Source of the DNA: an uncultured Gammaproteobacteria bacterium | Lineage (GTDB): Bacteria > Patescibacteriota > Patescibacteriia > UBA2196 | DNA: 64,000 nt | Assembly: GCA_964522515.1 (NCBI GenBank) | Contig: CAZFWC010000001.1 | Location: forward strand, 14,536-78,535 | Direction: 5' to 3' | Shown here: positions 1 through 64,000 of the stretch, in pieces | How the letters are laid out: every line of letters begins with the position of its first letter | Position numbering within the stretch: position 1 is the first letter of the stretch | Notes under the pieces: model-generated | What the model was told of the DNA's origin: nothing | The model's input: the letters and a program-made list of their open reading frames with translations, nothing else | The model's database searches: none | Translations under genes and position numbers: made by a program

Positions 1-29
1 TTTTTTCTTCGTGAGTCATTTTGAGTTTT

Positions 30-203
30 TCCGCCTTCGCCCCTAAAAAATCCTACTGGACTACGGCGGATACCTGTCTGCCGACAGGCAGGAATTCTTA
101 TTTAAAAAACACAGGAGCCTGTCCGCCGGCTTGCCCGCCGTAGCTTTTAGCGAAGGAGGGAGCTAGAGTTTTTTAGGATTGGGGGCGTAGGAGGATTAGG
201 CGA
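30..203. repeat. GC-rich composite palindromic element, full-length copy abutting stop codon of 204..1427
   Basis: CCGCCTTCGCCCC...CTACGGCGG / CCTGTCTGCCGACAGGCAGG / CTTGTGTTT..AAACACAGGAG / CCGCCGTAGC...GCGAAGGAGG...TTAGGCGA. Confidence 0.85.
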
Positions 204-1427
204 CTAAGGTAAATGATTTAAAGGATTAATTGGAATTCCATTTTTGCGAATTTCAAAATGCAAATGAGGACCTGTTGAAAGTCTGCCAGATCCAATTGTA
301 CCCGGCATCCCACCAGATAAGCCAATCACTTCACCTTGAGAAATAAATTGATCTTCAGAAACAAAAGATTTAGAAGTGTGTCCATACACTGTTGAAAAAC
401 CGTCACCGTGCACTAACATAATATATCCGTATCCTGTCCCATTAATGCTAACTTTTGCAACATAACCAGACGAAGCTGCTTTAATTGGAGAACCTTGCGC
501 TGATTTAATATCAATTGCAGGGTGTTCAAAAAGATATCTAAAAGGATAAGTTGGATCGTGAAAATAAGCTGTAATTCCTCTGTTTGGGACTGGCCACATA
601 AAATCAGAACCGCCCAAAGCTTGAAAATCATTATTTCCAGATAATTTTTGTCTGATTTTTTTTTCTAAATTTATAATATCTGCGTTTATTGAATTTTGCT
701 CTGATTTTAATTGTGCAACTAAAGATTGAAATTTAGATTCTGAATTTCTACTTTCAGAAAGCAAACTTTGTTTTGCATACGAGCGACTTGATAAACTAGA
801 TTCTTTTTCTTCTAATTCCGCGATTAAATTTTCTAAAGATTTTTTTTTCTTTTCTAAATTAGCAATATTAATTTCTAAATTAGATTTAAATTCTTTTATT
901 TCTCCTAATGATTGGCTTGTGTTGTTTTGCAAAATTTCAAGCGAATGAAGATGATTATAATAATCTGAAAAAGTATCTAAAGTTAAAACTAATTCAATTG
1001 AAGTTTTTTTATCCATTTTATTCATTTGTTGAATAAAATTAGTTAATCGTTTTTTGTTTGTTTTAATGTTTTCTTCAACAGTTGCAATTTTATTTTCTGT
1101 CTCATTTATTTCTAAATTAGCTTCGTCAATTTGATTTTTTTTAAGTTGAGTTTCTGTTTTTAATTTATTAATTTCATTATTTAAAATCCCAACTTGGTTG
1201 CCAAGAGAAAAAGATTGTTTTTTTTGATAATCAATACTTTTTTGATATTCTGAAATTTGCTCTTCAAGTTGTTTAATTGTGTTTCTTTTTTGCTCTATTT
1301 CGTTATTAATTTTTTGCACATTTTGATCCTGAGAAAAACTAATTGAAATTGGAAAAACAAAAAAATTAAACACTAAAATGCATAAAATTATTTTTGTAAA
1401 TATTTTAAAATTATTTTTGTTTAGCAT
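204..1427 (-). CDS. M23/LytM-family metallopeptidase with N-terminal signal/TM and long coiled-coil region (EnvC-like murein hydrolase activator)
   Basis: C-terminal LytM motifs (GHTS..., HLHFEIR), coiled-coil heptads in the N-terminal two thirds, hydrophobic N-terminus. Confidence 0.75.
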   Translation of the reverse strand: MLNKNNFKIFTKIILCILVFNFFVFPISISFSQDQNVQKINNEIEQKRNTIKQLEEQISEYQKSIDYQKKQSFSLGNQVGILNNEINKLKTETQLKKNQIDEANLEINETENKIATVEENIKTNKKRLTNFIQQMNKMDKKTSIELVLTLDTFSDYYNHLHSLEILQNNTSQSLGEIKEFKSNLEINIANLEKKKKSLENLIAELEEKESSLSSRSYAKQSLLSESRNSESKFQSLVAQLKSEQNSINADIINLEKKIRQKLSGNNDFQALGGSDFMWPVPNRGITAYFHDPTYPFRYLFEHPAIDIKSAQGSPIKAASSGYVAKVSINGTGYGYIMLVHGDGFSTVYGHTSKSFVSEDQFISQGEVIGLSGGMPGTIGSGRLSTGPHLHFEIRKNGIPINPLNHLP

Positions 1428-1641
1428 AAATTAATTATAGCATAATTTAAAATAATATGCATTGTGTAAAAAATGAATAAATATTTTTTATTATGTTTTA
1501 CCTAATTTTAGCCAAAATGTAATTTTAAGCTTGACAAAAAATGTAAATGTGTGTAAGGTTTATTGTGTAGAAATAATAAATATTTCACACTGTAAAACAA
1601 ATTAATTAACAATTTATTAATTAAATTAGGAGGAATCTAAA

Positions 1642-2163
1642 ATGGATTCTAGAAAATTTTTTTTAAGTTTGGTTTTTGTTTTTGTTTTGACATTATTTTT
1701 TGGATGTCAAAATCCAGAATTACTGGGTCCACAAAATTTAGTAAATGAACCAGTAACTTATACTGGCTACATTGTTCCTGATAAAAGTATTGTTTATACA
1801 GAATCAGGAACTACTGCTTTAGGAAATATAAATATTATATCTAGTGTGATTGATATTCAGTTATACATTAAGCTTGATCTAGATAATAAAAAGTTAGATT
1901 ATTTTAATGCAAAAAATTTGGATTTAACTTTGGAAGTTGTTTTTCAAACAAATCCACATGTTGTTATTCAAGCAACTGAGACGGATTTTATTAATTATTC
2001 GCTAATCAAAAAAGAATTCTCACCAAATGAATTTGTTTATAGTTTTAATTTTAATCGCCAAAAACTTCAGGTTGTTGCTCGATCGTGGTCAGATTTAAAA
2101 ATTAATCCACAAAATAATTGTAATAATAAAATTACTGTGGATGGATTTTGGAACTCCAAATAA
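1642..2163 (+). CDS. hypothetical lipoprotein
   Basis: AGGAGG 7 nt upstream of ATG; signal peptide with lipobox-like FFGC; followed by hairpin terminator. Confidence 0.5.
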   Translation: MDSRKFFLSLVFVFVLTLFFGCQNPELLGPQNLVNEPVTYTGYIVPDKSIVYTESGTTALGNINIISSVIDIQLYIKLDLDNKKLDYFNAKNLDLTLEVVFQTNPHVVIQATETDFINYSLIKKEFSPNEFVYSFNFNRQKLQVVARSWSDLKINPQNNCNNKITVDGFWNSK

Positions 2164-2179
2164 TTTTTCAACAAAAATA

Positions 2180-2211
2180 CCCCAAGGTTTTAAACTTTGG
2201 GGATTTTTTTT
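2180..2211 (+). terminator. Rho-independent terminator (CCCCAAGG...CTTTGGGG + T-run)
   Basis: 8-bp GC stem, 7-nt loop, followed by ATTTTTTTT. Confidence 0.6.
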
Positions 2212-2286
2212 AACAACAAAATATCTCCAGTCAAGAGCGAAGGAACTAAATCATTTATTTTTAGTAATTTTTAAAGTTGTTTAGAA

Positions 2287-3732
2287 TTACGAAAGTAAAT
2301 CAATTCCTTTTTTAATTCTTATTAGACTTTTTTCTTTTCCTAAAACTTCCGCTACTTCAAATGGACCAGGAGAATTTTTTCTACCTGTTAAAGCAACGCG
2401 CAAAGGCCAAAGCGTGTCCCCTGTTCCCAAATTTTTAGCTTTGATTAATCCAATAATTAATTGTTCCAAAGCGCTACGAGTCCAGTTTTGTTCAGGAATT
2501 TTTTCTAATTCTTTGTGCAAAAATTCTAATTTTTGTTTTGCGTCAATTAAATCAGATTTTTTCCATTTTAATAATTCTTTATCATAATTTATTTTTTTAA
2601 AAAAATATTCTGTAGCTTCTGAAATTTCAGAAAGTTTTTTAATTCTTTCTTGCTCTAAAGCAACAACTTTTTGAATATATTTTTCATTGTAACTTTCAGA
2701 GTCAACTAAATTATTATCAATTAAATAAGGCAAACAAAGTTCAGCAAAATTTTCTAAATTTAATTTACGAATATAAAATCCGTTCATCCAATCTAATTTT
2801 TCTTTATCAAAAATTGCTCCAGCTTTGTGAACTTTTTCTAAAGAAAATTCATATTCAAGTTTTTCTAAAGTAAAAATTTCTCTTTCATCTCCTGGATTCC
2901 AACCAAGAAGCGCAATATAATTTATTAGCGCTTGCGCTAAATATCCTAATTTTTTAAATTCTAAAACTCCAACTGCTCCGTGTCGTTTTGATAATTTAGA
3001 TTTATCTGAAGCTAAAACCATTGGCAAGTGCGCAAATTTTGGAGTTTCCCAATTAAAATAATTATATAAAATAATATGTTTTGGTGTTGAAGGCAACCAC
3101 TCTTCTGCTCTGATAATGTGAGTAATTTTCATTTCGTGGTCGTCAACTACATTTGCCAAATGATAAGTTGGGTAGCCATCTGATTTTAAAAGTATTTGGT
3201 CGTCAATTTCTTCGTGATTAAATTCAACTTGACCTCGGATTAAATCAATGAATTTTGTTTTGCCTTCTGGAATTTTCATTCTAACAACACAAGGAATTTT
3301 AGCTTTTAATTTTTTTTCAATTTCTTCTTGAGTTAAATTTAAACAGCGACGGTCGTATTTTGGCGCTTGCTTGTTTTGCTCTTGATTTTGTCGCATTTTA
3401 ACTAAAGTTTTTTGAGTACAAAAACAATAATATGCTTTGCCTTCTTGCACAAGTTGTTCTGCGTATTTTTTATAAATTTTTATTCTTGAAGATTGATAAG
3501 GAATATTATTTAAATTATCTGGTTTTATTTTTGCCCATTTTAAACCATCTAAAATCGAATCAATACTTCCCTCTTTAAATCTTGCTTGATCTGTGTCTTC
3601 AATTCTTAATAAAAATTCACCATTATTTTTTTTAGCAAATAAATATGCAAAAAGCGCAGTTCTTAAACTGCCAATGTGTAAATCACCTGTTGGGCTTGGA
3701 GGAAATCTAGTTTTTATTTTATTATTTGTCAT
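2287..3732 (-). CDS. gltX: glutamyl-tRNA synthetase
   Basis: HIGH-type motif (PSPTGDLHIGSLRTA), KLSKR motif, full-length class I GluRS architecture. Confidence 0.9.
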   Translation of the reverse strand: MTNNKIKTRFPPSPTGDLHIGSLRTALFAYLFAKKNNGEFLLRIEDTDQARFKEGSIDSILDGLKWAKIKPDNLNNIPYQSSRIKIYKKYAEQLVQEGKAYYCFCTQKTLVKMRQNQEQNKQAPKYDRRCLNLTQEEIEKKLKAKIPCVVRMKIPEGKTKFIDLIRGQVEFNHEEIDDQILLKSDGYPTYHLANVVDDHEMKITHIIRAEEWLPSTPKHIILYNYFNWETPKFAHLPMVLASDKSKLSKRHGAVGVLEFKKLGYLAQALINYIALLGWNPGDEREIFTLEKLEYEFSLEKVHKAGAIFDKEKLDWMNGFYIRKLNLENFAELCLPYLIDNNLVDSESYNEKYIQKVVALEQERIKKLSEISEATEYFFKKINYDKELLKWKKSDLIDAKQKLEFLHKELEKIPEQNWTRSALEQLIIGLIKAKNLGTGDTLWPLRVALTGRKNSPGPFEVAEVLGKEKSLIRIKKGIDLLS

Positions 3733-3815
3733 ATTAGTTTAGCACGCGAATTTTCAGAATTACCTAAAATTTACGCGAATTTAATTCTGGTTTATTATGG
3801 TTATTTTGGAAATTC
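3733..3815. repeat. AT-rich palindromic intergenic repeat family (cacgcgaatt / ccagaat modules), copy 1
   Basis: shares about 30-nt blocks AATTTTAGGTAATTCTGG.AATTCG.GT.CTAT with 17080..17165 and 30720..30840. Confidence 0.7.
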
Positions 3816-4620
3816 GTGTGCTATTTTTTAATGAATTTGTAAAAACCAACCACGAAAATCTCACAACCGCGTTAAAGATTCTTTTAAATCGGCGCGGTTC
3901 TTTTTTTAATCTATAAATCCATTCATACGAGCTCTGTAAATTTTCAGGAGCTCTTTTTATTTTTCCTGAAATGTAATCAAACGCACCCCCAACTCCAATT
4001 GCTAATTTCACACTTGGCATTTTTGATAAATTTTCATTAATCCATTTTTGCGCGTGTGGATGATTTAAAGCGACAAACAAAATATCTGTTTGAAAATTAT
4101 TTATTTTTTCAATAATATTATGTGTTTCAAAAACAGAATAATTAATTTGTAAATTTGGATTTTGTTTTTTTAAATTTTCTGCAGTTAATTCAGATGTGTT
4201 GTTGTAACCGCCCAGTAAAAATATTTTATTATTTACTAATTTACAAATTTCAGGAATTAAATCAGCGCCAGTTATTATTTCTTTAATAATATTTAATTTT
4301 TCATCATTTCTAGTTATCCCCCACCAAGCAATTTTTAATCCAATAAAAAATTTCAGAATTCTAGAATTTTTATTTTTTATTAAATCTAAATATTTTGTTG
4401 CTAATTTAATCCCGTACCCGTCTGCAACTGACAACCACGAATTATTAATTATATTTTTAAATTCTGCATCTTTTTGCGCTTCAAAAATAAATTCAGGATT
4501 AGTTGTTACTAATTGATGTTGCTCGTTTGTATTTGATAATAATAAATTCTTAATTTTATCTAAAACTTCATTTTTAGAAATTATATTAATTTTTACATCT
4601 AATATTTTAATTTGATTCAT
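3781..4620 (-). CDS. WecB/TagA/CpsF-family glycosyltransferase
   Basis: family-typical C-terminal block GVGGAFD...RAP...W..R...EPRR; size about 280 aa. Confidence 0.7.
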   Translation of the reverse strand: MNQIKILDVKINIISKNEVLDKIKNLLLSNTNEQHQLVTTNPEFIFEAQKDAEFKNIINNSWLSVADGYGIKLATKYLDLIKNKNSRILKFFIGLKIAWWGITRNDEKLNIIKEIITGADLIPEICKLVNNKIFLLGGYNNTSELTAENLKKQNPNLQINYSVFETHNIIEKINNFQTDILFVALNHPHAQKWINENLSKMPSVKLAIGVGGAFDYISGKIKRAPENLQSSYEWIYRLKKEPRRFKRIFNAVVRFSWLVFTNSLKNSTRISKITIINQN

Positions 4621-4657
4621 AAATTAATTTTAGCAATTTATTATTGATTTGACAAAT

Positions 4658-4687
4658 TTTGAATTTTTGTTATAATAAAATTATAAA
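4658..4687 (+). promoter_or_regulatory. sigma70-like promoter (TTGACA-16-TATAAT) upstream of ORF 4726
   Basis: canonical -35/-10 hexamers with 16-nt spacer; GGAGGG SD 8 nt upstream of TTG start. Confidence 0.5.
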
Positions 4688-4725
4688 AATTTTTATTAAT
4701 AACTAAACAAAATGGAGGGAATAAA

Positions 4726-5001
4726 TTGAAAATAGCAAATATTGATGGAGAGTTGGTTATTAAGTATGGAAGGAAGAAAATTTTAGATTTATTGAAAGAC
4801 AAAAAAACACAACAGGAATTAGAGAATTTTTTACAAGGCACATCAAAAGAAATTCTAATTAAATTTTGTGGGAATAGAAAAGATAATAAAAAGAAAGAGA
4901 AAAAAATTCAAAGTGTGGTAGCGAATTGGGAAGAGAATTTGATTAGAAAGGTTTTAGAGGGTACAAAATTTGAAAAAAAATTAAAAAACGCACTTAAATA
5001 A
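4726..5001 (+). CDS. hypothetical small lysine-rich protein (TTG start)
   Basis: ORF with strong SD and promoter; no recognisable domain. Confidence 0.35.
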   Translation: MKIANIDGELVIKYGRKKILDLLKDKKTQQELENFLQGTSKEILIKFCGNRKDNKKKEKKIQSVVANWEENLIRKVLEGTKFEKKLKNALK

Positions 5002-5026
5002 AAAATCAATTAGGTGCGCTATTTTT

Positions 5027-7900
5027 TTACTGCATTTTTATTAAATAATATCCATCAGTTTCTAAGTTATCTTGATAAATAATTTTTTGTCCAGATTTGT
5101 TAAGTTTATTTTTAGCTTTGTGATCAATTATTTCAAAATCAGCAGGTAAAGTGATTTGACTTGTGAAATCAGTTAAAGATAATCCTGGTTGTTTTTGAAC
5201 AATTAAATTGTATTGCAAATTATTTTTTTGATTATTAAAATTTAAAAATCCAAATATTTTTTCAAAGAAATTTTCATCATTTTTTTCAAGTTTAAAAGGT
5301 AATTTATATTTTAAAATAATTTCTTTTGATTCATTTGGTTTTAAACTTAACCACCCAGCGAAAACAGTTTTATCAAATTCTTCAGTAATTCTAACATTAA
5401 ATTCTTCATTTAAAATAGGATTTTTTTCAATATTTTTTAAATCAACATCTTCAGTTAAATTTATTTGATTGTCAGCCGCAGCTTTAACAAGAAAACTTGG
5501 TTTAATTTCAAAACCATTTGCAGAAATTAATTTACTATTTTTTGGAACATAAAATTTAATATAATCTACATTTTCTGCTTTTTCAAAAATATCATTTAAA
5601 TCCCCGTTGTGTTTTCTTTTTAAAGAAACAGTATCAATTAAATCTCCATTAGAATTTATTTCAACAAAATGAGAAATTTGATTTTTAATTACTTTATCTG
5701 TTTTTCCACCTGCTAAACTAGCGTGAAAAATTGCAAGATAATCACCTTGTGTTTGCGCGATTTTTCCAGACCAAGAAAATTCATTTGCAACTTTTTGCAT
5801 TTCATTATTTTTAAACCACAAAAGAATATTTTTGTTGGATAAATTATTAAAAATTGTTTGCGCAAAAGTTGGTGTTTGATCAATTTTTAAATTAAAAATT
5901 TTTTCTAATAATTTTGGCATCAAATCCGCAATAATTTGTTTTGGTTTATTTTTTTCTTTGTTATATTCATATTCAACAGCCATTTGAATTTCTTTAGTAA
6001 AATTTTCTTGTGAAATTGTTTTTTCATAATTTGGCATTTCAATTGGACCAGTTATTTTTAGCAAATCTTTTATTAGATCAGGCGTTAGTGTAATTATTCC
6101 GTCCAAAGTTGTTCCCCCTAAAGTGTCTTCATAAAATAATGAGATTTTTTTTGCAGACGCTTCCCAATCTGCAAACCAATTTGCGTCCCAAATTTTCCAA
6201 TCAGGTGAAAAATGTTGTAGTTGTTTTGGAGCTTCAACTTGCATTTTAGTTGAGGCTTTTAAATCATAAAATCCTCCACCAGGAATTTTTAAATTAATAA
6301 TTTTTGCGTTTTGAATTTCAATTAAAGCATAAGACCCCATAAAACCGCCAGTTGGTCTGATTTCAGAATTGTTTTGAAAAATAATTAAATATCTCATTAT
6401 TTTATTTTGTCCTAAAAATGAATCTAAAAAAATATTTAAAGTTTTCAATTTATTTATATAATTTTTTAAAGCTGGCAACGAGGATTTAAATAAAATTAAT
6501 TTTTCAATATTTTCTTCATCAATATATTTGCTTAAAATGTCAACATCAATTTTATCTGCCTTATTTAAAAGTTCTAAAATTTGTGGTTCAATTTGTTTTA
6601 ATTTTTCAGAAGTTAATTTAATTTTTTCACTTAATTTGTTTTCTGAATTTGTGTTTGAATTTATTTTTTCTAATTCTTCACTAAGCTTAGAAATATCTTG
6701 ACCAAGTTCCGCAGATATTTGCCCAATTAATAATAAATTTTCAGCTTGTTGCGCTTCAGGAATAATTTTAATAATTTGTTTGCTAAAAATTCCTAAATTA
6801 GATAAATAATTTCGCGCAATTTTAAAATTAAAATACGCTTGTTCAAAATATTCATTTGCTTCATTAAAATCTAAATCTTTTGTTAAAATAGAAGCGTCTT
6901 TTAATAAATCTAATCCTTGAATTGATTTGCCTAAAACCTGTCCTTTGATTTGATTTGTTTTTTGTTTTAAATTTAAAATTTGTAAAGGCAAAACAATAAT
7001 TAAACAAACTAAAGCAAATGATAAAATTGGTTTAAAATTAATTTTTATTTTTATTTTTTTAAAAGCGGATTGCGTTGAAATTGGAATTGGAACTTTAGCA
7101 AATTTTGATTTTTTAAAAAATAAAATAAAAGTTTTTAAATTTAAAATAAATGATTTTGCTAAATTAAAAAAAGCTAAAGTTGTGTTTTTAATTAACCACC
7201 AAATTGATTTAAGCGAACGATCAACAATAAAATCTAAAACGCGAAATGGGAAAGTTATAATTTGCCAGATTAAATTTAAATTAACTTTTATTACTTTAAA
7301 TATTTTTTGCGCTAAAGTTAGGTCGCTAAAATCTGTTTGAATTATTTGCGATTTTTTTGTTTCTAATTCTAAAAAATTTTGTGTTAGATCAAGCTTAATT
7401 TTTGATTTTATTTTTTGTTTTTCTGGTTTGTAGTATTTAATTTTTTCAATAATTCCATCAGATTCATCTGGCGATTCAAAATCAATTTTTGGTTGCTGAT
7501 CAATTTGTTGAGTATCTTGTTTTCTTTTTTTTTCCTGAACAAAATTGCTAAACCAATCTTCTGTGTTAAAATTTGGAGTTGAAAAATTTGGTAAATTGTG
7601 AAGAGGTTCTTTTTCTTGAAATTCTAATTTCAATAAATTTTTATTTGGATGTTTTAAATCAAGCAAGTGATTTGATAAATTATGTTTTTGATTTGTAAAA
7701 TTTATTTTTGATTTTATTTTTCCTGCCCGCCGTAGCTTTGGCGAAGGAGGGCTGTTGTCTAGTTTTTCTTTATTTATAGAAACAGGAAAAACAAAATCCT
7801 CTGCCCAGTTATCTGATTGAATTTTTTTAAATTTATTTTTTAATTTATTTTTTTGCATATTAAAAAATTTATTGTCCCGAGTACTAGGGATTATCCACAC
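5027..7900 (-). CDS. large membrane-anchored protein, DUF4012-like (RPTGGFMGSY motif)
   Basis: single TM at about residue 290, C-terminal 600 aa with RPTGGFMGSY motif recalled from DUF4012 proteins; N-terminal 70 aa probably not real (GTG start overlaps palindromic elements; likely start near 7858 MQKNKL). Confidence 0.5.
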   Translation of the reverse strand: MWIIPSTRDNKFFNMQKNKLKNKFKKIQSDNWAEDFVFPVSINKEKLDNSPPSPKLRRAGKIKSKINFTNQKHNLSNHLLDLKHPNKNLLKLEFQEKEPLHNLPNFSTPNFNTEDWFSNFVQEKKRKQDTQQIDQQPKIDFESPDESDGIIEKIKYYKPEKQKIKSKIKLDLTQNFLELETKKSQIIQTDFSDLTLAQKIFKVIKVNLNLIWQIITFPFRVLDFIVDRSLKSIWWLIKNTTLAFFNLAKSFILNLKTFILFFKKSKFAKVPIPISTQSAFKKIKIKINFKPILSFALVCLIIVLPLQILNLKQKTNQIKGQVLGKSIQGLDLLKDASILTKDLDFNEANEYFEQAYFNFKIARNYLSNLGIFSKQIIKIIPEAQQAENLLLIGQISAELGQDISKLSEELEKINSNTNSENKLSEKIKLTSEKLKQIEPQILELLNKADKIDVDILSKYIDEENIEKLILFKSSLPALKNYINKLKTLNIFLDSFLGQNKIMRYLIIFQNNSEIRPTGGFMGSYALIEIQNAKIINLKIPGGGFYDLKASTKMQVEAPKQLQHFSPDWKIWDANWFADWEASAKKISLFYEDTLGGTTLDGIITLTPDLIKDLLKITGPIEMPNYEKTISQENFTKEIQMAVEYEYNKEKNKPKQIIADLMPKLLEKIFNLKIDQTPTFAQTIFNNLSNKNILLWFKNNEMQKVANEFSWSGKIAQTQGDYLAIFHASLAGGKTDKVIKNQISHFVEINSNGDLIDTVSLKRKHNGDLNDIFEKAENVDYIKFYVPKNSKLISANGFEIKPSFLVKAAADNQINLTEDVDLKNIEKNPILNEEFNVRITEEFDKTVFAGWLSLKPNESKEIILKYKLPFKLEKNDENFFEKIFGFLNFNNQKNNLQYNLIVQKQPGLSLTDFTSQITLPADFEIIDHKAKNKLNKSGQKIIYQDNLETDGYYLIKMQ
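7722..7755. repeat. intragenic in-frame GC-rich element core (in DUF4012-like gene)
   Basis: CCTGCCCGCCGTAGCTTTGGCGAAGGAGG; ORF continuous across it (…PPSPKLRRAG…). Confidence 0.8.
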
Positions 7901-8001
7901 TTTAACATTTTCTTAGTTAAATTATATCATAAATAAAAAAAATCTACGAGCAATTTTAACTCGTAGATTGAGAAATTTTGAGTTTTTTATCTTTAAAAAA
8001 A

Positions 8002-8247
8002 TTACGAGTCACTAATCTGACGACTTTGTGAGTTTAAATCACCTAAATAAACAAATAAAAACACTAGTGCTAATATATTTATTAATATCGCCACTCCAAG
8101 TATTATATCAATGATAGTAATTAAATTCCATTCATTTTTTGTTGTTAACCCTAATGTTAGAATTAATGCAAATTCAAATAAAATAGAACTCCACAACCAT
8201 TTTTTGCCTTTTTTAATTTTTTCGGAAAGTGTTTTTTGTAATGGCAT
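8002..8247 (-). CDS. small hypothetical membrane protein
   Basis: two predicted TM helices; no homology recognised. Confidence 0.3.
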   Translation of the reverse strand: MPLQKTLSEKIKKGKKWLWSSILFEFALILTLGLTTKNEWNLITIIDIILGVAILINILALVFLFVYLGDLNSQSRQISDS

Positions 8248-8326
8248 ATTTTAGTCCCTCCTTTGATTTTATTGTGAAATGAAGTAAAATTAATTTGTAA
8301 AGAAAGTTTAAAAAATTAAATAAATT

Positions 8327-10429
8327 ATGTCAAGCTCAAAATTATCAATTTTAAATTTATTTTTAGCAATTTTATTAAGTTTTAATATTTTTGTTTTTCA
8401 ATCCCCTATTTTAGGAATTATTTGTGGTGTTTTATTTTTAATTTTATGCAGTTGGTTAATAAATAAAAAAAATATTATTTTTGGTTTGCTAAAATTTTTA
8501 TCAATTTTAATTATTATTTTAAGCCTGATTTATTATTTTTATGAATTAAATAATTTTGTAATTGTTGGGTTTTTAGTTTTGTCAGCTTTAGTTATTTTAT
8601 TTTTAAATATTTTAAATAAAAATAATTACAAATTACAAGTTACAAATTACAAGTTACTTTTTAATTATAAAAAAATATTATTTGTTTTATTTTATTTAAT
8701 TTTACTTACAACTACTTATTTTTTACTTAAACAAGGCTCAACTTTAGAATCAGTTCGCACACCTTGGCACTTTGTTTCTAAATGGTTTTTTGTTTTATAT
8801 TTTGTAACCTCAGCGTGGTTAATTTTTATATTAACACGCTTAAAAACGGTTTCTGTTTTAATTTTAAGTAGTTTGCATTTATTTTTTACATTTTCAATTG
8901 CTAATATTATTTTTCCTTTAGGCTTTGGTTACGATCCATTTATTCATCAAGCAACTGAAAAATATATTCTTGAACACGGGTTTATTTTGCCAAAACCATT
9001 TTATTATTTAGGTCAATATTCTTTAGTTATTTTTTTTACTAAAATTTTTCAAATTTCACACATAATTATTGATAAAAATTTAGTTCCTTTGCTTTCTGCA
9101 ATTTTACTACCGTCAACAATTTATTATTCTTTTAAAAAAATATTCCCTAATCTCTATTCTCTATTCCCTATTTTTATTTTTTTATTTATTCCTTTTTCAA
9201 TTTTAACTTTTACAACACCTCAAAATTTAGCTGATTTATTTGTAATTATTTTAGCATTTTTAGGTTTTGCTTGTTTAAATAAATCCCACATTTTACCACA
9301 AAATATTAAATCTAACACAGAAAGGGATAAACAAATTTCAATTTATTTTTTAACTTTGTTGGTTGTTGCAATTTTAATAATTCACCCAATTGCTGGTTTA
9401 GCTGGAATAATTTTTTTGTCTGTGTTGTGGGTAGATAAATTAAAAATAAAAACTTGGTTGCGTAGATTAGTTTATACTTTTTTATGTTTTTTAATGTTAA
9501 TTGCTTTTGTTATTTTGTCTTTTATTTCCAGATTTGAAATTAATTTTGTAAATAATTTTAATTTAATTAATTTTTTTAAAAATTGTTTTAGATTTTTTCC
9601 TGATTTGCACTTGAACACAAATATTGTTCACCTTGTTACAACTGTTGCTTATTTTATTTGGCAACCTTTAGTTTTATTTTTAATAATTTTAATTTTAGCA
9701 TTTTTTGGATTTAGATATTTTAAAAATAAATTACAAATTAAAAATTACGAATTACTAATTACTTTTTTAATTTTACTAATAAATTCTATTTTAGTTTTTT
9801 CTTTTTTAGATTTTGATTTTTTAATTCTTTACGAACGCGGAGATTTTGCTTTAAGGATTTTTAATCTAGCTGTTTGGTTTCTTGTGCCTTTAGCATTATA
9901 TTTTATATTTTTTTATCTTTATATTTTTATATCCAAAAATAAATATATAAAGTTAATTATGTTTTTAATTTTAGCTAGTATCTTAACTGGTTCTTTATAT
10001 TTTTCTTATCCGCGAGCAGACCGTTATTTTACTTACCGCGGTTTTAATTCTTCAATTTACGATTTTAATGCTATAAAATATTTAGAAAAAAATACAAACG
10101 AAACTTATGTTGTTTTAGCAAATCAGCAAATTGGAGCAACAGCTCTTACAATTTATGGATTTCATTATTTTGATGATAAATATTTTTTTTATTCAATTCC
10201 AACAGGCGGTGAATTGCACAAAGTTTTTTGGCAAATGGTTTATGAAGAACCAACTTATGAAAAAGCAAAAATTGCAATGGATTTAACGGGTGTAGATGTG
10301 GTTTATTTTTATTTACCAGATTATTGGTTTAATTTAAAAAAACTCTTTCCAGTTGCTTTGAAAGAGTCTAGTGGCTTAGAAATTTTAGAAAATGGAAAAA
10401 TTTGGGTTTTTAAATATATCAAAAAATAA
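8327..10429 (+). CDS. polytopic membrane protein, possible GT-C-fold glycosyltransferase/polymer glycosylase (YfhO/GtrC-like)
   Basis: 700 aa with more than 12 hydrophobic helices; context in glycosyltransferase locus with GtrA/GtrB-like pair; assignment by architecture only. Confidence 0.4.
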   Translation: MSSSKLSILNLFLAILLSFNIFVFQSPILGIICGVLFLILCSWLINKKNIIFGLLKFLSILIIILSLIYYFYELNNFVIVGFLVLSALVILFLNILNKNNYKLQVTNYKLLFNYKKILFVLFYLILLTTTYFLLKQGSTLESVRTPWHFVSKWFFVLYFVTSAWLIFILTRLKTVSVLILSSLHLFFTFSIANIIFPLGFGYDPFIHQATEKYILEHGFILPKPFYYLGQYSLVIFFTKIFQISHIIIDKNLVPLLSAILLPSTIYYSFKKIFPNLYSLFPIFIFLFIPFSILTFTTPQNLADLFVIILAFLGFACLNKSHILPQNIKSNTERDKQISIYFLTLLVVAILIIHPIAGLAGIIFLSVLWVDKLKIKTWLRRLVYTFLCFLMLIAFVILSFISRFEINFVNNFNLINFFKNCFRFFPDLHLNTNIVHLVTTVAYFIWQPLVLFLIILILAFFGFRYFKNKLQIKNYELLITFLILLINSILVFSFLDFDFLILYERGDFALRIFNLAVWFLVPLALYFIFFYLYIFISKNKYIKLIMFLILASILTGSLYFSYPRADRYFTYRGFNSSIYDFNAIKYLEKNTNETYVVLANQQIGATALTIYGFHYFDDKYFFYSIPTGGELHKVFWQMVYEEPTYEKAKIAMDLTGVDVVYFYLPDYWFNLKKLFPVALKESSGLEILENGKIWVFKYIKK

Positions 10430-10442
10430 ATATTTTTAAATT

Positions 10443-12926
10443 TTAAATTAATTTTTCTAATTTTTTAATATATTTTTCAACTCCAATTTCTTTAACTGAT
10501 TCAACGCAATTGGTTGACATATTTGCTAGTTGTTTTTTATTTTGTAAACTAAATTTTAAAATTTTTAATAAATCTTCTGTATCACCAGCTTCAAAAGTAA
10601 AGCCGTTAAAATCATCTTTAATAAATTCAATCCCGCCAATTCGCGCAGCTAAAACTGGCACACCATTTGATAAACTTTCAAAAATAACTGTTGGTGAATT
10701 TTCGTAACATAAAGACGAAACAATTGTTGCGTTGGTCTGAACAAAAATTGTGTTCAACTCAGAATTAGGAATGTAGCCTTTGAAAATAATTTGAGAACAG
10801 TCACTAGCTAATTTTTTAGCTTCATCTAATGCTGTGCCTGTGCCTGCGATTAGAAGGTTAATGTTTTTATTATTATTTTGTTCAGATAATAATTTTTTAA
10901 AAACATTTATTAAAAATAAAACACCTTTGTATTTTTCAACTTGCCCAAGAAAAAGAAAAGTAAATTTATTATCATTTGCAATATTAGCAAATGTTTTAAT
11001 GTTTTGGTGCCTGTCCGCCGTAGCCCTGCCTTGCCGGCAGGCAGGTTTAGCGAAGGAGGATTTTAATGTTTTTATGTTGATTGGATTTGTGAGAATTATT
11101 TTTTTAGATTTTGGAAAAAATCTTCTTTGATTATAAAATTCAAGTAAAAATTTTGATGATGAAATTATAATTTCAGGATTATTAAAAGCCCAGCGATTAT
11201 AAATTTGATAAAGTTTTGTTAAGAAAAAATTGTGTTGCCAAGAGTTTTCTTCGTTTTTTAAAATTAAACCAGATGGTGTTGCAAGTTGAACTTCGTGAAG
11301 TGTGTGGATATTTTTTACTTTGCATTTTTTAATTGCGCGACAAGTTAAATATCCAACACCTTTTAACATATGAGTCATTGAAACTTCTGGTTTTTCTTTT
11401 TTTAAAATATATTTAATTACCCAATAAGAATGCAAGTTAAACATATCAAAAGCGTGCCAAAATAGTCGTAGAAATGGTCTGTGAGCGTATTTATTTATAT
11501 TTAAGTATGAAAACAGGTTTAAAGGATAAAAACGATAAATAATTAAGTTGTTTTCAATAGTTTTTTTAGGCAACAAACTGCGTAAATTTTTAAATTCACA
11601 AATTGTAATTATAAAAATTTTATGATTTGTTTTTTTAAATCCTTTGACAATATTATTAACCACTGTTTCAGCGCCACCTTTTGTGTAAGGCGCAAAAACT
11701 GAAGTGATAAGGCAAATGTGCTTTCCCGCCTTCGCCTTTAACAACTCTACTGGACTATGGCGGGCAAGCCCTTTATTTTTTTGAGTTGGTAGTTTAAATT
11801 TATAATAGTTAATAATTTTTTCACAAATTTTTTTCCAATTATATTCTTTTTCAACTTTTTTTCGTCCTTCTTGCCCAAATTGTTTTGTTTTTTCTGTATC
11901 GTTTATAAAAAATAATAATTTTTTTGCAAGATCTCGGGCGTCATTTGGTTTAACAATTAAACCAGATTTATTTTTATCAGATGTAACTCGTAATCCTGGC
12001 CAATCTGAAACAACAACAGGAGCGCCACAAGCCATTGCTTCTACTGCTGTAATTGAAAAACTTTCAGTTGGCTGCGTTGATGGAACTGGAACAACAGTTG
12101 CTAAATTATAATAAAGTGGCAATTCATTATGATCAATATTGCCCAAAAAAATTACTCCAAAGTGAACACTAAATTTGTTCACTAATTTTTTATAATAATT
12201 TAATAAATTACCTTCTCCTGCAATTAATAATTTTACATCTTGATGATTTATAATTTTTATTGCTTTTATTAAAACATCAATTCCTTTAAAAAAATGGGCT
12301 TTGTCCAAAGCTTGGGCAGTAAAAATTATTTTGTCTGTGTCTTTTAAATTTAATTTATTTTTAATATTTTCAGTATTTAAATTTGGTTTGAATTTTTCAA
12401 TATCAACACCGTTTGGTACAACTTTAAATTTTTCAGAATATTTAAAATAATATTTTTTGATTTTTGAATGACGCGCGTAATCATCTGATAAAACAAAAAC
12501 TTGGTCAACTGTTTTAAATAAAAACGGTGCAATAATTTTTTGGTGTAAATTATTAACAAATTTTGTAATTCCCTTGCCAACCATATCCATTTGATAATGA
12601 AAAATAATTTTTGGACATTTTTTTCTTTTAATTTTTTTTAAAAACCACAAAAATTCTGCAACACCAAAATACGGATAATACAAATGAACTACATCAAAAT
12701 TTTTAACTAATTTCATAATTTGTGGCGCAAAATCTGCATAACCAAAAGAAAATAATGGTTTAAATAATTTTATTTTAAAATTTCCTTGTTTATAATCAAT
12801 TTTTCTGTCAGCTAAAAATACTGTCACATTATGTGACTTTCCAATTTCATTTGCAGTGTAAAAACACGCTGTCCCCATTCCGCTTGAAAGTGGAGGAAAC
12901 ACTGGACTAATGTAAGCGATTTTCAT
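10443..12926 (-). CDS. two-domain (tandem) GT4 glycosyltransferase
   Basis: two GT-B/GT4 modules, each with a C-terminal E-X7-E-like region; carries two in-frame GC-rich element insertions. Confidence 0.7.
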   Translation of the reverse strand: MKIAYISPVFPPLSSGMGTACFYTANEIGKSHNVTVFLADRKIDYKQGNFKIKLFKPLFSFGYADFAPQIMKLVKNFDVVHLYYPYFGVAEFLWFLKKIKRKKCPKIIFHYQMDMVGKGITKFVNNLHQKIIAPFLFKTVDQVFVLSDDYARHSKIKKYYFKYSEKFKVVPNGVDIEKFKPNLNTENIKNKLNLKDTDKIIFTAQALDKAHFFKGIDVLIKAIKIINHQDVKLLIAGEGNLLNYYKKLVNKFSVHFGVIFLGNIDHNELPLYYNLATVVPVPSTQPTESFSITAVEAMACGAPVVVSDWPGLRVTSDKNKSGLIVKPNDARDLAKKLLFFINDTEKTKQFGQEGRKKVEKEYNWKKICEKIINYYKFKLPTQKNKGLARHSPVELLKAKAGKHICLITSVFAPYTKGGAETVVNNIVKGFKKTNHKIFIITICEFKNLRSLLPKKTIENNLIIYRFYPLNLFSYLNINKYAHRPFLRLFWHAFDMFNLHSYWVIKYILKKEKPEVSMTHMLKGVGYLTCRAIKKCKVKNIHTLHEVQLATPSGLILKNEENSWQHNFFLTKLYQIYNRWAFNNPEIIISSSKFLLEFYNQRRFFPKSKKIILTNPINIKTLKSSFAKPACRQGRATADRHQNIKTFANIANDNKFTFLFLGQVEKYKGVLFLINVFKKLLSEQNNNKNINLLIAGTGTALDEAKKLASDCSQIIFKGYIPNSELNTIFVQTNATIVSSLCYENSPTVIFESLSNGVPVLAARIGGIEFIKDDFNGFTFEAGDTEDLLKILKFSLQNKKQLANMSTNCVESVKEIGVEKYIKKLEKLI
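11010..11060. repeat. intragenic in-frame GC-rich element (tandem GT4 gene)
   Basis: CTGTCCGCCGTAGCCCTGCCTTGCCGGCAGGCAGGTTTAGCGAAGGAGG. Confidence 0.8.
11724..11770. repeat. intragenic in-frame GC-rich element, opposite orientation (tandem GT4 gene)
   Basis: CCCGCCTTCGCC...CTACTGGACTATGGCGGGCAAG. Confidence 0.8.
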
Positions 12927-12936
12927 ATTGATTTTT

Positions 12937-13105
12937 TCCGCCTTCGCCCCTAATCCCGAGTACTCGGGACTACTGGACTATGGCGGATAAATTTCTAGTT
13001 CAGTTTTAAATTTTTTTTAATTTAAAAAAATTTAAAACTGCATTAAGAGCCTGCCCGCCGTAGCTAGGATTTTTTAGAGTTGAGGCGAAGGAGGGTTAGG
13101 CGAAT
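12937..13105. repeat. GC-rich composite palindromic element (with CCCGAGTACTCGGG sub-hairpin) filling the GT4 / radical-SAM intergenic gap
   Basis: same modules as 30..203; ends at the stop codon of 13106..14233. Confidence 0.85.
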
Positions 13106-14233
13106 TTACCGAAAAATTCCACAACATCTTGAACAAATTGGTAATAATTTTTTATTTATTGAATCACGAAATAATTTTAATTTTTTCCCTTGCCAAATTT
13201 GTTTTATTGTTTGTGAATTAAGATTACCAATTATATAATCTGGATAATCTGCGCAAATAACAACATCACCATTATGACGAATATCGATTTCTCTGTTAAC
13301 AGCGCCACATTTTTTATAATTAAATAATTCTTGATGATTTTGATAATATTTTGCAATATTTTTAGTTTTTAAATTAGGAAAAATCAAAATTGGTTTTTTG
13401 TAGAGTTTATTTTTTCTTATTTTTTTAATTAAATTTTGAATTTTTTCAGCATCTTGCGCAATTTGTTCATTTTGAAAACCTTGCCAACTAGTCGCTGAAA
13501 TATTAAATTCATTTTGCATTCTTTTTTCATATCTTTTTCCTGTTTCTTCATTAGTGAACCAACCCAACTGTAAAATACTCATATCAATCGCAGGATTTTT
13601 TTCAATTTCTTGCAGTAAATTTTCAACATTATTTATGTTATTTTTATTTAAAGTGATAATTGTTTTGATTAATGGTTTGTATTTGTAATTTTTACTTTTT
13701 TCATAAATTAAATTTAATCCAGACATTACTTTTCCAAAAGTGCCAGGAACTTGAACAATAAAATCGTGAATTTCTTTTGTGCCAATTAATGAAACATCAA
13801 TTGAATCAACTTTATTTTTTAAAATATCATCTGAATATTTTTCAAGCAAAACACCATTTGTATTAATTGTGCAAATTAATTTTTTAGTTTTTAAATATTT
13901 AATAAATTCTGCAAAATCAGGATGCAAAATTGGTTCTCCTCCCCAAATATAAATTTCTGGATTGTATTTCGCGCACTCGTCAATTAATTGTTTTAATTTT
14001 TTAATATTTAAAAAATTTTTAATTTGATCTGATTTTGAAGTGCCTTTTTGCCCCCACTGTCCGCACATTTTACATCTTAAATTGCATCCATAAAAAAGAA
14101 AAAAACGAACTAATTTTGGAAACGAATTAGTTTTAAAAAATTTTTTATTTAGCCAGTGAGATATTTTGGTTAATGTAATTTTGCGGTATTTTATAGCTAG
14201 TTTGAGTAAGTTTATGTTTTGGTTTAAGTTCAT
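13106..14233 (-). CDS. radical SAM protein with C-terminal SPASM-like Cys cluster
   Basis: CNLRCKMC (CX3CX2C) near N-terminus; C-terminal CGAVN...CADYPD...CSRCCG cysteine-rich region. Confidence 0.7.
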   Translation of the reverse strand: MNLNQNINLLKLAIKYRKITLTKISHWLNKKFFKTNSFPKLVRFFLFYGCNLRCKMCGQWGQKGTSKSDQIKNFLNIKKLKQLIDECAKYNPEIYIWGGEPILHPDFAEFIKYLKTKKLICTINTNGVLLEKYSDDILKNKVDSIDVSLIGTKEIHDFIVQVPGTFGKVMSGLNLIYEKSKNYKYKPLIKTIITLNKNNINNVENLLQEIEKNPAIDMSILQLGWFTNEETGKRYEKRMQNEFNISATSWQGFQNEQIAQDAEKIQNLIKKIRKNKLYKKPILIFPNLKTKNIAKYYQNHQELFNYKKCGAVNREIDIRHNGDVVICADYPDYIIGNLNSQTIKQIWQGKKLKLFRDSINKKLLPICSRCCGIFR

Positions 14234-14236
14234 AAA

Positions 14237-14300
14237 AAGTGATTAGTGATTAGTGATTAGTGATTAGATATTTTTATCCTGCTCACTGCTCACTATTCAC
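14237..14300. repeat. tandem heptamers (AGTGATT)x4 followed by (TGCTCAC)x2
   Basis: GTGATTAGTGATTAGTGATTAGTGATTAG...CTGCTCACTGCTCACTATTCAC. Confidence 0.7.
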
Positions 14301-15108
14301 TTTTAATATTTATCCATACAAACAAATTATAAATCCACTTACTTGGCAGTAGCAAAAGTAGAAATTCTATAAGCAATCTAATTTCTGCAAACACTGTCCA
14401 GTGTTTTTTAAATCGAAAATATTTTTGTTTAATTTTTATTGTGTCTTTAAGTTGTTTTTTTAATTCGTATTTTTTAGAACCCGCGGAATGCATTCTGTAT
14501 TTTAATAAGGGCTGTTGTAAATTATATAATTTCTTATTTTTTAAAATTAATTGACAAAATAAATCGTAATCTGAAATTTTATCAAATTCTTTTTTATAAA
14601 ATCCAATTTCTTGAAAATCTTTTTTATAAAACATTATGCTTGGATGAGCAACAACATTTCTAATCCGCATCTTTTGGCTAATTTCAGCTGAATTTTCTGG
14701 ATATTTTCGTGTTCCAATTATTTTATCATTTTCATTAATAATTGTTAAATTTGAACCAACTAAATTAATTTCAGGATTAGAAATTAAAAAATCCAACTGT
14801 TTGGACAATCTGTTTGGTTCAGAAATATCATCTGCGTCCATTCTAGCAATAATTTCACTTTGAGCTAATTTAATTCCTTTGTTTAATTGTTCTGCAAAAT
14901 TTGTTCTAGATGAATTTAAAAAATATTTAATTCTAGAATCATTAAAATTATTTATAATATTTTTTTGAGTATTTTCACTTGGATCTTCAATAATAATTAA
15001 TTCAAAATTTTTATAATCCTGATTTAAAATACTTTTGGTTGCTTGCTCAAAATATTTTTGTTTTGTATTCCAAACAGGCATTATTACTGAAATTAATTTA
15101 TTTGTCAT
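14293..15108 (-). CDS. GT2 family glycosyltransferase
   Basis: N-terminal GT-A block VIMPVWN...DYKNFELIIIEDPS, DAD motif. Confidence 0.7.
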   Translation of the reverse strand: MTNKLISVIMPVWNTKQKYFEQATKSILNQDYKNFELIIIEDPSENTQKNIINNFNDSRIKYFLNSSRTNFAEQLNKGIKLAQSEIIARMDADDISEPNRLSKQLDFLISNPEINLVGSNLTIINENDKIIGTRKYPENSAEISQKMRIRNVVAHPSIMFYKKDFQEIGFYKKEFDKISDYDLFCQLILKNKKLYNLQQPLLKYRMHSAGSKKYELKKQLKDTIKIKQKYFRFKKHWTVFAEIRLLIEFLLLLLPSKWIYNLFVWINIKSE

Positions 15109-15436
15109 ATTTTTTTATTTTTTCTAACGCGTCTTTTCTCACGATTTTAGTAATATTTTTTTCAATGTTTTCTAATTTAAGTCTAATTTTAAAAATTAAA
15201 TAAAATAAAATAATAATTCCAATGTAAAGCAAAATATCAATTCCAGAACTTGAAAATCCAAAATTTATTGCTAATTTATCAATCCACTTTAAAGATGAAA
15301 TTGCAACTGCGGAAAATATCCAAAAAATAAACCAAAATATAAATTCATTTTTTGAAATCTGTTGTTTTTGTTTTTGCAATAATAATCTTATGATAAAATA
15401 TAAAATTATTATTAAAGCAATAATTTGTTGAAGCAT
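15098..15436 (-). CDS. small 3-4 TM membrane protein, GtrA-like flippase candidate
   Basis: 112 aa, hydrophobic helices, directly downstream of a DPM/GtrB-like GT2. Confidence 0.4.
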   Translation of the reverse strand: MLQQIIALIIILYFIIRLLLQKQKQQISKNEFIFWFIFWIFSAVAISSLKWIDKLAINFGFSSSGIDILLYIGIIILFYLIFKIRLKLENIEKNITKIVRKDALEKIKKYDK

Positions 15437-15454
15437 ATATTTTTAAAATAATGT

Positions 15455-15540
15455 CATTCTGAGCGAAGCGAAGAATCTATTTTAATAAACCAGATCCTTC
15501 ACTCCCAAAAAAGCTGTTCAGGATGACAACTTTGACAAAC
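15455..15540. repeat. gtcatyc(t/c)gag...(t/c)caggatgac palindromic repeat family, copy
   Basis: GTCATTCTGAGCGAAGCGAAGAATC ... GTTCAGGATGACAA. Confidence 0.65.
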
Positions 15541-16267
15541 ATATTTCCTTAAGTATTTTAAAACCAGAGCCAACTCCTTGTCCAAATTCATTATAAATTA
15601 CTGTTACTGGAACTTCTTTAAATCTTAAATTATTTTTTTTGATTTGCGAAATTATTTCTGTGTTGTGAGACATTCTGTCTTGAAAAATTTTTATTTTTTG
15701 CCCAGCTTTATTTGATAAAACACGATAACCACAGTGAGCGTCTGTTAATTTAATTCCTGTGATTAATCTATTTATCACACGACTTACAGGATGTATAATT
15801 TTTCTTTTTGCAAATGGCATTTTTTTATTTTTTTGTAAAAAACGCGAACCTAAAATAATATCAACTTCATTATTTAATAAAGAAACTAAAGTTTGTTGAA
15901 TTTCATTTACAAGATACTGTCCGTCTGCGTCAAAGTGGACAATAATTTCAGCATTATTTTTAAGAGCAAAATCTGTGCCTGTTTGAAGAGCCGCGCCTTG
16001 CCCTCTGTTAATTTCGTGTTTTAAAACAGTGATTGGAAATTGTTTTAAAATTTCAAAAGTATTATCTGTTGAACAGTCGTCAACAACCACAATTTGATAA
16101 TTGTGTTCTAACAAATTTTTAATCACTTGCGCAATATTTTTTTCTTCATTAAAAGCTGGGATAATAATGAAAATGTTTTGGTTCATTTTGATCTGGATGT
16201 CATCCCGAGCTTTGGTAGGATTTTTTAGGATTGGGTCAATGCAACGGGATCCCATCACTTCTAGCAA
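15518..16267 (-). CDS. GT2 glycosyltransferase, dolichyl-phosphate-mannose synthase/GtrB-like
   Basis: IIIPAFNEE...VVVDDCSTDNT...DADGQY blocks; true start probably MNQNIF near 16186 because the first 27 codons lie inside a palindromic repeat. Confidence 0.7.
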   Translation of the reverse strand: MLEVMGSRCIDPILKNPTKARDDIQIKMNQNIFIIIPAFNEEKNIAQVIKNLLEHNYQIVVVDDCSTDNTFEILKQFPITVLKHEINRGQGAALQTGTDFALKNNAEIIVHFDADGQYLVNEIQQTLVSLLNNEVDIILGSRFLQKNKKMPFAKRKIIHPVSRVINRLITGIKLTDAHCGYRVLSNKAGQKIKIFQDRMSHNTEIISQIKKNNLRFKEVPVTVIYNEFGQGVGSGFKILKEICLSKLSS

Positions 16268-16310
16268 ATTCTAAAGGTCGTTCGGGATGACAACGGGTGA
16301 ATAAATATTA
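16190..16310. repeat. gtcatcccgag family copy with TTTTTTAGGATTGGGTCAATGC.ACGGGATCCC core; overlaps termini of two CDSs
   Basis: GTCATCCCGAGC ... TTTTTTAGGATTGGGTCAATGCAACGGGATCCC ... GTTCGGGATGACAA. Confidence 0.7.
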
Positions 16311-17068
16311 TTTGAGTAAGTTGTAATTTGTTCATTAAACAAAAAATCAAAACCAGTAGCAAAAGCATTTTCTAAAAGTTTTATTTTTTGATTAACTTGA
16401 TTTTCATTTGGAATAAATTCAATTTCAAAACTAGCATTTGCTTTTTCATTTAATTTTAATTCATCTAAATTCCAAGTAATTAATCTTGTTTTCTTATCAA
16501 AATTTAAAGTTTTGCCTTTGTTAACTGCGATTTTATTAGTGTAATTAATATTTGTTGGCAGTTTAGCTTGGATTTTAATATTTTTAATTGCGCGTGGTGA
16601 GCTACTTAATTCCCAAACAATTCGCGCGGAAGTTGTTGCATTAACTTTAGGAGGCCAAGCTCCAATTCCAAGTTGTTCACTTTCTTTTGTGTAGTAAATT
16701 AATTGATTATTAAAAATTAAATTTGCTGGCACAGTATCATTTTTTACTTCTTGCTTGTCTGTTTCACCGCTAACTTTTTGATGAGTAATTTTTAATTCAA
16801 AAGTTTCAATTGGGAATTTTTGAGTTAATAAAAAAATATTAATTAAAATTAAAAGAATAATTAGAAAAATTAAAATCAAATCAATAATTAAATGTTTTTT
16901 TGACTCTTTATAAAATTTATCAAATCGTTTGAGCAAAGGATTTGTAAAAATATTTAAAGTGCGAATATAAATTGGATATTTTTTTGTGTTTTCTAAATTC
17001 AAATCTTGTTTAGAGATTATTTTTTCGTCTTGTGAAACATCTTGAATTTTATTTTTTTGATTATTCAT
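16271..17068 (-). CDS. hypothetical membrane-anchored extracytoplasmic protein
   Basis: single N-terminal TM; last 8 codons (PVVIPNDL) encoded by the gtcatcccgag-family repeat arm. Confidence 0.4.
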   Translation of the reverse strand: MNNQKNKIQDVSQDEKIISKQDLNLENTKKYPIYIRTLNIFTNPLLKRFDKFYKESKKHLIIDLILIFLIILLILINIFLLTQKFPIETFELKITHQKVSGETDKQEVKNDTVPANLIFNNQLIYYTKESEQLGIGAWPPKVNATTSARIVWELSSSPRAIKNIKIQAKLPTNINYTNKIAVNKGKTLNFDKKTRLITWNLDELKLNEKANASFEIEFIPNENQVNQKIKLLENAFATGFDFLFNEQITTYSNNIYSPVVIPNDL

Positions 17069-17079
17069 ATTTTTAAAAA

Positions 17080-17165
17080 TTAATTAAGCACGCGAATTAC
17101 CAGAATAAACCAGAATTTTAATTCGTGTAAATTTTAGGTAATTCTGGTAATTCGTGTTCTATTCT
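17080..17165. repeat. AT-rich palindromic intergenic repeat family, copy 2
   Basis: AGCACGCGAATTACCAGAATAAACCAGAATTTTAATTCGTGTAAATTTTAGGTAATTCTGGTAATTCGTGTTCTAT. Confidence 0.7.
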
Positions 17166-17241
17166 ATTTAAAAAAACAATTTCCTCTCTTCTAAAAAATT
17201 TTAAAAGTCATTCAACATGACAATAAAAAATACTGACAATC

Positions 17242-19359
17242 TTAATAAGCTAAAATCTCAACTTCCTCATCTTGATCAATATCAAATGCGCTTACTTTAG
17301 CGCCGTTGCGAGAATCTGGATCAAAAGCAAAAAACCCAGGATCAACTAAATGACCAATTTTATCATAAATCCTAATGTGCGGACCGCCAGTTAAACCTGC
17401 TCCTGTAATTATCTCATCTTTTCCATCATTATTCAAATCTAGGCAAGCAACATTTACGCCACCTCTGAATTTTAAATCATAAGAAAAAAATCCAGGATCA
17501 AATAAATGTCCGTCAGATCTGAAAATTCTAATGTGTGGACCGCCACCAAAACCAGCGCCAGTTACAATTTCTTTGTAACCATTTCCATTTAAATCACCTA
17601 AAGCCACATTTACTCCACCACGAAAATTTTTATTATAAGCAAACCAGCCTGTGTGAATTAAGTTTCCTTGATAATTAAAAATTCTAATTTGCGGTCCGCC
17701 ACCTTGTTGCGTTCCAGTTACAATTTCTAATTTTTTATCATCTTGAATATTTCCAATTGCAATATTAATTCCTGAATTATATTTTTCTCCATAAGGATAA
17801 AAAGTTTTAACTAAATTATTTTGAGAATTAAAAATTTTAACTGAATTTGAATTTGCCACAATTGTTTCAAATTTTCCATCTTGGTCTAAATCAGAAATAT
17901 TAATTTGTGCGCCACCTTCAAATTTTGATAAGTAAGCAAAAAAACCAGATCTTTTATTGTTTCCGCGTTTATCAAAAATTCTTAAATAAGAACCATTTAT
18001 AAAAGTTGTATTTATTAAATTAAATTCTTCTTGATTGTTTTCCTGATTAATTAATTCTAATTTTTTTAATAAAATAATTCCGTCTTGTGCTGGTAAAAAA
18101 ATTTGTTTAACCAATTCTCCGTTATTTATTTTTTTATCTTGCACCCCACGAATTTTTTCATAAACTGCATTGTTGTCTAAATTAATTATTTGATTTTGCT
18201 GTGTAGAATTAACTAAAGCAATTCCGTTTTCAAAATCACGACGCCAAATTCCTGATTCGTATTGAACACTAAATTTGTCTTGCCCGCCGTAGCCTTGGCG
18301 AAGGTGGGTCAGTAAATTTTGCGCGGAATTAATTGGTTGACCTAAATTAATATTGTATTCATCATACCACCAAAGTTGAGAGTGATCTTCTGTGCCAAAA
18401 TCAAACGCAAAATATCCATTTTCTAACAAACTTGAAGCTAAACCAAAACGCACTTTTTTAAAATTATTTTTATCACCAGTATTATTTGTATTTGGGTTTA
18501 AAATAATAATATGTGGTAAATAATTAATAGAATTATTTAAATTTTTATAATCATTCATTTGTCCAACCCAACTTCCTTGCCATTTGTCTGGCCAAGATTC
18601 ATAAATTCTACCGTTAATAAAATTTTTTGTGTAACTTGAACTGTTAATTAAAATAATTTTATTATTTCCTAATTCTTTTCTAGTATTTTCTAATAATTTT
18701 TTCATTCCTTCTTGCCACTGGTTGTCAGTTAAATTTGTATTATTAATTTTATCTAAAACATTATCAAAAAAAACTCCATCCCAATTTCCAGTGTTAATTA
18801 ATTCTTGTTTAACAAATTTGGGTAGCCAAGAATTAAATTCAGAATTCGTAACATTAAATGAATAATTTCCTGGCCAAATTGAGTGAATATTATTTTGTTT
18901 ATCTTTTAACCACCAAGATGAATTAATTTGCGCATACATTTTATGCCACGGACCATTTGAGCTTTCTAAAATTTTATAATTTTGAATTGGAAATTCCATT
19001 GAAGAAAGATAAGCAATAATTTTAATATTAGGATTAAGATTTTTTAATTCAGAAAAAATATTTAGGTTTGTGTCTTGAACTTGCATTCCTAAAATAACCA
19101 CATCCCATTTTGCTAATTTATTTATTTCAGAATTTGAAATTGGAGTTTTTAAATAATAATTTGCAAGTTTTGGGTAGCTGTTATAACTAGCTTGCGCTGG
19201 TTGTAAAAATAAAAAAAACGCTAAAAAAATTAACGCCAATAAAACAAAAAAAGCAACATTTTTAAAGTTATTTTTTAAATTTATAAATTTGCTCCAATTC
19301 TTTATAATATTGTTCAGAATTGTACAATTTAGCCACTTTTTGTTGAATTTCATATTCAT
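17242..19359 (-). CDS. secreted protein: N-terminal glycoside-hydrolase-like domain plus C-terminal FG-GAP/beta-propeller repeats
   Basis: signal/TM anchor; repeated DxDxDG...VTGAGxGGGPHIRIF units (FG-GAP-like); contains an in-frame GC-rich element. Confidence 0.55.
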   Translation of the reverse strand: MNMKFNKKWLNCTILNNIIKNWSKFINLKNNFKNVAFFVLLALIFLAFFLFLQPAQASYNSYPKLANYYLKTPISNSEINKLAKWDVVILGMQVQDTNLNIFSELKNLNPNIKIIAYLSSMEFPIQNYKILESSNGPWHKMYAQINSSWWLKDKQNNIHSIWPGNYSFNVTNSEFNSWLPKFVKQELINTGNWDGVFFDNVLDKINNTNLTDNQWQEGMKKLLENTRKELGNNKIILINSSSYTKNFINGRIYESWPDKWQGSWVGQMNDYKNLNNSINYLPHIIILNPNTNNTGDKNNFKKVRFGLASSLLENGYFAFDFGTEDHSQLWWYDEYNINLGQPINSAQNLLTHLRQGYGGQDKFSVQYESGIWRRDFENGIALVNSTQQNQIINLDNNAVYEKIRGVQDKKINNGELVKQIFLPAQDGIILLKKLELINQENNQEEFNLINTTFINGSYLRIFDKRGNNKRSGFFAYLSKFEGGAQINISDLDQDGKFETIVANSNSVKIFNSQNNLVKTFYPYGEKYNSGINIAIGNIQDDKKLEIVTGTQQGGGPQIRIFNYQGNLIHTGWFAYNKNFRGGVNVALGDLNGNGYKEIVTGAGFGGGPHIRIFRSDGHLFDPGFFSYDLKFRGGVNVACLDLNNDGKDEIITGAGLTGGPHIRIYDKIGHLVDPGFFAFDPDSRNGAKVSAFDIDQDEEVEILAY
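18279..18310. repeat. intragenic in-frame GC-rich element core (FG-GAP protein gene)
   Basis: CTTGCCCGCCGTAGCCTTGGCGAAGGTGGG. Confidence 0.8.
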
Positions 19360-20491
19360 TCATCTTAACATTTTTTTCGTTTTTTGTCAACCATTTAATC
19401 TTACTAACTAAGTCTTGAATATCATTTGATTTAAATAAATATTTTTCTGGAACCAGCTCAGGTAAAGCTCCAATTTTACTTGCTAAAACAGTTTTGCCTA
19501 GCGCATAACTTTCTAAAACTGAAAGCCCAAAAGTTTCAGGAGCTAACGAAGGAACAATTACAAATTCTGAATTTTTAATTAAATTTTTAAGTTCAGCATT
19601 ATTTTTGTGCCCCAATAATTCAACATTCTTTAATGAATAATTAATAATGAACAGTGAATAATTATTTTTTTCTGGTCCTTCACCAACTATTTTTAATTTT
19701 ATTTCTGGCAGTTGTTTTATTGCTTCTAATAAAATTTCCACACCTTTTTCATTTGATAATCTTCCAAAATATAAAATATATTTTTCTTTCTTGTGTTCAA
19801 GTGTTTTTGTGTTCAAGTGTTTTTGTGTAAAAACAAAATGCAATAAAATTTTTATTTTATTTTTATCAAATCCAGCTTGAATTAATTTATCAGCTACAAA
19901 TTTACTTGGCGCAATAAATATATCAATATTTTTTTCATAAACTTTTAAAATTTTATGGTGCAAATACATTTCAACAACACTAATCAAAGACTGAACACTA
20001 GAATTGTTCACACATTTATCTTTTAAACATTTATAATATTTACTGCCGCAAATTTTTTCATAAAGTTTATTGTTTAAAAATAAATTATAATTTGGTGAAA
20101 TCAAAGAATAATCGTGAACTGTCATTATAATTGGAATATTTTGTTTTTTAAAAATTGGTAAAATAGAAGGTGAAATTTGATGATAAATATTATTTAAATG
20201 CGCAACATCAATTTTATTTTCAACTAATATTTTTTTAATTTTTCTTCTAGCTTCAAAAGACCACCAAAATCTAAAAACAATTTTAAAATTTTGAAAAATA
20301 TTCCAGTTGGGTTTAGTTTTTATTTCAGAAATAAAATATTTACTAAATTTTGTTGCTAAATTTTTTTGATGTTGCATTGCAAAAGGAACAACTGTGTGTC
20401 CTTTATTTTCTAATAATTTTTTTAAATCAAAAAAGTAGCGTTCCGCGCCGCCTTTCAGAAAATAAAATTTGTTAATCAGTAAAATATTCAT
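19268..20491 (-). CDS. GT4 family glycosyltransferase
   Basis: GT-B fold, ETFGLSVLESYALGKTVLAS (E-X7-E region); internal 16-nt tandem duplication. Confidence 0.7.
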   Translation of the reverse strand: MNILLINKFYFLKGGAERYFFDLKKLLENKGHTVVPFAMQHQKNLATKFSKYFISEIKTKPNWNIFQNFKIVFRFWWSFEARRKIKKILVENKIDVAHLNNIYHQISPSILPIFKKQNIPIIMTVHDYSLISPNYNLFLNNKLYEKICGSKYYKCLKDKCVNNSSVQSLISVVEMYLHHKILKVYEKNIDIFIAPSKFVADKLIQAGFDKNKIKILLHFVFTQKHLNTKTLEHKKEKYILYFGRLSNEKGVEILLEAIKQLPEIKLKIVGEGPEKNNYSLFIINYSLKNVELLGHKNNAELKNLIKNSEFVIVPSLAPETFGLSVLESYALGKTVLASKIGALPELVPEKYLFKSNDIQDLVSKIKWLTKNEKNVKMNEYEIQQKVAKLYNSEQYYKELEQIYKFKK

Positions 20492-21258
20492 ATTTTATAT
20501 TTCTTTTTATAATATTTCAAACTTTCTTTACTCCATTTTTTAATTTTGTTTTGACTACTGCTCGCGCCTGTAAAATGTTTAATTTTAATTTTACCTAAAT
20601 ACCAAACTTCAAAACCAAAATTGTTAGCGCGTTTGCAAAAATCTGTATCTTCATAATATAAAAAAAAGTTTTCATCAAACAAACCAATTTTTTCAATAAC
20701 TTGTTTTTTAATTAAAGTGAATCCGCAACCAACATAATCAACTTTTTTGTTTTTATTAAATAAATATTTTGTAAAAAAATTATACATTGTCCAATGCGCC
20801 CAAGGTGTGAACCAATAAAGTTTTAATTTGTAAGCAAGATTAGTCCAAAAACTAGGAAAATTACCAAACGAACCAGCGACTTTATTTCTATAATCAATTT
20901 GCTGACATCCAAAAATTCCAGCGTTTTGATGTTGATTTGCAAATTCAATCATTTGTGAAAAAATATTTTTATCAAATTCAGTGTCAGGATTAATTAAAAA
21001 AATATAATTTCCTTTGGCTTGTTTTAATGCCTGATTATTTGCTTTTGCAAAACCTAAATTTTCTTTATTTTTAATAAATTTTAAATTATTATAATTTTTT
21101 TCTTGAATTATTTTTTCAACTACTTCTGTTGTTTTGTCTTGTGAATTATTATCAATTACAAAAACTTCATCTGAATTTGAAATATTTTTATAAATTGATT
21201 CCAGACATTTTTTAATAAAATTTTGTGAATTGTAAGTTACAGTAATTATACTTAACAT
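20488..21258 (-). CDS. GT2 family glycosyltransferase
   Basis: LSIITVTYNS...VIDNNSQDKT GT-A N-terminal block. Confidence 0.7.
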   Translation of the reverse strand: MLSIITVTYNSQNFIKKCLESIYKNISNSDEVFVIDNNSQDKTTEVVEKIIQEKNYNNLKFIKNKENLGFAKANNQALKQAKGNYIFLINPDTEFDKNIFSQMIEFANQHQNAGIFGCQQIDYRNKVAGSFGNFPSFWTNLAYKLKLYWFTPWAHWTMYNFFTKYLFNKNKKVDYVGCGFTLIKKQVIEKIGLFDENFFLYYEDTDFCKRANNFGFEVWYLGKIKIKHFTGASSSQNKIKKWSKESLKYYKKKYKI

Positions 21259-21262
21259 AAAA

Positions 21263-22723
21263 TTAATTATTATTTTTATTATTAATTAATACAGTAATCA
21301 GACCCATGATTGTCCAATAAAAAATACTTGTTCCGTTAAACATTAAATAAATTGCAAAAAATATTCCAAAAATAGAAATTATATAAAATCCTAATAAAAT
21401 TAAACTTAAAAAATTATCTTTTTGTTTTAATGATTTTAATAAATCTTTTAGATGATAAAAATTAAACAAAATAAAAGGGATAAAACCAAGCAAACCAAGT
21501 TGAACCAACAAACTTGCAAAATCATTATGAATATTTCTAATGTCAATTAAATCAACAAAACCTCTGTATTCAAAATAAAATCGTTGACCAAGCCCAATTC
21601 CTAAAATCGGATTTGATAAAAATTTATTTAAAGCAATTTTCCAAGTTGCTAATCTCCAACCAGTAGCGCTTTCAGTGTTTGCGCCAATTTCAAAAAGCGT
21701 TTGTCCTCTGTTTAAAACTGATGAGAAAAAATTATTGTGCGCAAAAGTATATTCATTTCCAATAACACCATTAATCCAGAAAAAAAATAAGCTAATTAAA
21801 AAAATAATTAAAATAATAGTTAAGCTTAAATTAATAAACTTTGTTTTGTTTTTGAATGATAAAAAATTAAAAATTGTTAAAAAAGCTGTTGCTAAACCAA
21901 GCCACAAATGACGAAACATTCCGCCAATTAAACCAATAATTTGCAGTAAAAAAATAGTTAAATCGCTGAAAAAATTAAAAATATATTTTTTGTAAATCAA
22001 TGAAATTAATAAAATAATAATTGAAAAAGTTAAATAATATGAATGCAAACCAGAAAGATAACGAACCCCTGGTGTGATTTCTGACCAAAGTCCGTGTCCT
22101 GAAATTATTCCGTAAAACACAAATCCTAAAATTAAAATCCCTGTCCAAAAAAGAGTTTTAATTACGCGCATTATGTCTTGTTTATTTTTAAATAATGCAA
22201 TAACTAGAAAATAAACTAATAAATAGCTGTAATTTTTAAAAGTGCCAAGTGCCAATTCCGTGTTTGCATTTTTAAAAAATATACTAATTAATAAATTTAT
22301 AAAAATAAAAATAAAAAATATTATTAGCCAAAGATTTTTTTTATTGCTTAAGAAAATTTTTAAACTAAATTTTTTAATTGGTTGTTGAAACAACCAAGCT
22401 AAAAATGTAAAAATTAAAACAAAATCTAATGCGTAAACTTTGTAAATTGTTTCATTAATTTGAATTGGTAGCAAACTAAAATGTTCACCAAAAATCATTG
22501 TAACTAAAATTGCTGATAAAAATCCAGCTTGTGGTGTTTGCCAAATAAAAATAAATGATAAAATTAAAGCTCCAATATAAATAATAAAATAATTGCCAAT
22601 TATTAAATTGCTTAAAACTAGCAAACCTAAAAACACACTAATAATAATTGTGTTTAGTTCTGTTTTGCCAAAAGATTTTAGATTTTGAATTAAAGTTTGC
22701 ATAAATAAAACATTATTTTTCAC
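21263..22723 (-). CDS. O-antigen ligase/polymerase-like polytopic membrane protein (Wzy/WaaL family candidate)
   Basis: about 12 TM helices with large periplasmic-type loop near C-terminus; locus context. Confidence 0.5.
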   Translation of the reverse strand: MKNNVLFMQTLIQNLKSFGKTELNTIIISVFLGLLVLSNLIIGNYFIIYIGALILSFIFIWQTPQAGFLSAILVTMIFGEHFSLLPIQINETIYKVYALDFVLIFTFLAWLFQQPIKKFSLKIFLSNKKNLWLIIFFIFIFINLLISIFFKNANTELALGTFKNYSYLLVYFLVIALFKNKQDIMRVIKTLFWTGILILGFVFYGIISGHGLWSEITPGVRYLSGLHSYYLTFSIIILLISLIYKKYIFNFFSDLTIFLLQIIGLIGGMFRHLWLGLATAFLTIFNFLSFKNKTKFINLSLTIILIIFLISLFFFWINGVIGNEYTFAHNNFFSSVLNRGQTLFEIGANTESATGWRLATWKIALNKFLSNPILGIGLGQRFYFEYRGFVDLIDIRNIHNDFASLLVQLGLLGFIPFILFNFYHLKDLLKSLKQKDNFLSLILLGFYIISIFGIFFAIYLMFNGTSIFYWTIMGLITVLINNKNNN

Positions 22724-23717
22724 TTAAAAAATTAATTAAAAGTTTTATTATTATATCTTTTTGTTTTGGATCACTTTGGGCAGTGAGCAACGCCAATGCA
22801 ACAAGTGTGTTGTCATTTATTTTTTTCTCGCCGTCTTTTTTTAATAAATAATTATGTTTTGACAAAAAAACAATAAATAAAAAAGACGCAATTCTTTTAT
22901 TTCCATCAACAAAAGGATGGTCTTTAATTACAAAATATAAAAGGTGCGCTGCTTTTTCTTCAATACTTGGATAAAGTTCTTTTTTGTCAAAAGTTTGATA
23001 AAGTGAATTAATAATTTTTTCAAATTCTGCTTTTGCTTTTTCTTTACCAAAAAAATGACTTGCATTTTTTTGTTTTAGCAAATTTATTTTTAACTCAGTA
23101 ACTGCTGTTATAAAATCTTGAAGTTTTAATTTAATTTTACTTTTTTTTGTTTTTGGTGTTGGTATTTTTTCTTCATCGTATTTTTGCAATAAAATCCAAC
23201 TTTGAGCATAATCAGTTATTATTTCTAATAAACCTTGAGATTCTGATTTTAATATTTTTTTATTTTTTATTGTTTGTTTTATAAGTTCTACAGCATTTTC
23301 AAATTCGTCTAAGCCTTTTTCTTGTAATCTTTTTTTGTTTAAAATATAGCCGTTGAATAAATATTTTTTTAATACGGTTGTTGCCCAAATACGAAATTCT
23401 GTAGCTTTTTTTGAATTTACACGATAGCCAACAGAAATAACCATGTCTAGATTATACAAATTTATTTTTCTAATTTTTTTGTCTCCAGCAACTTGTTCCA
23501 AAATGGAACAGGTTATTTTTTTATCTAATTCTTTGCTTTTATAAATATTATTTATATGTTTTACTACTGCTGGTCTTTGCACATCAAAAATATTAGCCAT
23601 CTGACGGACATCTAACCAAATAGTTTCTTTTTCTAATTTTACTTCAAATTTAACAGAGCCTTTTTTAGGTCTATAAATTATAACTTTATTTTGTTGTTGT
23701 TTTTTTTGTTTTATCAT
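22713..23717 (-). CDS. Fic/DOC-family protein with RhuM-like N-terminal domain
   Basis: Fic motif HPFVDGNKRIASF; N-terminal VKFEVKLEKETIWLDVRQMANIF resembles RhuM-family N-termini. Confidence 0.65.
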   Translation of the reverse strand: MIKQKKQQQNKVIIYRPKKGSVKFEVKLEKETIWLDVRQMANIFDVQRPAVVKHINNIYKSKELDKKITCSILEQVAGDKKIRKINLYNLDMVISVGYRVNSKKATEFRIWATTVLKKYLFNGYILNKKRLQEKGLDEFENAVELIKQTIKNKKILKSESQGLLEIITDYAQSWILLQKYDEEKIPTPKTKKSKIKLKLQDFITAVTELKINLLKQKNASHFFGKEKAKAEFEKIINSLYQTFDKKELYPSIEEKAAHLLYFVIKDHPFVDGNKRIASFLFIVFLSKHNYLLKKDGEKKINDNTLVALALLTAQSDPKQKDIIIKLLINFLSEK

Positions 23718-23744
23718 ATTTTAATTTTAACAATTTTTTGTTTT

Positions 23745-23789
23745 TAAAGCAAAAAAAGAACCCCGCTTGATGATTTTCAAGTCGGGGTT
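23745..23789 (-). terminator. Rho-independent terminator downstream of 23825..25819
   Basis: on minus strand AACCCCGACTTGA...TCAAGCGGGGTT followed by T-run. Confidence 0.6.
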
Positions 23790-23824
23790 TAAATATATGT
23801 TTTAACCAGAGTCTCGAATTCTGG

Positions 23825-25819
23825 TTAGGGATTTTTTACAAAATATCCAGGATTGGTGTTGATTTGTGAAATACCAGATCCTTTTTGTAATTGATCCCAA
23901 TAAGCGAATCGTGGTTGAGTTCCGGATCCGCCAGATCCTTCCAAGCCAGGTGTTGCATCTTTCCAAAAAACTCCGTGGCTCAGTCGGGCGTCAGGAATAA
24001 CAAATTCAGTGTAATTTCCTTTGTCAGTTCCTTTAACCCAGTGATTTACAATCCAGCCAGTTGTTTCGTTTTGGTCAGAATCGTAAAGCTCCAGTCCGAG
24101 CCAATTTTCGTGTCCGTCACCAGAAAGTTTTACAACATTTCCAGACGCTTCCACTTTGAGCGGGTTAGCTGGTGTTTCTTCCTCTGCCAAATTAATTTCC
24201 ACCAGTGTCGTTTCATCAGCAACTGTCGTAAATTGTTTGGTTTGAGAAATCCAACCAGATTTTTCAACAGTTACTGAATGATTTCCGATGTTCAACCAGC
24301 TTATTCCTTCACCCCACGGTTGACCATTTAAACTAATGGTTGTGTGTTCCGGAGTGATTACTAAGTTGACCCAGGAGTCAGTAGTTGGTGTTGGTTGATT
24401 CCAATCAAATATGAACCAATTTTTGTAATCTATATTTGTTTCAAATGCAACACCAGAAATCATTTCCGGGTGACAGTCACTGTCTTTGTCGTACCAGTGA
24501 CCAGGATTGTCGACCAATGTGAATCTTCCGTAATCGGTGCAAGGTAGATTGTTTAGATAATATTTATACCAATCACCTTCAACTTGCATTTCAGAAAAAA
24601 ACACTTCAGTAATATTACACAAACTGGCATCAAATTTTACTTTTTCCCAGCCCAATTTTGTAACATTGGCTGAAAAATATAAATAATCTCCGTCACTTTT
24701 TGTTTTCCAGCATTCTGGTATCGGTTCAGGTTCTTCCTCTACCAAATTAATTTTCACTAAAGTTGTCTCATTAGCAACCGTAGTAAACTGTTTCGTTTGA
24801 GAAATCCAACCAGATTTTTCAACAGTTACTGAATGTTGACCAATACTTAGCCATCTTACACCCTCGCCCCAAAGTTGATCATTTAAATTAATGGTTGTGT
24901 TTTCTGGTGTGACCACTAAGTTGACCCAGGAGTCGGTGGTTGGTGTACAATTGTGGTCTAACTGAATTCGAAAGTCGTGTGTCCAATTTCCTGGACCGAC
25001 TTTTCGTGTTTCCAAAAATCCTAAATGATCTTCAGCTGTGGCGGACACAGTATAATCACCAGCTGGTAGATTCTCAATATGAACTGGAATATTTTTTTGC
25101 AAAGTCCCAGTCTGCAATCCATTATTAGGTCCTTTTACTTGGTAAGACGCAGTTTCAGGTCTTACAAGCAAAAGAGTTAGGCGACCAGTTGAGTCGGGTT
25201 CTGATTCTGACAAAACAACCAAAGTCGGATTAAAAGTCGTTGGTTGTTTTTTTAAAATTTCAAATGTTGTCACGAAATTTTGATAATTTTTCCGGCAAAT
25301 TTTTAAATCGTAGAAACCCACCTCAAGTGTGTCGCGAAAAGACGGCTGATCGTCCAAAATGTAGCCAATTAAATTTCCGCTCACCCAAACTTCGGCTCCG
25401 TTTGTGGTTTCATTTTTATTAACCACAAGGTAACCGTATTGAGTGGAGTCAATGGTTGTTGTGTCCTGCGTAGTTGTGTCAGGTTCAGCAACAACAACAG
25501 AATCCAATTCGTAGTGGTACCAACCTGGACCTATTTGGCTAACATTGATATTTTTGAAACCAGATTTTTTAATTACACCAATAATTTTTTCTTCCAAAGA
25601 AACTTGGAAAGAATCAGGTGTAACCAATGAATCAGATCCGTAGAAAAATTTGGCGTTTTGCGGAAAAGTTGAAAAACGGGCTAAATTTTTTGCAGATTCA
25701 TCAACTTTTTCAATTTTTTCTGGCTGATTTGGAGCTTTTTTTCCACAACCAACTACAACAAACAGAGAAATTGCCAAAATGGCAATTAAGACGAGATTTA
25801 AAAAATTTCGATTTAACAT
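23825..25819 (-). CDS. secreted lipoprotein with two near-identical PEGA-like beta-sandwich repeats
   Basis: lipobox VVGCGKK; two roughly 75-aa repeats (TDSWVNLV.TPE.TTI.LN.Q.WGEG..WL.IG.HSVTVEKSGWISQTKQFTTVA.ETTLV.INL) differing at only about 12 positions; locally GC-richer. Confidence 0.5.
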   Translation of the reverse strand: MLNRNFLNLVLIAILAISLFVVVGCGKKAPNQPEKIEKVDESAKNLARFSTFPQNAKFFYGSDSLVTPDSFQVSLEEKIIGVIKKSGFKNINVSQIGPGWYHYELDSVVVAEPDTTTQDTTTIDSTQYGYLVVNKNETTNGAEVWVSGNLIGYILDDQPSFRDTLEVGFYDLKICRKNYQNFVTTFEILKKQPTTFNPTLVVLSESEPDSTGRLTLLLVRPETASYQVKGPNNGLQTGTLQKNIPVHIENLPAGDYTVSATAEDHLGFLETRKVGPGNWTHDFRIQLDHNCTPTTDSWVNLVVTPENTTINLNDQLWGEGVRWLSIGQHSVTVEKSGWISQTKQFTTVANETTLVKINLVEEEPEPIPECWKTKSDGDYLYFSANVTKLGWEKVKFDASLCNITEVFFSEMQVEGDWYKYYLNNLPCTDYGRFTLVDNPGHWYDKDSDCHPEMISGVAFETNIDYKNWFIFDWNQPTPTTDSWVNLVITPEHTTISLNGQPWGEGISWLNIGNHSVTVEKSGWISQTKQFTTVADETTLVEINLAEEETPANPLKVEASGNVVKLSGDGHENWLGLELYDSDQNETTGWIVNHWVKGTDKGNYTEFVIPDARLSHGVFWKDATPGLEGSGGSGTQPRFAYWDQLQKGSGISQINTNPGYFVKNP

Positions 25820-25865
25820 TTCAATACCTCCGTAAAGTTTATTTTTCGTTTCAGTTAATTATTTT

Positions 25866-26846
25866 TTAAAAATCAAAAGTTAAACTACAATATCCTGCCA
25901 TTCTTGTTTGGATTTCAGCAAAGCTGTCATCTGTTTCAAGAACAGCACTACCAAAATGAAGTTTAACTTTTTTCCACGACAAACCTGTTCCGATTTTAAC
26001 TCCGTAGGTCTGTAACGGATACTCAAGACTGTATTTCATCCGATTCAGTTCCTGTCCATAATATGCACCAGCTTCAATAAATATGGATTTAAAAACTGGA
26101 ATTAAAAGAAATGTCTCTGCAAAAATATCTGTTACCGCAGAATCGTCGTAGTGTGGTAAAAGTCCACCACCAAAATAAACTGCAGTTCCAGAATTATTTA
26201 AATTGAATTTTAATCCCCCACCAACTCCTTGCAAATCACGCCAAGAATCAAAAAAATTAATTCCAGTGTAACCCGCGTAAATTTGGATTGGATGGGTTGT
26301 TTTCTTTTTTTCCAACTCATCCAGTTGATTTTTAATCTTCTGGATTTCTTTGTCGTGAGTCAAATCAACCTTAGCTTGCTTTTTTACTTCAACTTCTAAA
26401 TCTTGCAAGCCACCTGTTAATTCTTCAATTTTTTCTGCGGTTTTATCAACTCGCAAAAAAACCAAAACTCCACGGCGAGGTCCAACTTTGCCGAAAAGGA
26501 TTTCCACATATTTAGCGCTTTTGGGAAATTGCTTTTTAATTTCCGCACCAGCCTCAACACCTCTGAATCCAGCTAAACCGTAATTTACAATTTTGCTGAA
26601 AGCAGGTGAAAATTTTTCGTATTCTGTTGAGCGACCTTCCACAGAAATCGTAAAGCCACCACTTTGTGCTAGACTGTCAAATCTTGTCAAAATTGTGTCG
26701 TCTTTTATCTTTTTTAAAAAAGGCATTTCCTTTCTCCAAGATTTCCACGCCTCGTCTTGAATAAATACAGAATCAACAATTTGACTAAATCCTGTATTTA
26801 TCAAAACAAAACTCAACATCAAAAATAAAAAAAATAACTTTTTCAT
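25866..26846 (-). CDS. hypothetical secreted protein (signal peptide, coiled-coil segment, C-terminal aromatic terminus)
   Basis: N-terminal signal peptide; ends ...SLTFDF; no family recognised. Confidence 0.4.
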   Translation of the reverse strand: MKKLFFLFLMLSFVLINTGFSQIVDSVFIQDEAWKSWRKEMPFLKKIKDDTILTRFDSLAQSGGFTISVEGRSTEYEKFSPAFSKIVNYGLAGFRGVEAGAEIKKQFPKSAKYVEILFGKVGPRRGVLVFLRVDKTAEKIEELTGGLQDLEVEVKKQAKVDLTHDKEIQKIKNQLDELEKKKTTHPIQIYAGYTGINFFDSWRDLQGVGGGLKFNLNNSGTAVYFGGGLLPHYDDSAVTDIFAETFLLIPVFKSIFIEAGAYYGQELNRMKYSLEYPLQTYGVKIGTGLSWKKVKLHFGSAVLETDDSFAEIQTRMAGYCSLTFDF

Positions 26847-26953
26847 TTTCAGTTCTCCTTAGTTAATAAATTGTGAAATATTTTTTATATTTATTATTTA
26901 TTTCGTCACCACTACTCACAAAAATGAGTAGCAGGTGAAAAAATAAACACTAG

Positions 26954-27008
26954 AGCCTGTCCGCCGTAGTCCAGTAGTGTTTGTTAAGGGCGAAGGCGGG
27001 TTAGGCGA
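26954..27008. repeat. GC-rich element, short copy abutting stop of 27009..28472
   Basis: CTGTCCGCCGTAGTCCAGTAG...GGCGAAGGCGGGTTAGGCGA. Confidence 0.8.
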
Positions 27009-28472
27009 TTAATAATAACTTTTTCCTGTTTCAAAAGTATTAAGTTCTGCTTCAGAAATTGTTAAAACATCTTCCCAAGCATTTTGATAACGCTCAAAAG
27101 CTGATTCAGTTGCAATCCATCTTTTTTCATTATTCCAAATCCAATAAACTTTATTTGAATCATTAGTTTTTAACATTGTTCCATCAGGATATTTTGACCA
27201 AGCGTAAAATTTTTCGTCAGTCGTTTCATATTGATTAACTTCTTCCCAAGAAACAGAAATAATTGGATGACTTTGATATCTTGCTAAAGCTTGCATATCA
27301 GAAATATGCATTTTTTGATTTTGAGAAATTACAAAAACTTTATTATCAGGCGCTTGTAAAAGCTTACCTTCTTTGTAATATTTAATATTATAACCAGCAA
27401 TTTTTCCTGTCAAGTTGCCTTTTTTTTCAAACAAAGGTTGATTTTTGTAAGCTAAATAATTTTGATTTACGAAATAAGGATTCATTGCCCACTGGTGAAG
27501 AATAAATTCATCAATTCTACCAATTGAGAAAAATTTTCCATCTTCATTGTAGTCATTTCCAATTCTAAAACTTGAACAACCAGTTGCGTTATCATAATTA
27601 TTTGTGTCAACGCGTTTTCCATCAATAAATAAATTCACTTCTCCATTAAATTTACCTTCCCAAGTTAAAGTAAGAAAATGCCATTCATTAGTTCCCCAAT
27701 TTTTATTATCTAAAATATATTCAACAGATGGTAAATTTTCTAAATCATTTCCACCAGCCCAACCAATAATTTTTTTATTAAAATCATCATTTGAATCGCC
27801 AACTTCATAAGCTAATTTGTAACGATTATCATTTGTTTGCCAAATCACAGAACTTTTATCAAATTTATCAAAAGCAATCCAAGCAGTTACTGACCCAAAA
27901 CCAGAATTAAAAGTTTTGTCGCAAGTGTACTGCAAATAACTTTTAGCTGAATTAATTTTTAAAGCATTATTTACAAAACCTTTTTGGTTAAAATCCAAAG
28001 CCCAAGCGTCTTTTATTTTGCTTGGATTTAAACCATTAATATTTTTCCAATAATTATCAAAAAGCAAAGCAAAATAATTTTGATAAACAGTTAGTTGTGG
28101 TTTTGTTCCAGTTGTTTTAAAACTACCAGATTTTTCCAAGCGCTGATCATTTAAATCAAGAGCAACGATTGTATAATAATAAGTTGTGTTAGAATCTAAA
28201 ACTTTTAAAGTTGCAGAATGATTTTTTGTGGACGCGCTTGTTTCAACTAAAGTTCCGTTATTGTGCGTGTCAAGTCCGTAATAAATTTTAGTTGGCGCGC
28301 TTAATCTAGTTTGCCAAGTAATTTTAGCTCCTTGATTGTATTCTTTAATTTCAATATTATCAATTCGTTGATAATTTGAAGCTTCAGCTTGTCCAATTTT
28401 TATTGGAGTAAAAGCAAATCCTACTGCTAGAATTAAAATTACGATTGTGAATTTTGTATTAAAATTTTTCAT
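27009..28472 (-). CDS. hypothetical secreted protein, possible FN3-like plus concanavalin-A/LamG-like domains
   Basis: signal peptide; beta-rich composition; weak motif resemblance only. Confidence 0.35.
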   Translation of the reverse strand: MKNFNTKFTIVILILAVGFAFTPIKIGQAEASNYQRIDNIEIKEYNQGAKITWQTRLSAPTKIYYGLDTHNNGTLVETSASTKNHSATLKVLDSNTTYYYTIVALDLNDQRLEKSGSFKTTGTKPQLTVYQNYFALLFDNYWKNINGLNPSKIKDAWALDFNQKGFVNNALKINSAKSYLQYTCDKTFNSGFGSVTAWIAFDKFDKSSVIWQTNDNRYKLAYEVGDSNDDFNKKIIGWAGGNDLENLPSVEYILDNKNWGTNEWHFLTLTWEGKFNGEVNLFIDGKRVDTNNYDNATGCSSFRIGNDYNEDGKFFSIGRIDEFILHQWAMNPYFVNQNYLAYKNQPLFEKKGNLTGKIAGYNIKYYKEGKLLQAPDNKVFVISQNQKMHISDMQALARYQSHPIISVSWEEVNQYETTDEKFYAWSKYPDGTMLKTNDSNKVYWIWNNEKRWIATESAFERYQNAWEDVLTISEAELNTFETGKSYY

Positions 28473-28554
28473 AAATTTTTTATTATTTTTTTTACCCCTG
28501 TGAAATAATTCCGAGAATTCGGGATTCCAGCTTTGCTGGATTTAACAGGGTAAA

Positions 28555-29193
28555 TTAATTATTAAAATTATTATAAATATTATTTTCTAATTTTTTATTT
28601 ATTTTATAAAATATATTAGCTAAACTTAAAATTAATCCAATCACTAAACCAAAAAATATATTTAAAATAATATTCGGACGCGCGGGATAATTTGAAGTTA
28701 AAGGTTCATTTACAATTTTAATAACAACGCTTGAACCACTTCCGTGATATTCATTTGAATCATTTATTAAAATAAAAGCTACTGCATTTGCAATTTTGTT
28801 TGATTGAATTTTATTTTTATCAAAAACATCAACTCTTAAAATGCTACTTTCTTGTAAAAGATTTGCGCTAATTTTTTTGTTCCAAACTGTTCTTAAATCT
28901 TTTTCATTTTTTGGCAGTTTGTTTTTATCAATATTAAAATTAGTATTTAAAACTTTACTTAAAAATGATTTTGTTTTAATCACAGATATTAAAGTTTGGG
29001 CTAATTTTTCAGAAGCGCGAGCAGATTGATACGAATCCATATTAGCAGATTGCTTTTGAATAATCAATAAATCAACGCGAGTTCTGTATTCTAGAGGTTT
29101 AATTAATGACAAAATTAATGACAAAACAACCATTATTAATGTTGTAACTATAATTGTTTGCCAGTGATTTTTTATTGTATTTAAGTAATTCAT
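28555..29193 (-). CDS. Wzz/YveK-like polysaccharide chain-length determinant (N- and C-terminal TM)
   Basis: topology TM-(periplasmic about 150 aa)-TM typical of Wzz/CpsC N-terminal domain proteins. Confidence 0.45.
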   Translation of the reverse strand: MNYLNTIKNHWQTIIVTTLIMVVLSLILSLIKPLEYRTRVDLLIIQKQSANMDSYQSARASEKLAQTLISVIKTKSFLSKVLNTNFNIDKNKLPKNEKDLRTVWNKKISANLLQESSILRVDVFDKNKIQSNKIANAVAFILINDSNEYHGSGSSVVIKIVNEPLTSNYPARPNIILNIFFGLVIGLILSLANIFYKINKKLENNIYNNFNN

Positions 29194-29360
29194 AAAGAGT
29201 ATTTAACTAAAATTAGCCAAAAATTGTGGAATTAATTATGTTTTCCACAGGTGATTTGTTAATTTAATATATTATCATATTATTAAAAAAATGTCAAGAA
29301 AATAAAAAATCCATACAATGAAATATAGACTTTTTATAAAATTTTTTAGAATGGCAATAT

Positions 29361-30167
29361 TTACTTTGTCAAAATTTCACTTCCTTTTTCAGTTACTAAA
29401 ATTGTGTGTTCAAAATGCGCAGCTAAGGAATTGTCTTCGGTTTTAAACGCGTTAGTTTTTTTATCAACAACAACATCTGGATTCCCAGCTGTAACCATTG
29501 GCTCAATTGCTAAAGTCATTCCTGATTTTAAAATCGGACCAGTTCCTTTTTTCCCAAAATTTGGAATTTGTGGAGGCTCGTGCAATTTTTTTCCAACCCC
29601 GTGCCCAACTAATTCATAAACCACGCTAAATTTATTTTTTTCAACAAATCTTTGAATTTCATAAGAAATATTACCTAAATAAATTCCTGGTTTTATTTTT
29701 TTAATTGCTAAATCCAAAGATTTTTTAGTTACACTCAGAAGTTTTTTTGTTGAATGAGAAATTTTTCCAATTGAAACTGTTTTTGCCATATCTGTAATCA
29801 TTCCATTCCCTCCTTCGCCAAGCCTGCCTGACGGCAAGGCAGGGCTACAGCGGGCAGGTTTTGCAGGATATCTTAATCCAATATCAATACTTAAAATATC
29901 TCCATCTTGTAAAATGCGATTTGGAATTGCTGGCGCGTGCACAACTTCATTATTAATACAAGTACAAATCGCTGTTGGAAATCCTTGATAACCTTTAAAT
30001 ATTGGCCAACCATTTATTTTTTTTATTTCTTTTTCCGCTAATTCATTTAGTTCTTTTGTGCCAACACCAATATCAGCTTTTTTAATAAGCAAATTTAAAA
30101 TTCGCGCTAAATGTTTTCCGCATTCTCGCATTATTTCAATTTCTTTTGGGGTTTTTATGATAATCAT
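29361..30167 (-). CDS. map: methionine aminopeptidase type I
   Basis: MetAP pita-bread fold motifs (HGVGKKLHEPPQIPNFG, metal ligands); carries about 57-bp in-frame GC-rich element insertion. Confidence 0.85.
   Translation of the reverse strand: MIIIKTPKEIEIMRECGKHLARILNLLIKKADIGVGTKELNELAEKEIKKINGWPIFKGYQGFPTAICTCINNEVVHAPAIPNRILQDGDILSIDIGLRYPAKPARCSPALPSGRLGEGGNGMITDMAKTVSIGKISHSTKKLLSVTKKSLDLAIKKIKPGIYLGNISYEIQRFVEKNKFSVVYELVGHGVGKKLHEPPQIPNFGKKGTGPILKSGMTLAIEPMVTAGNPDVVVDKKTNAFKTEDNSLAAHFEHTILVTEKGSEILTK
29808..29866. repeat. intragenic in-frame GC-rich element (map)
   Basis: CCTCCTTCGCCAAGCCTGCCTGACGGCAAGGCAGGGCTACAGCGGGCAGG. Confidence 0.8.
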
Positions 30168-30174
30168 TTTTTTC

Positions 30175-30245
30175 TTAATGTCATCCCGAGTTTTGATAGA
30201 ATTTTTTAGGATTGGGTCAAGGCGATGGGATCCCGTTTTTATACA
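30175..30245. repeat. gtcatcccgag family copy upstream of map
   Basis: TGTCATCCCGAGTTTTGATAGAATTTTTTAGGATTGGGTCAAGGCGATGGGATCCCG. Confidence 0.7.
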
Positions 30246-30402
30246 AATAATTCTAATTTAAACCAACACTGCGAATTTTTAATTATTTATTTTTATCTAA
30301 TATTAATTTAAAAAATAGTTTTCCACAGTTTCGGGCTTGACTTCTTCTTCTTTTGCTAGACTTAAAATTGATTAAAATAATTCACAATTAAATTTAATTT
30401 AA

Positions 30403-30648
30403 ATGGAGGAAGTTAAGATGAAAAAAGGATGTTTAATTATTTTGATTATATTTATAATCAATCTTACAATTGGTGGTTTTGCCACAGAATATATAGTTGA
30501 ATTTTGGGGATCTGTTGTTAAAGAACAACCAGTTGATGTTCCTTTTGCTCCGTGCGTTGTAGCAGGATTATTTTTAGGAGAAGCAACTATCCCGTTGGCA
30601 GCCTTAACTTGGATTTTATCGTTTGTTGTAGATCGCCCAACGAAATAG
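30403..30648 (+). CDS. small hypothetical membrane protein (likely start at second ATG, 30418)
   Basis: GGAGG 8 nt upstream of second ATG; two hydrophobic helices. Confidence 0.35.
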   Translation: MEEVKMKKGCLIILIIFIINLTIGGFATEYIVEFWGSVVKEQPVDVPFAPCVVAGLFLGEATIPLAALTWILSFVVDRPTK

Positions 30649-30719
30649 AAATAAATTTTACAACATCAAATACTCAAAGTCCTCAATTTTTTAGGGGACT
30701 TTTTTATTTTCAAAAAATA

Positions 30720-30840
30720 ATCAAGCACGCGAATTTCCAGAAGCGAAAAAGTAAATGATTTTACTTTTGAGACAGAATAAACCAGAATTTAAATTCGCGT
30801 CAATTTTAGGTAATTCTGGAAATTCGCGTTCTATTTTATT
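30720..30840. repeat. AT-rich palindromic intergenic repeat family, copy 3 (longest)
   Basis: AGCACGCGAATTTCCAGAAGCG...AAACCAGAATTTAAATTCGCGTCAATTTTAGGTAATTCTGGAAATTCGCGTTCTAT. Confidence 0.7.
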
Positions 30841-30851
30841 TACTTAATTTT

Positions 30852-31580
30852 TCAATTTTTTAATCCCAAGCTAGAAAATATATCTCTCTTAACCTTCTCA
30901 ATACTTTGCTCACCATTTATTTCAATTAACAAATTTTTATCACGATAATATTCAACAACTTCTTCTGTTTCAGTGTGATAAATTTTTAATCGTTTGCGAA
31001 TTGAATCTTCTGTGTCATCTTCACGAATTTCTAATTTTCCACCGCATTTATCACAAATATTTTCTGTTTTAGGAGGATTAAATTTAATGTGATAAATCTC
31101 ACCACATTTAGTGCAAGTTCTGCGACCAGACAAACGATAAATTGCTTCATCATCTGAAATATTAACTAAAATTACAGAAGAAATATTTGTGACTGTTTCA
31201 ATAAATTTAGCTTGAATAATTATTCTAGGAAAACCATCAAAAATAAAACCATTTTTGCAGTCGTCTTTTTTTATTCTGTTTTTTGCTAATTTGTGCGCGA
31301 TTGAATTTGGAACAAGCTGTCCTTTGTTCATAAATTCTTTTGCTTGTTTTCCAATCTCTGTTTTGTTTTCAATTTCATTTCGTAAAAGTTGACCAATTGA
31401 AATATTTGGAACAATTAATTTTTTAGATAAAAATTCAGCTTGTGTTCCTTTGCCAGATCCTTGTGGTCCAAGAATAATTATTTTATGGATTTTGTTTTTC
31501 ATATAATTTATTTTAACATTTGCGTATTTAATTTGCAATAAAAAAACAGGCAAAATCAAAATGCCTTTTTTTATTCGCAT
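30852..31580 (-). CDS. adk: adenylate kinase (Zn-lid type); probable true start near 31502 (MKNKIHKIIILGPQGSGKGT)
   Basis: P-loop GPQGSGKGT, LID with CTKCG...CDKCG zinc motif; 26-codon N-terminal extension looks spurious. Confidence 0.9.
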   Translation of the reverse strand: MRIKKGILILPVFLLQIKYANVKINYMKNKIHKIIILGPQGSGKGTQAEFLSKKLIVPNISIGQLLRNEIENKTEIGKQAKEFMNKGQLVPNSIAHKLAKNRIKKDDCKNGFIFDGFPRIIIQAKFIETVTNISSVILVNISDDEAIYRLSGRRTCTKCGEIYHIKFNPPKTENICDKCGGKLEIREDDTEDSIRKRLKIYHTETEEVVEYYRDKNLLIEINGEQSIEKVKRDIFSSLGLKN

Positions 31581-31594
31581 TATTAGTTTAAATT

Positions 31595-31670
31595 AGCACT
31601 ATTCGCATTTTACAGACCCTTCCGCCCCGACCCAATCCTAAAAACTCTGTCGGAATTCAGGATGACAAAA
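31595..31670. repeat. gtcatcccgag family copy (reverse orientation) upstream of adk
   Basis: CCTTCCGCCCCGACCCAATCCTAAAAA...TTCAGGATGACAA. Confidence 0.65.
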
Positions 31671-31680
31671 TAAATAAAAA

Positions 31681-32967
31681 TCAAAGTCCCTCATAATCTC
31701 TCATCACTAGTTGCGAATCAATTTGTCTAACAGTTTCTAAAACAACAGAAACAACAATCAAAAGTGAAGCTCCAGAAATCGCGATACTTTTGATATCTGT
31801 GATTGGTCCAATTAATAATGGTAAAACCGCAATCAAACCAAGCGACAAAGCGCCAGCTAACATTATTCTAATTGAAACCTTGCTTAAATAATCTGTTGTT
31901 TGTCTGCCTGGTCGAATTCCAGGAATAAATCCGCCTTGCTTTTGTAAATTTTCTGAAATTTGATTTGGATGAAAAATAACAGAAGTATAAAAATAAGTAA
32001 ATCCAAAAACCAAAAAGAAATATAAAATTCCGTAAGCCCAACCACCTGGTTGTAAAATATGAGTTACAAATTGCGAAGCGTTGCGGATAAATTCTGATTT
32101 AGCGTTTACAAAAAATTGCGCAATTAAAGTTGGGAACATCACAATTGCAATCGCAAAAATAATTGGAATCATTCCTGCTTGATTAACTTTTAAAGGCAAA
32201 TGTGTATCAAAACCGCCGTACATTCTGTTTCCTCTAACTCTTTTTGCGTAAGAAATTGGAATATTTCTTTGTCCTTCAGTAATTATTACAACACCAGCAA
32301 CTGTTAAAACAGCGATTATTAAAAACGCAATGTAGCCTGGAGCTTTGCTCGGGTTTGTTGAAATATCAGTTAACATTCGCGGAACCGCAGTTGGAATTCC
32401 AGAAACAATTCCCGCAAAAATGATTAAAGAAATACCGTTGCCAATTTTCTTTTCAGAAATTAATTCACCAAGCCACATTAAAAATACTGTGCCAGCTGTT
32501 AAAATAATTATTGTTGATAAATATTGACCAGTGCCTAAATCTCCAATAATTCCGCCAGAGCTTTGCAGAATTTTTATCATACTGTAACCTTGAAGAATTG
32601 CTAAAGGAATTGTTAACATTCTTGTGTACTGATTAATTTTTTTCTGTCCGCTTTCACCTGATTTTGATAATTCTTCAAGAGCTGGAACAATCATTGTTAA
32701 AAGTTGAAAAATAATTGAAGCAGTAATATAAGGACCAATTCCTAAAGCAACAATTGAAAAATTACTCATTCCTCCACCTGAGAAAACATTTAATAAACCT
32801 AATAATTCATTTCTGTTAAATAAATCTTTTAATGCTTCCAAATCAACTCCTGGCATTGGGATTTGCGCTGCGATTCTAAAAACAATAAGTAATCCTAAAA
32901 CAAACAGAATTGATCTGCGCAAATCGTGGTCTTTCCAAATTTGATGAATTTTAGAAATGAATTTCAT
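31681..32967 (-). CDS. secY: preprotein translocase subunit SecY
   Basis: 10-TM SecY architecture, conserved blocks; position between rplO and adk. Confidence 0.95.
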   Translation of the reverse strand: MKFISKIHQIWKDHDLRRSILFVLGLLIVFRIAAQIPMPGVDLEALKDLFNRNELLGLLNVFSGGGMSNFSIVALGIGPYITASIIFQLLTMIVPALEELSKSGESGQKKINQYTRMLTIPLAILQGYSMIKILQSSGGIIGDLGTGQYLSTIIILTAGTVFLMWLGELISEKKIGNGISLIIFAGIVSGIPTAVPRMLTDISTNPSKAPGYIAFLIIAVLTVAGVVIITEGQRNIPISYAKRVRGNRMYGGFDTHLPLKVNQAGMIPIIFAIAIVMFPTLIAQFFVNAKSEFIRNASQFVTHILQPGGWAYGILYFFLVFGFTYFYTSVIFHPNQISENLQKQGGFIPGIRPGRQTTDYLSKVSIRIMLAGALSLGLIAVLPLLIGPITDIKSIAISGASLLIVVSVVLETVRQIDSQLVMRDYEGL

Positions 32968-32970
32968 ATT

Positions 32971-33402
32971 TTACTTTATTTTTCCGCCAGCTTTTTCTAT
33001 TTTTTCTTTTGCTGATTTTGAAAATTCACAATTTTCTATTTCTAATTTTATACTAATTTTTCCGTTACCCAAAATTTTAACTCCATTATTTATTTTATCA
33101 ACTAATTTATTTTTTTTCAAAATTTCCGGGGTGATTTTGTCACCATCTTTAAATTTTTCATTTAAGATATCTAAATTTAAAATCTCTGGTTTTTTATTTC
33201 TTGATTTAAAACCTTTTAATTTGTGTGTGCTTTCAATTAATTGTCGCGCTCCTAATCTTTTCAAACCTGAAACACCAGAACGAGCTTTTTGTCCTTTTTG
33301 TCCTTTTCCAGAATAAGTTCCGCGTTTTCCACCGCGACCAATTGTTTTGCGCGATTTTGTGCTACCTTTGGCTGGTTTAATTGTGTGTAAAGATAAAGTC
33401 AT
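32971..33402 (-). CDS. rplO: 50S ribosomal protein L15
   Basis: Gly/Lys/Arg-rich N-terminus, conserved L15 blocks; operon position. Confidence 0.9.
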   Translation of the reverse strand: MTLSLHTIKPAKGSTKSRKTIGRGGKRGTYSGKGQKGQKARSGVSGLKRLGARQLIESTHKLKGFKSRNKKPEILNLDILNEKFKDGDKITPEILKKNKLVDKINNGVKILGNGKISIKLEIENCEFSKSAKEKIEKAGGKIK

Positions 33403-33471
33403 AAAATTTTGTAATCTGTAATCCGTAATTTGTAACTTGTAAATTTATTTTAAATAATTACAAATTACAAG
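33403..33471. repeat. inverted arrays of TGTAAYN heptamers in the rpsE-rplO spacer (where L30 would lie)
   Basis: TGTAATC TGTAATC CGTAATT TGTAACT TGTAAAT ... AATTACA AATTACA AGTTAC. Confidence 0.7.
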
Positions 33472-33951
33472 TTACTTTTTTTCTTTTGGTTTTTTCAAAT
33501 TTTTTAACGCTTGATAAGTGCAAGCAACATTATTAATTTTATTTTTACTTCCCATCATTTTGCCAACAACATTTTCAATTCCAGCTAAATCCAAAACAAC
33601 ACGAATTGCTCCGCCAGCTTTTAACCCTGTTCCTTTTGGCGCTGGTTTTAACATTACGCAAGCTGCGTTAAATTTTTCTCTAATTTCGTGAGTGATTGTT
33701 CCATTAACAATTTGAATTTCAAACATTATTTTTTTAGCTTGTTCAACTGCTTTTGAAACTGCAATTGTAACATCTTTTCCTTTTGCAATTCCGTAGCCAA
33801 TTTTGCCTTTTTTATTTCCAAGCACAACTAAAGCGCGGAAGTTTAATCTTTTTCCTCCACGGGTAACACGAGTTACACGCGCTAAATCAACCAACTTTTG
33901 TTCAAATTCTGGTTTTTCTCGTTTAAATTCTTTTTTATTATTTTTTCTCAT
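33472..33951 (-). CDS. rpsE: 30S ribosomal protein S5
   Basis: S5 dsRBD-like and C-terminal domains (RVTRVTRGGKR...); no L30 gene between rpsE and rplO. Confidence 0.9.
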   Translation of the reverse strand: MRKNNKKEFKREKPEFEQKLVDLARVTRVTRGGKRLNFRALVVLGNKKGKIGYGIAKGKDVTIAVSKAVEQAKKIMFEIQIVNGTITHEIREKFNAACVMLKPAPKGTGLKAGGAIRVVLDLAGIENVVGKMMGSKNKINNVACTYQALKNLKKPKEKK

Positions 33952-33960
33952 AATTTATTT

Positions 33961-34096
33961 CTCCGCCTTCGCTTCTAAAAAATCCTACTGGACTACGGCG
34001 GATAAACTCTTGTGTTTAAAATTTAAAAAACATAGGAGCCTGTCCGCCGTAGCTAGAGTTTTTTTAGGATTGAAGGCGGAGGAGGATTAGGCGCAA
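33961..34096. repeat. GC-rich composite element between rplR and rpsE
   Basis: shared modules; right end at rplR stop, left end 9 nt from rpsE start. Confidence 0.85.
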
Positions 34097-34528
34097 TTAA
34101 AATTTAAAACCTGCTTTACGAGCACCTTCTGCTACTGCTTTAACTCGTCCGTGATATTTATATTTTGATTTATCAAAAACACAAGTTTTTATTTTTTTTG
34201 CAATTGCTTTTTTTGCTAAAAGTTTTCCAACTTCAAAAGATATTAATATTTTATTAGTTAGTTTATTATTATTTTTTTTATTTTCAACTCCTTCCTTTCC
34301 CTGCCCGTCAGGCAGACGGGTTAATTTCTCAATTTCTTTTTTATTTATTTCTTTATCACTTGCGCTAACTAATGTTTTGCCTTTTTCATCATCAATTAAT
34401 TGCGCTGAAATATTTTTTAAACTTCTAAATACGCTTAATCTTGGTTTTGTTGCTGTACCAAAAATTTGAGCTCTTACACGGGCTTTTCTTCTTTGCTGTT
34501 TTTTATTTTTTATTTTTTGTGGATTCAT
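34097..34528 (-). CDS. rplR: 50S ribosomal protein L18 (with in-frame palindrome insertion)
   Basis: L18 conserved N- and C-terminal blocks; operon position. Confidence 0.85.
   Translation of the reverse strand: MNPQKIKNKKQQRRKARVRAQIFGTATKPRLSVFRSLKNISAQLIDDEKGKTLVSASDKEINKKEIEKLTRLPDGQGKEGVENKKNNNKLTNKILISFEVGKLLAKKAIAKKIKTCVFDKSKYKYHGRVKAVAEGARKAGFKF
34299..34322. repeat. intragenic GC palindrome module (rplR)
   Basis: CCTGCCCGTCAGGCAGACGGG. Confidence 0.6.
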
Positions 34529-34531
34529 ATT

Positions 34532-35086
34532 TTAAGTTGTAGCTCCTTTCGCTTGCTTCCCTGCTTTTCTGCGAATTACTTCATCAACATATTTAATTCC
34601 TTTTCCTTTGTAAGGTTCTGGTTTTTTAATTTTTCTAATTTGCGCTGAAGTCTCCCCAACTAAATATTTATCAAAACCTTTAACAATAATTATATTTTTT
34701 TCAACAGAAATGTCAATATTTTCTGGAATTTTAAAATTAACTTGATGCGAAAAACCCACATTTAAAATTAATTCTTGTCCTTTAACCACAGCTTTGTAAC
34801 CAACTCCGTTAATTTCTAATTTTTTTTCAAATCCTTCTGTCACACCAATAATCATATTATTAATTAATTGTCTAAAAGTTCCCCAAACAGATTTTTCTTT
34901 TTTTACTTCTTTATTTTTTACATCAACTGTTAATTCTTTTTTATCATCTGAAAAAATTAGTTTAATTTCTGGAATTAATTTTTGTTTTAATTCTCCTTTT
35001 GGTCCTTTGACAACCACAAAATCAGCATCAATTTTTACATCAATTTTTTCTGGAATTAAAATTGGTTTTTTCCCGATTCTAGACAT
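34532..35086 (-). CDS. rplF: 50S ribosomal protein L6
   Basis: two L6 alpha/beta repeats; SRIGKKPI N-terminus. Confidence 0.9.
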   Translation of the reverse strand: MSRIGKKPILIPEKIDVKIDADFVVVKGPKGELKQKLIPEIKLIFSDDKKELTVDVKNKEVKKEKSVWGTFRQLINNMIIGVTEGFEKKLEINGVGYKAVVKGQELILNVGFSHQVNFKIPENIDISVEKNIIIVKGFDKYLVGETSAQIRKIKKPEPYKGKGIKYVDEVIRRKAGKQAKGATT

Positions 35087-35096
35087 AAATTTATAA

Positions 35097-35282
35097 TTTA
35101 TCCGCCTTCGCCCCTAAAAAATCCTATTGGACTACGGCGGATACCTGTCTGCCGACAGGCAGGAACTCTTGTGTTTAAAATTTAAAAAACACAGGAGCTT
35201 GCCTCCTCCTTCGCTAAAGCTACGGCGGGACAGGCGCCGTAGCAATTAAAGAGTTGCTAGGGAGCGAAGGAGGGGAAGCGAT
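35097..35282. repeat. GC-rich composite element between rpsH and rplF
   Basis: full module set incl. CCTGTCTGCCGACAGGCAGG palindrome. Confidence 0.85.
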
Positions 35283-35720
35283 TTAATAAATTTCACAAAC
35301 TACTTCCCCACCTAAATTTTCTTTCTTAGCTTTCACATTTGTCATTAATCCTTTTGATGTTGAAATAATTGCAATACCGTAATTATTTAAAACTACTGGC
35401 AAATTATCTTTTGAAACATAAATTCTGCGACCTGGTTTTGAAATTCTTTTTATTTTGCTAATTTTAGGATTATTTCCATTGTAAAATAATTTAATTTTTA
35501 ATTGATTAAATTTAGCATTTTTTTCTTGCGCGCTTTTTGCAACAATTTTTTTAGAAATTTGTGGTTCTATTTTTTCAACGTCTTTAATCCATTTTTCTGT
35601 TTCTAAAATTTTAGCAATATTAAATTTTAATTTTGAATACGGCAAAATCACCTCAAGTTTTTTAACTGCTTGAGCGTTTCTAATTCTTGTTAACATATCT
35701 GCGATTGGATCTGTGTACAT
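35283..35720 (-). CDS. rpsH: 30S ribosomal protein S8
   Basis: DPIADMLTRIRNA N-terminus, GGE..CEIY C-terminus. Confidence 0.9.
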   Translation of the reverse strand: MYTDPIADMLTRIRNAQAVKKLEVILPYSKLKFNIAKILETEKWIKDVEKIEPQISKKIVAKSAQEKNAKFNQLKIKLFYNGNNPKISKIKRISKPGRRIYVSKDNLPVVLNNYGIAIISTSKGLMTNVKAKKENLGGEVVCEIY

Positions 35721-35734
35721 AATTTTGTAATTTC

Positions 35735-35900
35735 TCCGCCTTCGCCCTTAAAAAATCCTTTAACACTACGGCGGATAAATTTTTAGTGTTTTTTTATAAA
35801 AAAGAATTAAGAGCCTGCCCGCGCCGGCTTGTCCGCCGTAGCCTTTGGCAAGGAGGAAGCTAGAGTTTTTTTAGAGTTGAAGCGAAGGAGGGTTAGGCGA
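35735..35900. repeat. GC-rich composite element between rpsN and rpsH
   Basis: shared modules. Confidence 0.85.
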
Positions 35901-36086
35901 CTACCAACTTGATTTTTTAATTCCTGGAATTTCGCCTTTGTTTGCTAATTCTCTAAAGCAAATTCTACACAAACCAAAATCTCGCATAAAACCTCTGTTT
36001 CTACCACAACGCCAACAACGATTCACTTTTTGCGTTGTGAATTTTGGTTTTCTTTTTGATTTTGCGATTTGCGCTTTAGTTGCCAT
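35901..36086 (-). CDS. rpsN: 30S ribosomal protein S14 type Z (zinc-binding)
   Basis: 61 aa, CWRCGR...CRIC zinc ribbon. Confidence 0.9.
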
Positions 36087-36096
36087 AAAAGTTTTT

Positions 36097-36221
36097 CTCC
36101 GCCTTCGTTCCCTAAAAATCCTACTGGACTACGGCGGATAAACTCTTGTGTTAAAAAAACACAGAAGCTTGCCCGCCGTAGCTGGGACTTTTAGGATTGA
36201 AGCGAAGGAGGGGAAGCTAAA
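36097..36221. repeat. GC-rich composite element between rplE and rpsN
   Basis: shared modules. Confidence 0.85.
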
Positions 36222-36764
36222 TTATTTCTGAAATGGAAACCCAAATAATTTTAATAATTCAAAACCTTGTTCTTTGTTTTTTGCTGTTGTTGTAATTGCT
36301 ACTTCTAAGCCGTGAATTGTTTCAACTTTTGACATTTCAATTTCTGCAAAAGCAGTGTGGTCTTTAAATCCTATATTTAAATTACCTTGTTTGTCAATAT
36401 TTTTTTGATTAATCCCTCTAAAATCTCTAACCCTTGGCAAAGTAACATTAATTAATTTATCAAAAAAATCATACATTCTATTTCCGCGCAATGTGACTTT
36501 TGCTCCAACAATATTTCCTTGTCTTGTTTTAAAAGCTGAAATTGCTTTTTTAGCTTTTGTAAAAATTGGTTTTTGTCCAGTAATTTTAGTTAAAGTTTTT
36601 TCAATTAATTCTAAATATTTATTTTCTCTTTTTGATGTTGAAATTCCTACATTTAAAGTTATTTTTTCTAATTTTGGAACAGCTAAATTATTTTTAAAAC
36701 CAAACTTTTCCTTAAGCGCAGGAATAATCTCGACAGTAAATTTATTTTTTAGACGATTTGACAT
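36222..36764 (-). CDS. rplE: 50S ribosomal protein L5
   Basis: L5 conserved blocks; operon position. Confidence 0.9.
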   Translation of the reverse strand: MSNRLKNKFTVEIIPALKEKFGFKNNLAVPKLEKITLNVGISTSKRENKYLELIEKTLTKITGQKPIFTKAKKAISAFKTRQGNIVGAKVTLRGNRMYDFFDKLINVTLPRVRDFRGINQKNIDKQGNLNIGFKDHTAFAEIEMSKVETIHGLEVAITTTAKNKEQGFELLKLFGFPFQK

Positions 36765-36831
36765 ACAATATTATTGTTTATTATTTTTTATAATTTTACC
36801 CGAATTTTTATGAATTGTTTTATTCGGGTGG

Positions 36832-37188
36832 CTAGAAACTAGCTTTACATTTTTTACAAATTCTATTCTTTTTTTCACGAGAAATATCTGATTTTCCTTC
36901 TTGCAATTTAAATCCTACTCTAGTTGGTTTTCCGCATTTTGGACAAATTAATTGCACATTTGAAATATTCATTGGAGCTGGAAACATAATTCTTTGTCCT
37001 TTTTCACCTGATTTTTTTGGTCGCAAATGTTTGTATCTTAAATTTAAACCTTCAACAACAACTTTAAGATCTTTTCCTGAGTGAGTTTTAACTGATTTGG
37101 AAGGATGCAACACAGTTAAAACTTTCCCAGTTTTACCTTGGTCTTTACCTGTTAATATTTTTATTGTGTCATTTTTTTTAATTTTCAT
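36832..37188 (-). CDS. rplX: 50S ribosomal protein L24 with C-terminal Cys4 zinc-ribbon extension
   Basis: KOW motif KIKKNDTIKILTGKDQGKTGKVL; C-terminal CPKCG...CKKCK. Confidence 0.85.
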   Translation of the reverse strand: MKIKKNDTIKILTGKDQGKTGKVLTVLHPSKSVKTHSGKDLKVVVEGLNLRYKHLRPKKSGEKGQRIMFPAPMNISNVQLICPKCGKPTRVGFKLQEGKSDISREKKNRICKKCKASF

Positions 37189-37192
37189 ATTT

Positions 37193-37564
37193 TTAAAGTA
37201 CCTCTGGCGCTAACGAAATAATTTTATTAAATCCTTTTGCGCGGAGTTCTCTTGCAACTGGACCAAAAATTCTTGTTGCTTTTGGTTCTTTTGTTTTTGG
37301 GTCAACAACTACGCCTGCGTTTTCATCAAAACGAATATAAATTCCAGATTTTCTGCGAGTTTCTTTTTTTGTTCTAACAAGCACTGCTTTAACAACATCA
37401 CCTTTTTTAATTTGTCCGTGTGGAACAACTTCTTTAACAGCGCAAGTTACAATGTCTCCAATTCTAGCAAATCTTTTTTTGTAACCGCCAGTAACTCTAA
37501 TAACCTGGAGTTTTTTAGCTCCGGAATTATCTGCTAGTTTCATTGTTGACATTAGTTGTAACAT
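37193..37564 (-). CDS. rplN: 50S ribosomal protein L14
   Basis: highly conserved L14 sequence (DNSGAK...[10 protein letters not shown]). Confidence 0.95.
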
Positions 37565-37569
37565 AAAAA

Positions 37570-37815
37570 TTAATTTTTAATTTTCCACCTTTTGCCTTTT
37601 GACAACGGTTTACATTCAACAAAATTTACTTTATCATTAATTTTACATTTATTATTTTTATCGTGAACTTTATAATTTTTTGAAACAGTATATCTTTTTT
37701 TATATTTTGGATGAATTTTTGTGCGGTCAACTTTAACAACAATGGTTTTATCCATTTTATCCGAAATAACGATTCCTGTGAAGGCGCGTTTTATTGTTTT
37801 TTTATTTTCTTTCAT
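37570..37815 (-). CDS. rpsQ: 30S ribosomal protein S17
   Basis: OB-fold S17 blocks ([14 protein letters not shown]...). Confidence 0.85.
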
Positions 37816-37833
37816 AAAATTTTATAAATAAAA

Positions 37834-38037
37834 TTATTTAGTTTTTTCTTTTAAAATAGTTTGTATTTGCGCGATTAATTTTTTAGTTGTGCCAACATCA
37901 CTAACTTTTTTTAATTGTCTTTGCGCAACTTTAAATCTCATCTCGCGTAATTTTTCTTGAGACTCAGTTAGTAATGTTTTTAATTCATTTTCTGATTTTA
38001 ATTTTAGTTCTTTAATTTTCATAAAATTATTTTCCAA
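37834..38037 (-). CDS. rpmC: 50S ribosomal protein L29
   Basis: 67-aa helical protein at canonical position between rplP and rpsQ. Confidence 0.75.
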   Translation of the reverse strand: MENNFMKIKELKLKSENELKTLLTESQEKLREMRFKVAQRQLKKVSDVGTTKKLIAQIQTILKEKTK

Positions 38038-38437
38038 CCACCTTACATTTTACAGGTAACTTGTGAGCAGCTGATGTTAAAGCTTCACGAGCTTTGTGTT
38101 CTGGAATTCCATCAATTTCAAACATTATTGCTCCTGGTTTTACAACTGTGACAAAATGATCTGGAGCGCCTTTTCCTTTTCCCATTTTCATTTCATTTCC
38201 GTGAAAAGTCACAGGTTTGTCTGGAAAAAGTCTAATCCAAATTTTTCCGCCTTTTCTTGTGTGCCTAACAATCACGCGTCGAGTTGCTTCAATTTGTCTT
38301 GAAGTTACCCAAGAAGCTGTTAATGCTTTTAAACCAAAACTGCCAAAATCAACTTTTGTTAAACGCGACGCCTGACTGCCAGAAGTACCAGCTTGTAAGT
38401 GCCATTTTCTGTGTTTTGTTTTTTTTGGTGCTAACAT
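38027..38437 (-). CDS. rplP: 50S ribosomal protein L16
   Basis: L16 conserved blocks (RGGKIWIRLFPDKP..., FEI.G). Confidence 0.9.
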   Translation of the reverse strand: MLAPKKTKHRKWHLQAGTSGSQASRLTKVDFGSFGLKALTASWVTSRQIEATRRVIVRHTRKGGKIWIRLFPDKPVTFHGNEMKMGKGKGAPDHFVTVVKPGAIMFEIDGIPEHKAREALTSAAHKLPVKCKVVGK

Positions 38438-38452
38438 AATTTTTTATAGTTT

Positions 38453-38598
38453 ATCCGCCTTCGCCCCTAATCCCGAGTACTCGGGACTACTGGACTACGG
38501 CGGATACCTGTCTGCCGACAGGCAGGAACTCTTGTGTTAAAAAAGCACAGGAGCTTGCCCGCCGTAGCTAGGACTTTTAGGGTTGAAGCGAAGGAGGG
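38453..38598. repeat. GC-rich composite element between rpsC and rplP
   Basis: shared modules incl. CCCGAGTACTCGGG sub-hairpin. Confidence 0.85.
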
Positions 38599-39240
38599 TT
38601 AAACAAATTTTTCACCTTTATAAATCCAAATCTTAACTCCAATTGCTCCGTAAGTTGTGCGAGCTGTTGCTGTTCCATAATCAATATCAGCGCGCAAAGT
38701 GTGCAAAGGAATTTTTCCTTGAGTTAATTTTTCAGTGCGAGCAATTTCTACTCCGCCTAATCTTCCAGCGCAATGAACTTTCACACCTTGCGCACCAGCT
38801 TTTATAATTGCTTCAATATTTCTTTTCATTGAACGACGGTACGGAATTCTTTTTTCTAATTCAAGAGCAATATTTTGCGCCATTATTTGCGCGCAAAGTT
38901 GTGGCTTGTTAACTTCTTTTATATTAATTTGTAGTTTGATTTTTTTATTTTTTATAATTTTTTTTAATAAATAATTTTTAATTTCTTCAACTCCAACTCC
39001 GCCTCGCCCAATAATAATTCCTGGTTTTGATGAATGCAAAATTATATTAATGTTGTCGGGTGATCTTTCAATTTCAACACTTTTTAAACTGCAGTCCCTA
39101 AGTTTACTATTTAAATATTCTCTCAATTTTGTATCTTGTTCAAGTTGTCGCGCAAAAGCAGGTCCACGCTTAAACCAGCGAGAAGCCCAATTTTCGCTTA
39201 AACCAATTCTGAAAATTTTAGGATTTACTTTGTGACCCAT
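38599..39240 (-). CDS. rpsC: 30S ribosomal protein S3
   Basis: KH domain and S3 C-terminal domain (GRLGGVEIARTE). Confidence 0.9.
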   Translation of the reverse strand: MGHKVNPKIFRIGLSENWASRWFKRGPAFARQLEQDTKLREYLNSKLRDCSLKSVEIERSPDNINIILHSSKPGIIIGRGGVGVEEIKNYLLKKIIKNKKIKLQINIKEVNKPQLCAQIMAQNIALELEKRIPYRRSMKRNIEAIIKAGAQGVKVHCAGRLGGVEIARTEKLTQGKIPLHTLRADIDYGTATARTTYGAIGVKIWIYKGEKFV

Positions 39241-39252
39241 AAAAATAAAATT

Positions 39253-39903
39253 TTATATTGATTTTCTTCTAAACATTTTTTTCAAAGCGCCACCTTTGCT
39301 TTTTTTACGAACAGTGTCTAAATGTTGCTTTCCTCTATCAGATCCTTCTCGTCTAACATCTTTAATTTCTTTTTTATATTCTTCTTCTTTTAATTTTTTA
39401 ATTTTAGGTTCTAATTTGGTCTCTTGTTTCTCTAATTCTTTAACTTCATCTAAAGATTTTACTATTTTTATATTTTTATCAATTTTTTTCTTGTCTTTTT
39501 TATCTTTTTTAATATCAGATTTATCAGCTTTTACCTGCCTGTCTGGCAGGTGGACCTGTGATTTATTAGTGTCTTTCTCTTCCAAAATTATTGAAATGTG
39601 ACTTGTCCTTTTGTTAATTGCTGAAGCTCTTCCAAATGCTCTTGGTTGCCACCTTTTTAAAACAGGACCTTCATCAACTTTTAATTCTGAAATATATAAA
39701 TTATTTTCTGCTAATTTAAAATTATTTTTTGCATTTGCAATCGCGCTGTTTAATAATTTCAACATTGAATCAGCTACTTTTTTGTTTATAAATTTTAACT
39801 GATTTTGCGCGACTTCAACATCTAGCCCCCGAATTAAATCGGCCACTAATCTAACTTTGCGAGGTGATATTCTTAAATGTCGTAATTTTGCAGAAACTTT
39901 CAT
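39253..39903 (-). CDS. rplV: 50S ribosomal protein L22 with about 100-aa Lys/Glu-rich C-terminal extension
   Basis: L22 core in N-terminal about 115 aa; extension carries in-frame CCTGCCTGTCTGGCAGG palindrome. Confidence 0.85.
   Translation of the reverse strand: MKVSAKLRHLRISPRKVRLVADLIRGLDVEVAQNQLKFINKKVADSMLKLLNSAIANAKNNFKLAENNLYISELKVDEGPVLKRWQPRAFGRASAINKRTSHISIILEEKDTNKSQVHLPDRQVKADKSDIKKDKKDKKKIDKNIKIVKSLDEVKELEKQETKLEPKIKKLKEEEYKKEIKDVRREGSDRGKQHLDTVRKKSKGGALKKMFRRKSI
39534..39560. repeat. intragenic GC palindrome module (rplV extension)
   Basis: CCTGCCTGTCTGGCAGGTGG. Confidence 0.6.
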
Positions 39904-39926
39904 AATTTTTTCCCGGGTACTCGGGA

Positions 39927-40223
39927 TTACTTTTTTTCTTTTGATTTTTTTTCAACTTCTTTTTGTTTTTTACCGCCGTGTTTAACAAATTTGCGAGTGG
40001 GAGAAAATTCACCAAGTTTGTGACCAACCATATCTTCAACAACAAAAACTGGAATGTGAATTTTACCATTGTGAACTCCAAATGTAAAACCAACCATTTC
40101 AGGCGTGATTGTTGAATTTCTTGCCCAAGTTTTAATCACAATTTTGTCACCAATCTTAAGCTTGCCGACTTTTTTCATCAGTTTTGCGTCAATGTATGGC
40201 CCTTTTTTTAAACTTCTTGACAT
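39927..40223 (-). CDS. rpsS: 30S ribosomal protein S19
   Basis: [11 protein letters not shown]... and GHKLGEF blocks. Confidence 0.9.
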
Positions 40224-40316
40224 AAAATATTTAGCAACTTGTAATTCGTAACTAGTAACTTGTAAATTGATTTTTTATTTTTTAAAATAAAACAATTACG
40301 AGTTACAAATTACAGA
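40224..40316. repeat. inverted arrays of GTAAYNN heptamers in the rplB-rpsS spacer
   Basis: TTGTAAT TCGTAAC TAGTAAC TTGTAAA ... AATTACG AGTTACA AATTACA GATTAC. Confidence 0.7.
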
Positions 40317-41156
40317 TTACTTGCGTTTCTTTCGTCTTTTAATAATTAATTTATCTGTCCATTTTTTCTTTCTTGTTTTTACTCCAAGAGATGGTTTTCC
40401 CCATTTTGTTTTAGGGTGTTTCATTCCAATTGGGTGTTTTCCTTCTCCGCCACCGTGAGGATGATCAACTGGGTTCATTGCTTTACCACGAACAGTTGGT
40501 TTAATTCCCATATGTCTTTTCCTTCCAGCTTTACCAATTCTAACTAATTTTGCTTCAGGATTTGAAACTTGTCCAATGGTCGCAAAGCATTCTTTTTTAA
40601 ATAATTTAATTTCTCCCGAAGGAATTTTTAACTGAGCATATTTTCCTTCAACATTTTGTAAAACAATTCCTGTCCCAGCGCTTCTTGCGACTTTACCACC
40701 TCTGTTTGGCTCTACTTCAACATTGTACACCATACTTCCTTGTGGAATCAACTCTAAAGGCATTCTGTTTCCATTTTTAGCTTCTATTTTTTTGTCTGAA
40801 CTCATCACAGTGTCATTAACTTTCATATCAACAGCAGCTAAAATATATGATTTTGTATTATCTTTGTATTTTATCAGCGCAATTCTAGCGTTACGATTTG
40901 GATCGTATTCAATTGCTTCAACAGTAGCTTGAACATCAAATTTTGTTCTTTTAAAATCAATTATTCTATAAATTTTTTTAGATCCGCCACCACGGTGCCT
41001 AACAGTAATTCTGCCTTGATTATTTCTTCCCGAATATTTTTTTAAACTTTTACACAATTGTTTTTCTCTTTTTTTATTTTTTGTTAAATCAGAAGAATCA
41101 ACAACAGATGTTCTGCGTCGCGCTGGTGTTGTTGGTTTGTATAATTTAATAGGCAT
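40317..41156 (-). CDS. rplB: 50S ribosomal protein L2
   Basis: highly conserved L2 blocks incl. GGGEGK, HPHGGGEG. Confidence 0.95.
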   Translation of the reverse strand: MPIKLYKPTTPARRRTSVVDSSDLTKNKKREKQLCKSLKKYSGRNNQGRITVRHRGGGSKKIYRIIDFKRTKFDVQATVEAIEYDPNRNARIALIKYKDNTKSYILAAVDMKVNDTVMSSDKKIEAKNGNRMPLELIPQGSMVYNVEVEPNRGGKVARSAGTGIVLQNVEGKYAQLKIPSGEIKLFKKECFATIGQVSNPEAKLVRIGKAGRKRHMGIKPTVRGKAMNPVDHPHGGGEGKHPIGMKHPKTKWGKPSLGVKTRKKKWTDKLIIKRRKKRK

Positions 41157-41162
41157 AAAAGT

Positions 41163-41356
41163 TTTTCCGCCTTCGCCCCTAATCCCGAGTACTCGGGACT
41201 ACTGGACTACGGCGGATACCTGTCTAGCTGACAGGCAGGAACTCTTGTGTTTAAAATTTAAAAAACACAGGAGCTTGCCTCCTCCTTCGCTAAAGCTACG
41301 GCGGACAGGCGCCGTGGCAATTAAAGGGTCGCTAGGGAGCGAAGGAGGGGAAGCGA
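41163..41356. repeat. GC-rich composite element between rplW and rplB
   Basis: near-identical to 35097..35282 plus sub-hairpin. Confidence 0.85.
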
Positions 41357-41803
41357 CTAAACTCCTTCGTAAACATCTAATTTATCATTTTTTTGTAAAA
41401 TAATTATTGCTTTTTTCCAATTTTTTAATTTACCAAATTTTCTTCCGTATCTTACCATTTTACCGCGCATATTTACAGTATTAATTTTAACTGGTTTTAC
41501 ACCATAAAGTGTTTCAATTGCTTTTTTAATTTCTGATTTATTTGATTTTATCGCAACTTCAAAAACATATTGATTAAACTCTCCTAAGGAAGATGCTTGT
41601 TCAGTAATTATTGGTCTGATTAAATTTTTGTAAGCGTTGCCGTGATATTTTGTTGCCAGACTTTTATTTTTTGGTAATTTAGTTTTTTTTAATATTTTTT
41701 TTTCTTCAACTTCAACTTCATCAAATTTTTTAATCTGTTTTTTAGCTGTGTCTGATTTTTTCTTTTTAAATTTATCAAAAATACTCATATTGTCATTTAT
41801 CAA
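41357..41803 (-). CDS. rplW: 50S ribosomal protein L23 (N-terminally extended)
   Basis: L23 core IIRPIITEQA...; operon position. Confidence 0.85.
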   Translation of the reverse strand: MINDNMSIFDKFKKKKSDTAKKQIKKFDEVEVEEKKILKKTKLPKNKSLATKYHGNAYKNLIRPIITEQASSLGEFNQYVFEVAIKSNKSEIKKAIETLYGVKPVKINTVNMRGKMVRYGRKFGKLKNWKKAIIILQKNDKLDVYEGV

Positions 41804-41853
41804 ATATCAGTTATCAGTTGCTTTTGATAATTGATAAATGATACTTGATATTT

Positions 41854-42618
41854 TTATTTATTTTTTAAATATATTTTTTCAATTATTTCTAAACTTTTTT
41901 CAATAATTAATATTTTCTCAAACTTCAAAAGATCCAAAACATTTAAACTGTCTGCTGTTGTGATTTTAATTCCTTGCAAATTTTTTCCTGCGCTAAATAT
42001 TTTTCTGTCTGCTTTTTCTAAAATAATTAATAATGATAATTTGTAATTTTTAATGTCAAAATTGCGCTTTCCCTCCTTCGCTCCCTGAGTGTCCTTTATC
42101 ACTTCGGCGGGCAAGCTTTTAGTTTTTTTTGTTTTCTTTTCAATCTCTTTAATATTTATTATACTTTTTAAATTTTTCAAAATTTCAACAAATTCTTTTG
42201 TTTTACCTTCAGCTAAATTTAATTTGTCTAATAAAATAAATAAATTATTGTTTACTTTATCAGACAAACACATAAATAATGCTTTTGTTTTTTGTTTTTT
42301 ATTAACTTTTTTAGAAAAGTTTCTGTCTTTTGTGGGTCCAAAAGTCACACCGCCCCCAACCCAAATTGGTGAACGACTTGAACCGTGTCTTGCGCGTCCA
42401 GTTCCTTTTTGTTTCCAAGGTTTTTTCCCACCACCGCGAACTTCACTTTTATCTTTTGTGTGAGCAATCGCAACTCTTGAATTTGCCATTTGCGCAACTG
42501 CGACTTGATGTACAACAGAATTTTTTATTTCAATTCCAAAAATTTTAGAATTTAATTCTAGTTCTTTTACTTTTTCTCCAAGTTGGTTGTAGATTTGTAT
42601 TTTTTTCATGTTAGTCAT
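41854..42618 (-). CDS. rplD: 50S ribosomal protein L4 (C-terminally extended, with in-frame element insertion)
   Basis: L4 core blocks; operon position. Confidence 0.85.
   Translation of the reverse strand: MTNMKKIQIYNQLGEKVKELELNSKIFGIEIKNSVVHQVAVAQMANSRVAIAHTKDKSEVRGGGKKPWKQKGTGRARHGSSRSPIWVGGGVTFGPTKDRNFSKKVNKKQKTKALFMCLSDKVNNNLFILLDKLNLAEGKTKEFVEILKNLKSIINIKEIEKKTKKTKSLPAEVIKDTQGAKEGKRNFDIKNYKLSLLIILEKADRKIFSAGKNLQGIKITTADSLNVLDLLKFEKILIIEKSLEIIEKIYLKNK
42070..42116. repeat. intragenic in-frame GC-rich element (rplD)
   Basis: CCTCCTTCGCTCCCTGAGTG...CTTCGGCGGGCAAG. Confidence 0.75.
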
Positions 42619-42710
42619 CCTGATCCCGAGTGCTCGGGAGAAGGATCTGTTTTTTTAATTATTTATTTTATTAATTTTTGGCTAATTTTAGCTAATAATA
42701 CGAATGGGCT

Positions 42711-42739
42711 TGACATTTTTTTAAAAATTTATTAAAATT
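42711..42739 (+). promoter_or_regulatory. sigma70-like promoter TTGACA-17-TAAAAT for opposite-strand small ORF
   Basis: canonical hexamers and spacing; GGAGG SD 8 nt upstream of ATG at 42787. Confidence 0.5.
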
Positions 42740-42786
42740 TATATAAAATAATTTACAATTTAATTAACTAAAATGGAGGCAAAAAA

Positions 42787-43002
42787 ATGGAATTAAAAGT
42801 TCGGGCAATAAAGCCTGATGATTTTAAAGAATTTAAAGAAATTTTTTCCGACAAAAAAGCAGATTACGATAATTGTTTGTTTTGTAATGAGAAAGCTACT
42901 AAAGTTACAGAATCTGCTGATAAAACTATTCAAATTCGTAGTTGCGACGAAAAAAAATGTCTAAAAATAGCTTTAAATTTTGTTTCAAAATATTCAATCT
43001 AA
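42787..43002 (+). CDS. small Cys-rich (CxxC...C..C) hypothetical protein inserted antisense between rplC and rplD
   Basis: strong SD, promoter and downstream terminator; 4 Cys in zinc-ribbon-like spacing. Confidence 0.4.
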   Translation: MELKVRAIKPDDFKEFKEIFSDKKADYDNCLFCNEKATKVTESADKTIQIRSCDEKKCLKIALNFVSKYSI

Positions 43003-43043
43003 AAATTAATAAACTGTTTCTCTTACTCATTTCATTATTCTGC

Positions 43044-43084
43044 CGAGCAGGATTTGAAATGAGTTTTTTATTTTGAAAAAATTT
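43044..43084 (+). terminator. Rho-independent terminator (10-bp stem ACTCATTTCA/TGAAATGAGT + T-run)
   Basis: perfect 10-bp inverted repeat followed by TTTTTATTTT. Confidence 0.6.
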
Positions 43085-43131
43085 ATTTTAAAAAAAATTT
43101 ATATCTTATATCTTATATTTTATATTCTATA

Positions 43132-43887
43132 TTATTTGTTTTCTTCAACTTTTTTTTCAGTTTCCTTATTTTCTGCTTTCTCAATTTTTTTATCAGAGTT
43201 TATCTGCTTTTCATCAGTATTTTTATCAGTGATTTTCAACTCCCCTTCCCCTTGAATTAAAACTAAACTATTTCTCGCTCCCGGAACAGCGCCTTTAACA
43301 TACAAAATATTTTTTTCTTTATCAATTTTTATTATTTCTAAATTTTTAACAGTAATTTGCTCTGAACCCATATGACCTGGCATTTTTTTTCCTTTAAAAA
43401 CTCTTGCTGGATCAGTGGCGCCAATTGAACCACCTAATCTTAATTGATCTTTGTGTCCGTGGCTTGCTGGACTTCCGTGAAAACCATGGCGTCTTACAAC
43501 ACCTTGAAAACCTTTACCTTTTGAAACACCTGTTATTTTAATTTTATCTTTAATTTCAAAAGTTTCTACTGTAATTTTGTCCCCGCGTTTTAGTTTGTTG
43601 GCTCCATCGCTCTGCGTGGAACCTTCTTGTTCAGTTTTAGGATTTAATCTAAATTCTTTAAGCCAACGAAAATTTTCTAAATCTTTTAAGTGTCCTTTTA
43701 CTGCTTTTGACAAACTTTTCTTTTTATCAAATCCAATTTGCACTGCTGAATATTTATCTTTGCTGTCTTTTTTTTTAACTTGAGTAATTAAACACGGACC
43801 AGCATTAACAAGAGTGACAGGAATAACTTCACCTTTTTCATTAAAAATTTGTGACATTTCTAATTTTTTTCCTAAAATAAATTTCAT
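43132..43887 (-). CDS. rplC: 50S ribosomal protein L3 (C-terminally extended)
   Basis: L3 conserved blocks; operon position after rpsJ. Confidence 0.9.
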   Translation of the reverse strand: MKFILGKKLEMSQIFNEKGEVIPVTLVNAGPCLITQVKKKDSKDKYSAVQIGFDKKKSLSKAVKGHLKDLENFRWLKEFRLNPKTEQEGSTQSDGANKLKRGDKITVETFEIKDKIKITGVSKGKGFQGVVRRHGFHGSPASHGHKDQLRLGGSIGATDPARVFKGKKMPGHMGSEQITVKNLEIIKIDKEKNILYVKGAVPGARNSLVLIQGEGELKITDKNTDEKQINSDKKIEKAENKETEKKVEENK

Positions 43888-44102
43888 AAAATAAAAACTG
43901 GTTACTAAAAACCAGACTAAAAAAATAAATAGTATTTTAATTTTATTTTCTTAATTTGATTTACCCTGTTAATTTAGGGTTAATTAATCTTTTTTAATCA
44001 TTTCAACGATATTGTGAACTGTCCCCGCCTAAATTTTTTTTCAAAAAACTTGGGCGGGCATCATTCATTTTATCTAAATGATATATAAAATTGCATTTTT
44101 GT

Positions 44103-44465
44103 TTACATTTTAATCTCAATATCAACACCACTTGGTAAGCTAAGATTTGATAATTGATCAATTGTTTTAGCGGTTGGATTAAAAATATCAATTAATCTTT
44201 TGTGAATTCTCATTTCAAATTGTTCGCGAGCGTCTTTGTGCACAAATGTTGAACGATTAACAGTGTATTTTTTTGTTTCAGTTGGCAAAGGCACTGGGCC
44301 TTTAACTTCAACACCTGTTTTTTTAACATTTTCAATAATTGTTCGCACAGCTTGATCAATAACTTTGTGATCGTAGGCGCGAACTTTAATGCGAACTCTT
44401 TGTTTAAATTCTTCTTCTGGTTTTGAATTGTTTTGACTTTCGTCTTTTTTAATTTTGTCTGGCAT
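44103..44465 (-). CDS. rpsJ: 30S ribosomal protein S10
   Basis: [13 protein letters not shown]...VKGPVPLPT blocks. Confidence 0.9.
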
Positions 44466-44472
44466 TTAATTT

Positions 44473-44886
44473 TTAAATTGTTGCTAATTCTTGTTTTAAA
44501 AAATCTAAAGTTTGTGTTTGTTTTTTAGTTTGCTTTCCAGGAATTTTTTTAATAGCTTCTATTATTAATAAAATAACTTCTTTTAATTTATTTCTGTCTT
44601 TAATAACTCCACTTTCTATTAATTCCTGTAGTTTATTTAATTTTTTGTCAAGATAATCTTTTGTCACAATTTCGCCACTTAAACCAGCTGAAAAGTTGTT
44701 AAATTCTTCTTTAAAAGTATCCTTGGTCACTGTTACTTCTTTTAAGTCTTCTATTTTTTTATCCATTCTTTTTTCTAAACTTTCTAAATCATCTTTAGTT
44801 GCTAAAACAGGAAACAAAACTTCTTCAGCAAATTGTCCCAAAATTTCTAAAGTTAATGGTTTTTGTAATTCTTTTTTGTTTGACAT
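44473..44886 (-). CDS. hypothetical helical/coiled-coil protein between tuf and rpsJ
   Basis: intact 137-aa ORF in a normally gene-free junction; no family recognised. Confidence 0.45.
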   Translation of the reverse strand: MSNKKELQKPLTLEILGQFAEEVLFPVLATKDDLESLEKRMDKKIEDLKEVTVTKDTFKEEFNNFSAGLSGEIVTKDYLDKKLNKLQELIESGVIKDRNKLKEVILLIIEAIKKIPGKQTKKQTQTLDFLKQELATI

Positions 44887-44996
44887 TTAATTTTTATTTT
44901 AATTTCCCAATTTTATCTCCAATATTTCTGCGTTTAATCCGCGAGTTTAGAAACAAAATTAGAAATCCCGATTTAAAAAACCGAGATTTCGTAAAC

Positions 44997-46199
44997 TTAT
45001 TTTATAATTTTAGTAACAACACCAGCGCCAACAGTGTGACCGCCTTCACGAATCGCAAATTTAAGTTTTTCTTCCAAAGCAATTGGTTGAATTAATTTAA
45101 CTTTTAAATTAACAGTGTCGCCCGGCATTACCATTTCTGTTCCTTCTGGCAATTCAATATCACCGGTTACATCAGTTGTTCTAATATAAAATTGCGGTTT
45201 GTATCCTTTCATAAAAGGAGTGTGTCGTCCGCCTTCTTCTTTTGTTAAAATATAAATTTCAGCTTCAAATTCAGTGTGTGGAGTAATTGATCCTGGTTTT
45301 GCTAAAACTTGTCCGCGTAAAATATCTTCTTTTTTAGTTCCACGAAGTAAAATTCCAGCGTTGTCACCAGCTCTGCCTTCATCAAGTGACTTGTTAAACA
45401 TTTCAATTCCAGTTACAACAGTTTTTGCTGTGTCTTTTAAACCAACAATTTCAATTTCATCATTTAATTTAACAATTCCTCTTTCAATTCTACCAGTTGA
45501 AACAGTTCCACGACCTTCAATTGAGAAAACATCTTCAACAGGCATTAAGAAAGGTTTTTCAGTGTCTCGTTTTGGTTCTGGAATGTAAGAATCAAGTTTG
45601 TCCATTAATTCCAAAATTGATTTGTAATTTTCATCATCTTTGTTTCCAGCTTGAGCTGCTTCTAAAGCTTTAAGAGCAGATCCTTTAATAAATGGGATTT
45701 CGTCACCTGGAAATTCATATTTTTTTAAAAGATCTTTGATTTCTTCTTCAACTAAATCAATTAATTCAGGATCATCAACTTGATCTGTTTTGTTTAAATA
45801 AACAACAATTGAAGGAACACCAACTTGGCGAGCAAGTAAAATGTGTTCACGAGTTTGAGGCATTGGACCGTCAGCAGCAGACACAACTAAAATTGCACCA
45901 TCCATTTGAGCAGCGCCGGTAATCATATTTTTAATGTAATCTGCGTGACCTGGACAATCAATGTGAGCGTAGTGTCGTTTGTCAGTTTCGTATTCAACAT
46001 GAGCTGTGTTAATTGTAATTCCACGAGCTTTTTCTTCAGGCGCGTTGTCGATTTCATTTAGACTTTTATTTTGCGCAGTTTTACCTTCAGCATTAAGAAC
46101 TGCAAGGATTGCCGCAGTTAAAGTTGTTTTACCGTGATCAACATGACCAATTGTGCCAATGTTAACATGCGGTTTTGTTCGTTCGAATTTTTCAGCCAT
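44997..46199 (-). CDS. tuf: elongation factor Tu
   Basis: [22 protein letters not shown]-motifs; full-length EF-Tu. Confidence 0.97.
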
Positions 46200-46400
46200 T
46201 TTATTTATGATTTGCTAACAACCTTTCCCTAAAGGGAAAGTTTTCTCCAGTTGTTAGAGTTAATTTTTTTATTAATTAAATTTTAACAGATGCTAAAAAT
46301 AATGTCAAACAACAAACCCAAAGTTCAAAGTTAAAAGCTCAAAAAAATATCAAATACTAAATATTAAATTTTTAAATAAAATTTTTTCTAAAAGAACAAG

Positions 46401-46458
46401 GAGCCTGTCCGCCGTAGCTAGAGTTTTTTAGGATTGGGGGCGTAGGCGGATTAGGCGA
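46401..46458. repeat. GC-rich element short copy abutting stop of acidic protein gene
   Basis: GAGCCTGTCCGCCGTAGC...TTTTTTAGGATTGGGGGCGTAGGCGGATTAGGCGA. Confidence 0.8.
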
Positions 46459-47094
46459 TTAATAAACTGCTTCTTCCTCAAATTCATTTTCTATTTCTTC
46501 ATCATTATTTTCATCAATATCTTTTTCATCAAACGAAACATCAATAATTGGTTTTTCTTCTGTTCTAAAAAAATCTGAGGCTGTTACATCTGGTGGAGGT
46601 GGAATATCTTCGTATTTAATTGGTTCTGTTTCAGAATTGTCTTTTAAATTATCAAATTTTAAATCATTGTTTTTTATTTCATCTGCGTCCAAATCATATT
46701 TAGGTGCAGTAAAATCCTCTTCCTCTTCCTCATCTTCATTTTCATTTTCGTAATCATCTTCTTCCCAATTATTATTTTTAAAATCTTTTTTTTCATCTTC
46801 ATCTTCCCAAGGTCTGTAATCTAATTCAGGTTTATCAAATTCAGATTTAAATGGATCTTCAATTTCTAATTCGTCTTCTTGTTCTGGATGTTCTTGTTTC
46901 CAAATTGAAATATCACGATCAATTTGGTTTAACATTTCTTTTTCGTTTAAATTTTTAATATTGTCCGCATTTTCAATAATTTTTTCATAATCTGAAAAAG
47001 GCATTAAAACTAAATTTGTATTATTGTTTTCATCCACAATAATAATTTTGTCATTTGTTTTTTTAACTAAGTTGATGATTTTGTCTAGGTTCAT
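46459..47094 (-). CDS. highly acidic hypothetical protein (Asp/Glu-rich C-terminal two thirds)
   Basis: composition; no domain recognised; adjacent to TA pair and RM-like gene. Confidence 0.45.
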   Translation of the reverse strand: MNLDKIINLVKKTNDKIIIVDENNNTNLVLMPFSDYEKIIENADNIKNLNEKEMLNQIDRDISIWKQEHPEQEDELEIEDPFKSEFDKPELDYRPWEDEDEKKDFKNNNWEEDDYENENEDEEEEEDFTAPKYDLDADEIKNNDLKFDNLKDNSETEPIKYEDIPPPPDVTASDFFRTEEKPIIDVSFDEKDIDENNDEEIENEFEEEAVY

Positions 47095-47111
47095 AAAATT
47101 ATTTTATTATT

Positions 47112-47378
47112 TTAAAAATTTCGAATTTTTCTTAAAAGATCGTGTGGACCGACTTTTACTAAAAAACAAATATTATTAATAACTTTAAAAATAAATCTGT
47201 AATTTCTGGTTACTCTGCCTTCCCAGGTATTAACAAGACCTTTTATTTTTTTAATTTGCAAAGATGGATGTCTGAAATTAACAGTAAATAAAGCCAATTG
47301 TTTTTTAGTCTGAATTTTAATTTCATTAGGTAATTTTAAAAAATCTTTATCAAAACTTTTTGTGGTTTTAATTTCCAT
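47112..47378 (-). CDS. RelE/ParE-superfamily type II toxin candidate
   Basis: 88 aa; ...NYRFIFKVINNICFLVKVGPHD resembles the RelE/ParE C-terminal signature; overlaps upstream partner by 11 nt. Confidence 0.55.
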   Translation of the reverse strand: MEIKTTKSFDKDFLKLPNEIKIQTKKQLALFTVNFRHPSLQIKKIKGLVNTWEGRVTRNYRFIFKVINNICFLVKVGPHDLLRKIRNF

Positions 47379-47835
47379 ATTTTAAAGAATCTAAATAATT
47401 GATTAATTCATCAGCACTTTTATAAGATTGCGAAACTCTGCCTACTTTTATATCTCTTTCTGATTCTCGCATTCCTGTTTGCCATTCTTCTGTCCAAAAA
47501 TATTTTTGATCAGAATCAATTAATCCAGATTTACTAGCTGTTTCAATTTCTTCATTATTTAAACTTTTTGAATTTAAAATATTGTTATTAATAGTTTTAA
47601 TTTTATTTTTAGCTAATTTTAATACTCTTTGTTCCTGATCATTTAGTTTTAATCCTGTTTTTTTTAAAAGTGATAATTTGAATTTAGCTAATTTATTCAT
47701 TAATTTTTCTATTTCTTTAACTGTTTCCATTTCTATTGAAGTTTGAGAAGTTTGAATTGTGGTTGATTGTAAAGACATATTTTTTTTAATTTTATTTCCT
47801 GTGTTTATTTTATAAAAATATAAAAAATCTGTCAA
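47368..47835 (-). CDS. putative cognate antitoxin (start likely internal)
   Basis: upstream overlapping partner of toxin-like ORF; no confident family. Confidence 0.35.
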   Translation of the reverse strand: MTDFLYFYKINTGNKIKKNMSLQSTTIQTSQTSIEMETVKEIEKLMNKLAKFKLSLLKKTGLKLNDQEQRVLKLAKNKIKTINNNILNSKSLNNEEIETASKSGLIDSDQKYFWTEEWQTGMRESERDIKVGRVSQSYKSADELINYLDSLKYGN

Positions 47836-47978
47836 ATGCTTTATTCAACTAAGAACTAACAAATAAAATTTAACAAAATTTTATCTAACATTAGCCGTTT
47901 TAAAAAAGTCAAGTGCTAATAAAAAATAAATTAAATAATTAAAAAGGCTTTTTGATATTTTGCTTTTTATTTAGTTGA

Positions 47979-49490
47979 GTGTATAATAAAAATGAGGTGA
48001 TAATAATTAAAAATAAAATTATGGAAAACAGAACACTTTATTTTGGCGACAATTTAGAAATTTTAAAAGAAAAAATTCCTGATGAAGTTTTTGATTTGAT
48101 TTATCTTGATCCGCCTTTTAATTCCAATCGCAACTACAATGTCATTTTTAAAGAAGGACTGATGGATAGCGAAGCGCAAATTCAAGCATTTGAAGATTCT
48201 TGGCATTGGACACCAGAAACTAAAAAAACATTTGATTATTTGGTAAGAAAAACCAATGATGGAATTTCAAATTTAATGCAGGCTTTGGAAAAAATGATTG
48301 GCAATAATGATATGCTGGCGTATTTAACAATGATGACAGTGCGATTGATTGAATTGCATCGAGTTTTAAAAAAAACCGGCAGTTTATATTTACACTGCGA
48401 CCCAACAGCAAGTCATTATTTAAAACTCGTTTTGGATGTGATTTTTGGAAAAGATAAATTTAGAAATGAGATAGTGTGGTGGTATCACGATCCTTCTGGT
48501 ACAACTTTAAATAAGTTTAAAAGGAAGCATGATATAATATTCTTTTATACCAAATCCGATGATTATATTTTTAATGCAGATGCAGTTAGGACTCCTTATA
48601 CAGAAAGCACTTTAAAGCAAGGTGAAAGAGGGACAATTTCTTTTGGAAGACCAACCAAAACTCATCCTCTAGGGAGAGTATGTGAAGATGTTTGGGAAAT
48701 ACCAATAATTAATTCTATGTCTAAAGAACGGCTTGGCTATCCTACCCAAAAACCAGAAATGCTTTTGGAAAGAGTTATCAGGGCATCATCAAAAGAAGGT
48801 GATTTAATTTTAGATCCATTTTGTGGTTGTGGCACAACTGTTTCTGTGGCAGAAAGATTAGACAGAAAGTGGGTTGGTATTGATATTACAATGTTAGCTA
48901 TAAATCTTATTAAGAAAAGAATGAGAGAGCAGTTTGAAGATAAAAATATAAAAATAAATATTGATGGTTTGCCAAAAGATTTATCTGGTGCATTGGCTTT
49001 GGCAAAAAAGGATAGATTTGAATTTGAATATTGGGCATTAAGTTTAATTGATGCAATGCCAGCAAAAAGTAAAAGCAAAGAAAATATGCGAGGCGCTGAC
49101 AAAGGTATTGACGGCACACTAGCACCAATTACCGGCGTTAAAAATGGCAATATGCAATATGGCAGAATTTTAATTCAAGTAAAAAGTGGTGGTGTAAAAC
49201 GAAATGATATTGCCACACTCAAAGGAGATATTGAAAGAGAAAAAGCAATTGGTGGTGTTTTTGTCACTTTAGAAAAACCAAGTAAGCCAATGTTGGAAGA
49301 GGCAGTTTTATCCGGAGAATATACTGTTGAATTTTTTAAAGGTGAATTTCCTAAAGTACAAATTTTAACCATAGAAGAATTGTTGCACGGGAAAAAATTA
49401 AATTTGCCATTATGGTCAAAAGAATATCATAAAAAAGCAAAAAAAGTTGAAATTGAAAAAAATAAATTTCAGGTGGGATTGGGGGTGTAG
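47979..49490 (+). CDS. beta-class N6A/N4C DNA methyltransferase fused to C-terminal Mrr-like (PD-D/ExK) restriction-endonuclease domain; likely true start near 48021 (MENRTLYFGDNLEIL)
   Basis: motif IV DPPF (IYLDPPFNSN) before motif I (DPFCGCGTT); C-terminal DKGIDG...ILIQVK resembles Mrr catalytic core. Confidence 0.8.
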   Translation: MYNKNEVIIIKNKIMENRTLYFGDNLEILKEKIPDEVFDLIYLDPPFNSNRNYNVIFKEGLMDSEAQIQAFEDSWHWTPETKKTFDYLVRKTNDGISNLMQALEKMIGNNDMLAYLTMMTVRLIELHRVLKKTGSLYLHCDPTASHYLKLVLDVIFGKDKFRNEIVWWYHDPSGTTLNKFKRKHDIIFFYTKSDDYIFNADAVRTPYTESTLKQGERGTISFGRPTKTHPLGRVCEDVWEIPIINSMSKERLGYPTQKPEMLLERVIRASSKEGDLILDPFCGCGTTVSVAERLDRKWVGIDITMLAINLIKKRMREQFEDKNIKINIDGLPKDLSGALALAKKDRFEFEYWALSLIDAMPAKSKSKENMRGADKGIDGTLAPITGVKNGNMQYGRILIQVKSGGVKRNDIATLKGDIEREKAIGGVFVTLEKPSKPMLEEAVLSGEYTVEFFKGEFPKVQILTIEELLHGKKLNLPLWSKEYHKKAKKVEIEKNKFQVGLGV

Positions 49491-49508
49491 TAATTGTGGA
49501 TAACTCAA

Positions 49509-49537
49509 CTTGACAAATTTTTTTAAAAAATTTATAA
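49509..49537 (+). promoter_or_regulatory. sigma70-like promoter TTGACA-17-TATAAT immediately downstream of MTase stop
   Basis: canonical hexamers and spacing. Confidence 0.4.
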
Positions 49538-49548
49538 TTATGTTGAAA

Positions 49549-49590
49549 CCTATGCTCGTCTTCATTTTTAATTTGAGCATGGGTTTTTAA
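49549..49590 (+). terminator. hairpin + T-tract (terminator/attenuator-like)
   Basis: CCTATGCTC...GAGCATGGG + TTTTT. Confidence 0.45.
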
Positions 49591-49768
49591 ATTAAAAAGG
49601 CGACGATGCCGTTCGCCAATTTGCAAAAAATATATGCAGGATTTTTACAGAGGAGCGGACGCATTGTAAAATGCTATTTTTCCGCTTCTTTTTAATTTGT
49701 CAAAAGTCGTTTTAAATTAATATTTATTATTATGCCTGTATTAGGATAACAATAAATAAAATAAAAAT

Positions 49769-50080
49769 ATGGCTAAAAATAAAAAGCAAGGCACAAAGAT
49801 AGCAATTACATTTCCTGATAAAATTCAGGTGGATTTAGTTCCAGCAAATGACTTAAAACTTTATGAAAGATTTCAATGGTTGATTGTTTTATTGGCGCCA
49901 ATATCAGCTAGTTTTTTTACCGCATATTTTACAGATGTCAACAAGACGGATTCTTTATTGTGGAGTGCTATAATATTTGCGATAGTTTCAATAATTTTTA
50001 TATTTTTTGCTTTTAGTCATCGTAAAAAAATATTTAACGGAAAAATATTGCGAGAAAAATCATTAGATGATTTTAATTAA
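49769..50080 (+). CDS. hypothetical small membrane protein
   Basis: two hydrophobic helices; no SD; weak. Confidence 0.25.
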   Translation: MAKNKKQGTKIAITFPDKIQVDLVPANDLKLYERFQWLIVLLAPISASFFTAYFTDVNKTDSLLWSAIIFAIVSIIFIFFAFSHRKKIFNGKILREKSLDDFN

Positions 50081-50108
50081 AAAAATAATTAATTAAATTT
50101 AAAAATAT

Positions 50109-50345
50109 ATGCAAAAAAGAAAAGCAACTAAAACTCAAATTAAAAAAGAAAGAAATCCAAAAAAAGTTAAAAAAGTAATCAAACAAAAAGGATATCCGTC
50201 TGGTAAATTGCCAAAAACTAAAGTTTTACATCATCTTAAAACTGTTGCAATTGGCGGAAAAACAACAAAGAAAAATACAAGAATTGTTTCTGTTCGAAAA
50301 CATAAAAAGATTCATAAAAATAGAAACAAAAGAGGAAAAATTTAA
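50109..50345 (+). CDS. hypothetical very basic Lys-rich small protein
   Basis: 78 aa, about 35% Lys/Arg; no SD; weak. Confidence 0.25.
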   Translation: MQKRKATKTQIKKERNPKKVKKVIKQKGYPSGKLPKTKVLHHLKTVAIGGKTTKKNTRIVSVRKHKKIHKNRNKRGKI

Positions 50346-50503
50346 TTTAAAAACCTCAGAGTTTTATTTCTGGGTTTTTTATTTTTAAAAAATTTAAAAC
50401 ATAAGTCAAATGCAATTTTTCAGTATTTGTGGTTTGAACAAAATGGCTCCACCCAAGAGGGACGGAGCCAACTCTAAAAGCCGTTCGGGATGACAGCTGT
50501 GCT

Positions 50504-52636
50504 TTATTTATTTTTTCCTTCCACAATTTCCTCTGCCACATTTTTCGGAACTTCTGCGTAGTGATGAAATTCCATTGTTGAAGTTCCACGGCCTTGAGTA
50601 ATTGAACGCAAAGTTGTAACATATCCAAACATTTGAGCCAAAGGCACTTCCCCATCAATAACTTTTAAATTCCCGCGCTCTTTCATTTCATTAATTTTCG
50701 CGCGTCTAGAACTTAAATCACCAATCACATCACCCATATATTCTTCAGGCACAAGAACTTCAATTTTCATAATTGGTTCAAGCAAAATTGAACCCGCATT
50801 TTTAGCAGCTGCTTGAAAAGCAATTGAGCCCGCCATTTTAAACGCAATTTCAGAAGAATCAACTTCGTGAAAAGATCCATCAAACACACTTGCTTTAATA
50901 TCTACCATTTGATAACCAGCAACAATTCCTCGGCTCATTGCTTCTTTAACGCCTTTTTGAATTGCTGGAATATATTCTTTTGGAATCACTCCGCCTTTAA
51001 TTGCGTCAACAAATTCAAAATTTTCTGTTTTAAGAGATTGATCTTTAGAATCTTTTTCTTTTGGTTCAATTCTAAGCCAGCAGTGTCCATATTGTCCGCG
51101 TCCACCAGATTGTTTAATATATTTTCCTTCTGCTTCAGCTATTTTTTTAATTGTTTCTTTGTAAGCAACTTGCGGTTTGCCAACATTACATTCAACTTTA
51201 AATTCTCGTTTCATTCTTTCAACTAAAACATCTAAATGCAATTCTCCCATTCCCGAAATAATTGTTTCTAAAGTTTCTTCATCGGTTTTAATTTGAAAAG
51301 TTGGATCTTCTTGCGCTAATTTATTTAAAGCCAATCCCATTTTTTCTTGATCAGTTTTTGTTTTTGGTTCAACAACAACTGAAATTACTGGCACTGGAAA
51401 AATAATTTTTTCTAACACAACAGGACTATTTTCACTACAAATTGTGTCGCCAGTTGTTGTTTGTTTTAATCCAACAGCCGCGGCAATTTCACCAGAAAAA
51501 ACTTCATCAACATCTTCTCGCGAGTTTGCGTGCATTCTTAAAATTCGTCCTAATCTTTCTTTTTTCCCAGTAGTTGTGTTTAAAATATAAGTTCCAGCTT
51601 TAATTGTTCCGGAGTAAACTCTAAAAAAAGCCAAACTGCCAACAAAAGGATCAGTTGCAATTTTAAAAGCTAAAGCAGAAAACGGTTCTTTGTCATCAGC
51701 TTTTCTAATTTCTTTTTGAGATTCCCTGTCCGCCGTAGCTTTAGCGAAGGAGGAATTTTTTGGATTAAAACCTTGAACAGACGGGACATCTAAAGGCGAA
51801 GGCAAAAAATCATTAACAGCGTCCAAAACAAACTGCACACCAATATTTTTTAAAGCAGAACCTGCTAAAACTAAATAAATATTATTTGATAAAGTTCCTT
51901 TTCTTAAACCTTTTTTAATTTCGTCAATATTTAATTCTTTTCCATTTAAAAATTTTTCTAACAAATCATCATCTTGTTCAGCGGCTTTTTCAATTAATTC
52001 TGCGCGATATTTTTCAGCCTGCTCTTTTAAATCAGCTGGGATTTCAATTTCATTAATTTCTTCGCCGTGCTCTCCTTTAAATTCAAAAGCTTTCATTTCT
52101 AAAATATGAATTACGCCTTTTAAATTTTCTTCAGCTCCAATTGGAATTGTATAAGCAATTGCGTTTGGATTTAATCTTTGTTTAATTGATTCAATACTCA
52201 TTTTAAAATCCCCGCCCATTTTATCCATTTTATTAATAAAAGCGATTCTTGGAACTTTGTATTTATCAGCTTGACGCCAAACAGTTTCTGATTGTGGCTC
52301 AACACCTTGGGCTCCGTCAAAAACCGCAACTGCTCCGTCAAGCACACGCAAACTTCTTTCAACTTCTGCTGTAAAATCAACATGACCCGGAGTGTCAATA
52401 ATGTTGTAGCAAAAATCTTTCCAAAAACAAGTTGTCGCTGCTGAAGTAATTGTAATTCCTCTTTCTTTTTCTTGTTCCATCCAATCCATTTCAGATTCAC
52501 CTGTGTGAGTCTCGCCAATTTTGTGTTTTTTTCCAGTGTAAAATAAAACACGCTCTGTAAAAGTTGTTTTACCAGCATCAATGTGGGCTATTATTCCAAT
52601 ATTTCTAGTTTTTTCTAAAGTATATTTTCTTGGCAT
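50504..52636 (-). CDS. fusA: elongation factor G (with in-frame GC-rich element insertion)
   Basis: [18 protein letters not shown]-motifs, full five-domain length. Confidence 0.95.
51724..51755. repeat. intragenic in-frame GC-rich element core (fusA)
   Basis: CTGTCCGCCGTAGCTTTAGCGAAGGAGG encodes ...AKATADRES... in an EF-G loop that is longer than in E. coli EF-G. Confidence 0.8.
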
Positions 52637-52641
52637 ATTTT

Positions 52642-53115
52642 TTACCCAAACCTTGCAAAATGCGCAAAAGCTTTATTTGCTTCAGCCATTCTGTGAGTGT
52701 CTTCGCGTTTTTTAATTGCAGGTCCTTCACCTTTTGCAGATTGCATTAATACATCAGCCAACTTTGCGCACATTGGTTTTCCTTTTATTTTTTTAGCTGC
52801 GACAATTATCCACCTGCAAGCTAAAGTAAAACGGCGCTGTTCACGAACTGGAAAAGGAATTTGATAATTCGCGCCACCAACTCTTCTTCCGCAAATTTCA
52901 ACTGTTGGTCCAACTTTTTTAATTGCTTGTTCAAAAATTTGAACACCTTCTTTTTTTGTTTTTTCTTTTATAATATCAAAAGCGCTGTAGATAATTTTTT
53001 GAGCTACAGTTTTTTTGCCTCGCTCCATAATATAATTAGTAAATTTTGCTACACTTAAATTATTATATTTTGGATCAGCAATGATTTTTCTTTTTGGCGC
53101 TTGTTTTCCTCGCAT
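52642..53115 (-). CDS. rpsG: 30S ribosomal protein S7
   Basis: conserved S7 blocks. Confidence 0.95.
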
Positions 53116-53118
53116 AAA

Positions 53119-53538
53119 TTATTTTTTCTCTTTCTTTGCTCCATATAAACTTCTTGATTGTTTTCGACTTTCAACTCCTTGCGCGTCATATCTTCCACGC
53201 ACAATGTGGTAACGCACACCTGGTAAATCTTTAACTCTTCCGCCACGAATCATCACAATTGAATGTTCTTGCAAATTATGTCCAACACCAGGAATGTAAG
53301 CCCAGACTTCGCGTCCGTTTGATAATCTAACTCGCGCAACTTTTCTTAAAGCTGAATTCGGTTTTTTAGGAGTTTTAGTTGTAACTTTAACACAAACTCC
53401 GCGTTTAAAACTAGAGCCTTTTTTTAAATCTCTTGATTTTCTTTTCATCACATTTAAAGTTGACCGTAAATCAGGTGATTTGGTTTTTTTAATTTTTGAC
53501 TTTCGTCCTTTTTTAATTAATTGATTTATTGTGGGCAT
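53119..53538 (-). CDS. rpsL: 30S ribosomal protein S12
   Basis: PTINQLI...highly conserved S12. Confidence 0.95.
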
Positions 53539-53546
53539 TTTTATTT

Positions 53547-53632
53547 CTCCGCCTTCGCCCCTAAAAAATCCTACTGGACTACGGCGCCTGTCCGCCGTAG
53601 CCTTGGCAAAGGAGGAGATAAACTCTTGTGTT
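53547..53632. repeat. GC-rich element upstream of rpsL start
   Basis: CTCCGCCTTCGCCCC...CTACGGCGCCTGTCCGCCGTAGCC...GGAGG. Confidence 0.8.
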
Positions 53633-53766
53633 AAATTATTTTAAATTATTGATATTAAAAAAACCATCTTTTGATGATTAAAAAATAATCTACATTAAGA
53701 TTAAACTATTTTAAAAATTGTGTCAAATAAAAAAAGTAATCTGTAAATTGTAAATTGTAAAAAAAT

Positions 53767-54378
53767 TCAACTACCAATAAATAAATTATAAATAAAATAA
53801 ATTATTGGTGAGATTAAACGAAAAAGAAAGAATATAAAAAATAAAAGCAAAATGTATCCGTAGCGTTCTAAAAATGCGCGAATTTGAATACTAATTTCAT
53901 TATCAGGTAAAAGCGAAAATAAAATTTTTGATCCGTCTAAAGGCGGAATCGGAACTAAATTAAAAACAGCAAGCAAAATATTTGCGTAGACTATAATTGA
54001 TAAAATAAATGAAAAATCATTTAAAGGCAAAAATCTAATTAGCATTGCAAAAATAAAAGCCAGCAATAAATTAGAAACAGGACCAGCAGCCGCAACTAAA
54101 CCAATATCTCGTTTTTGATTTTTTAAATTAAAAGGATTAAACGGAACTGGTTTTGCGTAAGCAAAAATAAAATTACCGCCAGAAACAAGCAAAAGAATTA
54201 CAGGCAACAAAAAAGTGCCAAAAAAATCAATATGAGCTTTTGGATTTAAAGTCAACCGACCTGCATTTCGCGCTGTTGGATCGCCTAATTGATCAGCTGT
54301 CCACGCGTGAGCGTATTCGTGAATAATCGCAGACGGAATTATTATTAAGAAAAAAAATATTAATTGTGAAGGGTCCAT
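53767..54378 (-). CDS. M50-family (site-2 protease-like) membrane metalloprotease
   Basis: HEYAHAW (HExxH) inside TM helix, multiple TM segments. Confidence 0.6.
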   Translation of the reverse strand: MDPSQLIFFFLIIIPSAIIHEYAHAWTADQLGDPTARNAGRLTLNPKAHIDFFGTFLLPVILLLVSGGNFIFAYAKPVPFNPFNLKNQKRDIGLVAAAGPVSNLLLAFIFAMLIRFLPLNDFSFILSIIVYANILLAVFNLVPIPPLDGSKILFSLLPDNEISIQIRAFLERYGYILLLFFIFFLFRLISPIIYFIYNLFIGS

Positions 54379-54384
54379 AAATTA

Positions 54385-54540
54385 TTTTAATTTCCAATTT
54401 CCAAGATACAATTTCCAAATAAATCTCAAAAATCAAATTCCAAAAAAATATTATAAAATAATAATTTAAATAAAATATTGGAAATTGAAATTTGGAACTT
54501 ATTTGGAAATTGGAAATTGTATCTTGGAAATTTAAATCTT
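54385..54540. repeat. long AT-rich inverted repeat built from TTCCAAN heptamers flanking M50 protease gene start
   Basis: AATTTCCAATTTCCAAGATACAATTTCCAAATAA ... TTATTTGGAAATTGGAAATTGTATCTTGGAAATT. Confidence 0.7.
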
Positions 54541-54610
54541 GACACTTTTATTTTATCATAGTAAAATAAAAATATCTAATTAAATTAGTTTTGAAAAAAG
54601 GATAAATTTT

Positions 54611-54790
54611 ATGGCAACAGTATGCGACCTTTGCGGACGCGGTTCGCAAAAATCTCAAAAAAAATCTCATTCAAACATTAAAACGATTCGTCGTCAGTAT
54701 TTGAATTTGCAAAAAAGAACAATTGATGGAAAGAAAAAAAATGTGTGCATTAAATGTATTCGCACAATGAAAAAGAATTTGAAAGTTTAA
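54611..54790 (+). CDS. rpmB: 50S ribosomal protein L28 (59 aa; below ORF-track cutoff)
   Basis: own translation: MATVCDLCGRGSQKSQKKSHSNIKTIRRQYLNLQKRTIDGKKKNVCIKCIRTMKK; matches L28 pattern. Confidence 0.65.
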   Translation: MATVCDLCGRGSQKSQKKSHSNIKTIRRQYLNLQKRTIDGKKKNVCIKCIRTMKKNLKV

Positions 54791-55234
54791 ATTTTAAATA
54801 ATTTTTAAATTTAAAAACAGGATTAAAACTGTTTTTTGTGTTTTTAAAAACCCCACAAAATTTAAATACCGCTGAAAATCAAGTCCAATATTTTTAACGG
54901 ATCTACCAGATAATTTAACAAAATAAAATGAAAACACTTTAGAAGTTACACACTGGACTAACAATCGCTGGTGTTTGCTTGCTTAAATCCTGGTCAAACC
55001 AGAAACCTAAGCAAATATAAACCCCAAGCAGAAAAATTGAAGAAATGATTTAGGATATTTTTTCTGTGGGGCTAAATTTATTGTAGCATTTTTAATTAAA
55101 AAAGCAAAATAAAAACCACCCATTATTTATTCCTCGTGAGAATATTTAAATGGGCGGAGTTTAATCACAAATGGTGGTTTGCGATTAAAAATTTTGTCTT
55201 TTTTTTGGACGAAATAATCCTTTGTGGATAAGTT

Positions 55235-55837
55235 TTATTCTTTAATCCCGTCCAAATTTATATCATATAAAATTTTATCTTGAACTAAATTATATTTTAA
55301 AATTTCATTTTCAGAAAACCAAATTTTAATTTCTCGTTCAGCTTCTTCTGGAGATTCAGAAGCGTGGATTAAATTACGCACTGCTCTGTTGTCTAAATTA
55401 GCAATTTGATAAGAATCAATTGTAAAATCTCCGCGAAGCGTGCCAACATCAGATGAAAGAGGTTCTGTAGTACCAACAATTTTACGAATAATTCCACAAG
55501 CTTTATTTCCTTGCCAAATCATAACCACAATTGGTCCTGCAGTTAAAAAATCAACTAAAGCTTTTTGAATTTCTTTTCCATATTCACTAGCATTTTTTTT
55601 AACTGGTTCATTTTTTTGTTTTTTAATATCAATGGTTTTCTCGCCTACTTTTTGAAACCACTCGTCTTCTTTATAATAATGTTCAAAAGATTGTTCTGAT
55701 GTTGCGATTATTATTTTAAGAGCGCAAAGTTTTAAACCAGTTTGCTCAAAGCGTTTGATAATTTCACCAATTAAAGAACGCTGAACTCCGTCAGGTTTTA
55801 TTAAAACTAAACTTCTTTCGTATTTAGGGTGGAGCAT
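55235..55837 (-). CDS. ndk: nucleoside diphosphate kinase with about 45-aa internal insertion
   Basis: LVLIKPDGVQR..., active-site region NLIHASES..., REIKIWF. Confidence 0.75.
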   Translation of the reverse strand: MLHPKYERSLVLIKPDGVQRSLIGEIIKRFEQTGLKLCALKIIIATSEQSFEHYYKEDEWFQKVGEKTIDIKKQKNEPVKKNASEYGKEIQKALVDFLTAGPIVVMIWQGNKACGIIRKIVGTTEPLSSDVGTLRGDFTIDSYQIANLDNRAVRNLIHASESPEEAEREIKIWFSENEILKYNLVQDKILYDINLDGIKE

Positions 55838-55843
55838 ATTTTT

Positions 55844-56887
55844 TTATGTGCTGATTCTAAAATAAATGACATCTCCATCTTTCACAATATAATCTTTCCC
55901 TTCTAAACGCACAAGCCCTTTTTCTTTTGCTTTTAATTCACTGCCCGAAAAAATAAAATCTTCATATTTACAAACTTCAGCGCGAATAAAACCTTTTTCA
56001 AAATCAGTATGAATTTTTCCAGCAGCTTGCGGGGCTTTAGTTCCTTGCTTAATTGTCCAAGCGCGAGTTTCATCTTGCCCGGTTGTTAAAAATGTGATTA
56101 AATTTAATAAATTATAACTTGCTTGAATTAATTTGTCTAATCCTGTTCGTTTTATTTTTAATTCTTTTAATTCTTCGTCAGATAACTCACCGTATTCAGA
56201 TTCTAATTTTGCATTAATTAAAATTGTGTTTTTTAATTCCTGTTCACTGCTCACTAATAACTGACTTTTTATATTTCTTACAAAAATGATGGGTTTTAAA
56301 GTCAACAAATTTAAATCGCGAATTAATAATTCTTCTTCTTTATTTAATTTAATTTCATTTGCTAATTTTTCATTGTTTAAAGTTTCTTCTAAAATTTTTA
56401 ATATTTCTAATAATTTTATCGCTTCAGCATTTCCTGATTTTGCTTCTTTACTAACTTTTTCTAATCTTTTTTCAACAGTTTGCAAATCAGCCATTATTAA
56501 TTCAAAATGAATAATTGATTTGTCGCGTTCTGGATTAATTTCTCCTTCAATGTGTGTAATATTTTTATCTTCAAAATCTCTTAACACTTCAATAATCGCG
56601 TCAACTTCACGAATGTGAGATAAAAATTTATTTCCCAAACCCTCGCCTTTGTGCGCATTTTTAACCAGACCCGCAATGTCAACAAACTCAATTACTGTTG
56701 GAGTTATTTTTTTTGATTTATAAATTTCAGCTAACTTTTCTAATCGTTCATCAGGAACCTTAACAATTCCAATGTTTGGATCAATGGTGCAAAAAGGATA
56801 ATTTTCAACATCAACTTGTTTTTTTGTTAATGCTTTAAATAGTGTAGATTTGCCAACATTTGGTAGACCAACAATTCCGACTTTCAT
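55844..56887 (-). CDS. ychF: ribosome-binding ATPase YchF (Obg-like, TGS domain)
   Basis: GIVGLPNVGKST P-loop; C-terminal TGS domain. Confidence 0.85.
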   Translation of the reverse strand: MKVGIVGLPNVGKSTLFKALTKKQVDVENYPFCTIDPNIGIVKVPDERLEKLAEIYKSKKITPTVIEFVDIAGLVKNAHKGEGLGNKFLSHIREVDAIIEVLRDFEDKNITHIEGEINPERDKSIIHFELIMADLQTVEKRLEKVSKEAKSGNAEAIKLLEILKILEETLNNEKLANEIKLNKEEELLIRDLNLLTLKPIIFVRNIKSQLLVSSEQELKNTILINAKLESEYGELSDEELKELKIKRTGLDKLIQASYNLLNLITFLTTGQDETRAWTIKQGTKAPQAAGKIHTDFEKGFIRAEVCKYEDFIFSGSELKAKEKGLVRLEGKDYIVKDGDVIYFRIST

Positions 56888-56897
56888 TTTTTTTAAG

Positions 56898-56945
56898 CCT
56901 GCCTGCCCGCCGTAGCTTTAGCGAAGGAGGGTCCTGAGGAGGAAC
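56898..56945. repeat. GC-rich element core upstream of ychF
   Basis: CCTGCCTGCCCGCCGTAGCTTTAGCGAAGGAGGG. Confidence 0.75.
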
Positions 56946-57000
56946 GACCAAAGATCCCATTGTTAAACAAAACTTTCAGGATTAATTAATTTTTTTTAAA

Positions 57001-57366
57001 TCAAATAATTTTTTTTACTTTTTCAACAACTTGCGCAGGAGTTGAATTTGCTTTAACAATATAATCTTTTGCGCCTAATTCTTTTCCTTTTTTAATATCT
57101 TCTTCTTGCCCTAAATTTGTTAGCATAATAACTGGAATATTTTTTAATTTAGAATTTGCTTTTAACTCAGCTAAAATATCAAAACCATTTGTTTTTGGTA
57201 AAATAACATCAAGCAAAATTAAATCAGGCTTTTCTTTTTTAACTTTTTCTAAAACTTCTCCACCGTCTTCAACATTAACAACTTCAAATTTTTCCCGTTC
57301 TAATTTTGTCTGATACATTTCAGATAATATTTTTTCATCTTCAACTAAAAGAATTTTTTTAGGCAT
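57001..57366 (-). CDS. stand-alone response-regulator receiver domain (CheY-like)
   Basis: KILLVEDE...DLILLDVILP...K motif set. Confidence 0.7.
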   Translation of the reverse strand: MPKKILLVEDEKILSEMYQTKLEREKFEVVNVEDGGEVLEKVKKEKPDLILLDVILPKTNGFDILAELKANSKLKNIPVIMLTNLGQEEDIKKGKELGAKDYIVKANSTPAQVVEKVKKII

Positions 57367-57391
57367 ATGTTTTTAAAGATTAAAAAATTTT

Positions 57392-57997
57392 TTAGATTAA
57401 TTTTATTTTATCCCCTTCTATTAATAAAGCTTGTTCATTTGTTAAAGGCATAATTTTGTTACTATATTTTTTCCTAAATTCATCAATAATCTTTTTTTCT
57501 TCATCTACATAATGTGGCGAAACAATGATGTCAGTTAGATTTAGGGCTGATAAATCTTTTAAGCCAACATCATTTTTATCAAATGGGCTGGCAATATCTA
57601 TATTCGGTCCAGCCAATATACTTCCAGCACTTACTCCAACAAAAACTTTTCCTTTATTAACCATTTTTATAATTTTTTTATCAAACCCGCTTTCTCGTAT
57701 TTTGTGCAATAAATAAAAAGTATTACCACCACAAACATAAATTACATCAATTTCTTTTAACTTAGTATTATCTGAATTTTTATCACAATTAAACTCTAAA
57801 ATATTTTTTGATTGAATACCAAGATGTTCTAATTCTTTTTTGGAGGATTTAACATAACGCAATGCCCCATCTGATATTGCTGCTGTCGGGATAAATAAAA
57901 CTTTAATTTGATTTGGTTCTTTGTTAACCAATCTTAAAAACTCCTGCACTATTTTAGGATTTACAAAAGCTGCCGATGTTAATAATAGTTTTTTCAT
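57392..57997 (-). CDS. peptidase S51 (dipeptidase E-like) family protein
   Basis: GGNTFYLL and GVSAGS motifs. Confidence 0.55.
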   Translation of the reverse strand: MKKLLLTSAAFVNPKIVQEFLRLVNKEPNQIKVLFIPTAAISDGALRYVKSSKKELEHLGIQSKNILEFNCDKNSDNTKLKEIDVIYVCGGNTFYLLHKIRESGFDKKIIKMVNKGKVFVGVSAGSILAGPNIDIASPFDKNDVGLKDLSALNLTDIIVSPHYVDEEKKIIDEFRKKYSNKIMPLTNEQALLIEGDKIKLI

Positions 57998-58002
57998 ATA
58001 TT

Positions 58003-58992
58003 TTATAATCTAATTTCCTTTTCCAACCATGGAATATTTTCATTTTTTCTTTTCCAAAATAAATTTTCCCAAATGTAGTGAACTGCCAGCTGTTTGTATT
58101 CACCGAATTTTTCAAAATATTTTAATAATTTTTTAACTGGCACAGGGTTTTCTGGATTTTTATTGAAAAATAGTTTTGAATATATTTTTTGTTCCCACGG
58201 AGAAATATGGTTGAAAAAGTCCCAATGATGAAAAACATCAAACAAAATATACCAAACCGTTGCAGGACCAACTCCATATAATTTTAATAATTCTTGCATT
58301 TGTGTTTCCCTGTCTTTGATTCTTAATTCCATTTCATCTATTAATCCTTTTCCAAAATGCTCATCTATTTTTTTAATTGATTTATCTCTGTATCCCACTT
58401 TAAGTTTTCTTAAGTCATCAGTGGTTACTTTTTCCAAATCACCAGGATTCCAGAAACACCATAATTTTTTGTCATCAAACTCCAACAACTTGCCATAATT
58501 TTCAAGTAGCATCTGAAACATTTGAACCGATCTTTTAATAGGGGCGTTTTGCAAAACAATTCCAATAATTAAATATTCATACAGAGAACTTGGATGTCCT
58601 GGTCGCATTCCTTTCCATTTTTTAATAATATCTCCTAGAGTTTTATCATCTTTAAATTCTTTATAAAAATTTTTTAAATCTAAACACAAACTATATGAAT
58701 ATTTAATTTCTTTAATCAACGAATTAATAAATTCATTTGATAATTTACTTTTTGAATATATTTTTACTTCAATTACTGGATTACTAACCGTCCCCTTATC
58801 AACGAACTTAATTCCCAAAGGAGTCTTTTGCCAATTCCAAGTTTGCCAACGAATCCCGGGTTGCCAAAAATTATCACCAGAAGTAAAATGGTCTGGTTTA
58901 TGAAAAGTTGAATCAAAAGCAAACGGCTTGGTTGGTTTGATTTTGATTGTTTTTTGAAGAGTTAGTTTCATTAACTTTTTTATAAAATACAC
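58003..58992 (-). CDS. HhH-GPD-type DNA glycosylase candidate (Ogg/AlkA-like)
   Basis: LYGVGPATVWYIL helix-hairpin-helix-like segment; weak. Confidence 0.45.
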   Translation of the reverse strand: MYFIKKLMKLTLQKTIKIKPTKPFAFDSTFHKPDHFTSGDNFWQPGIRWQTWNWQKTPLGIKFVDKGTVSNPVIEVKIYSKSKLSNEFINSLIKEIKYSYSLCLDLKNFYKEFKDDKTLGDIIKKWKGMRPGHPSSLYEYLIIGIVLQNAPIKRSVQMFQMLLENYGKLLEFDDKKLWCFWNPGDLEKVTTDDLRKLKVGYRDKSIKKIDEHFGKGLIDEMELRIKDRETQMQELLKLYGVGPATVWYILFDVFHHWDFFNHISPWEQKIYSKLFFNKNPENPVPVKKLLKYFEKFGEYKQLAVHYIWENLFWKRKNENIPWLEKEIRL

Positions 58993-59093
58993 TTTACTCT
59001 AAAAATTAAACAATATAAAAAATAAATAATTTTTATTCTTTCAAAATATTTTTTCTGGCTGGACGCTAAGCATCCTAATAGCCACGCTCAGCG

Positions 59094-59167
59094 TGGCTGC
59101 CGGACAGGGACTCGAACCCCGGTTACCAGGATCAAAACCTGGCGTCCTACCACTAGACGATCCGGCA
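59094..59167 (-). tRNA. tRNA-Gln (anticodon UUG), CCA encoded
   Basis: manual cloverleaf: acceptor UGCCGGA/UCCGGCA, D-stem GUCU/GGAC, anticodon stem CCAGG/CCUGG, loop UUUUGAU, T-stem CGGGG/CCCUG, TTCGAGT loop; followed by hairpin. Confidence 0.8.
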
Positions 59168-59170
59168 AAA

Positions 59171-60088
59171 TTACACCCTTAAATATTTTCCAATTGAGAT
59201 AAAACTAGAAATTGTATTTAACACAATAATTACAATTAATTCAAATCCAAAAATATAAATAAAATGACCTGAAATATAAGACATTAAATTAAAATTAATA
59301 TCAATAAAAAAATTGTAAAAAATTGGTTGCAAAACTCCGGCAATTAAATAAAAAATTATCCAAAAAATAACACTGCCAACAATTGCATAAAGCGCGCCTT
59401 CAAGTAAAAACGGCACTCTAATAAACCAATTTGACGCGCCAACTAATTTCATAATTCCAATTTCTTCACGGTGAGTGTAAATTCCAATTCTAATTGTATT
59501 AAAAACAACAAGCAACGCAATCAAAGCAAAAAAACCACTTACAATTAATCCAAATGTTTTAATTTTATTTCCAATATTTTCAAGTTTTTGAATTACTAAT
59601 TTGTTATCGTCGTAATCAATATCTTGCGCAAGCTCGTCAATTTTATCTTTTTTTAAATTATTTAAAATTTCTGGATACAAATTAACATTTTCAGCTTTAA
59701 TCGTCAAGGTTGGTCCCAAAGGATTTTCATTAAGTTCAATTAAAGATTCTTGAACAAGTTCGTTGTTTTCGTGAAATTTTTTAAATTTGCTTAAAGCTTG
59801 TTCTGCGGAAATAAATTTTACTTCTTTAACTTGATCGTATTTTTCAATATTTTGTTTTATTAATTTAACTTGTTGTTCTTCTGCGTTAGATTCAAAATAT
59901 ATTGAAATATCAATTTTATTTTTAATTGCCAAAATTGCGTTGTCTGTTGCCGCGTTTAAAACAATAAGTGAAGTTAAAGAAAATAAAGTTAAAATAATAA
60001 TTGTAATTGTAACCAAAGACAGCCAGAAATTTCTGTAAAAATTTTGGAAAGAAAATTTAATAATTCTTGTTAAAGTTAGTAAAAACAT
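59171..60088 (-). CDS. ftsX: cell division permease FtsX-like
   Basis: N-terminal TM, periplasmic domain, 3 C-terminal TM; adjacent to ftsE. Confidence 0.7.
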   Translation of the reverse strand: MFLLTLTRIIKFSFQNFYRNFWLSLVTITIIILTLFSLTSLIVLNAATDNAILAIKNKIDISIYFESNAEEQQVKLIKQNIEKYDQVKEVKFISAEQALSKFKKFHENNELVQESLIELNENPLGPTLTIKAENVNLYPEILNNLKKDKIDELAQDIDYDDNKLVIQKLENIGNKIKTFGLIVSGFFALIALLVVFNTIRIGIYTHREEIGIMKLVGASNWFIRVPFLLEGALYAIVGSVIFWIIFYLIAGVLQPIFYNFFIDINFNLMSYISGHFIYIFGFELIVIIVLNTISSFISIGKYLRV

Positions 60089-60094
60089 ATTTAT

Positions 60095-60245
60095 TTTTTA
60101 AAGCTCCAAGATACAAGTTCCAAATCCCAAATAAATATCAAATTTCAATTTTCAGTATTTTATTAAAATTATATTTTTATAATATTTTTTTGTAATTTGA
60201 TTTTTGGAATTTATTTGGAAATTGTTTTTTTGGAAATTGGAAATT
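60095..60245. repeat. related AT-rich GGAAATT/CCAAAT heptamer inverted repeat between ftsE and ftsX
   Basis: CCAAGATACAAGTTCCAAATCCCAAATAAAT ... ATTTATTTGGAAATTG...GGAAATTGGAAATT. Confidence 0.6.
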
Positions 60246-60995
60246 TTAGAGTAGATATCTTCCTTTTTCCTGATCAGCAGACACAGTACCATTTTCTAAA
60301 GTAATCACGCGTTTATGCAAAGAATTTACAACTTCTCTGTCGTGCGTAACTAAAAGAATTGTTGTGCCAAACTCATTTATTTTTTGTAAAATATCAATAA
60401 TATCTCGTGTGTTAATTGAATCTAAATTTCCAGTTGGCTCGTCAGCAATTAAAATTTTTGGCCTGTGAATTAATGCTCTGGCAATTGAAACTCGTTGTTG
60501 TTCCCCGCCAGATAATTCTTGCGGGTACCTGTTTGTTTTTTCTTCAAGCCCAACAATTTTTAAAACTTGCGGAACAATTTTTTCTATTTTTTTATTTGTG
60601 GAACCAGAAACTTCTAAAGCAAAAGCAACATTTTCAAACGCGGTTTTTTTTGGAAGTAATTTAAAATCCTGCCAAACTACACCAATTTGTCTTCGTAAAA
60701 GCGGAACATGTCTGCGTTTTATTTTTGTAATATCCCAACCGCCAACAATAATTTTCCCTTTAGAAATTGGTTCTTCTGAAATCAAAAGTCGCACAGCTGT
60801 TGTTTTGCCTGTGCCTGATTGACCAACTAAAAAAACAAACTCTCCTGGTTTAATATGGAACGAAGCATTTTTTAATGCATTTACATCGGGTTTATAAAAT
60901 TTTGATACATTTCTAAATTGAATCATAAAATAATTTTCAGTAATCAATTTTCCCGCCTGCCAAATCTCACTGGCGGGCAGGCAATTTTCAAACAA
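60246..60995 (-). CDS. ftsE: cell division ATP-binding protein FtsE (true start probably MIQFRNV near 60926)
   Basis: Walker A GQSGTGKTT, ABC signature LSGGEQQR, Walker B ILIADEPT. Confidence 0.85.
   Translation of the reverse strand: MFENCLPASEIWQAGKLITENYFMIQFRNVSKFYKPDVNALKNASFHIKPGEFVFLVGQSGTGKTTAVRLLISEEPISKGKIIVGGWDITKIKRRHVPLLRRQIGVVWQDFKLLPKKTAFENVAFALEVSGSTNKKIEKIVPQVLKIVGLEEKTNRYPQELSGGEQQRVSIARALIHRPKILIADEPTGNLDSINTRDIIDILQKINEFGTTILLVTHDREVVNSLHKRVITLENGTVSADQEKGRYLL
60950..60983. repeat. GC palindrome (CCCGCCTGCC...GGCGGGCAGG) in ftsE 5' region
   Basis: 10-bp arms, 14-nt loop; related to element helix module. Confidence 0.55.
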
Positions 60996-61121
60996 TTAAT
61001 TAATTTTAAAATTTTCAAATATTTCTCTGAAAAGTTTTTACTATTTTTTATTTAAAGATGATGTTATTTTGTTAAAAATTAAACTTAAACTTGTTTTGTT
61101 TAATTTTGATTATATCTTATT

Positions 61122-61364
61122 TTATATTCCCCATCTCCATCTTGGTTTTTCGCCTTTTTTATAACATGTTATAAAAAGAGCTATAAAATCTAGGATTATT
61201 ATTAAACTGTTTGTTATAATTTCTTTTCCTTGCATAATCCTTGTCCAAGCAAATACAAAGATTAGAATTGATAATAAAGTAATTGTAAATCCTTGCCAAG
61301 TACAAGGATACCACCCCCAACCATACCATTTTGCTTTAAACCAAAGTTTTTTATTTTTTTTCAT
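61122..61364 (-). CDS. small hypothetical membrane protein (Trp-rich)
   Basis: two TM helices. Confidence 0.3.
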   Translation of the reverse strand: MKKNKKLWFKAKWYGWGWYPCTWQGFTITLLSILIFVFAWTRIMQGKEIITNSLIIILDFIALFITCYKKGEKPRWRWGI

Positions 61365-61394
61365 ATATTTTTTTAAAATTATTTAAGAATTGTT

Positions 61395-61475
61395 TAGAAA
61401 TTGAGAACTGAAAATTGAAAATTGAAAATTTTTTAATCCCTTAATTTCTAATTTCTCAATTTCTCAATTTCTATT
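61395..61475. repeat. inverted arrays of GAAAATT heptamers
   Basis: AGAAATTGAGAACTGAAAATTGAAAATTGAAAATT ... AATTTCTAATTTCTCAATTTCTCAATTTCT. Confidence 0.7.
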
Positions 61476-62285
61476 TTAATAAGACACAACTCTAACTCCT
61501 AAAACCCCTCCCCCTGGATTTCCAATTTTACTAAAAGCTGTTTTTGTTAAATCAACAATTCTGTTATCAACAAAAGGTCCTGTGGAAACTACTTTAACTT
61601 TAACACATTTTTGCAAATTATCTAAACGACAAACTTTAATAAAAGTTCCAATTTTGTAATTGTTTGACGCGCAGTTGTAAGCAGAACTTGGAGTTAACGC
61701 GTCTCCGTACCAACTTGCCCAAGCTTCAAATTCATTTGGAATTTCAAAAACAGCTAAAATCGCGTAAGGCAAATGAATCACAGCGCGAGTTAAATTATTT
61801 TCTAAATCATTTGTGCCAGGCAAAGGTTTCCATTTTTTTGATCCTCCGTCCCAAAAAAACATTTGTTTGCGAAGCATTTTTGTATTTTTAAATTCATCTT
61901 TTAATTCAGGATTTTTAATTGCCACAAAAAGTGGTTTGTTTAAAACACCAATTCTTGGATCTCCTAAAAAATCAAATTCCCAAGCAGATGAAACTCGTTT
62001 GTAATTTAACTCGTTTCCGAATTTGTCAACCACTGGTCCAACAGGCGCCCAGCTTTCATTTAATTCTCGTAAAACCGCAGTGGCAGACTGTGAAATTGCT
62101 TTGTCCACTACACCTAATTTAAATTCGTTGTCTCCTGCAACAACTGTGTAGCCTTTTAAAATTGTTGCTTCATCAATAAATAATTTCCACTCTCTTTTTG
62201 TCCAAGGTTCTGTTTGAGCCTCTACAAAATTAAAAGTTAAAAAAGTTAAAATTAATAAAATTAGTAGTAAAATTTTTCTTGACAT
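61476..62285 (-). CDS. secreted RlpA-like double-psi beta-barrel protein
   Basis: signal peptide; C-terminal WASWYGD...VVSTGPF...IVDLTKTAF resembles RlpA DPBB. Confidence 0.6.
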   Translation of the reverse strand: MSRKILLLILLILTFLTFNFVEAQTEPWTKREWKLFIDEATILKGYTVVAGDNEFKLGVVDKAISQSATAVLRELNESWAPVGPVVDKFGNELNYKRVSSAWEFDFLGDPRIGVLNKPLFVAIKNPELKDEFKNTKMLRKQMFFWDGGSKKWKPLPGTNDLENNLTRAVIHLPYAILAVFEIPNEFEAWASWYGDALTPSSAYNCASNNYKIGTFIKVCRLDNLQKCVKVKVVSTGPFVDNRIVDLTKTAFSKIGNPGGGVLGVRVVSY

Positions 62286-62328
62286 AAAATTAGTTGTTAT
62301 TTGATAATTGATATTTTTTATATTAAAA

Positions 62329-62826
62329 TTAATTTACTTCCCCAATATTTTCTGCAATGATTTCTAAAGCTGCATTATGGAGTTTATTTCCAGAATTATT
62401 AGCACATAAATTTTTTAAAACAATAATTTTAAAACCCCGATCAAACGCATCGCGTGCAAAAGTCAAAACACAATTTTCAGTCTGGATTCCTCCTAAATAA
62501 ATATCTGTAATTTTGTTTTCCTTTAAAATATTAAAAATTTTGTTATCAACAAAACTGCTGTAAGTATTTTTTACAAAAAGATTGTTTTGATTAATAAATT
62601 TTTTTATTTCATCAACTAAATCATATTCTGCTCGTTTCATAAAACTATGATAATTTAAATTTTTAACAAAATAACTGTCGGGTTTGTTTTTAAATTGAGT
62701 AAATAAAATAAGATCAAATTTATTTTTGTTTCTTTGAATAAAATTCTTAGTTCTTGCTGGCAGATGTTTTGTTCTCTTATCTATAAAACCTTTTTGCAAG
62801 TCAATAATTATTAAAGCTTTTTTCAT
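62329..62826 (-). CDS. isochorismatase-family (cysteine hydrolase) protein
   Basis: ALIIIDLQKGF N-terminus, catalytic-Cys region NCVL. Confidence 0.6.
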   Translation of the reverse strand: MKKALIIIDLQKGFIDKRTKHLPARTKNFIQRNKNKFDLILFTQFKNKPDSYFVKNLNYHSFMKRAEYDLVDEIKKFINQNNLFVKNTYSSFVDNKIFNILKENKITDIYLGGIQTENCVLTFARDAFDRGFKIIVLKNLCANNSGNKLHNAALEIIAENIGEVN

Positions 62827-62867
62827 ATTTTTATTTTTCTAATTTTTATATTAAAATTAATTTAGTT

Positions 62868-62938
62868 GCGGGTGTAGTTCAGTGGCAGAACATGAGCTTC
62901 CCAAGCTTAAGACGGCAGTTCGATTCTGCTCACCCGCT
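62868..62938 (+). tRNA. tRNA-Gly (anticodon CCC)
   Basis: close to canonical bacterial tRNA-Gly(CCC): GCGGGTGTAGTTCAGTGGCAGAAC...GCTTCCCAAGC... Confidence 0.85.
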
Positions 62939-62943
62939 TTTTG

Positions 62944-63126
62944 GCCGAAGTAGCTCAGTTGGTAGACCTGCCCGCCCTAGCCTGAGCCCTTTTAGCTCAA
63001 TTGGTAGAGCAACGGTATCGTAAACCGTAGGTTGTCAGTTCGAATCTGACAAAGGGCTAAGGCGATGGCAGGCGGGGCAGTGCTTTCGTAAAGCAAAGGT
63101 CGTGAGTTCAATTCTCGCCTTCGGCT
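62944..63126 (+). other. tRNA-like gene (anticodon loop UUCGUAA, CGU) split at D-stem positions 23/24 by a 110-bp insertion (62967..63076) closed by a 10-bp GC helix and containing tRNA-Thr
   Basis: 5' part GCCGAAG-TA-GCTC-AGTTGGTA-GA; 3' part GC-A-GTGCT-TTCGTAA-AGCAA-AGGTC-GTGAG-TTCAATT-CTCGC-CTTCGGC-T; acceptor 7/7 complementary. Confidence 0.5.
62986..63058 (+). tRNA. tRNA-Thr (anticodon CGU)
   Basis: perfect cloverleaf GCCCTTT-TA-GCTC-AATTGGTA-GAGC-A-ACGGT-ATCGTAA-ACCGT-AGGTT-GTCAG-TTCGAAT-CTGAC-AAAGGGC-T. Confidence 0.85.
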
Positions 63127-63190
63127 TTTTAAACTTTAATGCTTTTAAATAAAAATTTTAATCTAAAATTTTTTATTTAAAAGAACTAGA

Positions 63191-63243
63191 AGCCCGCCAG
63201 CCGAAGCAATAAAGGGTTGTTAAAGGCGAAGGCGGGTGAGCGA
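63191..63243. repeat. GC-rich element short copy abutting ftsB stop
   Basis: GCCCGCCAGCCGAAGC...GGCGAAGGCGGGTGAGCGA. Confidence 0.7.
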
Positions 63244-63609
63244 TTACTGAAAAAAATATTCAAACCACAATTCTGGCATTGATTTGTTTTTTTGTGTTTT
63301 TGTATTTTCTTGTTTTTGTTCTGGAATAATTACAAGTTTTTCTCCGGGCTTTGCTAAACCTAATTTTTCCCTAGCTTGTTTTTCCACAAATTCTGTTTCA
63401 GAAAAAAAATCAATTAATTGACTTAATTCTTGATTTTGTTTTTCTAAAACAAAAATTTCATTTTCAAGTTCAAATGCTTTTTCTGTATTATTTTTTTGTT
63501 GATTTAAATTTTTAACAATAACACTAGCTAATAAAATAAAAATAATTAACAAACAAAAAATAGCTAATTTAGAAGATAATATTTTTTTAGCAGTATAATT
63601 CTGTTTCAT
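63244..63609 (-). CDS. ftsB: FtsB/DivIC-like septum formation initiator
   Basis: N-terminal TM, coiled coil, ...EKQAREKLGLAKPGEKLVII motif. Confidence 0.5.
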   Translation of the reverse strand: MKQNYTAKKILSSKLAIFCLLIIFILLASVIVKNLNQQKNNTEKAFELENEIFVLEKQNQELSQLIDFFSETEFVEKQAREKLGLAKPGEKLVIIPEQKQENTKTQKNKSMPELWFEYFFQ

Positions 63610-63659
63610 ATTTTAATTATATCACAAAAACACCAAAACATAAATTACTATTTTACTTT

Positions 63660-63880
63660 TTACATTTTATTTTAGCCCCCTTTAAGGGGGCTTCTGTTTG
63701 TTTTAACCTGACCCTTTAGGGTTAGGGGTTTAGAAAAAAAATTTTCTTTTTCAGCCTAGCCCTAAAAGGGCAAGGTTAATTTCTCAAGCCCTCTGAAGAG
63801 GGCTAATTTATTTTCAAAATTATTTTATTTATTAACCACCCCACAGCCCCTCCCTGCCTACCGGACAGGCAGGCTTGAAA
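63660..63880. repeat. array of five short GC-clamped hairpins in AT-rich background
   Basis: AGCCCCCTTTAAGGGGGCT; ACCCTTTAGGGT; AGCCCTAAAAGGGCA; AGCCCTCTGAAGAGGGCT; CCTGCCTACCGGACAGGCAGG. Confidence 0.6.
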
Positions 63881-64000
63881 ATGAGGGGAGAAAATTTAAT
63901 TCTAACCTAATTTTTTCACAAACTGCCTAGCTTGTTTTTTATTTTTAATTTTATTTACTAATTGTTTTTCTCTAATTTTATTTTTAATTTCTCCTATTTT

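Follow-up and report, generated by a model that had tools for sequence, protein, structure and literature searches.

A 30-bp GC-rich hairpin element within intact genes and operon spacers of a Patescibacteria genome

A small GC-rich hairpin, here referred to as element E, is repeated throughout a 64-kb (64,000-nucleotide) stretch of DNA (the window) from a Patescibacteria (Parcubacteria-like) genome of 28% GC, where it lies both inside intact conserved genes without breaking their frame and in the spacers between operon genes. Several small GC-rich hairpin families coexist in the window, with E as the main one beside H2 and hairpin D, and an AT-rich hairpin also occurs. We consider it likely that this genome was lately colonized by such families, that copies within genes are tolerated in loops and translated, and that a mobilizer of the HUH/Y1 type is the most likely source of their spread. 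The E core, CC[G/T]CCTTCGC…GCTACGGCGG, is present in about 30 copies. One arm, GCTACGGCGG, has 26 matches in the 64-kb window with at most one mismatch, compared to 0.18 expected, and never gave more than 2 matches in 100 shuffled sequences. Approximately 14 copies run one way and 17 the other, with no clear strand bias.

The 30-bp consensus, 5'-CYTGY CCGCC GTAGC YTTR GCGAA GGMGG R-3', folds imperfectly into a hairpin whose G.A and A.G mismatches are conserved and whose 5' tag stays unpaired. In a set of 142 distinct copies drawn from many phyla, this tag is CYTG (C 66%, Y, T 70%, G 78%) and has no complement on the 3' side; the GTAG of E is internal and contributes to a G.A / T-A / A.G motif within the stem. 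In the same 142 copies, the closing pair covaries (T-A in 71, C-G in 45, A-T in 5, and G-C in 4), as does the loop pair (C-G in 83 and T-A in 49), and from this covariation the hairpin is under selection. The form found within genes is a weak-stem variant (-7.6 kcal/mol, z -0.5). H2 is a second hairpin of ~21 bp that inserts either alone or into the E loop, while hairpin D consists of GTAG plus TCCCGAGTACTCGGGA, has a terminal GTAG, and occurs in the same spacers as E. A search of the whole window against Rfam at the gathering threshold returned three tRNAs only and no family for E, and permissive E-values of up to 5 over positions 33900-36300 gave nothing meaningful.

Nine intragenic sites were found in eight ORFs, all of them stop-free and intact, and every insert has a length that is a multiple of 3 and contains no stop codon. 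A first-pass annotation of this DNA had claimed that GC-rich repeats lie within intact conserved genes with the frame unbroken, which is the case at nine of the nine sites it cited. It had also taken all nine to be a single element; this is correct for seven sites, while those in rplR and rplV carry H2, a different hairpin family. Of the checks it proposed, alignment to orthologs, structural models, and insert length came out in its favor, and independent assemblies speak against pseudogenes, as described below. In fusA (50504-52636, minus strand), it had placed the element at 51724-51755; the site is right, and the exact unit is 51725..51754 on the plus strand, a 30-nt block that is CCTGTCCGCCGTAGCTTTAGCGAAGGAGGA on that strand and gives a 10-aa reading. 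Alignment to L121, a syntenic relative, shows a gain of exactly 30 nt and no target duplication. The insert is missing in 45 of the 45 nearest EF-G homologs (88 to 69% identity) and corresponds to a 10-aa gap in the alignment to Staphylococcus aureus EF-G; the annotation had put the loop at about 10 residues longer than in Escherichia coli EF-G. In an AlphaFold model of EF-G, residues 296-304 have a pLDDT of <50, and the insert is placed in a disordered loop on an otherwise confident fold. The 710-aa EF-G and its flanks recur identically in three other independent assemblies (99.8 to 100% nucleotide identity, no indels), and no presence/absence polymorphism of E copies was seen among the four assemblies over 14.7 kb.

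The map gene (29361-30167, minus strand) carries a 51-nt unit at 29808..29858 on the minus strand, in which H2 (29823-29843) is nested in the E loop and which reads as PARCSPALPSGRLGEGG. This insert (51 nt, 17 aa) is missing in 53 of 54 nonidentical homologs, and alignment to Thermotoga maritima MetAP leaves an 18-aa gap between two Asp ligands. In the AlphaFold model, it lies at a beta-hairpin tip; pLDDT is <50 at residues 104-113 and 94 overall. The predicted MetAP junction peptide spanning the insert is RYPAKPARCSPALPSGR, and the map gene of another relative, L228, carries at the same codon an E with a different inner hairpin. In the GHL15/FG-GAP gene (17242-19359, minus strand), a 30-nt plus-strand copy at 18279..18308 reads as (T)HLRQGYGGQ; it is a precise 30-nt (10-aa) gain relative to L230 and is also missing in 23 of 23 representatives. 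The plus-strand copy at 7722..7751 lies in the N-terminal tail of a DUF4012 protein (5027-7900, minus strand) and reads as PPSPKLRRAG. It is missing from the orthologous coding sequence of L230 and measures 27 to 30 nt, as the alignment gap is 27 nt and the CTCC boundary is ambiguous. Judged from this relative, the tail is coding, but translation probably begins at an ATG 14 codons downstream of the listed ORF start.

Two copies occupy linkers of a GT4 gene (10443-12926, minus strand). The first (11010..11060, plus strand, 51 nt) is an E with H2 (11025-11045) nested after GTAGC; it belongs to the linker of the second unit and reads as SSFAKPACRQGRATADR. At this site, P0242/L230 has a decayed E without H2 (SDFAK-STTDK), and P0243 and P0244 are empty. 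Arranged as a series from the empty site (P0243 and P0244) through decayed E alone (P0242) to E plus H2 (the window), these alleles indicate that nesting is stepwise, and they offer a concrete route of loop gain followed by decay into ordinary coding sequence. The second copy (11724..11770, minus strand) is a 47-nt, long-form E that occupies the linker separating both GT4 units and reads as GLARHSPVELLKAKAG; the site is empty in P0243 and P0244 and holds a related copy in P0245. We considered this copy as the agent that fused two neighboring GT4 genes and rejected the idea, as relatives without the element also have two units (~790 aa).

The remaining three sites are in ribosomal protein genes. 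In rplD (41854-42618, minus strand), a long and diverged E (42070..42116, minus strand), which like the second GT4 copy departs from the short form, reads as SLPAEVIKDTQGAKEG and sits in an 84-nt (28-aa) insertion relative to L4 of L121 (254 aa here versus 221 aa). In rplR (34097-34528, minus strand), an H2-type hairpin at 34299..34322 reads as LTRLPDGQG within a 17-aa insertion relative to L18 of L229 (143 versus 126 aa), and in the C-terminal extension of rplV (39253-39903, minus strand), another at 39534..39560 reads as SQVHLPDRQV within a 51-nt insertion relative to L22 of L121. Beyond the window, the same genome has two E copies in the gene for the CCA-adding enzyme and one in the DnaK tail. 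EF-G, MetAP, ribosomal proteins, DnaK, and the CCA-adding enzyme have gained ten-residue loops in this genome, and such inserts inflate and distort gene calls, protein alignments, and ribosomal-protein phylogenies of uncultured bacteria.

The first-pass annotation had further argued that the same nucleotide core is translated in three frames (in fusA, the FG-GAP gene, and the DUF4012 gene) and occurs in both orientations, and both statements are accurate. The fusA copy and the first GT4 copy share one 10-aa reading, the FG-GAP and DUF4012 copies are read as HLRQGYGGQ and PPSPKLRRAG, and the copies in map, in rplD, and at the second GT4 site are opposite in orientation to that in fusA. Since the same 30-mer is used in three sense frames and both orientations, and is missing at orthologous sites in close relatives, what is conserved is the nucleotide element and not a peptide, as had been concluded; the E inserts encode no conserved peptide. 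Of the six reading frames of E, four never contain a stop, nor does a fifth when the loop ends in G (CTTG or TTTG). Counting the window and other genomes, up to five frames are used, and no copy inside an ORF was seen in the closed frame (TAG). The residues encoded are small or polar. The copy in P0242 has lost its pairing and kept its frame, and pairing has likewise been lost over time in the intragenic copies of map and rplD. Together, frame, length, and mode of decay suggest that the inserts are translated.

At three clean sites, comparisons with relatives reveal precise 30-nt gains, in both directions. E is present in the window and not in L121 at fusA, and in the window and not in L230 at GHL15; in the gene for a 700-aa membrane protein, it is present in L230 and missing in the window. 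No target-site duplication was found in these three empty/filled comparisons, which distinguishes E from MITEs, in which terminal inverted repeats go together with such a duplication. The 5' flanks (..ATTC, ..TTGT, and ..TTAG) have no clear common motif, with three sites only. There is no microhomology at the fusA and GHL15 sites, and the empty DUF4012 allele ends in GCGCTCC, similar to the E end. L121, a 22-kb syntenic relative with an 88% identical EF-G, has zero E copies. Judged by these alignments, related lineages gained different E copies after their divergence.

Most E copies in the window are parts of mosaic inverted pairs in operon spacers, which measure 145 to 200 nt here and 4 to 11 nt in relatives. 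Nine spacer clusters contain inverted pairs, and each begins within ~15 nt of a stop codon. The rplR-rpsE spacer (33958..34094, minus strand) runs from the stop through E in sense, an AT-rich hairpin, E in antisense, and 11 nt to the ATG; it is 145 nt long, compared to 4 nt in L229, and its transcript is predicted to form one long hairpin (-55.9 kcal/mol, z -8.1). In the rpsH-rplF spacer (35089..35280, minus strand; 196 nt, compared to 8 nt in L229), two E copies of the long form and one of 30 nt are joined by an AT hairpin and H2. The rpsC-rplP spacer (38448..38606, minus strand; predicted fold -69 kcal/mol, z -6.2) combines E, H2, and the GTAG-tagged hairpin D, and the rplW-rplB spacer (41160..41356, minus strand) has five hairpin modules in ~200 nt, compared to 6 nt in L121. 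A solitary short-form E (56901..56930, plus strand) lies just upstream of a ychF-like gene (55844-56887, minus strand). In the spacers, the E 3' arm (GCGAAGGCGGAG) is positioned 10 to 17 nt ahead of the following start codon, where it may substitute for a displaced ribosome-binding site or Shine-Dalgarno sequence; its base pairing in the predicted spacer fold counts against that role. Operon spacers in this genome have grown from <12 nt to 150 to 200 nt, and streamlined Patescibacteria genomes, usually called minimal or compact, can therefore carry a heavy load of selfish hairpins.

The same E 30-mer is present in genomes of at least 10 other phyla. Those with E include Patescibacteria, Acidobacteriota, Verrucomicrobiota, Planctomycetota, Bacteroidota, Omnitrophota, and Nitrospirota, as well as Alphaproteobacteria, and over genomes of 28% to 76% GC the sequence, the unpaired tag, and the mismatches stay constant. 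In other Patescibacteria, it lies in frame in the genes for ValS, HsdM, Tgt, and SpoU, and in-frame copies are also found in genes of Planctomycetota and Bacteroidota. IMG/VR contained 22 exact E matches among 2.9 million contigs, while collections of plasmids (7.3 Gb) and cultured phages (2.3 Gb) gave marginal partial matches only. One could go further and regard E as a previously undescribed and essentially universal bacterial mini-element, a single 30-nt hairpin making clean 10-codon insertions without target duplication or a linked transposase, but we find this generalization doubtful. If it is true, then either the mobilizing machinery is common to bacteria (possibly a core host enzyme) or an unrecognized route of transfer between phyla exists, and proteins, essential ones included, receive a steady supply of loop insertions. 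The 30-mer turns up unchanged in more than 10 phyla, and this invariance, if it holds, poses the mechanistic question of the mobilizer.

Several known systems resemble E in part. As set out by Di Nocera et al. 2013 (PMC3733652), tagged REPs of the GTAG and CGTC superfamilies are stem-loops of 20 to 40 bp that end on one side in a conserved tetranucleotide without a pairing partner, and intragenic REPs of several phyla include some that lie wholly inside ORFs and add 7 to 30 residues. E is likewise a short (20- to 40-bp) stem-loop repeated many times per genome, and it shares with tagged REPs a high copy number, inverted pairs with 20- to 100-bp spacers, an unpaired end tag, and a location mostly between codirectional genes and near stop codons, with some copies in ORFs (PMC3733652). 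Hairpin D fits the GTAG definition directly. In contrast, the tag of E is CYTG and not GTAG or CGTC, with its GTAG internal to the stem; one E sequence spans many phyla, whereas most REP families are those of a species or genus; and no RAYT was found in the window plus 10 kb on each side, nor beside E in 120 loci. E had no match among the REP-encoded peptides of Opitutus terrae that were compared, and the E arm sequences were absent from the supplementary files (PMC3733652). REPINs are inverted REP doublets moved by RAYT (Bertels and Rainey 2011, cited in PMC3733652). The spacer composites are like them in joining two inverted hairpin units across a short spacer into one long hairpin and in having many near-identical spacer copies; E differs in that single 30-bp units insert alone, and no RAYT was identified. 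The BIMEs of Escherichia coli are mosaics of hairpin repeats, and the spacer composites, as mosaics of four hairpin families, are closer to these than to REPINs. GC-rich palindromic mini-elements also invade an AT-rich genome, coding sequence included, in the GC clusters and byp elements of yeast mitochondria, and in the latter, the ribosome skips the element and the frame need not be kept. E is a mini-element of the same kind in a very AT-rich genome and its coding sequence, but it keeps the frame, decays as coding sequence, and belongs to a bacterial chromosome and not an organelle.

Rickettsia palindromic elements (RPEs), to which the first-pass annotation had matched E, are ~150 bp long, confined to Rickettsia, and read in a single frame with one conserved peptide per family, and they insert at places that fit the fold of the protein (Ogata et al. 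2000, 2002, as summarized in PMC10969869). Like RPEs, E is a palindromic selfish repeat inserted in frame in unrelated genes, often essential ones, within a small, AT-rich genome, at fold-compatible sites that are here loops or linkers (EF-G, MetAP, and GT4). Unlike them, it is 30 bp long and is found in up to five frames, in both orientations, and in many phyla. Given its 30-nt length and up to five frames, the match extends to in-frame insertion behavior and not to length, conserved peptide, or family membership. The view of intragenic repeats as a Rickettsia-like rarity is at odds with the intragenic REPs cataloged from several phyla in 2013 (PMC3733652). As for the claim that such inserts are rare and unreported for this kind of genome, the open-access literature, though it did include the 2013 REP catalog and a MITE review, gave nothing linking REPs or palindromic elements with Patescibacteria, but E itself occurs in other Patescibacteria and in other phyla. 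Repeats within genes are a known phenomenon. No open-access paper was found to print the E sequence; the arm sequences retrieved 16S primers and ASVs, and the peptides retrieved noise. Part of the E 3' arm (GCGAAGGCGG) is similar to a stretch of 16S rRNA, probably by coincidence.

E arrives in either orientation as an exact block of 30 bp, without target duplication. In the explanation that we favor, its thirty bases make ten codons, mostly in open frames and for small or polar residues, so that a copy in a surface loop or domain linker would merely lengthen the loop. Such copies would pass purifying selection, be translated, and erode through point mutations like any other coding sequence, while copies at other places in genes would be lost, leaving E to pile up as mosaic pairs in operon spacers. 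Spread would depend on an HUH/Y1 transposase specific for hairpins (RAYT or IS200/IS605 type), with its gene at another place in the genome, acting in trans on the folded single strand. As neither a transposase nor a RAYT was found in the 64-kb window and 10 kb on each side, we infer this mobilization, with an HUH/Y1 transposase as the most likely agent. In 120 E-bearing loci of other genomes, no gene recurred beside E, and RAYT was again absent. When all ORFs of at least 90 aa from these loci were clustered, only common housekeeping families recurred, in no more than 7 loci, and none was retained as an autonomous partner. Paired E copies 0.5 to 0.8 kb apart in two loci (L074 and L217) enclose phage structural genes and a 241-aa ORF of unidentified family, but no ORF as large as a transposase gene. 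E has the asymmetric hairpin and lack of duplication of IS200/IS605 substrates, but elements of that type are expected to insert beside a fixed tetra- or pentanucleotide, and the lack of a clear common motif at the three clean sites, too small a number for a decision, would count against such a mobilizer. REP/RAYT systems are normally lineage specific, and the same E sequence in at least 10 phyla is a poor fit to a vertically inherited RAYT.

An alternative is spread without a dedicated transposase, by host recombination or repair that copies the hairpin into a break (templated insertion or gene conversion at microhomology) or by a universal host enzyme that recognizes it. No transposase lies near any copy examined, a conserved host factor would account naturally for sequence identity over at least 10 phyla, the empty DUF4012 allele already ends like E (GCGCTCC), and E is nearly missing from the plasmid and cultured-phage collections. 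We nevertheless think this rather unlikely, considering that the fusA and GHL15 sites lack microhomology, that site-specific nucleases or transposases more typically produce such clean blocks, always 30 nt long and with the unpaired tag included, and that no candidate host factor was identified. It is less probable still that the hairpins are functional RNAs kept by selection (as mRNA stabilizers, RNase III sites, attenuators, or devices for translational coupling), with intragenic copies pausing ribosomes or shaping mRNA decay. The very stable predicted hairpins of the spacer composites (z -6 to -8), their consistent position between a stop and the next start with the 3' arm ending 10 to 17 nt before the ATG, and the covarying stem pairs all agree with such a role, and REPs are believed to work in part at the RNA level (PMC3733652). 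However, E occurs in both orientations and inside genes, the relative with an 88% identical EF-G has none, the intragenic copies have weak stems (-7.6 kcal/mol, z -0.5) and lose pairing with time (map, rplD, and P0242), and Rfam holds no matching family.

GC-rich hairpins in AT-rich genes recall yeast mitochondria, and inserts could in principle be excised from the transcript or skipped during translation, like mitochondrial byp elements or T4 gene 60. We regard this as very improbable: all inserts are multiples of three and stop-free, neither of which removal or bypass would require; the old P0242 copy has a mutated stem and a kept frame; closed-frame (TAG) copies were never seen inside ORFs; and the many unrelated phyla share no common take-off or landing codons. 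Least credible of all is that the inserts are assembly or sequencing artifacts or that the host genes are pseudogenes. The source is metagenome derived, and repeats can mislead assemblers, but EF-G and its flanks were reassembled from three other samples at 99.8 to 100% identity without indels, diverged orthologous copies exist in other species (map of L228 and GT4), the host ORFs are intact, and the EF-G and MetAP models are confident.

The window has a GC content of 21 to 37% (~28% overall), carries almost all of its genes on the minus strand, and includes the str, S10, and spc ribosomal protein operons together with a cell envelope glycosylation cluster; the top matches of its EF-G are Patescibacteria and Parcubacteria proteins. 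The first-pass annotation had placed a GC-rich element in frame inside conserved genes, and we found the repeat inside open reading frames (ORFs), with zero internal stop codons, at all nine positions: fusA (51724-51755), map (29808-29866), rplD (42070-42116), rplR (34299-34322), rplV (39534-39560), a GHL15/FG-GAP gene (18279-18310), a DUF4012 gene (7722-7755), and two sites in a tandem GT4 gene (GT4a, 11010-11060, and GT4b, 11724-11770). The claim that one element, here called E, occupies all of them holds except for rplR and rplV, which carry another hairpin, H2 (CCTGCC..GGCAGG); H2 is also found alone in spacers and nested within E in map and GT4a. The E core, CC[G/T]CCTTCGC-(loop)-GCTACGGCGG, is indeed translated in different frames: fusA and GT4a share one 10-residue reading, the GHL15/FG-GAP copy encodes HLRQGYGGQ, and the DUF4012 copy encodes PPSPKLRRAG. 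It also occurs in both orientations, being reversed in map, rplD, and GT4b. Across all cases, four frames are always open (PSPKLRRAG among them), the frame LRQGYGGQ is open only with G as the last loop base (CTTG or TTTG), and one is closed by TAG; E was never observed in that frame within an ORF. The single arm GCTACGGCGG (≤1 mismatch) occurs 26 times versus 0.18 expected from shuffles, and approximately 30 copies of E, as defined by paired arms, are present in the 64 kb.

When the host proteins were aligned with their orthologues, the insert was missing from relatives at each of the nine sites. For fusA, precisely ten residues are missing in 45 of the 45 nearest EF-G homologues (88 to 69% identity), alignment with S. 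aureus EF-G opens a gap of 10 residues at the same position, and nucleotide alignment with the syntenic locus of a relative (L121) leaves a single clean 30-nt block (51725-51754; plus strand, CCTGTCCGCCGTAGCTTTAGCGAAGGAGGA) with no flanking duplication. For map, 17 residues (PARCSPALPSGRLGEGG) are missing in 53 of 54 non-identical homologues, and alignment to solved MetAPs places the gap between two aspartate metal ligands. Relative to L121, L4 and L22 are longer by 28 and 17 aa, respectively, around the hairpin, and L18 is longer by 17 aa than that of a second relative (L229). In GHL15, a clean 30-nt block makes up the insert, which a third relative (L230) and 23 family representatives lack; the DUF4012 insert is missing from the orthologous coding sequence of L230, and two GT4 homologues (P0243 and P0244) have neither GT4 insert, the GT4a site being empty in both. 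Judged from these alignments, the E and H2 segments are insertions at every site, and the comparisons show a fixed 30-nt asymmetric hairpin inserted as a block, in either orientation and without target duplication. L3, S8, and other ribosomal proteins have more lineage-specific insertions or C-terminal extensions (43609-43644, 35533-35562, and 43132-43206), which are AT rich and do not originate in hairpin repeats.

An assembly artefact was ruled out, since the identical 710-aa EF-G and its neighborhood were independently assembled from three other samples (99.8 to 100% nucleotide identity over the EF-G region, with no indels). Pseudogenes were ruled out by AlphaFold models of MetAP and EF-G, based on homologue alignments, in which both proteins are predicted to retain their native folds (mean pLDDT, 94 and 81, respectively). 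The loop placement that had been proposed is borne out by these models: both inserts are predicted to be low-confidence loops, with MetAP residues 104-113 at a beta-hairpin tip and EF-G residues 296-304 between the G domain and domain II. The in-frame insertion is real, and its interpretation was essentially right. MetAPs of other Patescibacteria, from another clade (P0169, P0172-P0175, L123, and L124) have a ~20-residue Cys-rich, zinc-ribbon-like insert (CxxC...C) in the same beta-hairpin loop; it has no relation to the repeat.

Zero copies of E are present in L121 over 22 kb syntenic with the window. Gains have occurred in both directions: L230 carries a 30-nt E in a 700-aa membrane protein whose window orthologue (8327-10429) is without it. 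GT4a presents a series of states: the site is empty in P0243 and P0244, the L230 homologue P0242 has a decayed E alone (SDFAK-STTDK), with its pairing broken and its frame intact, and the window has E carrying H2 after GTAGC. In map, H2 occupies the same position within E. The MetAP gene of another Patescibacteria species (L228, 1100-1150) has E at exactly the codon used in the window's map, with another inner hairpin placed after GTAG (GTAG + TCCCGATA..TATCGGGA); the shared codon would reflect either an old common insertion whose loop has since turned over or two separate hits on a hot spot. These comparisons show independent gains of E in related lineages, its nesting, and its decay as coding sequence.

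Further in-frame copies lie outside the window in the same genome: two long forms of E in the CCA-adding/PolyA-polymerase gene (L231, 8120-8158 and 8474-8511), whose product has 580 aa versus 516 in a relative; one E in the DnaK C-terminal tail (L234, 16728-16763); and a hairpin of the D family in RluD (L231, 1937-1950). The exact 30-mer is also in frame in valyl-tRNA synthetase (Parcubacteria), HsdM (Roizmanbacteria), Tgt (Azambacteria), a SpoU methylase (Saccharibacteria), a radical-SAM enzyme (Phycisphaerae), and a histidine kinase (Chitinophagaceae), as named from a reading of the translated sequences. MetAPs of other Patescibacteria contain unrelated GC-rich palindromes in frame (30 nt, CTAGACCCGTCCGCGGGTCGGACTAGGGTC, in L135; 15 nt, AGAGACCGGGTCTCT, in L150), which suggests that in-frame hairpin inserts may be general in this group.

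Scanning the inner 24-mer of E against one genome per GTDB species returned at least 120 loci. Among those listed are Acidobacteriota, Verrucomicrobiota, Planctomycetota, Kiritimatiellota, Lentisphaerota, Bacteroidota, Patescibacteria, Alphaproteobacteria, Desulfobacterota, Bdellovibrionota, Nitrospirota, Omnitrophota, and others, in genomes of 33 to 76% GC; the estimated chance expectation for the pattern (20 fixed plus 2 two-fold positions, even base composition) is ~0.3 occurrences in 1.2e12 positions. In 142 distinct copies, conservation extends to positions outside the search pattern. Covariation is seen in the pair immediately flanking the stem (T-A, 71; C-G, 45; A-T, 5; G-C, 4; non-Watson-Crick, 17) and in the first and last loop bases (C-G, 83; T-A, 49), and a 5' extension, C-Y-T-G, is conserved although nothing on the 3' side pairs with it. 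These features define the unit as CYTGY-CCGCC-GTAGC-YTTR-GCGAA-GGMGG-R, the same 30 nt that fusA has gained. The canonical form has a predicted folding energy of -13.3 kcal/mol for RNA versus -7.8 for DNA, and the GGAGG variant of the window genome's short copies reaches only -7.6 kcal/mol (z = -0.5). Searching the literature by the E sequence brought up chiefly primers and amplicon variants of 16S; the decamer GCGAAGGCGG of its 3' arm is also present in bacterial 16S rRNA, probably by coincidence.

The majority of E copies belong to mosaics that lie after a stop codon and before the following start codon and that combine four hairpin families in the order E sense, an AT-rich hairpin, sometimes H2 plus a GTAG-tagged D, and then E antisense. 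Mosaic spacers lie at 33958-34094, 35089-35280, 35723-35903, 36094-36220, 38448-38606, 41160-41356, 53544-53645, 12931-13103, and 18-203; operon spacers measure 145 to 200 nt in the window versus 4 to 11 nt in relatives; a range of 5 to 15 nt applies to L121. Spacer transcripts are predicted to form one long hairpin (-56 to -69 kcal/mol; z, -6 to -8). In nine spacers, the 3' arm GCGAAGGCGGAG ends 10 to 17 nt upstream of the ATG, a constant position suggesting that it may serve as a coupling device or take the place of the ribosome-binding site that the insertion moved away from the upstream gene's end.

Within genes, E would be tolerated because of its 10-codon length, open frames, and small polar residues, with selection presumably removing copies outside loops and spacers. 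By analogy, folded single-stranded E DNA could be mobilized by a hairpin-specific HUH/Y1 transposase. Arguing against this are the lack of a transposase in the window or 10 kb on either side, of a gene recurrent near E in other genomes (120 E-bearing loci), and of a common target motif at three clean insertion sites, along with the near absence of E from plasmid and cultured-phage collections and its mere 22 matches in IMG/VR. The invariance of E across phyla also does not fit lineage-specific REP/RAYT pairs. Its closest description is that of the GTAG- and CGTC-tagged REPs catalogued in eight phyla, which form inverted dimers at sites adjoining stop codons and, inside genes of Opitutus terrae, Rickettsia conorii, and others, add 7 to 30 residues (PMC3733652). 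E shares their architecture but differs in its tag; its arm sequences are not in the supplementary files of that paper, and its peptides match none of the O. terrae REP peptides compared. Rickettsia palindromic elements (RPEs), to which the first-pass annotation had likened E, do behave similarly but are set apart by their size (~150 bp), restriction to Rickettsia, and conserved encoded peptides (PMC10969869). The finding belongs with known REP- and RPE-like repeats inside genes, and, as had been proposed, it appears unreported for this kind of genome: no searchable paper prints E or ties REPs to Patescibacteria. What is unexpected is a single invariant 30-mer common to many phyla, with a mobilizing gene nowhere visible.

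Other repeats were also observed. An AT-rich 64- to 70-nt family (CAGAATAAACCAGAATTT.AATTCG.G..AATTTTAGGTAATTCTGG.AATTCG.GTTCTATT), not related to E, occurs in both orientations in three spacers (3721-3784, 17101-17180, and 30773-30842). Two copies of an AT-rich ~146-nt element (54381-54537 and 60093-60242) are mutually 84% complementary, the element itself being a long palindrome with one arm at 54384-54452 and the other at 54469-54537. Tandem heptamers (AATTACA, AGTGATT, TTTATAT, and AAATTGA; 4 to 5 copies each) lie in spacers at 8624-8657, 14238-14267, 43098-43133, and 61398-61430, with AATTACA-like runs again at 9718-9774, 33440-33487, and 40233-40296 and upstream of rpsL. The adk-map spacer (30168-30851) is 684 nt, the listed Adk ORF has a 27-residue N-terminal extension, and the two genes overlap in L229. 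Flanked by tuf and fusA but on the opposite strand (47979-49490, plus), a gene encodes a fusion of an N6/N4 DNA methylase with an Mrr-type restriction endonuclease domain; the syntenic L121 has different small ORFs there. A PEGA-domain protein gene (23825-25819) with an internal 216-nt duplication (24176-24391 versus 24731-24946; 83% identity) lies in the window's most GC-rich stretch (37%).

Follow-up and report, generated by a model that had tools for sequence, protein, structure and literature searches.

A tRNA-Thr gene nested in the D arm of a second tRNA-Thr gene in a bacterial genome: probable overwriting by a hairpin cassette that carries a replacement tRNA

Organization of the locus

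The DNA stretch analyzed here, 64 kb of a Patescibacteria genome and called the window in the following, contains two tRNA-Thr(CGU) genes, of which one lies inside the other. The array begins with a tRNA-Gly(CCC) gene (62868..62938, + strand; found by ARAGORN, Rfam 67.3 bits), followed after 5 nt and in the same orientation by the 5' half of an outer tRNA-Thr(CGU) gene (62944..62966, +; GCCGAAGTAGCTCAGTTGGTAGA). This half comprises tRNA positions 1-23, i.e. the 5' strands of the acceptor and D stems, the D loop, and the bases G22 and A23 of the D-stem 3' strand. It is followed by an insert of exactly 110 bp (62967..63076), which consists of a 19-nt arm (62967..62985, +; CCTGCCCGCCCTAGCCTGA), an intact inner tRNA-Thr(CGU) (62986..63058, +) and an 18-nt arm (63059..63076, +; AAGGCGATGGCAGGCGGG). 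The 3' half of the outer gene (63077..63126, +) resumes with G24 and C25 of the D stem and continues through the anticodon arm (anticodon CGT at 63087-63089), the variable loop, the T arm and the acceptor 3' strand to a discriminator T. The source genome is bacterial, as FtsE/FtsX, DivIC, EF-Tu and EF-G are encoded in the window.

In the native sequence the sole ARAGORN calls are the inner tRNA-Thr(cgt) and the upstream tRNA-Gly(ccc). After deletion of the 110 bp a 73-nt tRNA-Thr(cgt) composed of 62944-62966 and 63077-63126 is called, with 7/7 pairs in the acceptor stem, 4/4 in the D stem, 4/5 in the anticodon stem (G27.A43) and 5/5 in the T stem, one of them G.T; the isolated 3' half yields only a partial tRNA match in Rfam (22.3 bits, below threshold). 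An earlier, sequence-only reading of this DNA had proposed that the outer halves join into a near-complete tRNA-Thr(CGU) and that the insert lies exactly between D-stem positions 23 and 24. Coordinates, deletion and the ARAGORN calls with and without the insert all agree with this. The same reading regarded G27:A43 as a defect, which does not hold: other bacteria, e.g. L028, L100 and L131, possess uninterrupted tRNA-Thr(CGU) genes with an identical anticodon arm, mismatch included.

When exactly 110 bp are cut out, the tRNA is restored and no base is left in duplicate, so that a target-site duplication is absent. The insert contains no ORF. It is flanked not by direct repeats but by two parts of a single tRNA that complement each other. 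The inner tRNA had been described as flawless, in agreement with its ARAGORN call and its Rfam score of 70.2 bits, and presumably represents the functional gene. It shares 70% identity with the outer copy, and the differences are compensated stem changes. This is an argument that the inner tRNA is a foreign functional allele rather than a local duplicate, and local duplication as its source was ruled out on this ground. A promoter and terminator scan of 62700-63300 found neither.

Two strain variants were observed. In the co-occurring strain contig L002 the outer anticodon carries a G to A exchange (63088..63088, +; CGT to CAT), which is the only difference in 2367 aligned nt. In the strain variant L005/L006 a recombination breakpoint lies within the inner tRNA.

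Arms and related repeats

The insert starts with CCTGCCCGCC and ends with GGCAGGCGGG. The terminal 10 nt of both arms pair at 9/10 positions (eight Watson-Crick pairs, one T.G and one C.A), as proposed in the sequence-only reading, and the helix runs on via GCCT/AGGC to the acceptor stem of the inner tRNA. Over their whole length (62967-62985 and 63059-63076) the arms pair at 13/16 positions, including one T.G. Folding of the 184-nt region with RNAfold resulted in -74.8 kcal/mol (z = -4.2), and the insert alone reached z = -5.4. In the predicted folds both junctions between outer gene and insert are located at the base of a continuous helix without bulges.

A resemblance of the insert ends to the core of a repeat family had also been noted, and the 5' arm indeed matches the window repeat core CCTGCCCGCCGTAGC at 14/15 positions. 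With at most one mismatch the 5' arm core occurs in 24 copies in the window compared to 0.28 expected, and the pair CCTGCCCGCC-N85-95-GGCAGGCGGG occurs once compared to 0.00 expected, which excludes chance. GC-rich hairpin repeats related to the arms fill the window, some of them in frame within ORFs; the EF-G gene, for example, has gained 10 amino acids by an in-frame hairpin repeat. This abundance points to active hairpin-element biology in the source genome. An empty hairpin with both arm ends in flipped order, CCCGCCTGCC-AAATCTCACT-GGCGGGCAGG, is located just upstream of ftsE (60952..60981, no strand assigned), so that the arm module is present in the source genome also without cargo.

The locus in close relatives

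The sequence-only reading had suggested a comparison with the homologous locus in related genomes. For this we sampled the eight closest relatives through the syntenic ftsE gene, without selection on the cassette. The adjacent isochorismatase gene, considered as an anchor, gave best homologs of at most 64% identity in unrelated neighbourhoods, and ftsE was used instead. Four of the eight relatives possess a plain Thr gene (L273, L275, L279, L281), and the other four a relic together with cargo (L277, L282, L283, L284), with variation in the insertion site, the arm variant or the state of decay.

In L273, L275 and L281 the tRNA-Gly gene is followed after 2-4 nt by a single plain tRNA-Thr(CGU), in line with the spacer of 5 nt between tRNA-Gly and the outer gene in the window. 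The Gly(CCC)-Thr(CGU) pair is therefore a conserved resident arrangement. L279 provides an uninterrupted tRNA-Thr(CGU), an "empty site", at the same locus; it aligns to both outer halves, and the T arm and acceptor of the window's outer gene match it. L284 (FtsE 82% identical to that of the window, same synteny including the isochorismatase gene) carries, in the same outer allele, a near-identical insertion at the same site, with arms identical at 34/37 positions and an outer 5' half identical at 23/23. The orthologous site is thus polymorphic for presence and absence, being empty in L279, L273, L275 and L281 and filled in the window and L284.

The two filled sites differ in other respects. 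In L284 the anticodon loop of the outer copy is destroyed by a second hairpin, the inner tRNAs of L284 and the window are separated by compensatory changes at pairs 5:68 and 27:43, and the outer anticodon arm of the window shows several compensated changes relative to the L279/L284 allele. Judged from the difference in the anticodon arm, either the insertions in the window and in L284 would be independent, or recombination would have acted on the relic.

Distribution, modularity and nesting

A search of genome contigs with a degenerate anticodon-arm pattern listed matches mostly from unrelated phyla, and provided L017, L045, L061 and plain relatives. The D-arm 23/24 architecture was found in metagenome-assembled genomes (MAGs) named as Saccharibacteria (L045) and Moraniibacteriota/Moranbacteria (L061), and a MAG of Levybacteria (L017) contains a related form, with a D-arm hairpin and a cargo insertion in the anticodon loop. 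In a metagenome sample chosen by the 5' junction sequence, 37 out of 120 matches to the junction 17-mer show the tRNA-in-tRNA architecture, and the other 83 lie without tRNA context on contigs with a median of 65% GC. Viral contigs scanned with the junction pattern served as a negative control: none of the 18 matches, all of them random and on GC-rich phage contigs, had a tRNA context. Since ARAGORN applied to every deletion end point was too permissive, producing hybrids of an outer 5' half and an inner 3' part, it was replaced by strict pairing of acceptor and T arm and by manual reading.

The same 10-nt arm end is located at the same D-arm junction in L045, L061, L284 and the 37 metagenome loci. 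The 3' end GGCAGGCGGG was not demanded by the search pattern, yet the majority of the other cassettes have it, and the arm ends are near-invariant across classes including both mismatches. A second insertion site in relatives lies at 35/36 of the anticodon loop; both preferred sites have no obvious sequence in common. Different arm families with the same architecture also occur (L167, L283).

The cassettes are modular. Between L061 and L196 the arms are 97% and the inner tRNAs 98.6% identical, compared to 62% for the outer genes, i.e. one cassette (98% identical) resides in two unrelated host genes. Between L061 (Thr CGU) and L197 (Thr UGU) the arms are 100% identical with different cargo. Empty hairpins of the same type were also found elsewhere, apart from tRNA cargo, and an arm-plus-cargo unit outside a tRNA gene was not seen. 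The insertions can be serial: L213, L206 and L241 contain three nested levels, of which the innermost alone is intact. In L213 the two interrupted levels are still perfectly paired in all stems. A given tRNA allele can take the outer position in one genome and the innermost position in another (L238/L241, L209/L213), and the inner and outer copies of L190 share 94.5% identity.

Anticodon match and state of the outer copies

In all 12 cases where both can be read, the cargo anticodon equals that of the host gene (Thr CGU, GGU and UGU; Ala GGC). In loci whose outer copy no longer has an anticodon, this copy and the cargo are of the same tRNA type as judged by D arm and acceptor (Ala UGC, Lys, Leu), and for Ile and Met an intact copy of the same type adjoins a truncated relic. 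The innermost copy is intact in every case, and among the loci examined every interrupted copy had an intact partner with the same anticodon.

The outer copies present a different picture. Approximately 9 out of approximately 45 are cloverleaf-competent, and about 80% have received further hairpins or truncations. A second hairpin lies in the outer anticodon loop of L135, L157, L161, L196, L283 and L284; others have hairpins in the D loop or T arm or have lost the 3' half, which is deleted in L160, L189 and L282. Outer acceptor stems often remain 7/7. Regarded as a possible tRNA pseudogene, the outer gene of the window has an interrupted D stem and no point decay and is cloverleaf-competent; its counterparts show the lost anticodon loop (L284) and the anticodon exchange (L002).

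Probable overwriting by a hairpin cassette

We consider it probable that the resident gene was overwritten by a mobile, non-autonomous hairpin cassette, which brought a replacement tRNA, and that the outer copy is a young relic. The region 62967-63076 would then be a small hairpin-ended cassette, with imperfect inverted-repeat arms and a complete foreign tRNA-Thr(CGU). Its entry into the D stem of the resident tRNA-Thr(CGU), between positions 23 and 24 and without target duplication, would have split and inactivated this gene, which lies 3' of tRNA-Gly(CCC). Decoding may have been taken over by the cargo, which is co-oriented and would be transcribed in the same operon, and RNase P together with 3' processing could free it from the arm helix, at whose tip it lies. 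The outer halves, still cloverleaf-competent in the window, would no longer be under selection. Mobility presumably acts on the DNA level, by transposition or by nuclease-plus-repair homing with an enzyme supplied in trans, and the relics might later be eroded by more hairpin insertions and deletions until the cargo appears as a plain gene. The match between cargo and host anticodons could arise if, in genomes with single-copy tRNA genes, an insertion survives only when it supplies a substitute for the gene that it destroys.

The short non-coding hairpin with imperfect inverted repeats, its multiple copies and the presence/absence polymorphism are properties of MITE, REP and RPE elements. The lack of a target-site duplication fits REP or IS200/IS605-type elements, not classical MITEs. 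Within the 64-kb window a Pfam search of approximately 50 ORFs found no transposase, integrase or endonuclease, and neither a RAYT nor an IS200/IS605 TnpA is present there.

The sequence-only reading had listed insertion of a palindromic element and replacement of a tRNA gene as separate possibilities; combined, they fit the repeat-core match, the empty site of L279 and the recurrence in many genomes. Its statement that this is not a known bacterial arrangement is in agreement with the literature on nested or interrupted bacterial tRNA genes, on MITEs in CPR tRNA genes and on tFind, where no description was found, and the arrangement extends beyond the single locus, being widespread and recursive. 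The recurrence and the nesting up to three levels deep across the phylum suggest that essential tRNA genes are overwritten by a selfish element not described before. The relic model has a price: the intact outer copy of the window and the fully paired levels of L213 require very recent events or very high insertion rates.

Alternative explanations

A dedicated element might be dispensable if foreign DNA is taken up and tRNA alleles recombine illegitimately or through short homology; the GC-rich hairpins would then be hot spots of recombination or uptake, or results of local rearrangement driven by palindromes, and would not be transposon ends. Patescibacteria are thought to depend on DNA uptake, and the exchange of outer and inner roles between genomes, the similarity of both copies in L190, the breakpoint inside the inner tRNA of L005/L006 and the different arm families with the same architecture all speak for this. 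We nevertheless regard it as unlikely. Across many independent loci and tRNA types the insertions lie to the exact base at 23/24 or 35/36, which together with the near-invariant ends, the mixing of identical arms with different cargo and the empty hairpins suggests a discrete element with fixed ends.

The outer halves and arms could also be kept as a non-decoding precursor scaffold that aids the inner tRNA in its transcription, folding or processing, or as a regulatory tRNA-like RNA. The recurrence of the architecture across patescibacterial classes and the frequently complete outer acceptor stems would be expected in such a case, as would the similar hairpin followed by TAAACTCC, with compensated stems, in the six outer anticodon loops named above. 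This hairpin, however, belongs to another dispersed repeat family, represented by D1 and D2 in the window. A plain gene suffices in four of the eight closest relatives, many outer copies have lost the 3' half altogether, and what remains of the outer copies is heterogeneous, which makes a scaffold function quite improbable.

A rescue on the RNA level would start from a 183-nt transcript, from which RNase P/Z excise the inner tRNA. The outer pieces, clamped by arm helix and acceptor stem and trimmed, would then be ligated or act as a two-piece tRNA, so that both copies function and the hairpins at 23/24 and 35/36 amount to a new kind of bacterial tRNA intron. The perfect cloverleaf with the right anticodon in the window and in eight other loci, the stems kept in both interrupted levels of L213, the arms that always join the two halves in space and the precise, recurrent insertion sites favor this possibility. 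Covariation among outer copies was set aside as a sign of function, as it is equally expected from divergence of the resident genes before each insertion.

Several observations argue against RNA-level rescue, including the two-piece outer tRNA proposed in the sequence-only reading: the anticodon loop missing from the outer copy of L284, the exchange in the outer anticodon of L002, the damage to about 80% of outer copies, and the presence, within or next to every interrupted tRNA found, of an intact copy with the same anticodon. The junction is a continuous helix and therefore offers no bulge-helix-bulge (BHB) motif, and Rfam gave no ribozyme match. In ribosome structures the D stem near positions 24-26 touches 23S helix 69, so that a side helix of 16 bp at this place should clash with it. 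The conservation of the arm ends in sequence, including two mismatches, suggests recognition of DNA rather than selection on RNA pairing. For the window locus the rescue retains some probability because its outer copy is still cloverleaf-competent; overall we judge it very improbable.

An assembly or chimera artefact has next to no probability: the data are metagenomic and L005/L006 could in principle be a chimera formed via a 43-nt stretch common to the tRNAs, but five assemblies of the same species, obtained independently from several samples (ENA, JGI, Logan), agree fully in the nested sequence, and the architecture occurs in dozens of unrelated assemblies. Matching contigs are present in the lake series of JGI 3300028161-3300028169.

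Potential implications

If overwriting by a hairpin cassette is true, tiny selfish elements in Patescibacteria offset the damage to an essential gene by carrying a complete replacement, unlike introns and inteins, which rely on self-splicing, or integrative islands, which restore a fragment. The tRNA alleles of minimal genomes would turn over by horizontal overwriting that leaves matryoshka-like relics behind, and tRNA genes could serve as markers of gene flow among uncultured lineages. Standard tRNA finders would silently miss or mis-call such loci, and gene callers would lay spurious ORFs there. A putative nuclease or transposase that recognizes tRNA genes at two precise positions should exist, and would be a candidate site-specific DNA tool. 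The locus also represents a clean natural test of how fast an inactivated tRNA gene decays. If instead the RNA-level reading were true, nested genes would be polycistronic "tRNA-in-tRNA" units of a previously unknown bacterial pathway of tRNA splicing or assembly.

Comparison with known systems

The cassette resembles Rickettsia palindromic elements (RPE), REP/BIME and hairpin MITE-like repeats, which are short, multi-copy imperfect palindromes in a reduced AT-rich genome, GC-rich in the genomes considered here, in frame within protein genes and able to enter the loops of other copies. These families carry no cargo, whereas the cassette holds at its hairpin tip a complete tRNA that matches the gene struck, and its arms, in distinction to REP-type elements, begin at the junction itself.

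Islands and prophages that integrate into tRNA genes have in common with the cassette that they target a tRNA gene, bring in sequence for a functional tRNA and leave non-functional fragments (reviewed in PMC9897764). They are kilobases long, encode an integrase, duplicate the 3' part of the gene as direct att repeats and result in fragments side by side. The cassette has 110 bp with a complete tRNA as its sole gene and inverted-repeat ends without direct repeats, and cassettes insert within the D stem or anticodon loop and nest recursively. An integrase-mediated tRNA-targeting island was therefore rejected for this locus, as the 110 bp contain no ORF and no direct att repeats are present.

The disrupted tRNAs of archaea and red algae (with non-canonical BHB introns, split or permuted) also have breaks outside 37/38, including the D arm, and helices that hold the halves together. 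The BHB motif consists of a 3-nt bulge, a 4-bp helix and a 3-nt bulge at the exon-intron junctions. These tRNAs need this motif together with a splicing endonuclease and a ligase, and no second copy of the interrupted gene exists. The cassette is found in a bacterial host and lacks a BHB; the interrupted copies are accompanied by an intact one throughout, and they undergo decay. An archaeal-type BHB intron or split tRNA was excluded on the grounds of the continuous helix at the junctions, the bacterial genome and the intact copy of the same anticodon inside.

Bacterial group I introns possess a catalytic core P3-P9, typically exceed 200 nt and are detectable with the Rfam model Intron_gpI. This model gave no match in 62800-63300, neither at the gathering threshold nor at E<=1. 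The insert has 110 nt, of which 73 nt are tRNA, and lies in the D stem, not in the anticodon loop, and a group I intron was rejected accordingly. Group I introns have been described in tRNA genes of Patescibacteria, including at the unusual site 35/36 (PMC13011429). They share with the cassettes the phylum, this site, which is the second one of the cassettes, and the fact that the interrupted gene is missed by standard finders. They neutralize the harm by self-splicing, and the cassette by the replacement gene it carries.

The free-standing GIY-YIG homing endonuclease SegB of phage T4 drives the inheritance of the T4 tRNA gene region. The likeness would be that a tRNA allele spreads selfishly when a rival allele is cut and the donor version is copied in. 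The difference is that SegB generates no hairpin-flanked nested genes, and that no endonuclease gene is located in or near the cassette of the window. As a separate observation we report that small GIY-YIG ORFs adjoin several nested or duplicated tRNAs in relatives.

Anatomy of the nested locus

The window has a GC content of 28%, is bacterial, and carries ftsE/ftsX, divIC, EF-Tu, EF-G and a ribosomal-protein operon; its proteins have homologs from Patescibacteria, with Kuenenbacteria as the closest named group. On the forward strand a tRNA-Gly(CCC) starting at 62868 (ARAGORN, Rfam) is followed, after a 5-nt spacer, by the first part of an outer tRNA-Thr(CGU) (62944-62966; 23 nt, tRNA positions 1-23), a 110-bp insert (62967-63076) and the second part of the same tRNA (63077-63126; 50 nt, positions 24-73), as read from the sequence. 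The insert consists of a 19-nt arm, an intact tRNA-Thr(CGU) at 62986-63058 on the same strand, and an 18-nt arm.

The sequence-only reading had described a tRNA gene split by an insert that holds a complete tRNA-Thr(CGU). This was confirmed by the coordinates and by ARAGORN, which finds a 73-nt tRNA-Thr(CGU) with a 7/7 acceptor stem if the 110 bp are taken out. For the native sequence 62868-63126 the Gly tRNA and the inner Thr(CGU) are the only tRNAs called by ARAGORN and Rfam. The closing helix proposed for the insert is likewise supported, as both arms are predicted to pair and to stack under the inner acceptor stem. The arm ends at this spacing occur once in the window (0.00 expected), and the nested sequence is identical across five independent assemblies of the species. 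The G27.A43 mismatch, previously regarded as the only defect of the outer tRNA, is normal for this tRNA type and also occurs in uninterrupted genes elsewhere.

Inner and outer tRNA are 70% identical with compensated stem changes, which argues that the inner copy, the cargo, is a foreign functional allele. The outer copy is intact save for the insertion, and in a co-occurring strain the only SNP in 2367 nt falls on its anticodon (CGT to CAT at 63088). The nested copy of the window would be a young stage of the proposed cassette replacement.

Empty and filled sites in relatives

Eight relatives were gathered via FtsE (81-85% identity), sampled without bias. The order LepA, DivIC, tRNA-Gly(CCC) and tRNA-Thr(CGU), DPBB, FtsE, FtsX, tRNA-Gln is kept in them, and four of the eight contigs (L273, L275, L279, L281) possess a plain Thr gene. 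One Thr(CGU) lies 2-4 nt downstream of Gly in L273, L275 and L281, compared to 5 nt for the outer copy of the window; in L279 an ORF separates Gly from Thr. The L279 gene has the acceptor stem and T arm in common with the outer copy and aligns with both of its halves without the 110 bp, and is therefore an empty site. The outer copy of the window appears from this comparison to be the resident gene.

The closest synteny, including the isochorismatase gene, is found in L284. Here the same outer allele is interrupted at the same position, with arms identical at 34 of 37 positions; its inner tRNA and that of the window differ at pairs 5:68 and 27:43, where the changes are compensated, and several compensated changes also separate the aligned outer anticodon arms, so that the two insertions may be separate events. 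A second hairpin has destroyed the outer anticodon loop of L284. L282 retains no more than the 5' half of the outer gene, one arm and the inner copy, which is identical to the plain allele in L275. L283 contains a D-arm cassette with variant arms and, besides it, a replaced tRNA-Gly, and L277 a cassette at 35/36 of the anticodon loop with flipped arms. Relic plus cargo thus occur at the Gly/Thr locus in four of the eight unbiased relatives and in the window, and these cases are not all one event.

The tRNA-Gly(CCC) of L283 (3363-3540) is likewise overwritten: behind an intact Gly gene come an arm with the end GGCGGGCAGG and the 3' part of an older Gly gene, which sets in at anticodon-loop position 36. 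The locus takes up other insertions too. An ORF of about 100-116 aa, for which no Pfam family was recorded in any of the four contigs, adjoins the tRNA pair, lying between Gly and Thr in L277 (3357-3668), L279 (3338-3688) and L283 (3559-3882) and directly upstream of Gly in L282 (3544-3855).

Recurrence and regularities

By tblastx and direct reading the D-arm 23/24 architecture was also found in MAGs named Moraniibacteriota (L061) and Saccharibacteria (L045), and a related form in Levybacteria (L017). JGI metagenomes contain at least 120 exact matches to the junction of TGGTAGA and CCTGCCCGCC. Among the 120 listed, 37 have a same-strand tRNA shortly downstream (median GC 44% for the contigs used for comparison); the remaining 83 are random (median GC 65%). 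Taking the first intact tRNA downstream as cargo, the 37 comprise Thr CGU (14), Thr GGU (6), Thr UGU (5), Leu (4), and Ala, Ile, Lys and Met (2 each). In viral contigs the same pattern gave 18 random matches, none with tRNA context.

Among the loci listed, the cargo anticodon equals that of the interrupted gene in all 12 cases with a readable outer anticodon (Thr CGU, GGU, UGU and Ala GGC). Where it is lost (Ala UGC, Lys, Leu) both copies are still of the same tRNA type, and for Ile and Met an intact copy adjoins a truncated relic. The innermost copy is always intact, about 9 of about 45 outer copies are still cloverleaf-competent, and every interrupted tRNA found has an intact twin within it or next to it. 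In the remaining outer copies the anticodon loop, D loop or T arm holds extra hairpins, or one half is missing. Nesting reaches three levels, at both 23/24 and 35/36, in the loci L213, L206 and L241.

The arms of L061 and L196 are 97% identical and their cargo 98.6%, but their outer genes are only 62% identical; L061 and L197 have identical arms (100%) and different cargo, and the arms of L190 and L227 are 95% identical. An allele that is an outer copy in one genome can sit innermost in a different one. Judged by these alignments, the cassette is modular and would be mobile.

In the relic anticodon loops of L135, L157, L161, L196, L283 and L284 the same spot is repeatedly struck by a short hairpin with TAAACTCC behind it (TCCGCC-NNN-GGCGGA-TAAACTCC and variants), which is the same module as the D1/D2 repeats of the window.

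Group I introns at 35/36 are reported for Patescibacteria tRNAs (PMC13011429), and other work deals with tRNA fragments left behind by integrating elements (PMC9897764); the search also turned up the tFind preprint (10.1101/2020.01.27.920355). No description of tRNA genes nested in tRNA genes or of tRNA-carrying hairpin cassettes was found in the literature searched. The locus is one example of a widespread, apparently undescribed phenomenon.

Proposed mechanism and alternatives

The observations are consistent with a non-autonomous cassette with hairpin ends, which inserts in tRNA genes and carries a replacement tRNA. Element-mediated replacement, one of the earlier suggestions, is supported by empty and filled relatives, recurrence, the modular cassette and relic decay. 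The cassette would insert without duplicating its target. In genomes with single-copy tRNAs only insertions whose cargo replaces the destroyed gene would survive, which could explain why cargo and host anticodon agree. The displaced gene would then decay, mostly via further hairpin insertions and deletions, until the cargo stands alone as a plain gene, an end state suggested by L275 and L282. Pfam searches of about 50 ORFs of the window found neither a transposase nor an endonuclease. The cassette leaves its target unduplicated, has two conserved mismatches in its hairpin ends and inserts with its arms in either orientation; by analogy, this recalls REP/RAYT and IS200/IS605, which are processed as hairpins of single-stranded DNA.

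An alternative, which we regard as a lead rather than a finding, is homing, in which intact tRNA genes would be cut by a nuclease and then acquire the allele with the cassette during repair. ORFs for small GIY-YIG nucleases (82-124 aa) lie by tRNA genes in L273 (6935-7381; also L274), L282 (6892-7343, beside tRNA-Gln) and L284 (5731-5991), and less than 350 nt from nested tRNAs in three metagenome loci (L168, L206, L246). The L273 ORF has an intact tRNA-Gln(UUG) on one side and, on the other, a further tRNA-Gln copy that is 5'-truncated and interrupted by a CCCGCCCGC hairpin. It is possible that such nucleases drive tRNA-gene replacement. Recombination without a dedicated element is also possible but agrees poorly with junctions that are precise to the base and arm ends that hardly vary.

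That the outer tRNA is functional, be it spliced or, as the sequence-only reading had considered, in two pieces, is disfavored by the destroyed anticodon loop in L284, the large share of outer copies with damage, the fact that none of the interrupted genes among the loci listed stands alone, and the lack of any BHB or ribozyme signature at the nested locus in Rfam and predicted folds. The insert moreover sits in a part of the D-stem that contacts the ribosome in established structures. That the outer halves serve as a scaffold is unlikely, since half of the close relatives are without them.

Hairpin repeats and further observations

The window displays intense hairpin-element activity. The arm core occurs 24 times (0.28 expected), and an empty hairpin with both arm ends lies at 60952-60981. 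Copies of the family, as the GC-rich repeat CCTG[CT]CCGCCGTAGC...GCGAAGGAGG, are read through in frame in five ORFs and three different frames (7722-7751, 11010-11059, 18279-18308, 29809-29858, and 51725-51753 within the minus-strand EF-G ORF 50504-52636), resembling Rickettsia palindromic elements. The EF-G copy is a clean 10-residue insertion compared to solved EF-G structures.

A second family, TTTTTAGGATTG.GGCG.AGGAGG.TTAGGCGA (170-203, 13070-13103, 26975-27008, 34061-34094, 35867-35900, 36187-36220, 38573-38606, 46425-46458), adjoins the stop-codon end of eight minus-strand genes and is often joined with other hairpin modules in mosaic intergenic blocks (families D1-D9). Its members may be terminators or elements targeting gene ends. 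Two copies of an internally palindromic element of about 150 nt (54384-54537 and 60093-60242), mutually 84% complementary, bracket 5.5 kb with NDK, YchF, a response regulator, a peptidase S51 gene, tRNA-Gln and FtsX.

An N6/N4 DNA methylase fused to an Mrr-like restriction endonuclease domain (47979-49490, forward strand) lies on the strand opposite to its neighbors, where GC and AT skew are locally reversed, and is probably a horizontally acquired restriction-modification gene. Within a PEGA-domain ORF (23825-25819) a 216-nt direct repeat (24176-24391 and 24731-24946; 83% identical) lies in the most GC-rich part of the window (37%).

Two same-species contigs from two samples (L005, L006) match the window without a difference as far as the inner tRNA's variable loop (breakpoint about 63036/63037) and continue with another T arm and acceptor (GTGGGTTCAATTCCCACGGTCGGCT), which leaves the hybrid tRNA with a mismatched acceptor stem, and then with an unrelated 270-aa gene. 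Since eight SNPs cluster at 61878-61947 in L005, this variant resembles a genuine recombinant strain more than a chimera.
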